This document shows positions 1-64,000 of a DNA stretch of 64,000 nucleotides, in pieces (positions within the stretch are counted from its first letter, which is position 1; every line of letters begins with the position of its first letter). Source of the DNA: Octopus vulgaris (Eukaryota); contig OX597842.1 in NCBI GenBank assembly GCA_951406725.2, positions 29,078,001 to 29,142,000 on the forward strand, in the 5' to 3' direction. The translations under genes and the position numbers were made by a program. The notes under the pieces are model-generated. The model saw only the letters and a program-made list of their open reading frames with translations. It did not search any database and had not been told where the DNA came from.

Positions 1-601
1 TCAACATTTTAATTTTGACAACATTGCTTTTTTTGAAAATAACATTGCTTTTTTTAAAAGAATGGGTGCATTAATAAAAATATATACGAAAGACATATAA
101 AATAAAATATAACACCCTATTTTGGATCATTTATAAATAATCAAGGTAATATAAATAATCAAGGTAATCCTATACAAGAAGTGAGCTAATGAACTTATGT
201 AGGCACGCGGCTAAATTTAAAATGTCGAATATAAATATACCATATGGATAGAGTATATATTTTGTATTTTTGATCTTTGAAATTTTGATTTTGACTCTTG
301 AACGATGAGCGCTACAATGGATTTTGTTTTCCAAGCTATGCGGATCTTAATCCGTATAGCAAAGTCTTGTGTTTCTACATATACATCAGGAAAAAACCTT
401 CGACCCTGTTTTCAGGTTACTGTATTGTATAGGATTACCTTGATTATTTATATTACCTTGATTATTTATAAATGATCCAAAATAGGGTGTTATATTTTAT
501 TTTATATGTCTTTCGTATATATTTTTATTAATGCACCCATTCTTTTAAAAAAAGCAATGTTTTTTTCAAAAAAAGCAATGTTGTCAAAATTAAAATGTTG
601 A
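1..601. repeat. Long inverted repeat (arms 1-177 and 426-601, ~250-nt spacer), may extend left of the window
   Basis: 426-601 is the near-perfect reverse complement of 1-177, including the internal tandem ataaataatcaaggtaat duplication. Confidence 0.9.
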
Positions 602-1334
602 TATAAGTATGTGTATAGCCGAGGATATGTATTTGTAAGCATGCGTATCTGTGTATGTGTAAGTGAGAGTATGTTTGTGCTTAAGCACACATATACACGA
701 CTGTATATATGTATCCATACGAACTTGTTTGTATACTTGTCTCCATATATGCCAATAACGCCGTTACACAGATTGTATACATAATTTTTTCTTATTTCGT
801 TTTTTTCCCCACCCCTCCTTCGTTCCTTTTTCTCTCTCTTCTTTTCTTTCGTTCCCCCCCTTACTCAGTATATGAGAATCGCTACATACATGATTTTTAA
901 CTTGCGTGCGAGATGGTTTTGCGTGAATATATGTACACATGCATTTATGTGTATATTTAGATTTATATTCATACGTCTGTATATGTATGGCGTTGGCGCG
1001 CATCCTTTTTGTGTATGTTGATATATATATGCACATTTTAATAAAAATATGTATTGCAGTGTAATATTTATAACAGGTTTAATTCCTATGAATTAATTTA
1101 TACTTTCTTCATTAATGTCAATATGTATTTTATTCAATGTAAGGTTTTTTCCTCGGATTTTATAATTTTTTATAAGCTTTTTTATATATATACATATATT
1201 TTTGACCTTTTTGTTTATCGCTCGAAGATTGACCGTTTTTTTCTAAAGGGCCAATCAAACAAGTCCATTTCTTTTTAAAGGTGTAGCGTTTGTAAGAGTC
1301 TAGATTGAATTGATATATCAGTTCCATTCTAGCA

Positions 1335-1381
1335 AAAACTGTCTGATGAACGGCAACGAGAAACTCAGAGTAACAGATTTT
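1335..1381 (+). ncRNA. Minimal type I hammerhead ribozyme motif (Penelope pLTR type)
   Basis: CTGT-CTGATGA-a cg gcaa cg a-GAAAC-tcaga-GTA-ACAG: stem I CTGT/ACAG, intact core, palindromic stem III (ACTC a GAGT), GUA cleavage triplet. Confidence 0.7.
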
Positions 1382-1480
1382 GTTGAATTTTCTGCTGCTT
1401 AAAATAAAGCATATTACTCTACCACTGGTATTTGAGTACTCTTTCTTCCATCTTGTTTCACATTTATGTGTTTACTCCGG

Positions 1481-1532
<52 letters not shown>

Positions 1533-1619
1533 GAGAGAGAGAGAGAATGGGTGAGAGAGAGAAATTGTGAAGTGGGAGGGAGAGAGAAGGAAACAATGAT
1601 AATCCGTGAGTTGGGGGTG

Positions 1620-1965
1620 TAAAGAAGGTTTTCCGAAATTAAGGGAACCAAAGTTTCGGGCTTTAATGACTATCAATAGATAGTGTGTCTTGTGTTTGCT
1701 TCAGACCAAATAAATTCAGATTTATGGATTAGATAATGACTCTAGACCGAAATACAATCATAATACTCTCCAAGGAGATTGTTGAAGGCATGCTGCCCTA
1801 ACTGCTGTTCACTGATGAAAACAAATTTCACATTGAATAGACTGTGAACCAGCAAAATGGCCAGCCTTGGAGTGTACCTGGATCCATCGGGGTTCGATTG
1901 GTAATTTGATGTCAAAATCCACTCGGATATTCCCCTCGTTATTTTGAGATATATTGTATTGAAGT
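1620..1965 (+). mobile_element. Deleted Tc1/mariner (maT/DD37D-like) relic
   Basis: Aligns piecewise with 5281-5897; retains the ttcactgatgaaa (FTDE) catalytic motif region. Confidence 0.6.
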
Positions 1966-3449
1966 TCGTTTTGGGATTCTTGTGTTGTTTTTTATGTATG
2001 TACAAACACAAACAAATAAACATATATATGTGCATGCAGTATGTGCATGTAACAATCATAGACTAATGCACATATATATGCATATAAAGTATTTGTGCAT
2101 AAAGCATGCTAATTAATTAGTGAAAGAAAGTAAGGCAGTGCCCATAGCCTACACAAGGCCTCAAAACCTGAGAAAGAGAATTAGATGAGATAAACAGGAA
2201 CAGTATATTATTGCTACTTAATATTTTCAACCAGTGGTGGGATAGTGTGAAAAGTTAATCCAAAGAGTATGTCATGGGTGGAGTGTCTTTGATTCTAGGT
2301 TTGAAGGACCTGGGCTGGATTGTGACTAAACAGCTACAACTACTCCAAAACAGACCTTTCTTTGCAAAAAGGACCACCACTATCACCATGACCCCAACCA
2401 CCATCACTTCTGCAACCTATACCACCACCACCACCACCTGCATCATCAACACTACACAACCACAACCACAACCAACCTACACATTTCTGCTCAGACCAAC
2501 TCTGTGATTTATTCAAATGCCTTGTGTTGGGCCCTTAATGGGATCAGTGCAGTTCCCAGGTAAGGTAGCTATATCTAGTAGTTTATCTAATGACCCTGAA
2601 AGAATTTGACTTCAGCTGGATTTGATCTCAGAACATAGAGAACCGCAACAATTATTGCAAAGCTGTCAATTAGCTATCCTGAAGACCCAATAGAAAAAGC
2701 AGCTAAACCTCACTCAGCCCACGCCTTACTCTTATAAGAAAGAAAGGCTATTGTAGATAATGTAATTTCAACATTACTCATATCCAAAAAAAGGATGGTC
2801 ATGGCTAGAACGTCTTTAAGCAAATGATTTCTGGATTAGAGATGATCTGGGAGCTGGACAACAACATCTAAAATTAGAACTCACTAGAATTAAATGTTCC
2901 CTAGAGATAGCACAAGAAGTAGACGTGGCCGCATTTCCCGCGACACACATCGAACCCGTGCTCTATGGTGTCAGCTTGATGCAGTCATATGTATATCAGG
3001 GACAATATATGTGTGGCTGCAATTCAGCCATTTGATCAGATAACTGGAAGAGAGGGCAACAACAATAACAATGCCAACAATATCAAATACACACACACAC
3101 ACACACACACATACACAAAACACCACCACCACCAGCAACAAGATAATCATCGTTAATTTTAGAGAGGATCACTTTCCTTATATTATCGAGAATAATGAAC
3201 ACACCAGGCGTAATTTCATATCATCAGCCAATACTGCCACACCTGAGATGTTAGTCACGTTGTGATTGAGAAATCGGTCAACATAAATATTACTTTACAC
3301 ACTCTGCTATCATATTTTCTTATGCAACAATCAATTTCTATCCTGTTTCTTTATTTTGAGTTCGTTTCAAATATTTTAAGAATTTTTATGCTGATTTCAA
3401 ATGTCGGACAGAACACTGAATCGGAAAACTGATACGTCTAAATCTGGTG

Positions 3450-3609
3450 GTGCATATGTATGTGTGTATATATGTGTGTATATATGTGTGTTTGCATGTA
3501 TGTATGAATCTGCATGTATGTGCAGATGTATTTATGCATGCATGTATATATGTATGTGTGTGTGTATGTTTGTATGTATATATGTAGGTATGTGTTTGTA
3601 AGCATGCAA

Positions 3610-3642
<33 letters not shown>

Positions 3643-3992
3643 CATCTGTGTGTGCATGCATGCATATATAGATGCATGCATGCATGTATGAATCTGCATG
3701 TATGTGCATATGTATTTATGTATGCATGTATATATGTATATGTTTGTGTTTGTTTGTATGTATATATGTAATTGTGTATGTATGTATGTATGCATGCATG
3801 TATGTATGCATGCTGTATGTATGTATGTATGCATGTATGTATGCATGCATGCATGTATGTATGCATGCATGCATGTATGTATGTGCATATGTATGTCTGT
3901 ACGTATGTATGTATTCATGTATGTATGTGTTTGTAAGTATGCAAATATATATGTATGTATGTATCTATGTATGTCTGTCTGTCTGTATGTCA
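3450..3992. repeat. (TATG)n/(TGCA)n compound microsatellite
   Basis: Visible low-complexity repeat; source of spurious MYVC/HTYI ORFs. Confidence 0.95.
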
Positions 3993-4371
3993 CTTACAAG
4001 GCTCTCATAAGTGCTGCTGGTAACATGGAATCCAGTACAACCAGTTGCATGGTTGGGACTGTCAGCAACTAAACTGGCAACCCCACCTGGATATCCAGAT
4101 TAGGAGCGTTGCGAGAAACCCAACAAAATTCAAAATAAGACCTGTTGAAAGGTCGGATGAACGGCTGTCTAGCAACAGCAGCTGAAAAGGTTGGAATTAA
4201 TTCCAGTTGGTTTTAAGTTAATCATTCAACTTAAATATTACTTTACACACTTTGCTATCATATTTTGTTATACATGTATGCGTGTATGTATATATATGTA
4301 ATCATATATGCATGTCTGTTTTTATACCTGTATGTATGTATGTACATATGTATTTATGGAAGTGGATTTGT

Positions 4372-4665
4372 AAGTGGATTTGGTAGACGGAAACTGAAAG
4401 AAGCCTGTCGTATATATGTATATATATGTGTATGTGTCTGTATGTGTTTATGTGTCGGTGTTTGTCCCCCTAGCATTGCTTGACAACTGATGCTGGTGTG
4501 TTTACGTCCCCGTCACTTAGCGGTTTAGCAAAAGAGACCGATAGAATAAGTACTGGGCTTACAAAGAATAAGTCCCGGGGTTGATTTGCTTGACTAAAGG
4601 CGGTGCTCCAGCATGGCCGCAGTCAAATGACTGAAACAAGTAAAAGAGTAAAAGAGTAAAGAGTA
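4372..4665 (+). mobile_element. 5'-truncated copy of the abundant SINE family seen full-length at 29023
   Basis: gtggatttggtagacggaaactgaaagaagcc ... ggcggtgctccagcatggccgcagtcaaatgactgaaacaagtaaaagag matches the other copies. Confidence 0.85.
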
Positions 4666-4680
4666 TATACATAAAAAGAC

Positions 4681-4728
<48 letters not shown>

Positions 4729-4739
4729 AAGCGAGAGAG

Positions 4740-4945
4740 TCCGTTGATGCACTGGTTTTGGGTTTGGGGTACTGACTTTCCTTGTTCTATGACCAAATCC
4801 GAACATTTCTTTTGGCCAAATTCCATGCCCACCTCAGCTGAAAAGGTTATTAATTCCAGTTGTTTTTAAGCATTGTTCACACTTTTAGCATAAATCTTCA
4901 GGTCGTCTACAAAGAAATTATGAGTTACATTGATATGGTAGGTGA
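4740..4945 (-). mobile_element. R4/Dong-like non-LTR retrotransposon RT fragment
   Basis: Translates to VTHNFFVDDLKIYAKS and GMEFGQKKCSDLVIEQGK (YADD-type box and following motif). Confidence 0.6.
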
Positions 4946-5161
4946 GTACATATGTTTGTATGTATAAAATACAGTGTACATCTAAACACAATAAGAGGTG
5001 TCCATCATTGGACTGCCTCACGCTAGAAGGAACAGCTAAAGTCCAAACCACTAATTGGGGATAAATTCTCGAAGGGAATGAAAAATAAAAACATTTACCA
5101 TCTATTTCCTGGATCGGTATTATTAATTATGTTTCTATGTATGTATTTATGTGTGTGTATT

Positions 5162-5252
<91 letters not shown>

Positions 5253-5280
5253 AGATAATGATAATGTGTATGTGTGTGTA

Positions 5281-5897
5281 TACAGGGTGTTCCAAATTAA
5301 GGCCCCCAATTTTGGACTTTAATAACAATCAATAGATGCGATAAGATATGAAAATTATACATCATTGTAAAAGCTTAGTGTGTCTTGTGTTTGCTTCAGA
5401 CCAAATAAGTTCATATTTATGGATTAGATAATGGCTACAGACCGAAATACAATCATAATACTCTCCAAGGAGGAGAAAGTAATACAGCTATAGCAAAAAA
5501 ATGCTTAAAAGTAACCGAACAACAGTCAAGAAAAGTGTGAAGAAATTTCAAGAGACTGGTTCCACGGCTGATCACCCTGGACGTCGCCAAAAAAGAAATG
5601 TGCAGACCGCTCAGCTTATCATAAGTACCAGAGAGAAGATATGGTGAAATCCTCATCATTCCCTCAGAAAAATGAGCTGAACATCAATGTATCCCAGTAC
5701 TGAAGGAGGGTCTCAGGACCCAACGCTAAAAGATGATCCATTGTCATGAGCTCACACAAGTTTACAAAGCCACGAGAGTGGAGAGGAATCGTCTTATCAT
5801 GCGTAAGATTGTTGAAAGCACGCTGCCCTAACTGGGGTTCACTGATGAAAAGAAATTTGACACCAAAAAGACAGCAAACCAGCAGAATCGCCAGATT
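5281..5897 (+). mobile_element. Tc1/mariner (maT-like) transposon 5' relic
   Basis: TA|CAGGGTG terminus; decayed HTH (FQETGSTAD.PGR..KR) and FTDEK motif. Confidence 0.75.
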
Positions 5898-5914
5898 CTC
5901 CTTGTGTGTGCATA

Positions 5915-5952
<38 letters not shown>

Positions 5953-6274
5953 GTAACTATGTACCATGTTTGTATGTATGGATGTGCATCTTTATATGTG
6001 TGGATCCGTGTCTCCATATGTGTCTGTTCTTGTAACCTATGTACCTATCCGTCTGAAATGGTTTTTAAAGAAATATTTCCAGAGTTTTCAAATGCAAAGA
6101 ACACTTTCCCCTTTTCTCTGCGACTCTGTCTCTCTTTTTTGAACTGTTGTGGGTTGTAGAGGCGTGTTTGAAGTTACACAGTATAAACATGGACATCTTC
6201 CAAACACATACGCACACACGCATGCTCACACATACACATACACACGCACTCACACATTTTTAAAAATCTTTTTC

Positions 6275-6715
6275 TTGATTCTGTCGTTTCGCTGCGGCCA
6301 TGCTGGGGCAGCGCTTTGAAGAATTTTCGTCGATACAATTGACACCATTGATAATTCATATTTCTTGTTCATCCTGGGACTTATTCTATCCATCTATTTC
6401 GCTGAACCTCTCAGTTACAGGTACATAAATATACCAAAACAGGCTGTCAAACGGTTTGGGGGACAAACACAGACACACAAATAAATGTTGCTTCCATCCA
6501 CGAAATCGTGGCCTGAACAGGTAAATAGCTTCACGAGTGTTTCTCCCCCGGCACAAAACCAAACTGCATCTCATCAAGGCTGACTCTCTTCCACTCACAA
6601 GATTTTGCTCAGCCCATGGCTATATCAGAAGACATTTGTCCAAGGTGCCATGCAGTGGGACTGAAACCAAGACCACAGAGTTGCGAAGCTAGATTCTTAA
6701 CCACGTTGCTATGAC
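6275..6715 (-). mobile_element. Diverged SINE copy
   Basis: Reverse complement of the 29023 SINE (gcggccatgctgg ... ccaaggtgccatgcagtgggactgaa). Confidence 0.7.
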
Positions 6716-7224
6716 TACCATTGCTGAAAATGAATTTCAGAGACAAATTTATAGAACAATTTTATAAAATTCTTCCCTTTACAGGTTAAAGAGATTTATT
6801 CTTACCATATTCATAACGAGAGATAGACGAAAGGAATTTTTCATGGGGACTTTATCATTAAATTCTAAAACTGGAGAAATAAGCTGAACGGGATTCCAAG
6901 ATATTCATCATTACACCATGAAATGTGGATCATAAAAATAACAAAGACATTATGAAAATGTCAATTAAGCAGAGAGAAATTCCAAAAGTATAATATATAC
7001 CCAGGTTCTCAGGTTGTCACAGCGCTGCCTATATAATAGAACAAATCCATTATTATAGATATATATATATTTGTGTGTGTGTGTGTGTCTTTGTGTCTGT
7101 GTTTGTCCATCCACCCCACTTGACCACCAGTGTTGCTGTGTTTACATCCTCATAACATAGCTGTTCCCCTCATAGAAACCGATAGAATATCTACCAGTTT
7201 TAAAGACAATAAAGAAATGAAGTT

Positions 7225-7355
7225 CTGGGTACGGGTATAAAATGGACAATGAGAAAATAAGCCATCTATTGTGTATGGATGACTTAAAACTCTTAGGCAA
7301 AGACAAGAATGAGCTTGAAGGCCTATTACATACCATGAAAGCATTCAGTGATGAC
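7225..7355 (+). mobile_element. R4/Dong-like RT fragment
   Basis: Translates KISHLLCMDDLKLLGKDKNELEGLLHTMKAFSDD. Confidence 0.6.
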
Positions 7356-7356
7356 T

Positions 7357-8265
7357 GAGAGAGAGAGAGAGGGAGAGAGAGAGAGAGAGAGAAAGAGGGA
7401 GAGAGAGTGAGAAAGAGAGAGAGAGGGAGAGAGACAGAGGGAGGGAGGGAGGGAGAGAGAGAGAGGAGACAGGGGAAGAGAGAGCGGGGGAAGGAGAGAG
7501 GGGGAGGGAGAGGGAGACAGGTGGAGGGAGAAAAGAGGGAGAAAGAGAGAGGGAAGAAGAGAGAGAGGGAGAGTTTATGTATGTGGTATGTGTGTATGTA
7601 TGTATGTATATATGTGTGTATGTATGTGTGTGTATGTATGTATGTACGTATGTATGTATGTATGTATGTATTATGTGTGTATGTATGTGTGTATGTATGT
7701 ATGTATGTGTGTGTATGTATTTATGTGTGTATGTATGTATGTATGTATGTATGTATATATGTATGTGTGTATGTATGTATGTATGTATGTGTGTATGTAT
7801 GTGTGTATGTATGTGTGTGTATGTATGTATGTATATATGTATGTGTGTATTTATGTGTGTATGTATGTGTGTATGTATGTATGTATGTATGTATATATGT
7901 ATGTGTGTATGTGTGTATGTATGTGTGTATGTATGTATGTATGTATGTATGTATGTATGTATGTGTGTATGTATGTATTTGTGTATGTATGTGTGTATGT
8001 ATGTATGTATGTATGTGTGTGTGTATGTATGTGAGTATGTATGTATTTATGTGTGTATGTATTTATGTATGTATCTATGTATGTATGCGTGTATGTATGT
8101 ATATATGTATGTATGTATGTAAGGTATGTATTTGTGTATGTATGTATGTGTGTATGTATGTATGTATGTGTGTATGTATTTAAATATGTATGTATATATA
8201 TATGCATGTGTATGTATCTATGTATGTATGTATGGCTTCAGTGACACACACACACACACACACAC
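7357..8265. repeat. (GA)n followed by a long (TATG)/(TG) microsatellite
   Basis: Visible low complexity. Confidence 0.95.
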
Positions 8266-8671
8266 CATCGGCACGCCAACTTCAAAAGAACTTCCCCAAT
8301 CCAACCGCGCCCTCTCTGTCTCTTTTGCTTCTATACCTATTATCGGATTTTGTTGGGGACCCTTTATGGTAAAGAAGTGGATGGGGAAAACGTGGGTAGA
8401 GGTTGATGTGCTAGCAACCATCTCCCTTCATTGTTTCACAAAGTAAACAACACCACAAATAACTACGCAGGGGCAGCCATGGTTGGAACAAGAGCAGCAA
8501 GCATTGTTAAAGGAGAAAAGAAGCATGGTCATTCCTTACCCAATTGATATTCTCTTATCGTCCATCACTTGTTCTGCGCTCATAAATGAGTTTCGTGTCC
8601 ATCGTAGACGTTGCTTCCTAATCAACGGTTCGTCTTCCTCCAACCTTGCCATGTCAGTCGATTCCTTTATT

Positions 8672-9350
8672 AAATAATAATAATAATAATAATAATGAAG
8701 TTATTGTATACAGTGCTCAGGTGCCCCACAACTTGTCAAAAACTGCGTATAAAGCATCTGCCTGGGGAGTGAACAGTGTATGAGTCAGATAGATGCTTGC
8801 TTGTGTGTATGGAGGGGAGAAAGCTCAGGTGTGGTGTTGGCGAATCTCAGGAAGCATGGAAGTTTTCAAGGATGCAGTGATCCGACAACCAACAACTGAT
8901 GCCGGCAGTTTGTTCCATGCTTCAGCAAGTCTCAGCTTGGAAAAATGTTTGGGAAAGCCATGGAAGGAGCGCTGCTGTTTTCTGACTTTGTAAACATGTG
9001 GACGGGTGTGAGACGGGTGGAGTTTGAAAAGGTGGTCAGAGTTATTGTTTGTAAGAGGGTTAATAATTGTCTGGGTGTCTGCCAAGTCAGCTGCCAGACG
9101 TCGGAGTTTGAATGTGTCGATGGCCAGGGAAGAAGTAAGGCGTTAGAGAATATGGCAAATGCCTGATGGAGGCTATTCTCTTGGTTGCAGGGCTTGCTTG
9201 CAGACGATTAATATGGTGGGCAAGATAGGGGTTGCAGACGGGTGATGCAAATTGCAGGTGAGGCCGCAGGTAGATGGCCGGAGAGCGGCTGACGAAGGAC
9301 TTGGTGAGTGATGCCAAGACACCGTCGGCCTTCTTGGCAATTTTAGCAGG
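8672..9350 (-). mobile_element. CR1/L2-type LINE 3' fragment with (TTA)n tail
   Basis: Minus-strand peptides RPHLQFASPVCNPY and RLAEAWNKLPASVV are typical CR1 ORF2 C-terminus; the same 3' end recurs at 31515-31703. Confidence 0.75.
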
Positions 9351-9809
9351 GAACGATAGGAGGGCAGAGAAAAGAAACATTGGAGGGGGAGCTGAGGGGA
9401 TGGACGAAGGAGAGGAAACCTGTGAAGAAACAAACAATGAAAATATATACAATTAAATGAGAATGAGTGATTTAGAGGAGAAATGAATGGGATGAGGATG
9501 AGGAGGAGGCGGATGAGGATGGTCGACCCCACAAACCCCAGACTCACACTCAGCCCTTTTTATATTCTCCCTTTTTCACACTCAGCCCTTTAAACATTCT
9601 CCTTTCACTGGCAACATACTTGCTATAGGCTTGCCTTTCACGAAACACACTTTGCCACAGGCATTTCTTCTCCACCCTTCTTTCCCCTTTCATCTCCAAA
9701 ATACTCTCAACCCCATCCAACACCTTTCTCACTTTGCAAGCAGCAGACGACACTTCATTCACTAAAGCGCATGCGTCAACTCACCCAACTCCTTCACTAA
9801 ATACATCCC

Positions 9810-10730
9810 CCCACCTCTCTCTCTCTCTATGTCTGTCTCTCTCTCTTCTCTCTCCCATTTCCCCTTTTATTCTCTTACCCTCTCTCTCTCTCTTTGTCTG
9901 TCTCTCTCTCTCTCTTTGTCTGTCTCTCTCTCTCTCTTTGTCTGTCTCTCTCTCTCTCTTCTCTCTCCCATTTCCCCTTTTATTCTCTCACCCTCTCTTT
10001 GTATTTACTCCTCTCCCTCTTATTCTCTTACCGTCTCTCACTGTGTGTTTCCCCTCTCTCTCTCACCCTTTCTCCTCCCTCACACTGTATTTTTCTCTTT
10101 GTATTTCCCCCTCTCCCATTCTTCCTCATATTCTCTCACCCTCTCCCACACTCTGTATTTTCTTTCTCTCTCTTATTCTATCACCCTCTCACCCTCTTTG
10201 TATTTCCCTTCTCTCTCTTATTCTATTACCCTCTCCCACTCTCTGTATTTCCTCTCTCTCTCTCACATTCTATTTATGCTCTCTCACCCTTTTTCCTCCT
10301 CACACTGTATTTTTCTGTCTGTATTTCCCCTTCTCCCTTTTATTCTATTACACTCTCTCACTGTGTGTTCCCCCTCTCTCTTTCCCATTTTCCATTCTCT
10401 CACCCTCTCTCCCTCTGACACTATTTTTCTGTCTGTATTTCCCCTTCTCCCTCTTATTCTTTCATCCTCTCTCACTCTCTGTCTTCCCATCCCTTTCTCT
10501 TGCATTCTTCTAACGCTCTCTTACCATCTCACTCTCTCACCCTTTCTCCTCCTCACACTGTATTATTCCATCTGTATTTCCCCCTCTCCAATTATCTCTT
10601 AAACTCTCTCACCCTGAATCTCTCTTTGCATTTCCCTCCCCTCTCCCATTCTCTCTCTTATCTCTCTCTCTCTCGCATTCTCCTTATTCTCTCTCACCCT
10701 CTCTCCCTCTGACACCGTATTTTTCTCTCC
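9810..10730. repeat. CT-rich low-complexity degenerate tandem repeat
   Basis: Recurrent ctgtatttcccc...ttattct...caccctctc units. Confidence 0.85.
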
Positions 10731-11582
10731 CCGTCTTGGGTGGGCGACACGGGTGGAACGGAGGTTTTTGGAAATTTTGTCTTTTTAATTTTCGCTTTTA
10801 AAATGCGTCCTTCCTTTCTCTTTGATTTCCAAATAAGCTTTTTTAAATACTTCGAAATCAAAACTGGGCGCAGCCGTACCTTAAATAAGCAGTCTATTCA
10901 CCTGCTAGAAATAGCAGCCAAATCTCACACAAACTCTTTTTCGCACATTTTTTTCTATTTGTAAATTTTTATTTTTTCCATAATCGGTTCATAGAATCCG
11001 ATTATATCGCATTATTATTTCTATTTTTGAAAAAGCTATTCGTAGGGGTTGGGATGAGTTTCCACAAAAATCCCAAACTGGTCGGATTTGTTTCTTGGAG
11101 ATAAAATTTCAGAGAAATTTCCCGCGGTAAAAAAAAAAACAGGTATTATATATACTGTGTGGCAAAAAGGGAAAATAAAGGGTTCGTTTTATTAATAGAT
11201 TTCATTGATTGGTTGAAATTGCAGAAATTGAAGAAAAAAACCCCAAAAAATATCGGATCTTACAAACTATAGAATTTTCTCAAGAAAGCCAAGAGAAAAA
11301 GATGTTTTATAAACACATTCTACCAGTATATGGTGTTTTCTGTCTCCCCCCCCCCTCAGCCTCACATTTTCCCCTTTACGTATTTAATAGACAAAACAGA
11401 TCATTAGTTTGGTGTGTGTTAGAAAGGAAATATTTCTGCTTAAAACTTAAACCACTCTCTTAAGAATCGCAAAACAAGTCTGTCGAAGGCAAGACCCACC
11501 TTTACAGGCGGCCCAGGTGTGGCTGTTTGCTAAGAAACTCGCTTCCCTTGTGCCTGGAGCCGGACCACATCAAAAAGAACTG

Positions 11583-12005
11583 GGATCTTTTCGGTTTGAA
11601 CGGCAGTTTTTTCTAGTTTTTCCGAGGTCATATGAAATTGTCACCCATAATTATGACCCTAGTATTGATCTATTGCATTTCAATCTGTTTTAGGGTTAGG
11701 GTTAGGGTGGGGGAAGGGTATCTTTTTTTCTTCACAACTGTAAATAAACCCAATCTGTTTCTTAAACGAGGGACATATTCATACGGCACAGAATGTTTTT
11801 TTTACCTCAATAGACTTCACTGATTAGTTGAAATTGCAGAAATTGAAGAAAAAAACAACAAATACCTTACAAACTATAGAATTTTCTGAAGAAAGCCAAG
11901 AGAAAAAGATGTTTTATAAACACATTCTACCAGTATATGAAGTTTAAAAGTGTTTAGTTACGTGGAAATCATTTTGAAAAACTGCCGTTCAAACGGAAAA
12001 GATCC
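11583..12005 (+). mobile_element. Non-autonomous TIR element (MITE) with internal TTAGGG repeats
   Basis: TIRs GGATCTTTTCGGTTTGAACGGCAGTTTT and AAAACTGCCGTTCAAACGGAAAAGATCC; ttagggttagggttaggg at ~11690; partial copy at 11190-11335. Confidence 0.85.
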
Positions 12006-12619
12006 CCATCTAGCCCTGTCATATTGTGTATGTTATGCTGAATCTCCCTGTGAACTACATTAAGGGTATGTGTGTCTGTGGAGTACTCAGCCACTTGTGC
12101 ATTAATTTCACGAGCAGGCTGTTCCATTGATCAGATCAAAAGAAACAAATGTTGTCATAACCGGCCGAGTGCTCCTAATGTGCTTTTGTCTGACCCATGC
12201 AAGCATGGAAAAAGAGATGTTAAAACGATGATGATGATTAGAAAAATAACCCTGAAATATTTCCTCAGGAAAATCTTTCCCACAGTTTCAATGTTAAGCG
12301 AGAAGGGTGGAGCAAACCAAACGACATTTCTGCGGCGCTTCCTTTCCTGGTGTCAGGGACTGGCATGTAGGAGAGGCAATCCTTAAATCCACTCAATGCC
12401 AGTGCCTCGTTGTAGAAGGGGCAGCAGCGTCAAAGATATCTTGGTTCGAGGACAGATTCGAGATCCTCTTGCTTACACCACTCACTAGGTTCTTGAAAAA
12501 TATAGGCTGGTGCCAGTTCTAATGCAAGACATTCTCTGGTTTGGCTTGTGATAAAGCTTGTGTCTACCAGAGCACAGATCGAAAGTAACATGGAAGAAAG
12601 TTACTGTGAGGAGTTTAGT

Positions 12620-13010
12620 CTTGTGTTGAGGTCCAGAAGGCAAGTTGCTGAAATGGGAAACTAACGAATTGTGGTTCTAATCGTTCTGCACATTTATCAG
12701 TGTGATAACTGAGGTATATTCGGCGATATTGTGGGGAGGAAATTTGTTGTTTGTGGACCATATAGCTCTTTTGGATTAAAATTCCTCTCGAATCAATTTA
12801 GTTTCGAAGACAGCCCAAGCATCTGATTATGTAAATGAGGTTTTGGGGTGTGCAAGGGACGTTGGATTTGATTTTGAATATATGCCCTTGTCTGAAATGG
12901 AATTCCGATCCTTCTAAAAGATTTTCTGCAAATAGGTGAACCACACTTTACAACTCTTGCATCTGTTGTTCTAGGGAATAGTTTGGCATTGGTGAGAATC
13001 TTCAACAAGT
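12620..13010 (-). mobile_element. Penelope-like element GIY-YIG endonuclease relic
   Basis: Frameshifted translation KILTNAKLF..VVKCGSPIC / FKIKSNVPCTPQNLIYIIRCLGCLRN*I / VHKQQISSPQYRRIYLSYHTDKCA. Confidence 0.75.
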
Positions 13011-13495
13011 AAGACTGAATAAAGAAGACTCATTTATCCCCAAATACAGACCAAATAAATAAATATGAACCCATATTAAAAATAAAGGACTTACCCCATC
13101 TAATGTAGGGCATAAGCCAAAAAAAAATAGAGAGAACAAATAAAAATTTACAGATTTACCTCCCCTCAACTGTAAAATATATGAATGAACAATTATCTCC
13201 ACTTGCCGTATATTTTTTTTTTCAACTCTCAGTTTGATAAGCAACTCGAAACCGGTCCTTCAATTATTTTGAAAGGACAAAACCTTATTTTGTACAAAAT
13301 TATATATCTTTTTTTTCCATGGCTCTAATATACCCCTAAATCCTGTGAAACAAATCTGATTTTTACATCTTTTCTTTTTTTATATATATCCACCATGTGT
13401 TTCTCCACTGAAATATTTTCTACCCCATATATATATATATATATACACATACATACATACATAAATATATTCATATATATATATATATATATATA

Positions 13496-13537
<42 letters not shown>

Positions 13538-13607
13538 CATACATAAATATATGTGTGTTTATATATATATATATATATATATATAAACACACATATATTT
13601 ATGTATG

Positions 13608-13683
<76 letters not shown>

Positions 13684-13706
13684 CATACATACATAAATAT
13701 ATGTGT

Positions 13707-13747
<41 letters not shown>

Positions 13748-13779
13748 CATATATACACACATATATATACATATATATA

Positions 13780-15653
13780 CATCATCATCATCGTTTAACG
13801 TCCGCTTTCCATGCTAGCATGGGTTGGACAGTTCAACTGGGGTCTGGGAAGCCAGGAGGCTGCACCAGGCCCAGTCTGATCTGGCAATGTTTCTACGGCT
13901 GGATGCCCTTCCTAATGCCAACCACTCCATGAGTGTAGTGGGTGCTTTTTACGTGCCACCTGCACAGGTGCCATACAAGTCTAGTAAACGGCCACGGTCG
14001 GACGGTGCTTTTTACGTGCCACCGGCACAGAGGCCAGGCGAGGCTGGCAATGGCCATGGTCGGATGGTGCTTTTTACGTGCCACCGGCACGGAGGCCAGG
14101 CGAGGCTGGCAATGGCCATGGTCGGATGGTGCTTTTTACGTGCCACTAGCACTGGCAACGGCCACGTTCGGATGCTTCTCTTATGTGCCACCAGCACTGA
14201 ATCACAGCGACAATTTCCATTAATGTTGATCGATTTTGATTTTTGATTTTGTCATTTTTTGATTTTTTGATTTTTGATTTTTTGATTTTCACTTGCCTCA
14301 ACAGGTCTTCACAAGTAGGGTTTTGTGTCCCACGAAGGAAAGATATGCATAAGTGGACTGAGGCCATAGGTGATGGTCTCACTTGCCCTGCCGGGTCTTC
14401 TCACGCACAGCATATTTCCAAAGGTCTCGGTCTCTTGTCATTTCCTCGGTGAGACCTTCAGTTCGAAGGTCGTGCTTCACCACCTCGTCGAAAGCTTTCT
14501 CCATGTCAACGAAAGCCAGGTACAGGGGCTTATCTTTGGCTATATATTTCTCCTGCAGCTTTCTTACCAGGAATATGGCATCAGTGGTGCTTTTCCCTGG
14601 CATGAATCCAAACTGCATCTCATCTAAACTAACTCTCTCTCTAATTAGTTGGGCCATGACCCTCTCTGTAACCTTCATTACCTGATCCAACAGCTTGATA
14701 CCTCTGTAATTATTTGTATCTAGGGCGTCACCTTTACCTTTGTAGTTGACTAGTATGCTGCTACACCAGTCATTGGGTTTGACTCCTTCGTGTATCACCT
14801 GGTTAACTATATGGGTGACTAGGCTATAGCCAACACTGCCAGATATTTTGAGCATCTCTGCAGTAATTCCTGTTTGACCTGGGGCTTTCCCTGTCTTCAT
14901 GCTTCTAATTGCCTAAACTACCATGGAACTGTCAACTCGGATAGCTGGTCCCTCTATTGGGTCGACATTCGGCAGACTCTCTTTATCCCATTCATTCTCT
15001 TTGTTGAGCAACCTTTCATAGTGGCATCTCCAAACCTCTCTCTTTGCATCCTCATTTAGCGCAAGTGAACCATCCTCCATGCGAACACATTTCTCTCCTA
15101 CCACATCACGATTCTCTCTCACACACTGTCTTGCAACATGAAACACCTCAAATCTTTGGTCCTCACGGCGCAGAACATTGGCAAAGTTTTTCTTATCTGC
15201 TTCCCCTCTGGCTAAATATACCTGTCTCCTAGCTTCTCTTTTCGCAGTCTGATACAATTCCCTACTACCGCCATTCCTCCAGTCCTTCCAAGCCTGTCTC
15301 TTGTCTCTAATAGCCCTGTCTACAACATTGATCCACCACCACGTTACCCTGGGACGAGATAGGACTTTACTCCATCCACAGATCTGGTCAGTGGCACCCA
15401 GCAGATTGTCCCGTAGAAACCTCCAGTTGGTTTCCACATTATGTGATGCCATATCCTCTTCTATTTCGTCAAAGGCGTCAAGTAATATGTCCCTAAATCT
15501 CTGTCCATTTGCAGGATCTTTAAGCTTCCAGATCCTTCTTCTCCATCTTGGTCGTCTTCTGGTCTTCCTCTTAGTCCTGATCCTAAAGTCACTAACTACC
15601 AGTCTATGTTGTGGGGTACATTCCTCGCCTGGAAAGGTTTTGGCATTTATAAG
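13780..15653 (-). mobile_element. RTE-clade LINE, 5'-truncated and internally deleted, with 3' UTR and (GAT)n tail
   Basis: ORFs 14913-15656 and 14379-14900 are in frame across one TAG. They cover the endonuclease end (QHRLVV), linker and RT motifs (KAPG, NYRGIKLL, QFGFMPGKST, FVDMEKAFD), fused to the C-terminal EVVKHDL...DRDLW. Confidence 0.9.
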
Positions 15654-15669
15654 CATATATATATATATA

Positions 15670-15743
<74 letters not shown>

Positions 15744-15746
15744 ATG

Positions 15747-15813
<67 letters not shown>

Positions 15814-15906
15814 TTAGAGACAAAACCACTATTATGCAAATCAAACAAAGAAAGACTTAATCCAATACATAAAAATTTTTATATAAATTAAATATAATTA
15901 AGATAT

Positions 15907-15953
15907 CCACTACCATCGTTTCTTGTCACTTCTATGAGACATTCATCAGGTGG
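15907..15953 (-). ncRNA. Minimal type I hammerhead ribozyme motif
   Basis: Minus strand: CCAC-CTGATGA-a tgtc tcatagaagt gaca a-GAAAC-gatg-GTA-GTGG; stems I and II pair, core intact. Confidence 0.7.
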
Positions 15954-16082
15954 TTTCAAGACCTAAAATATAATCAATATTTTTAAGATATAAATAATCT
16001 ATATATAAAATTTTACTATAAAATTGGATTCAATCCTAAATCTGATTTTCCCTGTAAATTTGGATTTATTCCCTATATATAT

Positions 16083-16166
<84 letters not shown>

Positions 16167-16262
16167 CAGGAAGCTTTACGAAAATAAACAAAAGACGAAG
16201 GCAGGTGGAGTATAAACAAACAATTGTATTAGTATGGGGCTCAGGAATAGAAATAAAACAAG

Positions 16263-16300
16263 TCTTTTACGTTTTGAGCCTACGCTCTTCAACAGAAAGA
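16263..16300 (-). ncRNA. Degenerate minimal hammerhead-like motif
   Basis: TCTTT-CTGTTGA-a gagc gtag gctc-AAAAC-GTA-AAAGA; the core has A6U and G12A changes. Confidence 0.4.
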
Positions 16301-16373
16301 TACACAGAAACAAAGAAACAAGGAGAGAAAAAATGCGTGCAAGAGCTAACGAATCAACATATATATATATATG

Positions 16374-16410
<37 letters not shown>

Positions 16411-16416
16411 ATATAT

Positions 16417-16461
<45 letters not shown>

Positions 16462-16462
16462 T

Positions 16463-16730
16463 TCGTGACTGCCCGGACCACCATCAGATGTTGTTACACA
16501 TCGCTGGTCACAATGAGTTCGCATTGTTTTAGCTTTCGAATGACGCCACCCCGCTGGCTAAGCGAGCAGGCCAACAGAAGAAAGAGTGGTGAAAGAGTAC
16601 AGCAGGGATCACCACCTTCCGGAGCCTCGTGGAACTTTTAGGTGTTTTCGTTCAATAAACACTCACAACGCCCGGTCTAGGAATCGAAACCGCGAGTCCG
16701 CTGCCCTAACCACTGGGCCATTGCGCCTCC
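16463..16730 (-). mobile_element. tRNA-derived SINE (second family)
   Basis: Head GGAGGCGCAATGGCCCAGTGGTTAGGG (A box) and GGTTTCGATTCC (B box-like); ends in an A-rich tail. Confidence 0.8.
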
Positions 16731-16831
16731 ACATATATATATACAAAGAGAGAGAGAGTGAGAGAGAAAGAGAGAGAGAGAGATGTGGAATGGGAGGGGG
16801 AGAGAAGGAGATAATGATAATGTGTGTGTGT

Positions 16832-17365
16832 GTACAGGTTGTTCTGAAATTAAGGCAACCAATTTTTGGACTTTAATAACAATCAATAGAGGCGATAAGA
16901 TATGAAAATTATACATCTTTGTAAAAGCTTAGTATGTCTTGTGTTTGCTTCAGACCAAATAAATTCACATTTATAGATTAGATAATGGCTACAGACCGAA
17001 ATACAACCATAAAACTCCACAAGGAGGCGAAAGTAATACAACTATAGCAAAAAAAAATGCTTAAAAGTAACCGAACAACAGTCAAGAAATTTCAAGAGAC
17101 TAGTTCCACAGCCGGTTGCCCTGGACATGGCCAAAAAAGAAATGTGCAGACCCTTCAGCTTATCAATTATACCAAACAGAAGATACGGTGAAATCGTTCC
17201 CTCAGAAAACTGGATGCTACAGCAAAAATAAGCTGAACATCGGTGTATCCAAGCGCTGAAGGAGTGTCTCAGGACCCAACGCTAAAAGATGATCCGTTGT
17301 CATGAGCTCACACAAGTTTACAAAGCCATAGGACTGGAGAGGAATCGTCTTATCATGCGTTAAAA
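16832..17365 (+). mobile_element. Tc1/mariner (maT-like) 5' relic, paralogous to 5281-5897
   Basis: Collinear high similarity to 5281-5810. Confidence 0.75.
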
Positions 17366-17384
17366 TTTTCATAATGCAGTAATT

Positions 17385-17996
17385 TTTCACTTGTAAAGTG
17401 AAAGAGGTAGACCCAGGAAAACCTGGGATGAGGTGGTGAAGCACGACCATCGAACTTTAGGTCTGACCGAGGAAATGACTAGAGACCGAGACCTATGGAA
17501 GTATGCTGTGTGTGAGAAGACCCGGCAGGACAAGTGAGACCATAACCCATGGCCTCAGTCCACTTATACATACCTTTCCTTCTTGGGACACAAAACTCTA
17601 CTTGTGAAGACCTGTTGAGGCAAGTGAAAATCAAATCAAAATCGATGAACATCAATGGAAATTGTAGCTGTGATACCAGTGCCGGTGGAACATAAGAGAA
17701 CCATCCGAACGTGGCCGTTGCCAGCACTGCCCCGACTGGCCTCCATGCCGGTGGCACGTAAAAAGCACCATCTGATCATTGGCCGTTTGCCATCCTCGTC
17801 TGGCCTCGTGCAGGTGGCACGTAAAAAGCACCCACTACACTCATGGAGTGGTTGGCGTTAGGAAGGGCATCAGCCGTAGAAACATTGCCAGCTCAGACTG
17901 GGCCTGGTGCAGCCTTCTGGCTTCCCAGACCCCAGTTGAACCGTCCAACCCATGCCAGCATGGAAAGCGGACGCTAAACGATGATGATGATGATGA
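17385..17996 (+). mobile_element. RTE LINE 3' end
   Basis: [15 protein letters not shown]...DRDLWKYAV, the same 3' UTR as the 13780 copy, and a (GAT)n tail. Confidence 0.9.
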
Positions 17997-18259
17997 AAAC
18001 ATGTCCTACCCCTCTGCACTGAATTCTCATCAGCATGCTATGGATACTGGACATATCACACATTTCTAGGATTTTGACATTTGATGTCTTATCTTGCCAT
18101 TTTGCTGCATGTGTTGCACACATGCGAAAAGTTTCAAGTTTTTCTTATTTGTCTGCAAAAGGGAGTCCATGCCACTACCCCATTCAGAAAAATGCTTCGA
18201 ATACAAGATTTGTATACATTTATTTTAGTAATCAGGTGTGTTCACACAAATACATATAA

Positions 18260-19156
18260 TAATATGCAGGATAATAATATGCAATTTAATGCTGAAAAAT
18301 TCCAGGCCCTGCGCTACCAGCATCCAAAACTGAATATTAAACTTACAGGATACACCGGTCCACAGGAAATTTCAATCCCAGAGCCTAAGTCTGTGCGGGA
18401 CCTGGGTATCGACATGAGTGATGATACCTGTTTCCAAGTGCACATTACCAGGATGGCGACAAAGTGCAGACGACTGGCTGGATGGATCCTAAGAACATTC
18501 AGAACCAGAGATAAGGAAACCATGATGGTCCTCTGGCGGACATTCGTCCTCAGTCGCCTGGATTACTGCTCACAGCTATGGTCACCCACCAGTGTAAAAT
18601 TAACAGCGGACCTTGAAGCAATCCAGAGAAGATTCACAAAGAAGATCGTCTCTTTGCAACAGCTCAGCTACTGGGAAAGGTTGAAACAGCTAAGACTCTA
18701 CTCCCTGGAGAGAAGACGGGAGAGGTATGCAGTAATATATGTCTGGAAGATCCTGGAAGGAATTGTGCCAAATTTTGGCATTGTAAGCTACACCAATGCT
18801 AGAACGGGACAACACTGCATAGTGCCAAAGATCCCAGCAATGCCATCACACTTCAGGACCAGCTTCTGCAACAGCCTGGGTTTCAAGGGCCCACAGCTTT
18901 TTAATATTCTCCCAAAGAGTCGGAGGAACTTGCACAAAGTAGATGTAGCGGTTTTAAATCAAAGCTGGACATCTTCCTGTCAAGAGTCCCAGATGAACCT
19001 ACCTCATGGCAAGAGGTGCAAATGAGAGTAGCTATATCAAACTCCATTCTTCACCAAGTGCCACATATTAGACAAGGTCCGTCGTAATAACAGTGTAGCA
19101 CAAAACGGCGGTGCATCAGCATGGCCGCTGCTCTGAGCTGAAACTAGAAAAAAAAA
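18260..19156 (+). mobile_element. CR1-group LINE, 5'-truncated ORF2 C-terminus plus 3' tail
   Basis: ORF 18081-19025: MQFNAEKF, VRDLGI, GWILRTF, SRLDYCSQLWSP, LEAIQRRFTK, SYWERLKQLRLYSLERRR; A-tail at ~19150; related fragment at 28700-28985. Confidence 0.9.
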
Positions 19157-19719
19157 TCTCAAACTAAATACTTAACCAAAAGAGCTACTACTAGATTCAT
19201 GCTGCTATGGTACAGGCATATTTATAAACTACGTATCTTCAGGGAATACAGCCAAAGAAACCAAACGAAATCTGAGTGGAACCTGGAGCAGCACTCTGGC
19301 TTGCCAGCACCTGTCACACTTTCCCATCCAAGCCTGCAAAGGAAATGGATGGTAAAGTATGATGATGATGATGATGATGATGATGAAAACACAACAAAGG
19401 CAAAAATCAATGTCACTTAAAACTTTTATTCCTTATTCCCATTCCTTTATTCTCTCATAACAAATTCCTCAAAAATCCAGCACAATCATCTTCAGAAACC
19501 AAAGTCATCTCTGTGTTGATGTATTTAGATATATAAATGATATTGAAGTTGTGATTCATGAATTTCATGTGGACATCCAAGAAACTGAAGTTGATAATGT
19601 CAAGCTTGAAGAGGAATAAACCCTGTCTTTTAGCAGACAAAATATTCATAATTGTTGTCGTGTTGTAATAAATTTTAATACTGATACAGTTACACTTGTG
19701 TATGAATACTCACGAGTAC

Positions 19720-21187
<1,468 letters not shown>

Positions 21188-21844
21188 TATGAGAGAATAA
21201 TCTGTCATAAATATCACAATAATAGTGTGTTCTTCAAAATTCTGTGGATGTTAGTGTTTAGTTGTGTCACTATTTCCAGAGAATAATTTAATCTTATGTT
21301 TTATTCGTTTGTGATTTTACTTAATGTCTAAAATAGAAAATGTAAACTGTCAAATCTTTTGTAAAGTTATCCAATGTTAATCAACCTGTTAATTGATAAT
21401 CTCCTCTACATTCCAGACAGTGGAGAAAAAAAAATGTTGTTGTTAATTACAATGTCCAGAAATTTTTTCCCATCATTTGTTGAAGATCTAATTTATATTA
21501 AGAGGTGGATGTATTGATGAATGTTTCTTGTGGACGTCCTTCAGTCAAGGAAAGTCAATAAAAACATCAGAGGCACGTCTGAATGAAGAAATTTCTTTTA
21601 TGTCGACACGATGTGATATTCTGAAATAAGAAAAGAGGCAGTAAGATAAAGTGGATAGTTAAACAACAGAGTTATTCAATTTTACGACATCAATTGACAT
21701 CCATTTAATATCTACGTTTGCATGGGGCAGAATCCATTGAGGCATTGAAAGTTTTACAACATTCTGTATATAGATGAATCATTTTTACCTTTCTCTAATT
21801 ATTTATCTCTTTTCTTTCTCTTCTCTCCTTTCACTTGTTTCACC

Positions 21845-22120
21845 TGTGGTTAGGGTATTTCACTCACAATTGTAAAGTTGTGAGTTCGATACACAGTGGT
21901 GCAATGAGTCTCCAAGCCATTTTATTTCACTTTGCATCAGTCCCCTCAGGTGTCAAAAATGAGTCTCACCTGTAATTCAAAGGGCCAGTCTTCTCACCAT
22001 CCGTGTCATGCTGTGCCTCCCTGAAGACTATATTAAGGGTCCACATGTCTGTGGAATACTCAGCCATTTGCATGTTAATTCCATGAGCAGGCTTTTCAGT
22101 TGATTGGATAAACTAAAACA
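21845..22120 (+). mobile_element. Diverged tRNA-derived SINE
   Basis: gtggttagggt...gtgagttcgat head; body shared with 12010-12170. Confidence 0.55.
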
Positions 22121-23324
22121 TAGAGTGCCAGCAACTGGTTCAGCCAGGGACTGTGGCCATGCTGGAGTACTTCTTTAAATGGTTCAATCAAACGAATCAA
22201 CCCCTCTACTTATATTTAAGTTTGCTACATATTCTATGAGTCTCTTTGGACCAACCACTATGTCACAAGGATGTAAACAAACTAACAACCATAGTCACAC
22301 GCAGTATGGCAGGGGGGGGAGGAGAAACACAAAGACACACATACGCACCTAATTGTATACATGATACACTTTCCACCTACCAAATCTCCCCACAAGGCTT
22401 TAGTTGGCCCAGGGTTGTAGTAGAAGACATTGGCTTAAGATGCCACGGGACCACTTGCTTTGAGAGCAAGTACATGGTTCAATATCCTTTATTTAATATT
22501 TCAGAAATATTTGGCTGCTATTTCCAGCAGCTTCTGTAACCTGTGTAGAAGCTCCTTTATGGAACAAGACAGACCGTCATCATTGTCATCATTTTAACAT
22601 CCACTTTTCCATGCTTCAATGGATCAGATGGATTATACAGAGGCAGATATTCTACAGCTGGATGCCCTTCCTGTTGCCAATCCTTACCTGTTTCCAAGTG
22701 AAGTGAGATTCTTACCAAAAACTTACCACATAACAAGCCATAACTCCATCTGCTGAATGGTTGGTGTCAGGAAGGACATCCAGCTGTAAAATCCTGCTAA
22801 AACAATCACAGATCTCGTGCAGTCTTCCACCTGGCAGACTCCTGTCAAGCCTCCCCCCTCAGGCTGGCATGGAAGGCAGACATTAAACGATGATGATGAT
22901 ATGTGTATACGTGATATGCTTCTTTCAGTTTCCATCTACCACATCCACTCACAAGGTTTTAGTTGACCCAAGGCCATCATGAGAGACACTTACCCAAACT
23001 GCAAGCATGGGTTGGGTAGCAAACTCCCTACCCTCATAGCCACACCTGCTCCCTGCATCGACTGATGCTGGCGACACATAAAAAGCACCCAGTACATTCT
23101 GTGGTTGGCATTAGGAAGGGCATCTAGCAGTAGAAACCATTGTAAAGATGACATTGCAGCCTGACCCAGCCCTGCACTTTTCTGCTTCTCTGTCAAACAG
23201 TCCAACCTATGCCAGAATGGAAAGCAGACATTAAACAACGACAACGAGGAAGATGATGACGATATGTTCTTTTACTTGTTTGTGTCACTTGACTGCGGCC
23301 ATGCTGGAGCATGTATACATAATA

Positions 23325-23536
23325 TCTCTCTTTACTCTTTTGCTTGTTTCAGTCTTTTGCCTGTGGCCATGCTGGAGCACCGCCTTTAATTAAGCAACTC
23401 GACCCCGGTACTCATTCTTTTTTAAGCCCAGTACTTATTCTATCGGTCTCTTTTGCCGAACCACTAAGTAACGGGGACATAAACACACCAGCATCGGTTG
23501 TCAAGCAATGATAGGGGGACAAACACAGACACACAA

Positions 23537-23567
<31 letters not shown>

Positions 23568-23692
23568 CGACAGGCTTCTTTCAGTTTCCGTCTGCCAAAT
23601 CCACTCACAAGGCATTGGTCAGCCCGAGGCTATAGCAGAAGAGACTTGCCAAAGGGTAAACAAGCTGCTTACCACACAGCCACTCCTGCGCC
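23325..23692 (-). mobile_element. SINE copy (29023 family), internally deleted
   Basis: Reverse complement of the 29023-29505 head and tail. Confidence 0.85.
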
Positions 23693-23879
23693 TATATATA
23701 TATATATATATATATATCATCATCATCATCATCATCGTTTAACGTCCGTTCACGATTCGGATAGTGCTTTTTACGTACCACCAGTCCAGGGATCCTGGCA
23801 TCTGCCAGGAGCCAGTCATAGGATTAGTTCGATTTCGATTTCACTTGCCCCAACAAGTATATATATATATATATATATA

Positions 23880-24019
23880 CCGGAGTAAACACATAAATGT
23901 GTAACAAGGTGGAAAAAAGAGTACTCAAATACCAGTTGTAGAGTAATATGCTTTATTTAAAGCAGCAGAAAATTCAAAACTCATAGTAACATGTTTTGTT
24001 GAATTTTCTGCTGCTTTAA

Positions 24020-24024
<5 letters not shown>
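23880..24024. mobile_element. Penelope-type terminal repeat with inverted junction
   Basis: Reverse complement of 1380-1480 joined to a forward piece aaactcatagtaaca...ttgaattttctgctgctttaaataaa, forming a 26-bp-arm hairpin. Confidence 0.6.
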
Positions 24025-24068
<44 letters not shown>

Positions 24069-24830
24069 GAAAGGGAGAGAGAGAAAGAGAGATACACATG
24101 CACACATCTAAAGTTTTACACAGCAAGCACAATAACCTCAAAAATTTACGATGCTCAACAATTAACAAGAGAAAGTTGTAACAACGACACTGAGTGTAGT
24201 TTAAAAACATTCGCAGGTTTGTTGTATGAAGCTCGTTTCTCAACCACATAGTTCTAGGTACAGTCCCAGGACATGACAAATTGGGCACAACTTTTCTACT
24301 ACACGCTTGAGCTGACCCATGTCTTGTGAGTGGATTTTGGTAGATGGAATTTGAAAAAAGCCGATCCTGTATACATATACACATATATATATCAATGTGT
24401 GTGTTTTTCCGCCCAACCCTCACTCACTGCTTGAAAACCGACGTTGGTGATTATGAGGAAAGAAAACTGAGGCTTGTGAATCATGTGAAATTCTCCTTCA
24501 TTACACTTGCTCAGAACAATAGTTTCCACAACAAATTCGGATATAATCACAAACTACACCGTCTGAAAAGTATTAAAACTGTCATCCTCTAAAATATAGT
24601 CATAGCACATTCCATTAAAGAAAAACAAAAAACGATCTTTCAGAAAGTGAGAAGAAAACAAAGTCAGTGGGGCACAATTATGTACGTATACACCACAGAT
24701 TTTTAGTTATTCTATCAAAATTAATTAGACAGATTTTCTCTCATTATGCAGTAATTAAATGTAAGGAACATCTACCAATTCTGAATTACCGTTAATCTAA
24801 CAAATCTTTTATCAATTTACTTCACATCAC

Positions 24831-25251
24831 AGATCTTTTCCGTTTGACGGGCAGTTTTTCAAAATAATTTCCACGTAACTAAACACTTTTAAACTTCGTA
24901 TACTGGTAGAATGTGTTTATAAAACATCTTTTTCTCTTGGCTTTATTGAGAAAATTCTATGGTTTGTAAGATATTTGTTGTGGTTTTTTCTTCAATTTTG
25001 GCAATTTCAACCAATCAATGACGTCTATTGAGGTGAAAGTATTCTGTGCCATTTGAATATGTCCCTTGTTTAAAAAACAGATTGGGTTTATTTACATTTC
25101 TGAAGAAAAAAAGATAACCTTCTGCCACCCCTAACTAACCCTAACCCTAAAACAGATTGAAATGCAATAGATCGATACTAGGGTCATAATTATGGGTGAC
25201 AATTTCATATGACCCCGCTAGAAAAAACTGCCGGTCAAACGGAAAAGATCC
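24831..25251 (-). mobile_element. TTAGGG-bearing MITE (same family as 11583)
   Basis: TIRs agatcttttccgtttgacgggcagttttt and aaaaactgccggtcaaacggaaaagatcc; degenerate 8-bp TSD cacatcac/catattac. Confidence 0.85.
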
Positions 25252-25269
25252 CATATTACATGTAACACT

Positions 25270-25620
25270 CGTCCGTCTTTACTCAAAGTTCAGATTCCAC
25301 CAAGGTTCGCTTTGCCTGTCATCCTTTCGAGGTCAATGAAATAAAAAGCAATAAAAAGAACTGGTGTCCAGGCAATAGAATTACGTCTTCCCACCAAATT
25401 ACAGGCCCTTATCATTATCTTCATTATTATTTATGGACTCGGAAACGAATTTCAGTGAAATGTCGACTTCGGCGGAAAGTCCTGAGTTTAAATACGGCCG
25501 AGGTGGACTTTGCCTTCATCCCTTTCGGGAAATACTAAGTTCCCAATATTCTACTCCCCTCACTCGCATGAAAGGTTGCTGGCCTTGGGCCAAAATTTGA
25601 AACCATCATCATCATCATCA
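25270..25620 (+). mobile_element. Two diverged Nin-domain-type SINE fragments
   Basis: gttcagattccaccaaggttcgctttgcctgtcatcctttcgaggtcaat and gccgaggtggactttgccttcatccctttcggg; related core at 61640-61700. Confidence 0.5.
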
Positions 25621-25836
25621 CTATTATTAATATAACATTAAAGTAAATCTTATTATCAATGCCTCATAAACAACAGGACAGCATTAATTAATGTGGTATA
25701 CTTCCTCTAATTTTACTAATTAAATATGCCATTCTACTGTCCCATTCTGTGAACATCTTCATCTTGAAGAGTTTTCAAATTTTCACCAGAAAAGCTGAAT
25801 TTTTATAGGGATCTGTAGCCTCAGAAATAAGCCTGA

Positions 25837-26238
25837 GACCTTTTCACTTTGACAGGCAGATATAAAAAATAATTTCTTTGTAAATAAACACTTTTAAACT
25901 TTGTATACTAGGTAGAATGTGTTACATAAAACATCTTTTTCTCTTGGCTTTCTTGTGAAAATTCTGTACTTTATAAGCTATTTGTTGTTACATTTCTTGC
26001 ATTGCGGCAATTTCAACCAATCAATGACGTCTGTTGAGGTGAATACAATTTCTGCTGTTCTTTGCCAACAACAACTTCCTGTGGTCTCCATTTAGTTTGT
26101 CATTTCATATTAGTCACGTTCGTATGAATAAAAGATAGTGGGGTTAGGGTTAGGTGTGGGGGAAAGGTTTTTTTTTCTTCAGAAATGTAAATAAACCCAC
26201 ATGGGTTTACAAGTGACAGCTACACCACGGGAAGGTCT
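25837..26238. mobile_element. Diverged TTAGGG-MITE copy
   Basis: Shares the arm aaacacttttaaacttt...tagaatgt...aacatcttttt and gggttagggttagg. Confidence 0.7.
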
Positions 26239-26849
26239 TTTTGAACCTGTTGACAAGTTCTTTTCTTTCCATTTTGCTGCATATGTTGTGCACATGTGAA
26301 AAGTTTCAAGGTTTTTTGTCTGCAAAAGGGAGTCCATGCTTCTGCCCCATTCAGAAATAAGCTTGAAATACCAGATTTGTATACATTTATTTTAGTTATC
26401 AGACTGATATCATGTTCACACACACATACATACATATATCAAATTAAATACACAATTGAAAGGCTACTACTAGTTTCATGCTATTACGATACTTGAACAG
26501 GCATATTAATAGAATATGCCTTGTATCTTAAGGGCAGACAGCCAAAGAAACCAAGCGAAATCTGAGTGGAACCTGGAGCAGCACTCTGGCTTGCCAGCAC
26601 CTGTCACACTTACCCATCCAAGCCTGCAAAGGAAATGGATGGTAAAGTATGATGATGATGATGAAAACACAACAAAGGTAAAAATCAATGTCACTTAAAA
26701 CTTTTATTCCTTATTCCCATTCCTTTATTCTCTCATAACAAATTCCTCAAAAATCCAGCACCATCAAAGCCATCGTTGTGTTGATATATTTAGATATTCA
26801 AAAGTATTTTGGATCTGATAGATCAGTTTTCTTTCGTTCTTCCTTCTCG

Positions 26850-27290
26850 CAAGATTTGTATTTGATGTCTTCATGCATAATATTTCTGATCGTTTCTTCC
26901 GACACACAAAATTCTTTTGCGATTGACCTCATTGATTTTCCTGGATTGTCTCTAATGTTTTGCTTAACTTCCTGAATAAATTCAGGTGTCCTGATAGAAT
27001 CAGAGCGCTTGGAATGTTTTTTACGTTTTCAGACAGGTGATACATTTCCATCTTCTTTTTCTAACTCGCAACGAATCTTGTGAACGAAAGATCTTGCAAC
27101 TATTAGAAAACGAGAAATTTCTAAATCACCATGATTAGCAATCAAAGCCACAATCACAGCATGCCTTTTCATTTCGTTAGTAAGAATAGGGGCTGTCATT
27201 TTTATTTTCTGAACTAGAAGTTCAATAAAAGTTACTTGAAATTTACAGAAAAAAAAATGACAGGTGTATAATCAATGAGCAGGTGTATTA
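26850..27290 (-). mobile_element. maT/DD37D-like mariner transposase N-terminal relic
   Basis: From ATG 27199: MTAPILTNEMKRHAVIVAL...KKHSKRSDSIRTPEFIQEVKQNIRDNPGKSMRSIAKEFCVSEETIRNIMHEDIKYKS, with one internal stop. Confidence 0.75.
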
Positions 27291-27445
27291 ATTTGATGCT
27301 CAGGAAAGTGAGAAAGTCTTTGTAGGTGGAGGGGGATGTCAGTGAAGAGAGAAATTACGTAGGAATAAAGAGAAGAAGTTGGGGTCAGGAGAAGTATAGT
27401 TAAAACACCATTTCCCCCAAAATAATTACCACAAGTATTGGAATG

Positions 27446-28180
<735 letters not shown>

Positions 28181-29022
28181 TTATCGTACATGCAACAATG
28201 AAAGTGTCTTTTAAATTTCTATGAATATGTTTTATATAAAGAGGTTGATGTATTGATGAAAGCTCCTTATAAATATATCGTCTTCCTGTAGTCAATAAAA
28301 GTCAATAAAAATACCAGAGGCATGTCTGAATGAAGAAATTTCTTTAACGTCAACATGATGTGATATCCTGAAATAGAGAAAAAGAAGCAGTGAGATAAAG
28401 AGAATTGTTAAACGACATAGTAATTCAACATTGCAAATCTTACAACATCAACACTGTCATCCATTTAATGTCTGTGTTTGCAGGGGTCAGAATCCGTTGA
28501 GGCTTTGAAAGTTTTACAACATTCTGTATATAAATGAATCATTTTTACCTTTCTCTAATAATTCATCATTTTCTCTTTTTTTTCTTCCTTTACTTTGCTT
28601 TCACTTGTTTCACCTGTGGCATGGCTTTGTTGGCAGGGTACTTACCAAACAATTTGTGAATCTTTACAACTAATTTAGGATCTTTTCAGTTTGCAATCTC
28701 AGGGCACAGTCAGTGCAAGCCCTGGGCATTTACACGAGTAATAATGCATCCTTCAATGTGTATGTTGCTAAATTGGCAAGGAAATACTGGCAGTGACTGG
28801 ATGGATTCTTAGAACTTTTAGAACAAAAGATTAGGAAACCATGATGGTCCTCTGGAGGACACTTGTCCTAAGCCACTTTGACTATTGCTCTCAGCTATGG
28901 TCACCAATCAGTGTCAAAATAATCTCAGAACTTGAGGCGATCCAACGAAGCTACACAAAAAAGTTAGCCTCAATGCAGCATCCTAAAACTCTTCCCCGCA
29001 CCAAAAAAAAAATTTATATATA

Positions 29023-29505
<483 letters not shown>

Positions 29506-29870
29506 AATGATATATATATATATATTTACACACAGATAGACACAAAAGATAGATTGATAGACACAACTGAGTGGGCAAAGAAAAATGTGAGACACTGGCA
29601 AGGGATTTTTTATTTTGATAAGCCTGGTACTTATTCTATCAGTTTCTTCTTGTGAAACCAGTAAGTTATGGGGGTGTAAATAAACGAACAGCAGTTGTGA
29701 AGCAGTGACGAGGGGGAAACACAGAGACAAAGACACACGTACACTTACATATATATACATATATACGATTGATTTCTTTCAGTTTCTGTCGACAAAATCC
29801 ACCCACAAGGCTTTGGTTGGTCTGTCTGTGTGTATGTGTGTGTGCATGGGCGTATATATGTATGCATGTA

Positions 29871-29902
<32 letters not shown>

Positions 29903-29909
29903 GATAGAT

Positions 29910-29983
<74 letters not shown>

Positions 29984-30044
29984 TGTACATATCACATGTA
30001 CATTTATATATATACATCTACAGGTATATATATATATATACATC

Positions 30045-30076
<32 letters not shown>

Positions 30077-30542
30077 CATATATACACATGTATATATACA
30101 TAGCTATATATATATACATTTGTGAAGATGTATACATATATATATATATATATATATATATGCATATATATATATATTATATGTATGTATGTATGTATGT
30201 ATGTATGCCTATATATATGTGAGATAATAGTTTCACTTTAATAGTTTCAGTATTAAATTGAAAATATCTGAAATTACATAAGAGAGATGTTATTGTTTCA
30301 CTTTTAACACGTAATACTGAAATAGTGGAGGAGATATGATATTGTTCTGGGCTCGCGCAAGGCAAGAAGTTAAAACGTTTTTGGGGGACTATTACACTAC
30401 ATGGACCCTCAATAATGTAAGTGTAAAATTTGAATGAAATTGGTTGTGTAGTTCTCAAGTTTTAGGGATTCACACAGACACACATCTATACGTATACATG
30501 TATACATATACATCTATACATGTACATGCATATATATATATA

Positions 30543-30618
<76 letters not shown>

Positions 30619-30655
30619 TGTATATATATATACATCTATATATATACATCTGTGC

Positions 30656-30714
<59 letters not shown>

Positions 30715-31414
30715 CTATGTATGTACAAGGCAAGAAGTTAAAAATTCTTTTGGCCTATGACACTACATGGAACCTAAATAAGGCATGCGTAAAATTTAAA
30801 TGAAATTTGTTGTGTACTTCTCAAGATTTAAGGCTTCACACAGACACACAGACAGATACACATTCTCATCTTTATATATATGCATGTATGTATGTATGTA
30901 TGTATGCATGTATGTATGTATGTATGTATGTATGTATGTATGTATGTATGTATGTATGTGTATATGTTTGTGTGTTCTCCCAACATCACTTGACAACCGA
31001 TGCTGGTATGTTTACGTCCCCGTCACGTAGCGGTTCAGCAAAAGAGGTCGATAAAATAAGTACTAGAATTTATAAGCCTAGTACTTTAGTCGATTTGCTC
31101 GACTAAAGGCAGTGCTCCAGCATGGCCGCAGTCAAATACATACATACATATATATAAATACATATATGTACGTGTGTATGTATGTATGTATGTATGTATG
31201 TATGTATGTATGTATGTATGTATGTATGTATGTATGTATGTATGTATAGTTATGGTATATTATGTTAAGAACATAGTACAGTACAATATAAAGTACGCCC
31301 ACCCTATATATCGCCTGAGGAAACACATCATGATCTCATAATGCAGGGAAACAGTTGCATAATCAAGTACCTGCACTCCTGGAGAACTACATTGCGTGGA
31401 AACAATTGTAGTGA

Positions 31415-31514
31415 NNNNNNNNNNNNNNNNNNNNNNNNNNNNNNNNNNNNNNNNNNNNNNNNNNNNNNNNNNNNNNNNNNNNNNNNNNNNNNNNNNNNNN
31501 NNNNNNNNNNNNNN
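31415..31514. other. Assembly gap (100 N)
   Basis: Run of N; linkage of the left and right halves is scaffold-inferred. Confidence 1.
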
Positions 31515-31703
31515 TTTCTGAGATTTGCCAACACCACACCTGATTTTCTCCCCTCCATACACACACAAGCATGTGTCTGACTCATACATTATTCGCTTTC
31601 CAGACATTTGTACATTACTGCATATACTTTATATGCACTGTCTGACAAGTTGTGGTGCACCTGAGCACTGTATACAATAATTTCATTATTATTATTATTA
31701 TTA
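31515..31703 (+). mobile_element. CR1-type LINE 3' end with (TTA)n tail
   Basis: Reverse complement of 8672-8850. Confidence 0.8.
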
Positions 31704-31799
31704 TATGAGGATTTGGTACAAGTAGTGAAGTTGACAACCAATCTAAGACTTTTTACAAAAGATCATTCTGATGAAAGAGAGATGTAGAAATAGTGGCAT

Positions 31800-32540
31800 T
31801 TCTGTCGAACAAAGTCTAGGTGCATTCAAAATCAACCTGACTTACAACCTTTGTCTTTAATTCCAAGTGATTTTGTAGAGGCTGACCTTGCAAATAACTT
31901 CACAGACCCCGTGTGGCTTGCAAACAGACCATTATTACTCCAACAAATGAAATATCACAATTTGTGAATGAATTCATGTTGACCAGGATCCCTGGCGAGG
32001 TAAAGATATACAGAAAGCTCAGATACAGTTGATAACGAAGCTCTGTACCTAATCAAATTCATCAACAAACTCCTACCATCAGGTTTTCAATGGACATATC
32101 CTCACCTGAAAGACAAGAGGCTGCATTAGGTTTTCGAAGAATTTAGATGTTAAACAAGGCCATTGCAATGACACAGGCTACGTTATTATCTGCTTGCACG
32201 ATCTTATTATTGTGGCTGAGGTTGCTTGTGGTCCTTCTGCAGGATCAATGCTGGTAATCTCAAGGATTCCGCATGGGTCTCAATGACTGGAGTTCCCATT
32301 CACAGTTACCACATAAACAATTTCCTGTGGAACCAGTCTCTGCCTTGACATGCAGCAAGGCACAGGGACAGACATTTAAACCAAGCAGAATATATCTTCC
32401 AACGCAATTCTTCTCCCGTGGTCAGCTGTAAGTTTCCTTTTCTAGATTTTGGATGAAGGCTAATGTAAAAATATTGGCTGAGACAAATAGAAACTGTATA
32501 TTGACTGACAATTGTGTCCACAAGGAGGTTCTACTTGAAA
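31800..32540 (+). mobile_element. Helitron Rep/Hel PIF1-like helicase relic
   Basis: Decayed translation WLANR-IITPTNE, RIPGEVKIY, NLDVKQGHCNDT, QFPVEPVSALTCSKAQGQTF, FFSRGQL*VSFSR. Confidence 0.85.
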
Positions 32541-32793
32541 AAAATGTGCATTTTAAGTAAGTTTCACAAAATGGAATTTACAACTTTCGTTTTTTGAAAA
32601 ATTCCACAGGATATTTAAACTGTCTCTATAACAATGGAAGTGTTTAGGGAGATGCTGGGACTTACAACAACAACAAATGAAATTTCAAAGTTTGTCTTTA
32701 TTTCCACAGTTTATCTAGAACAATGAGGGAACCAAACCAGTAAAGGGGTCTACAGGTGGATAGAGAGATCTGCTAGAATTAGTAACCAAATCC

Positions 32794-33835
32794 GGATCTT
32801 TACCTTTCGACCGGCAGATTTAGAAATAATTTTTGTAACTAAACACTTTCAAACTTCGTATTCTGGTAGAATGTGTCGTATAAAACATCTTTTACTCTTA
32901 GCGTTTTTGAGAAAAGTTTATATTTACAAAGTTATTTCGTGTTAAATTTGTTGTATTTCAGTAATTTCAACCAATCAATGATGTGTATTCAGCTGAATAA
33001 AATTACTGCTAACCCATGCTAGCATGCAAAGCGGACGTTAAAGGATGATGATGATGATGATGATGATGTTTGTCAACAACAACTGGTGGTATATATTTCG
33101 TTTGTTGTTGTTATTTATGACATCGTTCGTGCGTTTGTACTGGTTTTAGCTTTAAGGTGTTAGGGTTAGGGTTTTAGGGTTAGAGTTAAGGTTTTAGTGT
33201 TAGGGCTAGGGTTTTAGTGTCAGGGCTAAGGTTTTAGGGTTAGGGTTAGGGTTTTAGGGTTAGAGTTAAGGTTTTAGTGTTAGGGCTAGGGTTTTAGTGT
33301 CAGGGCTAAGGTGTTAGGGTTATGGTTAGGGTTTTAGGGTTAGAGTTAAGGTTTTAGTGTTAGGGCTAGGGTTTTAGTGTCAGGGCTAAGGTGTTAGGGT
33401 TAGGGTTAAAAATGTCTTACCGAAAATAGTAGCTGAAAAACAGGAAAAAACATAACTAAAACCAGTAGAAATGCACGAACGATTCTGGTGGTGCCATGAA
33501 GTAAACATGTTTCAGATAGACTCGTTTTTCATACAAACATAACTGAGATGAAATATGTCATAAATAACAGTGACAAACGAAATATACACCGCCAGAAGTT
33601 GTTGTTGACAAACAACGGCAGTAATTTTATTCAGATGAATACACGCCATTGATTGGTTGAAATTACCGAAATACGACAAATTTAACACGAAATAACTTTG
33701 TAAATATAAACTTTTCTCAAAAACGCTAAGAGTAGAAGATGTTTTATACGACACATTCTACCAGAATACGAAGTTTGAAAGTGTTTAGTTCCAAAAAATT
33801 ATTTTCTAAATCTGCCAGTCAAAAGGTAAAGATCC
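32794..33835. mobile_element. Foldback-type TIR element with ~300-bp inverted arms, central telomere-like array and 8-bp TSD
   Basis: GGATCTTTACC...GGTAAAGATCC termini flanked by perfect CCAAATCC duplications (32786-32793, 33836-33843). Confidence 0.9.
33150..33408 (+). repeat. Interstitial degenerate (TTAGGG)n array with 80-nt higher-order period x3
   Basis: Units at 33161, 33241 and 33321 are nearly identical. Confidence 0.9.
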
Positions 33836-34013
33836 CCAAATCCTACTCCATTCATAACTTATCACCTTAAAGAAGGACACATTAAACAATGTGGTTCTAC
33901 GTTCTCTATACTTATGAAAAAGACAGGATGGTCCTGGATGGAAGGCATTTGATAATAGGTCTGTGGTGAAGATAGACTTGCTACTAAGCAACAGCAACAA
34001 TTTATAAAGAAAT

Positions 34014-34219
34014 TTAATTGAATTCTGATGATAAACATTCAAGTGCATCATAATATTCAGTTTTTTCAAGAGCTTCTTTTAATATTGGAAGTGTACGTTT
34101 CTCTGGATCATTATCGCGATACCATTTGAGCAGCATCTGGAAGCCTTGTTCCACAACGTCAAGAGGATAGTCCTGCCTGATGATTTCCAAGTCATTTTGT
34201 TTAATTCCTAATTCCCTTC
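34014..34219 (-). CDS. Last exon: death domain
   Basis: tttcttttgcag|GA AGG; [63 protein letters not shown]. Confidence 0.9.
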
Positions 34220-37200
34220 CTGCAAAAGAAATAAGAAATAATTGCAACAGCATTAATGATAATATAAAACCTGTATTAATTAGGACAAAGAAATTATGTG
34301 AATAGAAGAATGAGAAATACTTAAGAAACAGGGAAATTAGAAGACATTGTTATCTATTTCTAAAGATGTTGACAAAAATATCAAACAATTTGAAATAAAG
34401 GCTGGAGAAGGAGAAGAATATTTTAAAGAATTGAAAATTACACATGAGAAAATGTCTGGTGAACAACTGGCAGGAGAAGTGTTTGTGTGGGTAGCAGTGT
34501 ATGAGAGCCTAAAGAATTGACAAAGACCACCAACAGATAATTTCATCCATCCGTCCATTTTCTCTGCCCTCTATTCATAGGAGGGTTGTAGGGGTAGAGT
34601 CTTCAGGCACCTCCTTCATATGATCCTATCAGAGGCAACCTTCATTAGAATTTCTGAAAGGATTTCCAAGCATGGCCAATTGAAACTATGGATATCATCC
34701 AACCATTTCATTCTTGCTCTACCCCTAGGTCTCCTGTCGGTTGGCTCAGCTTGAAGAATCCCTCTTGTGGTTCTTTCCTGTGATATTTTAATCACATGCC
34801 AGGATTACTGGAGCTGTGAATTCTCAATGCAGAGAAGCAGTCACTTGACCTGGAGAGACCCCAAATCTCCAGCCTGCACACCTTGTTGAGTAACGTTACT
34901 CCAGAGACTCTTTGGAGGAATACAATCTCAGTCGTTTGATAACGTCCTGTGATCAATGCCTGAAATAGTCATTTGCGATGTCTTTCCACCTATGATTAAT
35001 AAATATTTAAAAATTATCAACATTCAGAAATATCTCAAAAGTGGGGATTGTGTACCTGAATGATTTCAACCACCCCAAAGTAAAAATATAATACTGTTAG
35101 ATAAATATCACTTATTTTAGAGGGCACTGGCTTAAGGTTTTTGGATTCATGACTTATAACAAGAACTTCTTTCATTGGATCAAGGCCACAATTTCAAAGA
35201 ATCTAATACAGGAGAGGCCCTAGAGTAAACAAAGCAATGAGAAGAGTTCTACCAACATCTACACCATACACCTACAACACTCGGGTCCTGATAGAATCAC
35301 TGCATTCACAAACAAGCAAGTTTACAGGGAGGGCAGGTTAAGGTTAGGGCTGAGGAAGGACTTTGTATGTGGCAAATATACAGGAATAGTTCATAGGAAC
35401 AAGTATGAAAGACATAGTTGATAGTTTCTGTTACCTAAAGGACAGAATTAGAAGTAGAGGAAACTATTCTGAAAGTACAGAAGGAAAAGGAAATGAAAAA
35501 TGTACAGGGAGTTATGTCTACTGGCAACTAAGGGATTCTGTCTCCATATGAGGGAGAGATTGCACTTTACAAATACACCTCATGCAATGTTACGTAGAAT
35601 GTGAAAGATGCAATGGAAACTGCCAGGAAATGAGGTGAGCAGACATCACTAGAAGCGTAATGTTAATGTGTTGAAAACTTGGAGCCAAATAACTGGATCT
35701 CAGAAGAATCTGTGATAGTGTACAAGAAAAAAGATAATGGTATAGATATAGAAGGGACATGGCAGATGAAATCTGGGTAAAGAAGTGCCTGGAATTCAAG
35801 TGGAAAGAAACAAGCGATCAAACTGGACAAAGGACCACAACAACTCTGGGAGAAGTCGTCTGACCATTACAAACTTAGAAAAATGGATGTAAGGTGATGA
35901 TGATAATGGACCTGGTGTTAGTGGATTCCTTTTATCCCAGTATATGACTGGTATATTTTGTATGACATCCAGAGATATAGCAAGCTGGCAATGTTGTAGA
36001 TGATGTCCTTTCTTAATTTAGATAAATCATTTCTGAGTGTGAACTGCCATGCTACATGGCAGTGAAACATGGGCCATGACTGCTGAGGACATGCGTAGGC
36101 TTGACAGAAATGAAGGTAGTATGATCCGCTGGATGTGGAATGTCTGTGTGCATACACGACACAGTGTAAACACCCTGAGAGGAAAGTTGGACATGAGAAG
36201 CATCAAATGTGGTGTGCAAGAGAGACGACTGTCCTGGTATGGTCACGTGTTACGTATGGATGAGGACAACTGTGTGAGGAAGTGCCACTCCCTAACTGTA
36301 GAACGAAGCTGTGGAAGAGGTAGACCCAGGAAGACATGGAATGAGATGGTGAAGCATGGCCTTTCAGAGGCAATGGCAGGAGACCGAGACCTTTGGAAAT
36401 ATGCTGTGATTGAGAAGACCCAGCAACTAAAGGGAGATCGCAACCATGGCCGATGCCAGTGTTGCATGTCCAGCCCATTTAAGAGTATCCTTAATGCATC
36501 GGGTGACATGATATGCTTGAGAAGACCTGTTGAGTCAAGTATAACTAAAATTGCAGCTGTGGCCAGTGCCCCACGACTAGCCCCCGTTCTGGTGGCACAT
36601 AAAAACCATCATCCGAATGTAGTCGATGCCAGTGTCATCTGACTGACTCCTTGTGTTGGTGGCACGTAAAAAGGCCATCCGAACATGACTGATGCTAGGT
36701 CCACCTGACTGGCTCCTGTACTGGTGACACATAAAAAGCAGCCACTACACTCTCGGAGTGGCTGGCATTAGGAAGGGCATCCAGCTGTAGAAACTCTGCC
36801 AGATCAGATTGGAGCCTGGTGCAGCCACTGGCTCTCCAGACCTCAGTCAAACAGTCCAACCCATGCCAGCATGGAAAACAGACGTCAAATGATGATGATG
36901 ATGGTTTCTATCAGCTGACTCAGGGGATATTGTCATGATCCCTTGAGTCAGGGATCAAAGGTTCAAATCTAATCCCCAGCACTGCTCAATGTACCTGGTA
37001 AAGACATTTCTCTATGCTTCACTCTATCTAGATGTATATAGGTACCATAGGGAGGTAGAAGACATTGCTGTAAATAATAGGAGCATTGTATAAATGATAT
37101 TTTATGTTGTGTTAAACTGTCGGAGAAGGGGAAATGGGATATTGTGATGTTCATGCCTTTCCACGTGACATTTGTAATGTAAAGGAGAGTGAAATGATTT

Positions 37201-39482
37201 CAATTGAGAAACAAGATCAAGTTGAGTTTGAATTTTCTGTTGAGATTCTTTTTTTTTTCTAATATAAATGAGTGTTTCATTAACTTACAATGCTGAGTTC
37301 AATCCAGCCATGAACACAATCAACAATGGGGCCTGTCTTCTATAGAGACAGGAAATATATGTTGACCTGGGACTAAAGAATTACAATAAATATAGAAAAA
37401 CAGACTGGCCAGGGGAGAGATGACAACATGTCCCACACAATGCACACTCTCATTTTAAAAAGGTTACACTTGATAATGTGGTCCTCTTCACCCAAGAGAA
37501 AGAGCGATGGCACATCTGGAACCCTTTCCCCTTAATTCTGCCAGATTAAGGCAGATATCTGCCGAAATAAACATCAACAACAACAACACTCTACTAGTAA
37601 ACTTAGTAAAAGTGTAAACAAGCAAAAACATTGTCATTAATTCACCTGTTTACTCTTAAACAACAATATTTTTGAGTCCCCTTTTACAAACGATAGTATT
37701 AACTCTACTGGACCTTCTAATTTATACATTTTACAACCGTGCTGACGTCCGTAGATATTTTATGAAATTTCAGTGATAGCTTTACTTTATAGCTAAACTT
37801 TCAATTGGAAATTAGGAATGGAACCGGTTCTCAGTCATTCAAACAAACAAAAGTTTAGCTGAAAGTAAAATTTATAGAAATTAATTGGGTATTTTATACT
37901 CACCAAGTTCCATCCATTTACCTGCCAACTTTTGGGACACCCTATGAAGATGCTTCTCCTCTACCATTACAGACTCTGAAATAAATATTTCCAAATTTTA
38001 CACTTCATAGCACAATTTCCCGATCTCTGTTAATGGTTTATATATTATTATTGTAAGACATTCCTATCATCAATGGACAACTTCTGACCACTATAGGTTT
38101 GGTTGACACTTTTATACTTCCTACAGTGGTCCTATATAATGGCTCAATATTTAGGTCCATAACAAAATAGACTGACCTTCCTAAGCCTCCTTTTTCTATT
38201 AAGACATCCTACTTAATCTAACAATGTTGCAATCATCTTATTTAATGATCACATGTTAACACCTTTTATCTTTCTTCTCTCTTATATCCATGCTAAACCT
38301 ATGACATGGCATTGTCCCCTCACCACTGGACTTCACTTAATCAACATTCCCCTCATCTTTTGCTTAATTCTGATGTCAACCAAGCTGGTCATCAACGACC
38401 TTGACACAAACTCATGTCACACCTGTTATCTTTGTCAAACGTTGCTGCTTTTAATCTTTAATTTTAAACTATGCAACTCACAGTTCACCAGAATTTCATC
38501 TGATTCAGGAAATATTTAAGGACTCCTTAATGAAATGCTTCTCTTTCCTGATGAGCAATGATTAGTTCTACACAGGTGAAACAGAAAGTGATAGCAAGTA
38601 TCCTAAAACACTGTATACTTGCACAAAACATCTTTAACAACATGCAAATGTTCATACACAGATTATCGCAAAGGAAAAACATCTGAAATGGTACAAAAGA
38701 AGTGATATTTAAGAATATATTATCAAGATGGTGATATAGATCAAACTTCAAGCACCAAATCTTGTTTTTGCCCAGAAGTTTTGACTTGGCAAATGCTTAT
38801 TGCCCATCCTCGGTTTCTGCAATGACATCAATGCCTCTACTCTTATCGGATAATGAGATCGTCTACCACAGTCCAAAACGTTTTACAAGTTACTCTTTAA
38901 CCTTTCGCATCGTTTCTCCTGCTATTTTGAACTTCACTTGCTTCTGTTGACCTTTCACAAATGTCAGAATGCATTCATTATTTGTTTCAAACAGCATTCT
39001 TGAGCAATTAATTAGTCCATCCAATCTATCTAGGACTGATTGCATATACTTTGGATCTCTTGTTAGCATTTTTATGTCATCCATGAATGTCTTCTGAGGT
39101 GATTTCGCCTGAGTAATTTCTTCTCATAAATCTGCCGATCCCCATAACAAGCACAAACCAAGTGACTGATTGTGTGCAACCTACAGCTATTCCAGTTTCA
39201 ATGTTGGACACATGAAAATCTTTCTAGTGCTTGTGCCACATTAAAATGTACTCAGGACTCTTTATGAAGTGGTTGGTGTTGGGGAGGGCATCCCACCATA
39301 GAAAAGGTGGAATGTTTAAGGGAGATGTATTTCTCAAGCAGTCAAGGGGGACAGTAACTCTGAATAAGAACTGACTTGGACAGTGATCACCCATCCATTA
39401 CATGGAAGCAAGGAGAGCAGACTGTAAATGATGAGGACAATAACATCGATTGTTTTGTATCTTGCAACCAGTGTCCATCTTA

Positions 39483-39554
<72 letters not shown>

Positions 39555-42500
39555 AATTGTCTCAGCAGCAGACCAAAGCTTCTTACTTGGACAAAGACAT
39601 CGTTTAATGGATGTAATGATAGATTTACTAAGAGTGAAAAAAAAGACAGGGTGATCACACTTGTAAGCTTTCAGCTTAACCATCTTGTTCAACAAGAACA
39701 TCAACAACAATAATCAGTAAACTTATTGAAAACGTACAACAAACAAACACTGTCATTAACTCACCTGTTTACCATTAAACAACAAAATGTTTTTCTTCCT
39801 TCATTCAAAAGACAATATTAACTCTATTGTTTTTTTTTTCTAATTTAACCATTTTAGCAACAGAGCCAACACTGCTGGACATTTTATTAAATTTCTGTAA
39901 TATCAATATTTTAAATACAATTCATGTTGTTACACGACTGGAAAGTACAGAGGCTGCTACATGTAGATGCATAGAGAGAGAGAGAGAGAGAGAGATGAAG
40001 GAAGAAACAGGGAAGGAGAGAGAGACAACAATGAGATGAAAGAAAAGTGAATGTATCTCATTATGGGGAGAGAACAGATTCAGGGTTTATATTTTATCTT
40101 TTGTATTTTGGCCTCATCGTGAAAGACATTTTTCCTGTGTCTCATGTTTCCATATTTCTATAAAACCCCTTTATTGGATATTCTTGCATTTGTAGGTAAC
40201 GAATAGAATTACTTTTATCGCTAACCATTCAAAAGAAATGTAACAATGGAACCTGTTCTCAGTCATTCACACAAATAATATATCTCAGGTGAAGGTAAAA
40301 TTTATAGAAATCAATTACAGTTATTTTATACTCACCAACAGACTCTACTTTTTCTTTACACTTTGGACATTCTGAAATAAGAATTGGAAATTAAGAATGG
40401 AACCTGTTCTCAGTCATTCACACAAATAATATATTTCAGGTGAAGGTAAAATTTATAGAAATCAATTTCAGTTATTTTATACTCACCAACAGACTCTACT
40501 TTTTCTTTACACTTTGGACATTCTGAAATAAGAATTGGAAATTAAGAATGGAACCTGTTCTCAGTCATTCACACAAATAATATATTTCAGGTGAAGGTAA
40601 AATTTATAGAAATCAATTTCAGTTATTTTATACTCACCAACAGACTCTACTTTTTCTTTACACTTTGGACATTCTGAAATAAGAATTGGAAATTAAGAAT
40701 GGAACCTGTTCTCAGTCATTCACACAAATAATATATTTCAGGTGAAGGTAAAATTTATAGAAATCAATTACAGATATTTTATACTCACCAACAGCTTCTG
40801 CAACCATCTTGACTGCTTTTTCTTCAGACTTTGGACACATTGAAATAAGCATTTCAAAGTTTTATACTTCATAGTAAAATTTCTTTGTCTCTTTTAATAA
40901 TCTATATTCCATTTTTGTAAGGCATTCATATCATCAATAGTCAATTGGTGACCACTATGCTTTCGGTCAACAATTTCTAAGCTGTTACTATATAATAGTT
41001 CAATATTTAGAACCACAACAAAAGAGGCAAACCTTTCTAAATCTCATCTTTCTCTTAAGACATCCTATATACTAATCTAACAATTCTGAAATTCTCTCAC
41101 TTAGTTATCACTTCATAACACTCTTTTTCTCTTAGTTTTGTCTTTCCTTTGTTATGTCTGTGCTGGTCATATGACATGCCATTGTCCTCTCATCTCGAAC
41201 CTTCACTAACCAATATTCTTCTCATTTTCTGCTAAATTCCAGTGTCAACCAAACTGGTCTTCAAAGATCTGGCCACCATGGCATGACACATTGCTTCAGG
41301 AAGGATAAACATACCCCAGCTCTCATTTTTATATGTTACTGTTGGTAATCTTTAATTTTAAATGCCCACATCACACTTCACCAGAATACCACCTGATTCA
41401 GGAAAGATCTGAAGATATTTCAATGTCATTCATCCTCCTTAATAAGCAGCTTTTTCTTTTTCCAGGTGAGCAATGATTGGTTCTACACAGGTGGAGCAGA
41501 AAGTGATAACAGGTATCCTGAAACATTACATTTGTATAAAACCTCCTTAACTTAAAACTGTTTATCTACACATTATTGCAAAGGAGTTATATCTGAAATG
41601 GGACACTAGAATTCATTCTCAAGAATATATAAGACTCGCTAAGAGTCAGATCCTTAAACTCTCAGTTGAGATTTTGTCATTGAAATTCTTACATTACAAA
41701 GCTGACTGTGATGTTGTAGGAAGTACTGTTGTCCTTAATTATCAGTTTCCCAAGATACTTATAAATCATTAACCTCATATAAAAGCTGACAACTGAATAT
41801 AAAAAGTTGATGTTTACTGATGGGACCTTGGAGATTTATTGATATTTCATTTATATTTCAGTAAAATGTATTAGTCTTATGTTGCAGACAGTACTCTTTT
41901 GATGTGGGACAGGTTTCCTACTTGGATAAAGACAATATTCAGTGGGTGTAGTCATGGATATACTATCAAAGAGAAAAGACACCTGGGACATCTTTTATCA
42001 TACGTCTGTCAGATTATGACAGATCTGGGTCGATACAACATTATTCCATTCCCTAATGTCATGTGACAAACAGACAGATCATCAAATCATATTCTTACCA
42101 ACTCTCCTTTTGCTTTCTATACATGTTTTACACTTGGGGCATCTTTTAAGTTGATTTTGCTACAATCTTCACATAAAACAGTATGTGCACAGGGTTGTAA
42201 CTCCATGCTGGCTTCATTCACTTCACAAAGCATACATCTGTGGAAAAAACATAAAACACATCCCACCTATAACATTCATTTCTAACAAATATTACATGTT
42301 TGTTTTATGTTTACAATACAGAATATTATGAAACACCAGACTGACCAGAGTGAGGTGCATGGCTAAGTTGCTAGGCTTTTGGACTCATAGAGTAAAATTG
42401 CGGTTTCAATTCCTCGACAAGGCAATGTGTAAAGTTCTTTAGCAAAACACTTCAGTCTAGGTTTGCCCTGCATACAAACCTGCCCCTTGTTATAGGTGAG

Positions 42501-45500
42501 TCCATGTTCATTGATCTACATCTTATCAACTTCAGATGTGTTCCTCCAAAACAATTTTATTTGCCTCAGTTGATTGGATCAAAACCCAAACGAGTTAGAT
42601 TCACCTTCTACTGAGCTATGTGCATACTGTTTAGCTTCTTATAAGGACAGGTGTGATAAATTGAGCTCTTCGTCATTCACCACCTGATACACACCTGAAG
42701 TTACATATTGTAGGTCCCTTAAATCATGACTCAATACCAGATGAAAAAGGGATGCAAACTGGTCTGAGGATATCCTCTTCCATGAACCATGACAGATTTA
42801 AATCGAGATACAAATTATTGTTTAAAAATACCCACAGTTTATGCAATAAAGTTCACTATTTTTGATTCCTAAGTTAAAAGTACTGATTCCAATCTCATTT
42901 GTTAAACCTGGACACATTCTTTACTGTGCAATGGTGTTTTTAGCATGGCTGGCTACATTTTCTTTCACAAAGACCTCTTTCATTACCTTGGAGGTGGTGC
43001 GATGGTCTATGCTTGCTCAAGCTTTTCAGAAATTGCTTGTGAAGATTTAAACCAGTCACAAGAGGAATTTTTCTGCGACATAAAAGCACATCAACATTTA
43101 CCATCCTCGAAACTTTTTAGAGCTGCATCTATGAAAATGGTCACCTATGTTCTCATACTTGTGATTTCAATTACCCAATATTGATTAGGAAATCTTTCAC
43201 TGGCCACAAAATGCAACAGATTTCCTTCATTTAATGTTAGATTCAAACTAACCCCAAGTAGTCCTCTCTCCCTTAAAAGGTAACAACACTTTCGATCTGC
43301 TATTTACCACTGCTCCTGAAATTATCAGCCTCAATAGTGATGAACCCTTAGGTGACTCTGATCATACTCCAATCTTGCAAAAGTATTTCTAATGGATAGA
43401 AAGAAAAGCCACCATAACTACCAAACTGCTTCGTTTTCCTGGAACACCGACTGTACTGAGGTATAGTTCCCTGACTGGCTTCGACTTTACAATTCTGGAG
43501 ATGTCAAGACTAACCTTCAGCACATCCATCCTTAATTCATGAATAAGTGTCGGTGCCATAGAAACGTTTTAGAAGCCTGAATATGTGAGAGACTGCCAGG
43601 AAATATCGATGAGATGCTGGACGTGATAAAAGAACAGGGGATAAAAGGAGAAGGTGCAACATGGTACCCTGCCATATTAAAGGAGTGACAAATGTACCGT
43701 TTTCACTGCTACTGAGATCAAATTCCATAAAACCTGTTGAATTCTGCAATATCGCAATGCTAATTGAAGCATATGTGCAATTATGCTTCCTCTTGTCTTG
43801 GTGGTGTTATTCATCTGCTTCTCAAAGGGTGCACCCTTTTTCTACTGCACCAGCTTTTTGTCCTCTTCTAATTCACACTTAGCCCAGTTTAATGGAAAGT
43901 TGCCATTATCCTCCCCCGTTCAAAAAGGGAGTGACCAGACATCCCCTGTTGATTACCATCCAGTCAGTCTCACAGAATTAATGGATCTACAGGAAGACAT
44001 TTTGGAACATCTGGAACCCTCATAAGCTTATTCAAACTCCAACCATTTCGATTTATCCCTAACTGTTGCTGCATTGAATTTCTTCACAGATGGTGGTTCA
44101 TGGGTGGATATTATCTCTATCAACTTCACCAAAGTCTTTAATTCCATGCCACAGTGATCAATTACGGCACAACTGTCTGGAATGGGTGCGAGGACTAAAT
44201 TATATAACTGCTTAAAATACTTACATTCTCAGTTGAAAAGACAGAGTCACAAAACTAAGTTAACATTCTGCACCTAACACAGAAGACCTACAAGGAACTA
44301 CTCTTGGTTTTCTCTTGCTCCTTCTATGTATCAGCTAAATACATGCCAACTATCTGCTATAGATCCTTTCTTCAATCTGACCTGGATACAATGCAGCAAT
44401 GCACTGCTGATTGCAAACTCAAGCTGGCCATAGAATGGTGCACCACTATACACTTTGGAATGAAAATTCCAAAATTTACCAACTCTCTCCAGAACAGCAA
44501 ACTTCAAAAGTCTGCAGGTGAACTTGACTGTGACATTAATATCAACAACGATGTGTAATGCATGAACCACATCTCTAAAAATCATCAGAAATATCAAAGT
44601 ATTGCTCAGTAAAACCTCTGCCCGTAAATTTGTCAAGTTATTAGTTTAAAATTATGCCTGGCTATCATACGTCTACACTTACAGTTTACATTTCCAATCT
44701 GGAATCCCCATCCTGTCCAGAATATCTATTCAGAGAAGAACAACAAGGCAAATGCTCTCTCTTAGTTACCATATCTTGAATATACTGCTTCTCTGGGTAT
44801 TGACATCATATTAGATGCTATATACCTTTGCTTCAATCTGATCACCAAACCAGGCAAATGCTCTCTGTTAGTCACCATATACTGAATGAATTGTTTCTCT
44901 GGGTATTAGCACATTAAAGTTTTGAAGTCCAGCAGCTAATCTGGTATAATCCCTTAGGTTTATACATAATCTTGCCAACAACAACTTTAGCAACATTTTT
45001 GAATTCAAAATCTCAGCCAGCAGCAGACATTCTTATAAAATTAAAATAAAAAACAGTGCAGCACCCATGACTTTACGAAATACTTTATCTCACTCAGAAT
45101 TATTTAAGCACACAACAAACCACCTGAGTCAGCTGTTAGCTGTCAGGATACGGCATCCTTCAAAATATTCTTTTCTTACCGAGGATATATAGCCAGTACA
45201 AGGTGTTGATGTGGCTGCGTGTATGTTATTTACAAGAGTTCATAAAGAGATGAAGAATAAATTCAAGACCTATATATTTACTACGGAAAAATATATTTTA
45301 TTTACTGGTCGATGACGATACACAGAATTAATATGTAGCATCTAGTTGAATGAAATAATCTATACAAGAAAGTTCAGAGATAGGAAATATAGAAATAATA
45401 GCCAAGTGGTGGTTTTCAGCCATGTGGCGTAGAGAAACAGACGGACATAGCAATGACGTGAATGGCTCTAAGTCTAATCGACTAAGAAGCAAAGAGCAGG

Positions 45501-48094
45501 GTTAGCAAGCTGTTTTTATGAATGGAATGCTAGATATTCTAGAAACTTCCAAGAGAAACGCTAAGATACTTGAATAATTAAGAATCACATCTTATGACAC
45601 AGATGTTGTGAGAAACTTAGTGAAGCGAGGTTACTCTATAGGCTTTCTTGCAAGGGAGATCATTCAACTATTTAGCTACAGACCACTACACTCCTGATGT
45701 ACCTTTTTATGCCTCTTTTACTGTTAGCCTTTCTGTTTTTTGTGTTTTATTCTATGTATCGTGCATTTACTCCTAGCTTTCATAACGGTCTTTCTTTACT
45801 TGACTAAGCACTGCTTTCCATCCCCTCTTTTACCCTTTCCCAGTAAGTTGTAGTACACCTCAGCTCTGTATACATTATGTTATTACAATACTTGCATAAA
45901 AGATTATTTGCTAATAAATAAGTCCAACCAATGCTTGTCTATCGGATAAAACAGAGCTATATTTATACAGTTCAGAAATCAACATCTAAAGACAATATCT
46001 GAATTTCAACAGACAAAGAAAGTTATGCATATTCTCACAGAGAATAATGTGTCTTGTTCATCAGCAGCTAACAAATATATGGCAAAGTAACAGCTAAAAC
46101 TTATGAAATACAGGAGTCTAATGTGACCAAGAAGCCTAAAAGACTAAGAATGGTATAGGTGTTACCAGAACGATTTATGTTTCCTGGCAATTTTATTCTG
46201 TGAAGATGTGTGTCAGTGTTCTAGCAATATTAACAGAAATATGTGTGTGTGTGTGTGTGTACATAGACTTGGTGACCCTGCCAGTGCTGGGGCCACATAA
46301 AAAGCATCCCGTCCACACTGTAAAATGGCTGGCATTTGGAAGGACATCCAGCTGTAAAAACCATTCCAAAGCTGGCCTTGCCTGCGCTGGTGTTACTCAG
46401 TCCACTCTGCTGGGCATGCCAAAACAGACAGAAGTTTGGTGTAGACTTCTGGCGGGCTCCCTTTCAAACCATCCAACTCATGCCAGGATGGAAACGGACG
46501 TTAAGCAATGATGATAATGATGTTGATGATATATATACACACACTGTTTGGGTGTGTAGTTTATTTTCTTATGAAACCTTTCAGAATAATGAACTGATTG
46601 GAACAGAGAAGAGAGAGAACATGTTGGTAGACAGATTAATTTCATTTGTTTTTATGTAACAACTTCAAAATCTGTTCATTCACTTCACTGTTTAGTTCTA
46701 CATTTTCTTATTGGTCACAAATCTTTAAAATAGGGAACTAAGAAAGGTAGATGGGTGGTGGTAGACAGTGAGGTACAACTACCAACCCAAACAGTGCTCT
46801 TCATTGGATCACATAACAACTGCATTTTGTTTATTGTTCTTCATACTATTGTTGTGTGGCCTTTGATCAAGACACTATGGCAGTATAATGTATTGGTAGA
46901 ATTAAAATTAAACAAACATAAACATGATTATATACAAAATAGAAAATAAACTGTCACTGCCAACGAATACTTACTTTTGTGGGGGGAATAATTCTTTAAA
47001 TTTTTCTTTCAAATCTGCATCCCCAATGAGGTCCAATGGAGCTACATTCTCATTATTTTTCCTGTACAAGTTGGCCCCCTGGTGGGCTAGATAGCCAGCG
47101 ACTCCTACACCAGAGAGCCTCTTTTCGGTCGGCAACCCAAGCTTAGCACAGCACTACAAATGACAAAGTATAAAATGATGATTACAATATTTCACAAATA
47201 TACTTCGTAGATACCCAAATTACACAACAGTTCAACTACGTATACAAATAGTTTGTATCTCCAGCGCTTAAACTGATTGCACAATATTAAGTTCCGACAT
47301 CATCTCTAATTGAATCCATTTCCCATTTTCATTTGTTTTTAGTCTATTCTCAACATTATGACATATTTTATATATATGGTCATTATATTAAACAGAACAA
47401 ACATTACTGATTAACATCAAGTTTATTGGTAATTAATGCGTAAATAATCATTTGCCAATCACAAATATCACAAGATATTCAATAAAAAACAATTTAAAAC
47501 CAAATCATAGCATCAAGTCAAATATATGGAATATAATGGAACAAACATCACAAATATTAGAACACAACAAACTATCTATTCAACTAGCTTGGTGAATCCA
47601 TAAATGGCCATCACACAAGAAATATGGAGGAGTATTGTATATATAAATATAACACAACAACATGACAGCAAACAAGTTACATGAGAACTGAGAATACTTA
47701 GAACAGACACAACAACAAAAGCAACACCACACAGACATATCCAAAAATAACAACGTTTCCATAATTAATAAAGAAACTTCTTTGGATAATGAAGGTGAAG
47801 TAAAGGAAGTAAGAATTAGTGTCACAGTTGAGGCAGCACACCAACACATTATAGTTAATAAACTGCTCAAACTGTTAGACAATTCCAGTTGGGTGGGTAG
47901 CTGACTGCAAGAGTGGCTTCTTCTCACCAAAGTAGACATTACTACAATTTACATATGATCATCAAATGTCTGAAATAGAGTCACACATCAGTAGTGACCT
48001 TTATTTATACGGGAATCAAAGAGTCGATTGAATTCTGAAACAGTAGACAATATATACCATCAGATCTCCCGATGGATACATGTTGATGCATTTG

Positions 48095-48146
<52 letters not shown>

Positions 48147-51100
48147 AGAGAGAGAGAGAGAGACAGAGAAATAAATATGTAGTTGAACACACGCAACCTA
48201 CATACAGGAAAACACACTAAGGACCTTCGTTCATTGTATCCATTCTCTAGTGTTCTAACATTCAACATTGTGATGACATGTCTACAGGAAACCAGTGGAT
48301 ACACATTGTGTGCAAGATGTGTGATAAAGAGTCGTTTCGGGAAGAATTCTTCACAGAATGGTCTGGATGCATTTATCATGGCACCAGCATTATAAAGGTT
48401 ATCGTCTATCATGTCCCACAGACCTCTCCTCCTCCCTGTTTCATTGTTATTTGGGAATGTCTCCTCTTTGTCATTGGTCACCTTTCCTTCACACTGTGAT
48501 GGCTGTGTTTATATAGCCAACAAGATGGGTTACCTCCTTTACAGGGGAGAGAGCATGCCTTCGAGGGTGAAAGGAGATGGAATATAGTTAGTTACATAAT
48601 ATAACTAGGGTTATCTGGATTGACTGGATTACTTAATACTAATGGAAGAGAGGTGGATGGGAGTGAATAGACATGGCAAGCAATGTCTGCCCGTTTCTCT
48701 ATTTCTCTCTCTTTATCTTACACACACACACACACAAGCTCACACTTCTACTCATCCTCCTCATCATCATTTAATGTCCATTTTCCATGCTGGTGTGGGT
48801 TCAATGGTTCAGCAAGGGCTGGCCAACTGCAGAGCAGCTCAGGGTCCAATTGCCAGGTTTGGCATGGTTTCTGTGGTTGGATGCCCTATCTAATGCCAAC
48901 CACACACACATTCACAATCAATTTAAAAAACTTACCTCATCTAAAATGGTAATATGTTCCTTCTCAGAACAAAATTCCTCTTTCTCTGCTGCAATATGCA
49001 AACAATTATTGCCATGCTTGTCGATGGCATTCATATTTGCACCGCACGTGATTAGTTTGTGGACTATTCCGATGTGGGCTGCATACACGGCTTCCAGTAA
49101 GGGTGTTCTTTTATCATTGTTCGCAATATCCAGTTTCACTGAATCCTTTGTGGAAGTAAAAATAGAAATTGAAAATGTACATGAAAATTAGGGTGGATGT
49201 GACATTGCTGTCTTCTACTGGGTACTTGATCAACCTGATCATGTACATTTGATGTTTGTTAGTGTAGTCAACCTTCTGTAAGGTCCCTCTATAACACGCT
49301 ATGGATATTTGTTAGGGACATGATAAATCTATTAAGATGTCATAAACAGATTGTTTCAGCCTCATCTTCATTTATCCCTCACTATATAGTATGTTTTAGG
49401 GGACTAGAACAAGAGTGAAAATATAATTAGCAGATCAAGTCTAGTAAAGACGAATTATATACTTAGTGTAAGCCTTTCATGTTGCTATGTTAATAAGGGA
49501 TCCATAAAACGGGGGAGTTGGTTAGTGTCCACATCCTTACATCACTGTACATACAGTTGCATAAATATATTAACGTTATGGATGTAACACGCACACACAT
49601 ATATATACACACACACACATATTCATATAACAATCAAAATTGCCATTGAATATATATATATATATAATATATAAATATATGCATATTTACATAAATATAT
49701 GTACATACCTACATATATATATATATGTATATATATACATGCATATATGGGTACAAGACATAAAACAAACAGATCTCTTGGATCCACTTTAGACAGCCTC
49801 TCCTTCTCTCACGCGTTCTCTACATTTAGGAGCCTTTCATAGTGGCACTTCCAAGCCTATTTCTTTGCAGAGTCACTAACTGCAACGGAGCCATCATCCA
49901 TGTGAACACACTTCTCTCCCACAACATCACAATTTTCCTTGGTAAGCCAAAACACTTCAAATCTCTGGTCCTCACATTGCAAGACATTGGCAAACTTCTT
50001 CCTTTCTGCTTCACTCATGGCTGAGTATACCTGCTTCCTAGCTTCCTTTCTAACTGCCAGATACAACTCCCAGCTGCCACCACCCTTCCCATCCTTGTCC
50101 CTGTCAATTACCCTTTTCCACCACCACATCACCCTATGCCTGGCTGGGACATTGCACCAGCTACAAATTTGGTCTGAAATTCTCAGCAAGTTGTCCCATT
50201 GGAACTTCCACTTATCCTCAATGCTGCAAGTCTGAAATTCCTCCTCCTTCCCATTATATGCTTCATTTAGGACATCACTAAATTTCTGACTAATTGAAGA
50301 TTCCTTCAGCTTCCATACTCTTCCTTTCCAAACTGGCTTGCTTCTTGGAATCCTTCAAGCCAGTAGCTTGAACTCCCTAATGAGTAACCTATGCTGTGGG
50401 CTACATTCTTCTCTATTGAAGGCCTTTGCATTTACGAGCAGCCATGAATCCTGCTTTTGGGTGAGAATGTAGTCAGTTTGGTGAGCATGTACCTTGGATT
50501 TATAGGTTATCAAGTGGCTGGCCAGCTTTCTGAAGCAAGTGTTGCGATTATTTGGTCATTTGCACCACAGAACTCCAGTAGCCTTGCACTCCCCTCATTT
50601 CAGGAACCAAATCTGCGTCCCCCATGGAAGATACCTCGGTGCTGCCCAACATATCCATTGAAATCACTGGCCACGAAGATAAGGTCACAGTCATTTATCT
50701 TTGAAGTGGCCAGCAGAAGAGTGTCATAGAAGTAGCCCTTCAGTTGATTTGGCAGACCCAGTTGTCTGTGTGTGTGTGGGGAGGAGCGCATAGGACGAGA
50801 TGATTGTTGCTGTGCCTACATTGACTGCAGCTATCAGCATCTGAAAAGGTTGTTTATGGACACCTGTAAATAGGAGTTAATCAGGTATTGTCACCACCAG
50901 CAGTGGAGGGTGCCGCATCCTGGCATTCATGCAATGCAATGTTAATACAAATACAGGTAAATAAGGTAGGTAGACAAATACAGTAAGGGTAGTTAATCCG
51001 TTGAGTTAGGTAGGGAGAGGACAAGGGAAGTTGATTCATCATGTATTGATGGTAATGGATTAACGAAGCAATAGGGACTGAGTGCAGCGTACCCTCATTT

Positions 51101-51841
51101 AGCTTTGTTGCTGGGGACAAGGACTTTTAACTTTTCTCTGCTGCATAATCTCAGCATGCAATGTGTCTGGTACGAATAACTCTGTGTGTACATAAACATA
51201 TACATACATATATATATATACATACATAGATATTTATACATATGTACAGAGGGGAAAAAGTAGCCAAATAAATTATTGGACACAAGATAAAATGTTGACA
51301 CCAACAATGTACATATATAACATATCACACACACATACAACATGACAGAGCGATATTAAAAGATGATGATGATGATGATGATGATGATAGTATATATAAT
51401 CTGATATATATGGGTTGAATTCATAATGACCTTGTTTTGTCTGACCATTGAAGATAGTACTGTCAGCAGTGGTGGTCAGTTGAACTATCAACACCACTAC
51501 TACTGTCATCATTGTTATCACCAATATAATTATTCTTCACAGACCCAAGACCTGCCGCTTAAAGGCTGCTGCAGTGAAGTTGATTAAACCTACCCACCAG
51601 AATTTCACTGGTATTTTCATGATATTAATATTGAATATTAAAGACAGGATATAATTATGTATTTGTTAACTAACCTGGGCCAGCATTGAAGCCACCACAT
51701 CATAGTCTTGACTGAAAGTTATAGAAAGAGGAAAGGAAAAAAATAATTGTAATCAGATTAATTAAAACAAATGTAATTGGGTCATTACAACCTAATTACA
51801 TCAATAATTACATACACACATATACATATTATACATGTGTG

Positions 51842-51883
<42 letters not shown>

Positions 51884-51946
51884 CATACATATATACACAC
51901 ATACATACATACATATATACACATACATACATACATACATATATAC

Positions 51947-51988
<42 letters not shown>

Positions 51989-52140
51989 ATACATATATAT
52001 ATACACACACATACATACATATATATATACACACACATACATACATATATATATACACACACATACATACATATATATATACACACACATACATACATAT
52101 ATATATATATACACACATACATACATATATATATATACAC

Positions 52141-52173
<33 letters not shown>

Positions 52174-52362
52174 CATACATACATACATATATATATACAC
52201 ACATACATACATATATATATACATACATACATATATATATACACATACGTACATACACAAATACATACATATATATATATATTTATATATATACACACAT
52301 ACATACATACATATATATATATATACATACATATATATATATATACACACATACATACACAA

Positions 52363-52405
<43 letters not shown>

Positions 52406-52408
52406 TAC

Positions 52409-52439
<31 letters not shown>

Positions 52440-52579
52440 CACACATACATACATACATATATATATATACATACATATATATATATACACACATACATAC
52501 ATACATATATATATATACACACATACATACATATATATATACACACATACATACATTATATATATATATACACACATAC

Positions 52580-52614
<35 letters not shown>

Positions 52615-52626
52615 TACATACACAAA

Positions 52627-52662
<36 letters not shown>

Positions 52663-52806
52663 TACACACATACATACATATATATATATACATACATATA
52701 TATATATACACACATACATACATACATATATATATATATATACACACATACATACATATATATATATACACACATACATACATTATATATATATATACAC
52801 ACATAC

Positions 52807-52843
<37 letters not shown>

Positions 52844-52855
52844 TACATACACAAA

Positions 52856-52891
<36 letters not shown>

Positions 52892-53031
52892 TATATACAC
52901 ACATACATACATATATATATATACATACATATATATATATACACACATACATACATACATATATATATATATACACACATACATACATATATATATATAC
53001 ACACATACATACATTATATATATATATACAC

Positions 53032-53076
<45 letters not shown>

Positions 53077-53087
53077 TACATACACAA

Positions 53088-53126
<39 letters not shown>

Positions 53127-55668
53127 CAAAATAAGAAAATGGAGAAATACACCTTAATCAATAATCAACTACCAGATAATACCCAATCACATAATTTATT
53201 AACCAACTACATATGAACATCAAGGTCAAACATAATAGTACAGAACAAAACAATGCACATCAATGAGTAATATGATACAATAAGTAAAGGAACCGAAACA
53301 TGTAAAATTCATAAGAAAATTAAAATTTATCGAATATAGTAGCGTTTTCAAACCTCTTTTTTACAAATATATATACATATATAAACAAATACATATACCC
53401 GAAAACAACCACGCACACATATATGTATATATATACATACACATACATACTGTTAACTAAAATAGTATTAAGAATCATTAAAATTAAGATAATATTAATT
53501 GTTAATACAACGAAAGGGGTTGGAAGGGCAATTCGTAATATACAAAAAAGAGGGGCCTAAAAGGGTAGAAAAAGGTAAGGGTTAATAAAAGGCAAAGGTT
53601 GGAAAATATTGAGATAAAATTTATAAGAAGGGTATAAACTCAAAACCCAGATTTACCATAACCAGTGTAAAGAAGATGTAGGTTATTTGCATAAGATACA
53701 TAATTAAAAATTACACCACATATTCCGTAAACAATCAGAAGACTAGGAAACCGTCCAGATATCAACACTTGTAAATTTTATCTGAATATTTTCCAACAGT
53801 AATCAGACACAAGAACAGGAGTAAAGAGGAGGACAATTTATTAAATGAACCCCTGGATATTACTGGTACAGATTTTGAGCCCAGGAGTTGAACTTGGAAC
53901 ACAAACGGATCAAAGTAAGGGGATGATTCTGCATTTAGCCCAGGGCCAGAGGAAAGAGGAAAATTTCAAGAGAGCGGGGTGGGTGAGGTGTTTTACATGG
54001 AATGAAAGGAAGAAGGGAGAGGATTTGAACCTGTAACGTTGAGGTAACGAAGGATGAGATGAAGTAAAGAATCCAGTCAGGTAACAACAACAACAACAAT
54101 AATTATGATGATTAATTAATGAAGTTAGATTACAGTGTCATTAGAGTGAGAGAGAGAGAGAGAGAGAGAGGGGTGAAGCATGACGACCCATGGTGGGATT
54201 ATGACATGAATGACTCGAAACAAGAAAACAAACATTAAAGAAACAGATTTGGATAATCCAAATCCATTGGGGACTTACTTTTGAACTGCCAGATGGAGAG
54301 GGGTGTCACCGTCTTCGTCCACCTTATTGGCATCGATGCCATTCTGTTGCAGGAGAAGTTCAACAACTTCCTTGTGTCCATGAATAGAGGCAATATGAAG
54401 AGGGGTGAGACCATGATTGGTCACAGCACAGATGTCAGAGCCATTCTGTTGCAGGAGAAGTTCAATAACTTCCTTGCTTCCATATTGACATGCAATATGG
54501 AGAGCTGTCCAACCATCTTCCTTCACAGCATTAACATCGATGCCATTCTGTTGCAGGAGAAGTTCAACAACGTCCGTATGTCCATATTGACAGGCAACAT
54601 GGAGAGCTGTCCAACCATCTTCCGTCACAGCATTAACATCGATGCCATTCTGTTGCAGGAGAAGTTCAACAACTTCCTTGTGTCCATTAGCAGAGGCAAG
54701 ATGTAGAGGGGTGAAACCATGATTGGTCACAGCACAGATGTCAGAGCCATTCTGTTGCAGGAGAAGTTCAACAACGTCCGTATGTCCCCTCTGACAGGCA
54801 AGATGGAGAGCTGTCCAACCATCTTCCGTCACAGCATTAACATCGATGCCATTCTGTTGCAGGAGAAGTTCAACAACGTCCGTATGTCCCCCCTGACAGG
54901 CAATATGGAGAGCTGTGAAACCATTTTCCATCACAGCATTAACATCGATGCCATTCTGTTGCAGGAGAAGTTCAACAACTTCCTTGTGTCCATTAGCAGA
55001 GGCAATATGAAGAGGGGTGAAACCACGATTGGTCACAGCACAGATGTCAGAGCCATTCTGTTGCAGGAGAAGTTCAACAACGTCCGTATGTCCTTCCTGA
55101 CATGCAAGATGGAGAGCTGTCCAACCATCTTCCTCCACAGCATTAACATCGATGCCATTCTGTTGCAGAAGTTCAACAATGTTTATTTGTCCATAGTAAC
55201 AGGCATAATATAGAGCTGTCCAACCGTTTCTATTTCGCTGATTAACCTAAAAAAGATAAACAATAAAGACATTAAAGATGGTGTTTATTGGGGGAAGAAG
55301 GAAAAAAAATGAAAAATGTCAGAAAAAAAGAATCAGATTAATTTAAACAGGTGGAATGAAGGTGGGGGGAAAATAAATGAGATTTATAATGTGTCTATAC
55401 ACACACATATATGTGTATGCATATATATATATATATATATACACTCTCGCACATACATATATACATAAATACCTATATATACATACGTGTTTTATATCTT
55501 CACTGATCATTTGTTTATGCATTTTTGTGTATATATGCGTTTATGTGTGTGTATATTTGTGTATGTATGTACAGGTCTGTGTGAGCTGAAGAAAAGTTTT
55601 TAATTAAAAACATATAAATATAAACTGTTTCATATACATATAACACAAACCAACATACATATCATTAT

Positions 55669-55710
<42 letters not shown>

Positions 55711-55875
55711 TCGCTGACCTGTAAATTGTTATTTTCTTTGCTATTTAACAGGACTTTGACTACATCTTCATAGTTCTTCCACACAGCCAGATGTAGAGGT
55801 GTTTCGCCCCATGAGTCCTGCTTATTAACATTTGCTCCCCTGGAGACTAAGAAGGCCACAGAATCCGTTTGGTGG
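34014..55875 (-). CDS. Ankyrin-repeat / RING / death-domain protein (Mind bomb MIB2-like E3 ligase with C-terminal death domain); multi-exon, 5' exons not identified
   Basis: Exons with canonical AG/GT and compatible phases: 55719-55875, 54279-55246, 51675-51711, 48936-49145, 46975-47153, 42099-42237, micro-exons 40638-40673/40487-40522/40336-40371, 37904-37975, 34014-34219. About 700 codons; needs +1 nt in the RING exon. Confidence 0.85.
36038..36903 (+). mobile_element. RTE LINE 3' portion (intronic, antisense to host gene)
   Basis: MLHGSETW...[13 protein letters not shown]...GRGRPRKTW, then family 3' UTR and (GAT)n tail. Confidence 0.9.
37904..37975 (-). CDS. Exon: first helices of the death domain (72 nt, phase 1-1)
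   Basis: tatttcag|AG TCT GTA...GAA CTT G|gtgagt; [25 protein letters not shown] joins RELG in the last exon. Confidence 0.85.
38740..39200 (-). mobile_element. Non-LTR retrotransposon RT relic (R2/Hero/NeSL-like)
   Basis: FMDDIKMLT...[16 protein letters not shown] plus an upstream GIAVGCT-like motif. Confidence 0.55.
40336..40371 (-). CDS. 36-nt micro-exon copy 3 ([12 protein letters not shown])
   Basis: cttatttcag|AATGTCCAAAGTGTAAAGAAAAAGTAGAGTCTGTTG|gtgagt, phase 1-1. Confidence 0.7.
40487..40522 (-). CDS. 36-nt micro-exon copy 2
   Basis: Identical to 40336-40371 including splice sites. Confidence 0.65.
40638..40673 (-). CDS. 36-nt micro-exon copy 1
   Basis: Identical to 40336-40371 including splice sites. 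Confidence 0.65.
40789..40839 (-). CDS. Related 51-nt exon ([17 protein letters not shown]) with non-canonical AA acceptor
   Basis: Intact gtgagt donor; acceptor reads cttatttcAA where the sister copies read cttatttcAG. Confidence 0.45.
42099..42237 (-). CDS. RING-HC finger exon with 1-nt deletion
   Basis: ttttccacag|A TGT...; [31 protein letters not shown], then +1 A at 42144-42147 restores [16 protein letters not shown]|gtaaga. Confidence 0.85.
43200..45190 (+). mobile_element. Heavily decayed CR1-type LINE
   Basis: Remnant motifs: [39 protein letters not shown], and a 3' end similar to the 8672 copy. Confidence 0.7.
46975..47153 (-). CDS. Exon: last ankyrin-like repeat before the RING
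   Basis: tttgtag|TGC...AA|gtaagt; [59 protein letters not shown], resembling the pre-RING segment of Mind bomb proteins. Confidence 0.85.
48936..49145 (-). CDS. Ankyrin-repeat exon (70 codons)
   Basis: ccacaaag|GAT TCA GTG...GAG|gtaagt; [12 protein letters not shown]...[19 protein letters not shown]. Confidence 0.9.
49780..50800 (-). mobile_element. Decayed RTE LINE fragment (endonuclease/linker)
   Basis: ASDFNGYVG and EDQRFEVF...DVVGEKCV, homologous to ORF 14913-15656. Confidence 0.8.
51675..51711 (-). CDS. 37-nt ankyrin exon ([13 protein letters not shown])
   Basis: Strong polypyrimidine tract ...aactttcag|T CAA GAC...CAG|gttagt. Phase 2 to 0 exactly bridges the flanking exons and completes the repeat begun by TPLHLAVQ. 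Confidence 0.8.
51810..53130. repeat. Long (TA)/(CA)/(TACA) compound microsatellite
   Basis: Visible low complexity; source of spurious ORFs longer than 400 aa. Confidence 0.95.
54279..55246 (-). CDS. Large ankyrin-array exon (~9.5 repeats; 8 near-identical 34-aa units)
   Basis: ORF 54275-55138 extended to acceptor ttttttag|GTT AAT; donor AA|gtaagt; 102-nt periodicity. Confidence 0.95.
55719..55875 (-). CDS. Ankyrin-repeat exon (most 5' exon found)
   Basis: ttcctttcag|C CAC CAA...CAG|gtcagc; [35 protein letters not shown]. Confidence 0.9.
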
Positions 55876-56029
55876 CTGAAAGGAAGAAAAACAAACATAA
55901 AACATCACATTCACTTAATAATTACATTAAATATACACTCGTGTTCCATTAAATGCATAAAAACCTATGTATACTACAGCCTCGTGTGTGTATATATATA
56001 AATATATATGCAAATATGTATGTATGTAG

Positions 56030-56753
56030 AGGCAAACCTACACAAATGTGCCCCAGGCGAATGTTTCCTTGTAACTTCTAGAAAAATGGATGTTTTTCAA
56101 TGAAATTTCTTTCACAAATATCCTTCAGATGGCAAATATTCCAATTATATCGGAATTTGTTGTGAGAAAAACCTTTTCGGTGGGTGGAGAGAGAAATTTA
56201 GGAAAGTTCACCCGAGTCGGCTTTCTTTCCAAAAAAATAGATATTTTCAAATGAAATTTTCAATAAAACCGTTTCAAATGGTGAAGATTTCGATTATATC
56301 GGAATTTAATATGAAGAAAATTATAAAAATTGGTGGATTCGCACAGATATACACTGACACAAAACAGAAAATAAAAAGATGAACTTTGGGAAAATAACCG
56401 TGATGTGTGTCAGTATGTATGTGTGTGAAACCATCAAATTTTTAAAGTTTTTTCATGTTAAATTCCGATATAATCCTAATCTACACCATTTGAAAGGGAT
56501 TTGTAGAAATTTTCACAGAAACAAAATATCCACTTTTCTGAAAGTTATAGAAAAACAAAACGGATTTGGGTGAATTTTGAGAAAGTCAACTCCTCAACGT
56601 TTGAAAATTTGTTTTTACAACAATTTCCGATATAATTGGAATCTTCATCATCTGAAGCATTTTTGTCAAAGAAATTTCATTAAAAAATATCAATTTGTCT
56701 CAAAGTTATAAGGAAACAAATTCGTCGTGGGGCCCAGTTGTGTAGGTATGCCT
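56030..56753. mobile_element. Foldback/MITE-like element with long imperfect inverted arms
   Basis: aggcaaacctacacaaatgtgcccca... versus ...tggggcccagttgtgtaggtatgcct; internal ttatatcggaattt/aaattccgatataa subrepeats are mirrored. Confidence 0.8.
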
Positions 56754-57226
56754 ATACATATGGACGCATATATATATTTATATATATATAAGCCTGTCTC
56801 GCGTTTTCGGCATTTCCTGCTTCATTAAGGTTTTTTTCTATTTCGAACCTCGTCCTGCCATAGAGATTTCTCCCTCGTGGGGTCTCCCTTCTCTCTCTCT
56901 CTTTCCCCCTCTTCTATCTAACACGCCAATCGTCCCCCCCCCCGAAAAACCCCTAATCTCTATATAAACCAGTGTTTGCTCGGTTCCTGCCTCTACTCGA
57001 TTCCTCATTGCTTTGCTTCGGATGATAAACTTGGATTTCAGAAATGTGCAGCTAAGATAACCTTGTTTCATTACCGTTTAGGCGCTGATCTCGAACCCTG
57101 ATACCTTCTCCCCTCTCCATTAACTATCTCCCTCCTCTCTATTTTAAGAATTTTAACCAATGAAATCCCAACATCTTCGAATTTTAACCAATGAAATCCC
57201 AGCATTGCTGCGTTATCGATATTGAT

Positions 57227-58040
57227 AACACACACACACACACTCTCTCTCTCTCTCTCTCAAACACATGCATATACATTTGCACAAGCACATAGTAATT
57301 AATATATAAGCGTACACACACATACAAACGACACACACACACACACACATCTCTCTCTCTCTCTCTCTCAAACACATGCATATACATTTGCACAAGCACA
57401 TAGTAATTAATATATAAGCGTACACACACACACAAACGACACACACACACACTCTCTCTCTCTCTCTCAAACACATGCATATACATTTGCACAAGCACAT
57501 AGTAATTAATATATAAGCGTACACACACATACAAACGACACACACACACACTCTCTCTCTCTCTCTCAAACACATGCATATACATTTGCACAAGCACATA
57601 GTAATTAATATATAAGCGTACACACACATACAAACGACACACACACACACACACACACTCTCTCTCTCTCTCTCTCAAACACATGCATATACATTTGCAC
57701 AAGCACATAGTAATTAATATATAAGCGTACACACACATACAAACGACACACACACACACTCTCTCTCTCTCTCTCTCTCTCTCTCAAACACATGCATATA
57801 CATTTGCACAAGCACATAGTAATTAATATATAAGCGTACACACACACACAAACGACACACACACACACTCTCTCTCTCTCTCTCAAACACATGCATATAC
57901 ATTTGCACAAGCACATAGTAATTAATATATAAGCGTACACACACATACAAACGACACACACACACACTCTCTCTCTCTCTCTCTCTCTCTCAAACACATG
58001 CATATACATTTGCACAAGCACATAGTAATTAATATATAAG

Positions 58041-58074
<34 letters not shown>

Positions 58075-58674
58075 CTCTCTCTCTCTCTCAAACACATGCA
58101 TATACATTTGCACAAGCACATAGTAATTAATATATAAGCGTACACACACATACAAACGACACACACACACACTCTCTCTCTCTCTCTCTCTCTCTCAAAC
58201 ACATGCATATACATTTGCACAAGCACATAGTAATTAATATATAAGCGTACACACACACACACAAACGACACACACACACACTCTCTCTCTCTCTCTCAAA
58301 CACATGCATATACATTTGCACAAGCACATAGTAATTAATATATAAGCGTACACACACATACAAACGACACACACACACCCTCTCTCTCTCTCTCTCTCTC
58401 AAACACATGCATATACATTTGCACAAGCACATAGTAATTAATATATAAGCGTACACACACATACAAACGACACACACACACACTCTCTCTCTCTCTCTCT
58501 CTCTCTCTCAAACACATGCATATACATTTGCACAAGCACATAGTAATTAATATATAAGCGTACACACACACACTCTCTCTCTCTCTCTCAAACACATGCA
58601 TATACATTTGCACAAGCACATAGTAATTAATATATAAGCGTACACACACATACAAACGACACACACACACATAC

Positions 58675-58706
<32 letters not shown>

Positions 58707-61530
58707 CACATGCATATACATTTGCACAAGCACATAGTAATTAATATATAAGCGTACACACACACACAAACGACACACACACACACTCTCTCTCTCTCTC
58801 TCAAACACATGCATATACATTTGCACAAGCACATAGTAATTAATATATAAGCGTACACACACATACAAACGACACACACACACACTCTCTCTCTCTCTCT
58901 CTCTCTCAAACACATGCATATACATTTGCACAAGCACATAGTAATTAATATATAAGCGTACACACACATACAAACGACACACACACACACCTCTCTCTCT
59001 CTCTCTCTCTCTCTCAAACACATGCATATACATTTGCACAAGCACATAGTAATTAATATATAAGCGTAACACACACAACAAACACACACACACACACTCT
59101 CTCTCTCTCTCTCTCAAACACATGCATATACATTTGCACAAGCACATAGTAATTAATATATAAGCGTACACACACATACAAACGACACACACACACTCTC
59201 TCTCTCTCTCTCTCTCTCTCAAACACATGCATATACATTTGCACAAGCACATAGTAATTAATATATAAGCGTACACACACACACAAACGACACACACACA
59301 CACTCTCTCTCTCTCTCTCAAACACATGCATATACATTTGCACAAGCACATAGTAATTAATATATAAGCGTACACACACATACAAACGACACACACACAC
59401 ACCTCTCTCTCTCTCTCTCTCTCTCAAACACATGCATATACATTTGCACAAGCACATAGTAATTAATATATAAGCGTACACACACATACAAACGACACAC
59501 ACACACACTCTCTCTCTCTCTCTCTCTCTCAAACACATGCATATACATTTGCACAAGCACATAGTAATTAATATATAAGCGTACACACACACAAACGACA
59601 CACACACACACTCTCTCTCTCTCTCTCTCTCAAACACATGCATATACATTTGCACAAGCACATAGTAATTAATATATAAGCGTACACACACATACAAACG
59701 ACACACACACACACTCTCTCTCTCTCTCTCTCTCAAACACATGCATATACATTTGCACAAGCACATAGTAATTAATATATAAGCGTACACACACACAAAC
59801 ACACACACACACACACTCTCTCTCTCTCTCTCAAACACATGCATATACATTTGCACAAGCACATAGTAATTAATATATAAGCGTACACACACATACAAAC
59901 GACACACACACACACTCTCTCTCTCTCTCTCTCTCTCTCAAACACATGCATATACATTTGCACAAGCACATAGTAATTAATATATAAGCGTACACACACA
60001 CACAAACGACACACACACACACTCTCTCTCTCTCTCTCAAACACATGCATATACATTTGCACAAGCACATAGTAATTAATATATAAGCGTACACACACAT
60101 ACAAACGACACACACACACACTCTCTCTCTCTCTCTCAAACACATGCATATACATTTGCACAAGCACATAGTAATTAATATATAAGCGTACACACACACA
60201 CAAACGACACACACACACTCTCTCTCTCTCTCTCAAACACATGCATATACATTTGCACAAGCACATAGTAATTAATATATAAGCGTACACACACATACAA
60301 ACGACACACACACACACTCTCTCTCTCTCTCTCTCTCTCAAACACATGCATATACATTTGCACAAGCACATAGTAATTAATATATAAGCGTACACACACA
60401 TACAAACGACACACACACACACTCTCTCTCTCTCTCTCTCTCTCAAACACATGCATATACATTTGCACAAGCACATAGTAATTAATATATAAGCGTACAC
60501 ACACATACAAACGACAACACACACACACTCTCTCTCTCTCTCTCTCAAACACATGCATATACATTTGCACAAGCACATAGTAATTAATATATAAGCGTAC
60601 ACACACATACAAACGACACACACACACACACTCTCTCTCTCTCTCTCTCAAACACATGCATATACATTTGCACAAGCACATAGTAATTAATATATAAGCG
60701 TACACACACATACAAACGACACACACACACACTCTCTCTCTCTCTCTCTCTCTCTCTCAAACACATGCATATACATTTGCACAAGCACATAGTAATTAAT
60801 ATATAAGCGTACACACACATACAAACGACACACACACACACTCTCTCTCTCTCTCTCAAACACATGCATATACATTTGCACAAGCACATAGTAATTAATA
60901 TATAAGCGTACACACACATACAAACGACACACACACACACTCTCTCTCTCTCTCTCTCTCTCAAACACATGCATATACATTTGCACAAGCACATAGTAAT
61001 TAATATATAAGAGTACACACACATACAAACGACACACACACACACACACTCTCTCTCTCTCTCTCTCTCTCAAACACATGCATATACATTTGCACAAGCA
61101 CATAGTAATTAATATATAAGCGTACACACACACACACACTCTCTCTCTCTCTCTCTCTCTCTCTCAAACACATGCATATACATTTGCACAAGCACATAGT
61201 AATTAATATATAAGCGTACACACACATACAAACGACACACACACACACACACTCTCTCTCTCTCTCAAACACATGCATATACATTTGCACAAGCACATAG
61301 TAATTAATATATAAGCGTACACACACATACAAACGACACACACACACACTCTCTCTCTCTCTCTCAAACACATGCATATACATTTGCACAAGCACATAGT
61401 AATTAATATATAAGCGTACACACACATACAAACGACACACACACACACTCTCTCTCCCTCAAACACATGCATATATATTTGCACAAGCACATAGTAATTA
61501 ATATATAAGCGTACACACACATACAAACGG
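57227..61530. repeat. Compound minisatellite, ~42 units of ~100 bp
   Basis: Near-invariant core caaacacatgcatatacatttgcacaagcacatagtaattaatatataagcgta followed by variable (CA)n(CT)n. Confidence 0.97.
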
Positions 61531-62211
61531 ACATATACATACACACACATACGCACACAAGCATACATTACACGTTCGTGTTTTGCCCCTTGCCGCAACA
61601 AATTTGCACAAAAGGTAAATAAACCAGGAGGGGGGGAGTTCAATGTTTCATCGTTTCGGGGTCGATAAATTAAGTACCAATTACGCACTGGTGTCGAGGA
61701 TTTTCCCCCCAATTTATATCACAGCTTCCGACAAGCTGGGGGCATCATTTTATGAAAAAATACTTCGCAAATTTTTACAATACGACTCACACTCCACGCG
61801 CAAACTCGAGACCGATTTAGGCATATTATTGTTTTGTTTTTGTTGTTTCTGGCCATTCAAAACCATGGGAGAAGCCTTTTTGGTAAAAAAAAATAAAGAA
61901 AATATTCAAAAAATATCGTTAATATTTTTATTGGGCGACGAAATTAATCGATTTAAGAAATATAGCTGTTATTTCTAGCACATGTAGAAGACAGAAGAAG
62001 AGGTAAATAATTTGAGCTCGAATGCTGCGATTTCATTGGTTAAAATTCTTAAAATTAAACTACGTTTAAGTTACGAATTACAATTTTGTTTTCAATTTTG
62101 TTTACAATAATGTTTTCTTTTGACACATTCTACCAGTATACGAAGTTTCAAATTGTTTAGTTAACTAGGAAAATCTGGCCCTCAAAATGAAAAGATCCTA
62201 TATGGATATAT

Positions 62212-62698
62212 ACCTGTGCATACCTTCCTTCTTGTGACACTTGTGAAGACCTGTTGAGGCAAGTGAAAATCAAATCAAAATAGATGAACATCAATGGAAT
62301 TTGTATCTTTGTGGTACCAGTGCCGGTGGCACACAAGAAAATCATCCGAACGTGGCCGTAGCCAGTACCGCATAGACTGGCCTCCGTGCTTTGGGGACGT
62401 AACAAACACCATCCGATCGTGGCCGTCCGCCAGCCTCATCTGGCACCTGTGTCGGTGGCACATAAAAACACCATCCGAGCGTGGCCGTTCGCCAGCCTCG
62501 ACTGGCACCTGTGTCGGTGGCACATAAAATCACCCACTACACTCTCGGAGTGGTTGGCGTTAGGAAGGGCATCCAGCTGTAGAAACACTGCCAGATCTGA
62601 CTGGCCTGGTGCAGCCTTCGGGCTCCCCAGACCCCAGTTGAACCGTCCAACCCATGCTAGCATGGAAAACGGACGCTAAATGATGATGATGATGATGA

Positions 62699-62701
<3 letters not shown>
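62212..62701 (+). mobile_element. RTE LINE 3' UTR with (GAT)n tail
   Basis: Matches 17570-17996. Confidence 0.85.
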
Positions 62702-62753
<52 letters not shown>

Positions 62754-63095
62754 AATATGAGCAACTGAAATGTGTATATTCATGAATGTAATCTTAATAT
62801 ACAGCAAGCAAATGTGTGTGTATATACATATATTAATAGGTGAAGGTATAATGTATACATATTTTCGACCCAGCAAGACCATCTTGAGTTTTAGTTTATA
62901 CATCCCACAATGTATAGCTTCTTCTCATGTCTACCAAATACTGCTTTTAGCAGAATATACACACATATTAGAGAGATCGTCACAGATTATATAACTATAT
63001 AATGAAGGAAAATCGTTTTGTGAAAGAGAGAATGTCTGACAATTATAGACAAACTGATCGAAGGCAGATTTCTCATCAATCCCAAAAAAAACAAC

Positions 63096-63599
63096 GGATC
63101 TTTTCCTTTTGAACGGCACATGGCAACACAATTTCTAGTTAACTAAACACTTTTAAACTTCGTATACTGGTAGAATGTGTTTATAAAACATCATTTTTTC
63201 TTGGCTTTATCGAGAAAATTCTATATGTTGTAAGATATTTCCACTTTAATTTCAAGCATTTCGGCAATTTTAACCAATCGCTGGAGTCTATTTGGAGTGA
63301 AAACATTCCGTGCTGTATGAATATGTCCCTCATTTAAGAAACAGATTGGGTTTATTTACATTTGCGAAGTAAAAAAGATACCCTTCCCCCACCCCTAACC
63401 CTAAGCCTAACTCACCCTAACTCTAACCCTAAATCTAAAATAGATTGAAATGCAATAGATCGATACTAGGTTTATAATTATGGGTGACAATTTCATACGA
63501 CACCGCTACGGAAAATGGGATTTTTTCGAGCAGTGTCAAATGAAAATGTCACCCATAATTATAACCCTAGTATCGATCTATTACATTTCAATCTATTTA
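63096..63599 (-). mobile_element. TTAGGG-MITE copy with rearranged, locally inverted end
   Basis: GGATCTTTTCC terminus, ccctaaccctaa repeats, and 63437-63508 inverted at 63529-63599. Confidence 0.8.
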
Positions 63600-64000
63600 C
63601 AGATTATTTACTGCCATAACAAGCTATAGGATCTTTCTTCTTGTTTTAGATCTCAAATAACATTTTCTTTGGAGAAAAATTGATCGATTTCTCCAAAATC
63701 AATATCAAGAGAGGACACTGAATCACACAGCGTCAATCTTAAGAACTGTTGGATCTCAAAGAATATCTCCAAAACAAAAAGAATCTGTTACGACAAGAAA
63801 TGATGAAAAAGATTTTTGTGATTCAATGAAGAGGATTCATGGAGAAAATGAGAAAAAGATGTTATTTGGTTACTACTATCATGTTGTTATCGTGTCACAC
63901 TGCCACTATTATGGTATCTTTGGATATTCAATTTGTCTGGAATTGCAAGAAATTTTGAAACAAAAGCAGATCTGAAGATTTTAGTTAATTCAAGCCTTAC

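Follow-up and report, generated by a model that had tools for sequence, protein, structure and literature searches.

The micro-exon genes (MEGs) of Schistosoma contain tiny symmetric exons and, by skipping them, produce sets of near-identical, fast-evolving proteins (PMC4350168). There, the coding region consists mostly of micro-exons, and the proteins are either secreted or associated with glands (PMC4350168). The exon-shuffling receptor families of Ectocarpus combine fast birth and death with one repeat per exon, variable exon number and fast-changing exons, the repeated exon encoding a folded ligand-binding repeat of the LRR or TPR type (PMC3341825). The octopus array described here works like both systems and belongs to neither. 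Unlike a MEG, it encodes a short linker between the domains of a larger protein, and its source exon is traceable; in contrast to the Ectocarpus repeats, its unit is a decayed piece of another domain. The array lies in a 64,000-nucleotide stretch of Octopus vulgaris DNA, which we call the window and to which all positions refer unless stated otherwise.

The proteins of the family to which the window gene belongs are automatically named after Mind bomb (MIB1/MIB2). This "MIB2-like" label arises because ankyrin repeats are followed by a C3HC4_3 RING (Pfam), as in Mind bomb. MIB proteins carry MIB-HERC2, ZZ and SH3_15 domains before the ankyrin repeats. Pfam detected none of these three domains in the five family proteins scanned, some of whose models may lack the N-terminus, and the octopus proteins differ from MIB in having one RING only plus a C-terminal death domain (DD). 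All close protein relatives of the window gene are from Octopus. The literature searched yielded no description of the family or of its exons, although genome-paper supplements, which lay outside the search, may list the family; the accessible parts of PMC11463336 and PMC11703226 do not treat it.

The window gene occupies the minus strand and runs from ankyrin exons (55898-46976) through a RING exon (42237-42099) and the linker array to two DD exons, so that the four units of the array sit in a gene with at least seven other coding exons. Searches with family proteins (tblastn) placed ankyrin-repeat exons at 55714-55898 (82-87% identity) and 48937-49146, both with approximate limits, and an exon 5' of the RING exon at 46976-47153 (90% identity to P0004). 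The large ankyrin-repeat exon at 54278-55246 is matched by tblastn, has a 323-codon open frame and contains a 102-bp tandem period (8.4 copies in Tandem Repeats Finder, TRF). Within this single exon the tandem at 54331-55225 has a 306-bp higher-order period (90% match), and ankyrin repeat number varies between family proteins. DD exon 1 (37904-37975; 72 nt, phase 1-1) was recognised by the homology of its flanks and by its joint to exon 2 in four of four runs, and DD exon 2 (34014-34219), which carries the stop codon, by homologues and a Pfam Death match (E 7.7e-8).

The RING exon is of C3HC4 type and was recovered by tblastn in two frames. In the assembly it measures 139 nt, one base too few near 42153 and just ahead of its CPKC tail, which places the RING tail out of frame. 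P0058, the public protein model that matches the window exons, stops at this frameshift and includes neither the array nor the death domain. A 1-nt insertion at 42153/4 was found in all six distinct sequencing runs compared (88 of 288 depth in X3), to which paralog contigs may contribute; the gene is thus probably intact in other animals. The intact RING exon of the paralog L041 matches Pfam zf-C3HC4_3.

Other features are scattered through the window. Two minus-strand C2H2 zinc-finger arrays with an 84-bp period (19803-21250 and 27442-28180) are each broken by a stop or frame break. Two copies of a minus-strand fragment that may derive from a LINE reverse transcriptase, judged by resemblance, lie at 14382-15809 and 49860-50555. 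A 99-bp satellite of about 42 copies, built on (CA)n and (CT)n tracts, spans 57232-61544, and a degenerate TTAGGG-like array with an 80-bp higher-order unit lies at 33159-33409, about 600 bp beyond the stop codon of the gene. Short tandem units at 20-59 and 132-168 recur reverse-complemented at 543-582 and 434-470, suggesting that 13-582 is one long inverted repeat. An assembly gap (run of N) falls at about 31400-31510.

Between RING and DD, TRF reports a 151-bp unit in 3.7 copies (98% match, 40235-40794). It comprises three identical minus-strand exons, AATGTCCAAAGTGTAAAGAAAAAGTAGAGTCTGTTG, each preceded by TTATTTCAG and followed by GTGAGT, with 115-nt introns and phase 1-1 (copy 1, 40638-40673; copy 2, 40487-40522; copy 3, 40336-40371). 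All three 36-nt units have a length that is a multiple of three, equal phase on both sides and GT-AG splice sites. The preliminary description had listed the repeat, its GTGAGT donors, its intron length and its phase, and both TRF and the sequence confirm them. It had missed the origin of the units and a fourth unit of 51 nt (40789-40839) ahead of the three 36-nt exons, whose acceptor is dead, reading CAA where paralogs have CAG. The CAA acceptor base is covered by contigs of X6 and X20 with no difference listed. Run evidence at the locus consists of short-read contigs, among them a 37-nt X6 contig that is identical over 40639-40674. The exact 36-nt exon with its splice sites occurs five times in the genome, three times in the window and twice in one paralog; a reversed control occurs nowhere.

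The units derive from the class of exon that DD exon 1 represents. The segment that holds the array (39697-41630) is a duplicate, homologous by blastn to 37570-38720 around DD exon 1, with 69% identity over about 950-984 columns, 72% over 226 and 79-85% next to the donors. The 51-nt window unit matches the DD exon 1 segment at 89 of 101 aligned bases past the donor and at 32 of 40 before the exon, and at only 21 of 44 positions inside the exon. Flank identity of 69-88% identifies the linker units, on sequence grounds, as shrunken copies of DD exon 1 (72 to 51 to 36 nt). The direction was presumably from DD to linker, because the DD needs that exon. A RING-exon origin was rejected: blastn finds no match of the RING exon to the unit flanks, which match DD exon 1 instead, and the codons of the unit and the RING tail differ (Ser TCT and AGC, Arg AGA and CGA, Pro CCA and CCC, respectively). 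The earlier suggestion that the units began as spare RING C-termini was therefore wrong.

Paralogs display the intermediate forms. In L066 and L080-L082 the RING is followed directly by DD exon 1, without a linker. Decayed 72-nt copies are present in L079 (three copies) and L045 and read, for example, SLNLEENRSH. Further paralogs have 72-nt units with FEDKGVQTD, 51-nt units, CxxC units (CPRCREKAVKT) and 36-nt units, and SPKFEEKGVQTVA closely resembles DD exons of the type TPKLEEKCLQDVA. In an intron-only tree of 101 columns, the L079 linkers (G000:C8, about 118.80 Mb) group with their own DD exon 1 (99/98) and are by this sequence criterion an independent repeat of the DD-exon duplication; the same short alignment leaves deeper forks, including a single origin of the motif-bearing lineages or of the CxxC units, unseparated. 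The exon type is common to O. vulgaris, O. sinensis and O. bimaculoides, so the idea that the array was caught during amplification holds for the three copies of the window gene only.

The death domains themselves show some variation. The synonymous share of DD exon 1 across paralogs is neutral (0.241 vs 0.239), hinting at diversifying death domains. DD exon 1 is only 57 nt in some copies (L061, L067, L068), and O. sinensis has isoforms five residues shorter. L073 (G000:C31, about 7.30 Mb) encodes two tandem death domains with a 51-nt linker unit between them.

We compared 53 regions, the window and 52 paralogous regions from two genome searches. Only the best 40 of 296 and the best 40 of 327 candidates were scored, which makes the family counts lower bounds. 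Linker units number 146 in 46 of the 53 regions, with 1-9 per region and two arrays in L040; three intron-fragment hits (L056) and one mis-parsed hit (L075) were left out of these counts. Length is a multiple of three in 136 of 143 measured units, and the other seven are singletons. An AG acceptor was recognised in 141 of 146 units and a GT donor in 140, and six units of the NRTF/SPKF type have dead donors. Tandem 36-nt units are also found in the close paralogs L039, L040, L041 and L044, at 1-4 each with slightly different copies.

Units of this family are used in transcripts. Exon joints, read as CT..AC, were taken from four runs of four studies, which are RNA by our guess and also cover introns. 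Among the 15 of 94 joints listed at 90% likeness, the 36-nt unit is joined to DD exon 1 in all four probable RNA runs, the RING to the 36-nt unit in X6 and a 51-nt to a 36-nt unit in X15; DD exon 1 is joined to exon 2 in four of four (90% likeness). Joints of the 36-nt unit with the RING and with DD exon 1 map to copy 3, although the identical copies are indistinguishable from each other. A 36-to-36 joint was found neither among these 15 nor among all four joints at 97%. At 97% likeness over 40200-42300, the DNA run X2 has no exon joints, and the RING to 36-nt joint of X6 is not among the joints listed. Two RING joints listed at 97% have paralog-type first bases, and loose contig ends of X6 and X1 run at 97% from the 36-nt exon into a 51-nt exon. 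The joints called at 90% likeness are not tied to the window locus, since the identity of close paralogs over the searched stretches is higher still, at 95-100%.

RefSeq isoforms add to this picture, with the reservation that they are pipeline models and that near-identical exons may inflate their number. For one O. sinensis gene, 15 of the 16 subsets of four units, one of them a 36-nt CPKC exon, are present among the isoforms retrieved. Another gene has isoforms that include both or either of two units, and an O. bimaculoides gene has an isoform that skips one of two. At the level of the family the units are spliced into transcripts. The earlier notion of a linker tunable by copy number or splicing stands at the same level, on 1-9 units per region, GT-AG joints and combinatorial isoforms; for the window locus we infer variable inclusion of the three copies.

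Stop codons are avoided in the units. In the splice-defined frame, stops occur in none of 82 distinct exons, while 44 and 78 of these exons have one in the two alternative frames; seven out-of-frame units and one decayed L051 unit were left out of this scoring, as from the synonymous-share and LC8-motif scoring. The expected number of stops is 5.4-7.9, based on a minimal count of 149 codon changes (P 0.004-0.0004). This conservative range was used because a higher expectation of 18.4 is inflated by recombination. In the young clade alone the difference is not significant (0 stops vs 2.1 expected, p 0.13). The young clade gave no sign of purifying selection on the peptide, either in pN and pS (both 0.140 for 83 distinct units, dN/dS about 1) or in the synonymous share (0.275 vs 0.235 under neutrality, p 0.16). 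Exon divergence is 2.6 times that of the adjacent introns (0.14 vs 0.054), non-synonymous variants number 41 where 26.6 are expected at the intron rate (p 0.006), and the first cysteine (Cys1) is retained in 46 of 49 peptides. Avoided stops together with a loosely held peptide fit a translated spacer, perhaps under some diversifying pressure.

The 36-nt units are symmetric micro-exons from a DD exon 1 duplicate and likely act as a spacer set by copy number and skipping. A tunable spacer is the best supported reading of the array, and we hold it to be probable. Near-identical introns would promote unequal crossing-over and thereby changes in copy number. Because any subset of units keeps the frame, RING and DD would be separated by 0-36 extra residues with 0-3 copies, and these residues would tune the reach or the assembly of the ligase. 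A motif for docking the dimerising hub LC8 (K-x-V/T/S-Q-T) was likely present in the older 51- and 72-nt units; a 15-nt in-frame deletion would have removed it in giving rise to the 36-nt form. CxxC would have arisen by point mutation and was most likely tolerated rather than needed. Exon divergence above that of the introns and the non-synonymous excess would not be expected of a passive spacer; the retention of Cys1 and the frameshifted RING exon ahead of the array in the assembly also speak against the reading.

The putative docking motif belongs to the older units. Multivalent LC8/DYNLL clients such as ASCIZ likewise carry repeated short K-x-[TVI]-Q-T motifs (PMC3078936, PMC6607443), and the LC8 consensus is given as [DS]-K-x-[TVI]-Q-[TV]-[DE] (PMC3078936). 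Many peptides that bear the anchor nevertheless fail to bind LC8, and hydrophobic residues at +2 are poorly accommodated (PMC6607443). In three octopus species the older units have the sequence K-x-[VTS]-Q-T, a docking motif of the LC8 type. Among 66 distinct 51- and 72-nt linker peptides, 3 match the consensus at 6/6 positions, 4 at 5/6 and 16 at 4/6, whereas DD exons match at 2/6 positions at most. The K and Q of the motif are already present in some DD exons (TPKLEEKCLQDV). In the majority sequences of six lineages, a comparison that excludes two motif-less linker lineages (two of the six intron-defined lineages are without the motif), K, Q and T alone are invariant among 14 columns, each with synonymous codon variation. 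All four O. bimaculoides records contain DCPKLSDKGVQTVAESV, retaining DKGVQT. An O. sinensis gene reads ENKEVQTP, and two related records show a QK variant. The genome contains an LC8 gene without introns.

In contrast to clients such as ASCIZ, the octopus motif is a predicted docking site; in most young units it has the weaker residues E at -4 and V at +2. The consensus is absent from the window units: the motif region is deleted in the 36-nt form and unit 1 reads KAVKM. Binding of LC8 by the older units, as predicted from the motif, is possible at somewhat less than even chances.

The cysteines invite another explanation, in which CPxC[KR] units have converged on the last zinc pair of the RING and complete, or compete for, its second zinc site, so that splicing tunes the ligase. 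In the window unit, as in RING zinc ligands 7 and 8, the CxxC has K/R behind it and a hydrophobic residue at +4 (CPKC-K-EK-V); the 36-nt peptide shares 7 of 10 residues, plus a V/I pair, with the RING tail, in different codons. The preliminary description had read the peptide as mimicking the last Zn-binding pair of the RING; the likeness is there at the protein level and is convergent, and the RING tail that was quoted for it is out of frame in the assembly. The single-base steps CPKSE, CPKCE, CPKCK, CPKCR and CPRCR are all observed, and one unit has lost both Cys together (YPRY). In RINGs the linchpin position lies directly after the last zinc ligand. A cationic linchpin residue is reported to be important for RING activity (PMC12326332). 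In the units, the residue past Cys2 follows that of the gene's own RING, being R in 9 of 12 CxxC units of CPICR genes and K in 7 of 8 of CPKCK genes, but this match rests on two gene clades and so on about two events.

The best case for such a role is L042. An 18-nt deletion has removed the RING CPKC from this gene and its O. sinensis counterpart, and both begin their arrays with two CxxC units; where a RING is visible in other genes, 18 of 19 begin with a non-CxxC unit. In L042:1775-1900 (G000:C29, about 21.23 Mb) a RING minus its last Cys pair is followed by two CPKC units. MAFFT placed the unit opposite the tails of intact RINGs, and the Pfam RING profile spans positions 4-40 of 49 without the unit and 4-48 with a 36-nt unit (P0045), although the gain is small (28.0 to 29.8 bits) and the score is 27.1 with the 51-nt unit first. 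AlphaFold gave no usable model for the deleted RING with the 36-nt unit when the alignment did not pair the unit with RING tails (pLDDT 45 overall), and pLDDT stayed under 50 at residues 289-351 for the same construct when it did. The L042 case is suggestive of a RING-completing function.

For the family at large, several findings speak against rescue of the RING. Three genes with a damaged RING (L062, L063 and L066) are devoid of CxxC units, L052 begins with such a unit despite its intact RING, 7 of the 17 36-nt units read CSKC, and dN/dS is about 1. The window gene has a RING tail and needs no spare. We consider convergence on the zinc pair with a tuning function unlikely, and a zinc role of the CxxC units in any form doubtful, if less so.

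Both motifs may also be joined in one history. Here, a DD piece would have become a plug-in LC8 docking exon, whose copies and splicing set the LC8 dimers that clamp two ligase chains, and a younger lineage would then have acquired a C-P-x-C-[KR] tail able to rebuild a lost RING zinc site. This succession of roles, drawn from the motifs, is rather improbable. If true, splicing in dozens of octopus genes would turn a ubiquitin ligase on or off or shift it between states.

The exon type could also be real and the triple array of the window an assembly expansion, or a by-product without a role in a decaying copy. In favour of this are the three identical exons in an array with a 98% match, the RING frameshift, the dead acceptor of unit 1, the end of P0058 at the frameshift and the want of a 36-to-36 joint among the joints listed. 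The tandem copies in L039, L040, L041 and L044, however, differ slightly, which is unexpected from assembly error, the missing RING base is present in six of six runs, and the exact exon is confined to two loci, with an exon-sized X6 contig matching it. We regard expansion or decay as quite improbable. Least probable of all is that CxxC units bind zinc among themselves, as CxxC-x8-CxxC in one chain or between chains in the manner of the Rad50 zinc hook, so that zinc dimerisation replaces LC8: CxxC does accompany loss of the motif Q in young-clade 51-aa-type peptides (12 K/3 Q vs 9 K/20 Q, Fisher p 0.004) and the 36-nt form deletes the LC8 motif, but this association is confounded by shared descent and recombination, and in many genes there is at most one CxxC unit.

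Neither tandem exon duplication nor arrays of symmetric micro-exons are new. What is unusual about the octopus array is that the whole series can be read in one genome, from a 72-nt domain exon to a linker, to motif gain, to shortening to 51 and 36 nt and to multiplication. This series of exon decay was repeated independently at least once. Behind the "MIB2-like" label the array exposes a fast-evolving cephalopod family of ankyrin-RING-death-domain proteins with at least about 50 loci, and the architecture of this family suggests a part in immune or cell-death signalling.

Follow-up and report, generated by a model that had tools for sequence, protein, structure and literature searches.

An eight-unit ankyrin array in an internal exon of an ANK-RING-Death gene of Octopus vulgaris

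Gene structure and genomic surroundings

The window analyzed here is a stretch of 64,000 nucleotides of the Octopus vulgaris genome (GenBank assembly GCA_951406725.2, contig OX597842.1, positions 29,078,001 to 29,142,000), and all coordinates below refer to it. It contains a minus-strand gene that extends at least from 55875 to 34014 and encodes ankyrin (ANK) repeats, a RING finger and a Death domain. Exons were located with family proteins as tblastn probes. Besides the exon that carries the tandem array, ten exons were found, all with canonical splice sites, and Pfam recognizes ankyrin, C3HC4 RING and Death domains in the exon translations. An earlier sequence-only reading had described a single-exon ankyrin array and missed the gene, the large Octopus family to which it belongs and a frameshift downstream.

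The most upstream exon identified (55719 to 55875, 157 nt, AG/GT ends) encodes one ankyrin repeat (Pfam Ank, E = 1e-11) whose binding face varies among paralogs; tblastn with eight family proteins against 55880-64000 recovered no exon for repeats one and two. The array exon (54279 to 55246, 968 nt) is followed by a 37-nt exon (51675 to 51711, AG/GT ends), which completes the last repeat of the array, matches the family protein P0124 at 92% by tblastn and is resembled by loose ends of read contigs. A further ankyrin exon of 210 nt (48936 to 49145) is recognized by Pfam and by tblastn with family proteins, and an exon of 179 nt (46975 to 47153, 90% to P0124) encodes a degenerate last ankyrin repeat and linker resembling those of Mind bomb (MIB) proteins; it is here that the family profile matches structure 8v0e. 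The RING (C3HC4) exon (42099 to 42237, 139 nt, one base short; Pfam zf-C3HC4_3, E = 5e-7) precedes three identical 36-nt linker mini-exons (40673-40638, 40522-40487 and 40371-40336), whose peptide is also present in P0131 and P0132. The Death domain begins in an exon of 72 nt (37904 to 37975, 92% to P0121) and ends, with the stop codon, in the last exon (34014 to 34219; Pfam Death, E = 8e-8; 67-88% to six Octopus proteins). All these exons lie on the minus strand. Their order, from ankyrin stack through MIB-like linker and RING to Death domain, is that of the octopus family, and each exon matches its closest paralog at 76-100%, the closest paralog changing from exon to exon along the gene. That this is an ANK-RING-Death gene belonging to that family is almost certain.

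The assembled copy lacks an intact frame through RING and Death. Its RING exon is one base short of frame (tblastn aligns it in two frames), and translation ends ahead of the final zinc ligands and of the Death domain. As assembled, the copy is thus truncated, either as a pseudogene or through an assembly error. An annotated O. vulgaris model, P0133, agrees at 100% with three of the exons, and its end shows the same shift of letters; it may describe the same locus or a very recent duplicate, and for this reason it is no arbiter of whether the missing base is real. The reading of the family is independent of the truncation in this copy.

Several other features surround or interrupt the gene. 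The mini-exons lie inside a 151-bp tandem repeat (40235-40794) that multiplies them, and a related piece at 40840-40790 has no AG acceptor. At one O. sinensis locus, more than 20 annotated isoforms differ mostly in such mini-exons, so that the segment between RING and Death adds a second layer of modular variation. An older internal duplication (37570-38720 versus 39691-41630, 73-80% identity) comprises intron segments around the linker and the first Death exon. A remnant related to RVT_1 lies at 49774-50071, within an intron of the ankyrin gene, and a LINE-like reverse-transcriptase fragment (Pfam RVT_1) at 14379-15809. At 57232-61544, upstream of the most distal exon identified, AC and CT microsatellites make up a 99-bp minisatellite (42 copies), and immediately downstream of the gene a 20/80-bp tandem repeat with TTAGGG-like units occupies 33157-33409. 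Minus-strand C2H2 zinc-finger arrays occur at 19823-21250, interrupted near 20850, and at 27449-28180, with an in-frame stop at ~27834; they probably belong to a zinc-finger cluster in which some members are decaying.

The array exon and its proposed growth

On the minus strand, 54279-55246 can be read through 322 codons without a stop; the translation shows ten ankyrin motifs, and Pfam assigns nine stretches of its translation to Ank. The exon comprises a lead repeat of 33 aa, eight units of 34 aa and one partial repeat. The eight 102-nt units (54338 to 55153) are arranged as A B A A B A A B, with a higher-order period of 306 nt, and each contains a 26-nt invariant helix-2 block. Units 1, 3, 4, 6 and 7 are of type A and units 2, 5 and 8 of type B, with nucleotide identities of 85-95% within A, 94-97% within B and 70-75% between the types. 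The unit number, the 306-nt period and the recurrence of SDICAVTN in every third unit, all proposed earlier from the letters, are borne out. A framework anchor is found nine times at a spacing of exactly 102 nt, TRF reports periods of 102 (8.4 copies) and 306 (2.9 copies at 90%), self-identity is 92.7% at lag 306 and 92.2% at lag 612 against 75.5-79.7% at lags 102, 204, 408 and 510, and the motif marks the three B units. The residue variants that had been listed are all present in the units. At the protein level, units three apart share 79-94% of residues (mean ~88%) and adjacent A/B units 59-68%; internal conservation of at least 85% over at least 100 aa is attained through the units three apart. 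The framework had been called almost invariant even at silent sites, which holds for the helix-2 block (one change in 30 nt) but not for the remaining framework, where A and B differ. The lead repeat lacks, at 55166, one codon that the units have; contigs of all four runs mapped contain this extra codon.

The coordinates first proposed for the array are the exact ends of its exon. The array does lie within one exon, as claimed, but that exon is internal, with an AG acceptor at 55246, a GT donor at 54279 and no start codon, and the splice sites at both ends rule out a single-exon gene or a retrocopy. The best of five single-sequence AlphaFold models of the exon has a mean pLDDT of 88 (58-70 for the other four), with a helix pair per unit, and the exon model resembles ankyrin-B repeats among solved structures (TM 0.92-0.93). 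A homolog search with the array alone retrieves only generic ankyrin proteins (33-48% identity). The array is real, coding and more than a product of chance; its open frame, fold and codon-level pattern rule out a non-coding minisatellite.

Sequencing reads bear on whether the eight-unit array might be an artefact assembled from the reads of many near-identical paralogs. Read mapping covered 53800-56000 with four of the 24 sequencing runs listed, through short contigs in which paralogs are pooled. An artefact would agree with the absence of any contig spanning the array in the four runs, with a share of 0.59 of the words in the best run among those listed and with the match of different paralogs exon by exon. 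It would agree poorly with an array whose units are all distinct (85-97% identity within types) and keep exact register in an uninterrupted frame, and with paralog models that already differ in unit number, so that we regard it as hardly credible. Seven contig joints correspond to whole units, four to seven fewer than here, in contigs of ~100 nt that are too short to count units. The two DNA runs yielded 1264 and 874 mapped contigs, with single-contig depth from 16 to 1911 in run X2, and many family copies in the genome are likely. Variant letters mapped to codons (32 of the 40 shown, out of 62) are mostly replacements, within a selected subset where adjacent changes share a codon.

None of the listed runs is recorded as RNA; X8 and X15 are of RNA by our guess. 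In both, depth is found on the array and upstream exons, is zero in bins 55280-55501 and is low on the downstream intron, while four and three contigs, respectively, depart at 54278 into letters resembling the next exon. These patterns fit spliced transcripts of the family, without singling out this copy. In X8, two contigs also run from the end of the array exon (54279) into the beginning of the upstream exon (55875), and X15 has a similar array-to-upstream loose end at 54281. Since the two exons together measure 1125 nt with matching phases, this back-joint would come from a circular RNA or else from a paralog in which the exon pair is duplicated in frame.

The internal pattern of the array carries traces of its growth. 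The helix-2 block is a run of 26 nt identical in the eight units (permutation P = 5e-5), and in all four A/B pairs silent differences number 0 on ~7.5 sites inside the block and 7-8 on ~16 outside it. Because purifying selection on the protein leaves silent sites free, it is likely in the block that crossovers or conversions are resolved. Two units, 3 and 7, are mosaic, and 11 of 210 informative site pairs are incompatible. In paralogs, the homologous exon contains 0 (P0136, P0137), 1, 2 or 3 (P0130) inner units, as against eight here. The unequal crossover suggested by the sequence-only reading is therefore supported, in the wider sense of crossover or conversion, by the exact 102-nt register, the three-unit period, the silent-invariant block, the mosaics and the 0-3 units of paralogs, and we consider array expansion by one of these routes very probable. 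Growth would have proceeded from 0-3 units to eight by events at the helix-2 block, which may serve as a fixed anchor between copies of which a cassette of hairpin plus helix 1 is swapped; the order of units is consistent with duplication of a three-unit module. A-like and B-like units both occur in paralogs, so the unit types are older than this expansion. The sequence-only reading had overlooked this greater age of the two types.

The octopus family and its relation to Mind bomb

With the Death exon as query, six proteins were found among 120 candidates, and with the C-terminal half of P0124, 20 among 517, all 20 from Octopus. The relatives with names all belong to Octopus vulgaris, O. sinensis or O. 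bimaculoides and are labelled 'MIB2-like' or ankyrin, and half of the 20 matches sit on contigs of 34.56 Mb. In a profile search, 35 of the 150 relatives listed were inspected, two of which are unrelated ankyrin proteins; the further relatives named there are Octopus proteins in ten cases out of ten, and other cephalopods may have members as well. The Death domains of paralogs differ by 0.36 on average (nine ungapped rows, one of them misaligned), a value suggesting that the paralogs are not all young. In the divergent members P0197, P0204, P0217 and P0247, extra ankyrin repeats occur at a similar place; they are spaced by 33 aa, are less alike among themselves and, by a rough count, may be older independent expansions. 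Neither NACHT nor NB-ARC was detected in Pfam scans of family proteins (one scan covering the best five families for each). No publication on an octopus ANK-RING-Death family was found among mainly non-subscription papers, and supplements of cephalopod genome papers may contain tables of an ankyrin or RING expansion; the available text of PMC11431876 and PMC13218726 contains 'ankyrin' and 'mib' 0 times. The proteins themselves are already public under automatic names, and the label 'MIB2-like' hides the family.

The label is one of several resemblances to Mind bomb. In a feature search, used as a lead only, mib1-like clusters rank first with 155 of 256 features. The family profile matches the structure of the MIB1 ANK region, 8v0e, with E = 1.5e-22 over profile positions 3-129, a stretch longer than in all but one of the other 59 matches listed, and by this match an ANK region of MIB type is present. 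Compared with solved structures at E<=1e-45, P0217 retrieves only generic ankyrins. Both MIB1/MIB2 and the octopus family have an ANK stack followed by a RING, but the octopus proteins have no MZM/REP region, a Death domain in place of the last RING and many copies. MZM and REP families are absent from the precomputed Pfam domains of all 20 relatives, and full-length models such as P0160 and P0177 start at the ankyrin cap. The relatives P0217 and P0247 keep two RINGs, and the RING of the gene aligns with the first of the two (52% to P0217 394-418); the Mind bomb C-terminus, coiled coil and catalytic last RING, is replaced by the Death domain. Without MZM/REP and without the last RING, the gene is not a bona fide MIB2. 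Rather, the family would derive from a Mind bomb gene of which it retains the C-terminal half.

Such an ancestry raises the possibility that the family consists of substrate-specific E3 ligases, in which ankyrin repeats would pick host or pathogen substrates, the RING would ubiquitinate them and the Death domain would only dock on signalling complexes. It would be in line with MIB-like descent, with the C3HC4 RING that is intact in paralogs (Pfam E 3e-11 to 4e-7) and with the action of MIB2 on RIPK1 and cFLIP described in the available part of PMC7815719. In MIB1, however, according to the accessible text of bioRxiv 10.1101/2024.03.01.582834, substrate is bound by MZM/REP and the last RING alone is active, RING1 and RING2 being inactive. 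The retained RING is the first, by itself ligase-inactive in MIB1, and a signalling adaptor would by analogy be likelier than an active E3; moreover, the RING is degenerate or absent in some members (the first unit of P0121, P0126 and P0281). Ligase function is accordingly judged quite improbable, and a signalling adaptor is the reading retained below. Its output would depend on the Death domain, which, with P0125 as query, matches RIPK1 (9e-6), ankyrin-3 (4e-5) and TRADD (6e-4) among solved structures; these sequence matches are weak, and RIPK1-type and ankyrin-type origins are not separable by them.

Variation of the binding face and possible function

The sequence-only reading had also stated that changes concentrate at hairpin and helix-1 residues and had attributed them to diversifying selection. 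Contact positions were chosen before testing. The DARPin set comprises positions 2, 3, 5, 13, 14 and 33, which we take to be the contacts of these designed proteins. A second set (2, 3, 5, 10, 13 and 33) follows the available part of PMC4308713. The first statement is confirmed: the six DARPin codons, of 34, receive 18.5 of 35.5 minimal replacement steps (P = 0.0005), and 12 of 25 when only steps within types are counted (P = 0.011); silent steps show no enrichment. Position 33 is invariant across the array units. Under an MG94-type codon model (own script, uncalibrated chi-square, eight units and six codons with recombination present), dN/dS is 4.65 on DARPin codons and 0.72 elsewhere (p = 0.0002 for >1), and 3.62 versus 0.76 with the second set. 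Contact dN/dS is 3.2-7.2 in all seven fits (p 0.0002-0.011), including five stricter fits without the invariant block, the A-B branch or the mosaic units (3.2-7.2, p 0.001-0.011), and remains significant when codon 3, 5 or 13 is removed (p 0.007-0.033). When codon 14 and the invariant block are both removed, it falls to 2.4-2.6 (p 0.052 and 0.12). Support for the claim of diversifying selection is moderate: dN/dS exceeds 1 in every fit and loses significance without codon 14 and the block.

Paralogs provide independent support from outside the array, at the protein level and with some models possibly chimeric. In the upstream, non-tandem repeat (the window and ten paralog models), the mean pairwise difference is 0.52 at contacts and 0.10 at the other 27 positions (P = 0.001), positions 3, 5, 10 and 13 varying most (0.65-0.84). 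Eight positions that we chose as lying on the outer surface differ by 0.09 in this repeat, against 0.63 among 11 human ankyrin-1 repeats. The contrast is smaller among 18 distinct inner units of paralogs (0.73 at contacts versus 0.48), and contact positions are the most tolerant in any ankyrin repeat (0.89 in ankyrin-1).

The same observations might be explained by neutral turnover: in an unstable cluster, tolerant positions would vary and conversion would import tracts from paralogs, this copy being a decaying pseudogene. The frameshift in the RING exon, the interruptions in the adjoining C2H2 arrays, the mosaic units 3 and 7, the dependence of the selection signal on codon 14 and the near-neutral dN/dS of non-contact codons (0.55-1.3; near 1 within types) are all in keeping with it. 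Neutral turnover accounts less well for a 968-nt exon that stays open across eight units, for outer-surface positions that are equally tolerant yet almost fixed across paralogs while positions 3, 5, 10 and 13 vary by 0.65-0.84, and for dN/dS values above 1 that persist without the mosaic units or without codon 3, 5 or 13. We consider it unlikely as a whole. For the binding face in particular, relaxed constraint combined with imported tracts is the alternative to positive selection; positive selection is preferred, and diversification of the face by selection is probable.

In MIB1, the concave ANK face is conserved according to the accessible text of bioRxiv 10.1101/2024.03.01.582834, whereas it is variable in the octopus family, which would thus reverse the ancestral state. 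If selection diversifies this face, the family would act as a variable sensor or adaptor whose ligands change and whose signal passes through the Death domain, and since repeat number and binding-face residues both differ between copies, its members are likely fast-changing intracellular sensors. A role in immune or death signalling, suggested by the architecture, has somewhat less than an even chance of being correct. The account as a whole, with an internal exon, growth by crossover, a diversified face and a sensor or adaptor signalling through Death, is placed slightly on the probable side. A bolder version remains rather doubtful: octopuses would have made, out of the rear part of a Mind bomb gene, a large recombining, DARPin-like repertoire of intracellular receptors, with ankyrin cassettes swapped and multiplied through the helix-2 block and binding residues under arms-race selection, an NLR-like system without a NOD module in which ligand binding would cluster a RIPK1-like Death domain and trigger immune signalling or cell death.

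Other combinations of ankyrin repeats with a C-terminal Death domain are known from ANKDD1A/B, the ankyrins and further ANK-Death proteins, and ANKDD1 clusters are among the feature look-alikes of the octopus gene. As far as is known, ANKDD1 genes are few-copy and conserved. The octopus family differs from the ankyrins in having no ZU5/UPA and from ANK-Death proteins in the RING placed between ANK and Death. DARPin and ANK-N5C libraries likewise have a fixed framework on the same fold with variation at positions 2, 3, 5, 10, 13 and 14 (available parts of PMC4308713, PMC8229355 and PMC8683736); the octopus array is natural, with 34-aa units of two types, an invariant position 33 and binding that is putative. 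By analogy, the closest known regime appears to be that of fungal NLR ankyrin repeats, for which the available part of PMC4986451 describes high internal identity, variable repeat number and selected hairpin and inner-helix sites, such repeats being found in only 0.8% of ANK, TPR and WD proteins of animals. Podospora Pa_3_8560 and Pa_2_8180 share with the octopus array near-identical ankyrin units, differences in repeat number, concerted evolution and a concentration of changes at hairpin and inner-helix sites, and Podospora NLRs couple their repeats to a cell-death output to which the octopus Death domain may be likened by architecture (same source, same part). Differences are that the octopus array alternates two unit types and that the family is without NACHT or NB-ARC, has N-terminal repeats with a C-terminal Death domain as effector, and is found in an animal host.

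Immune recognition in cephalopods is poorly mapped, and the family offers a testable candidate for a lineage-specific receptor repertoire. If this interpretation is true, the concerted evolution and selection characteristic of fungal NLRs would extend to an animal, and a ligase scaffold would have been turned into a sensor, a natural counterpart of DARPin libraries.
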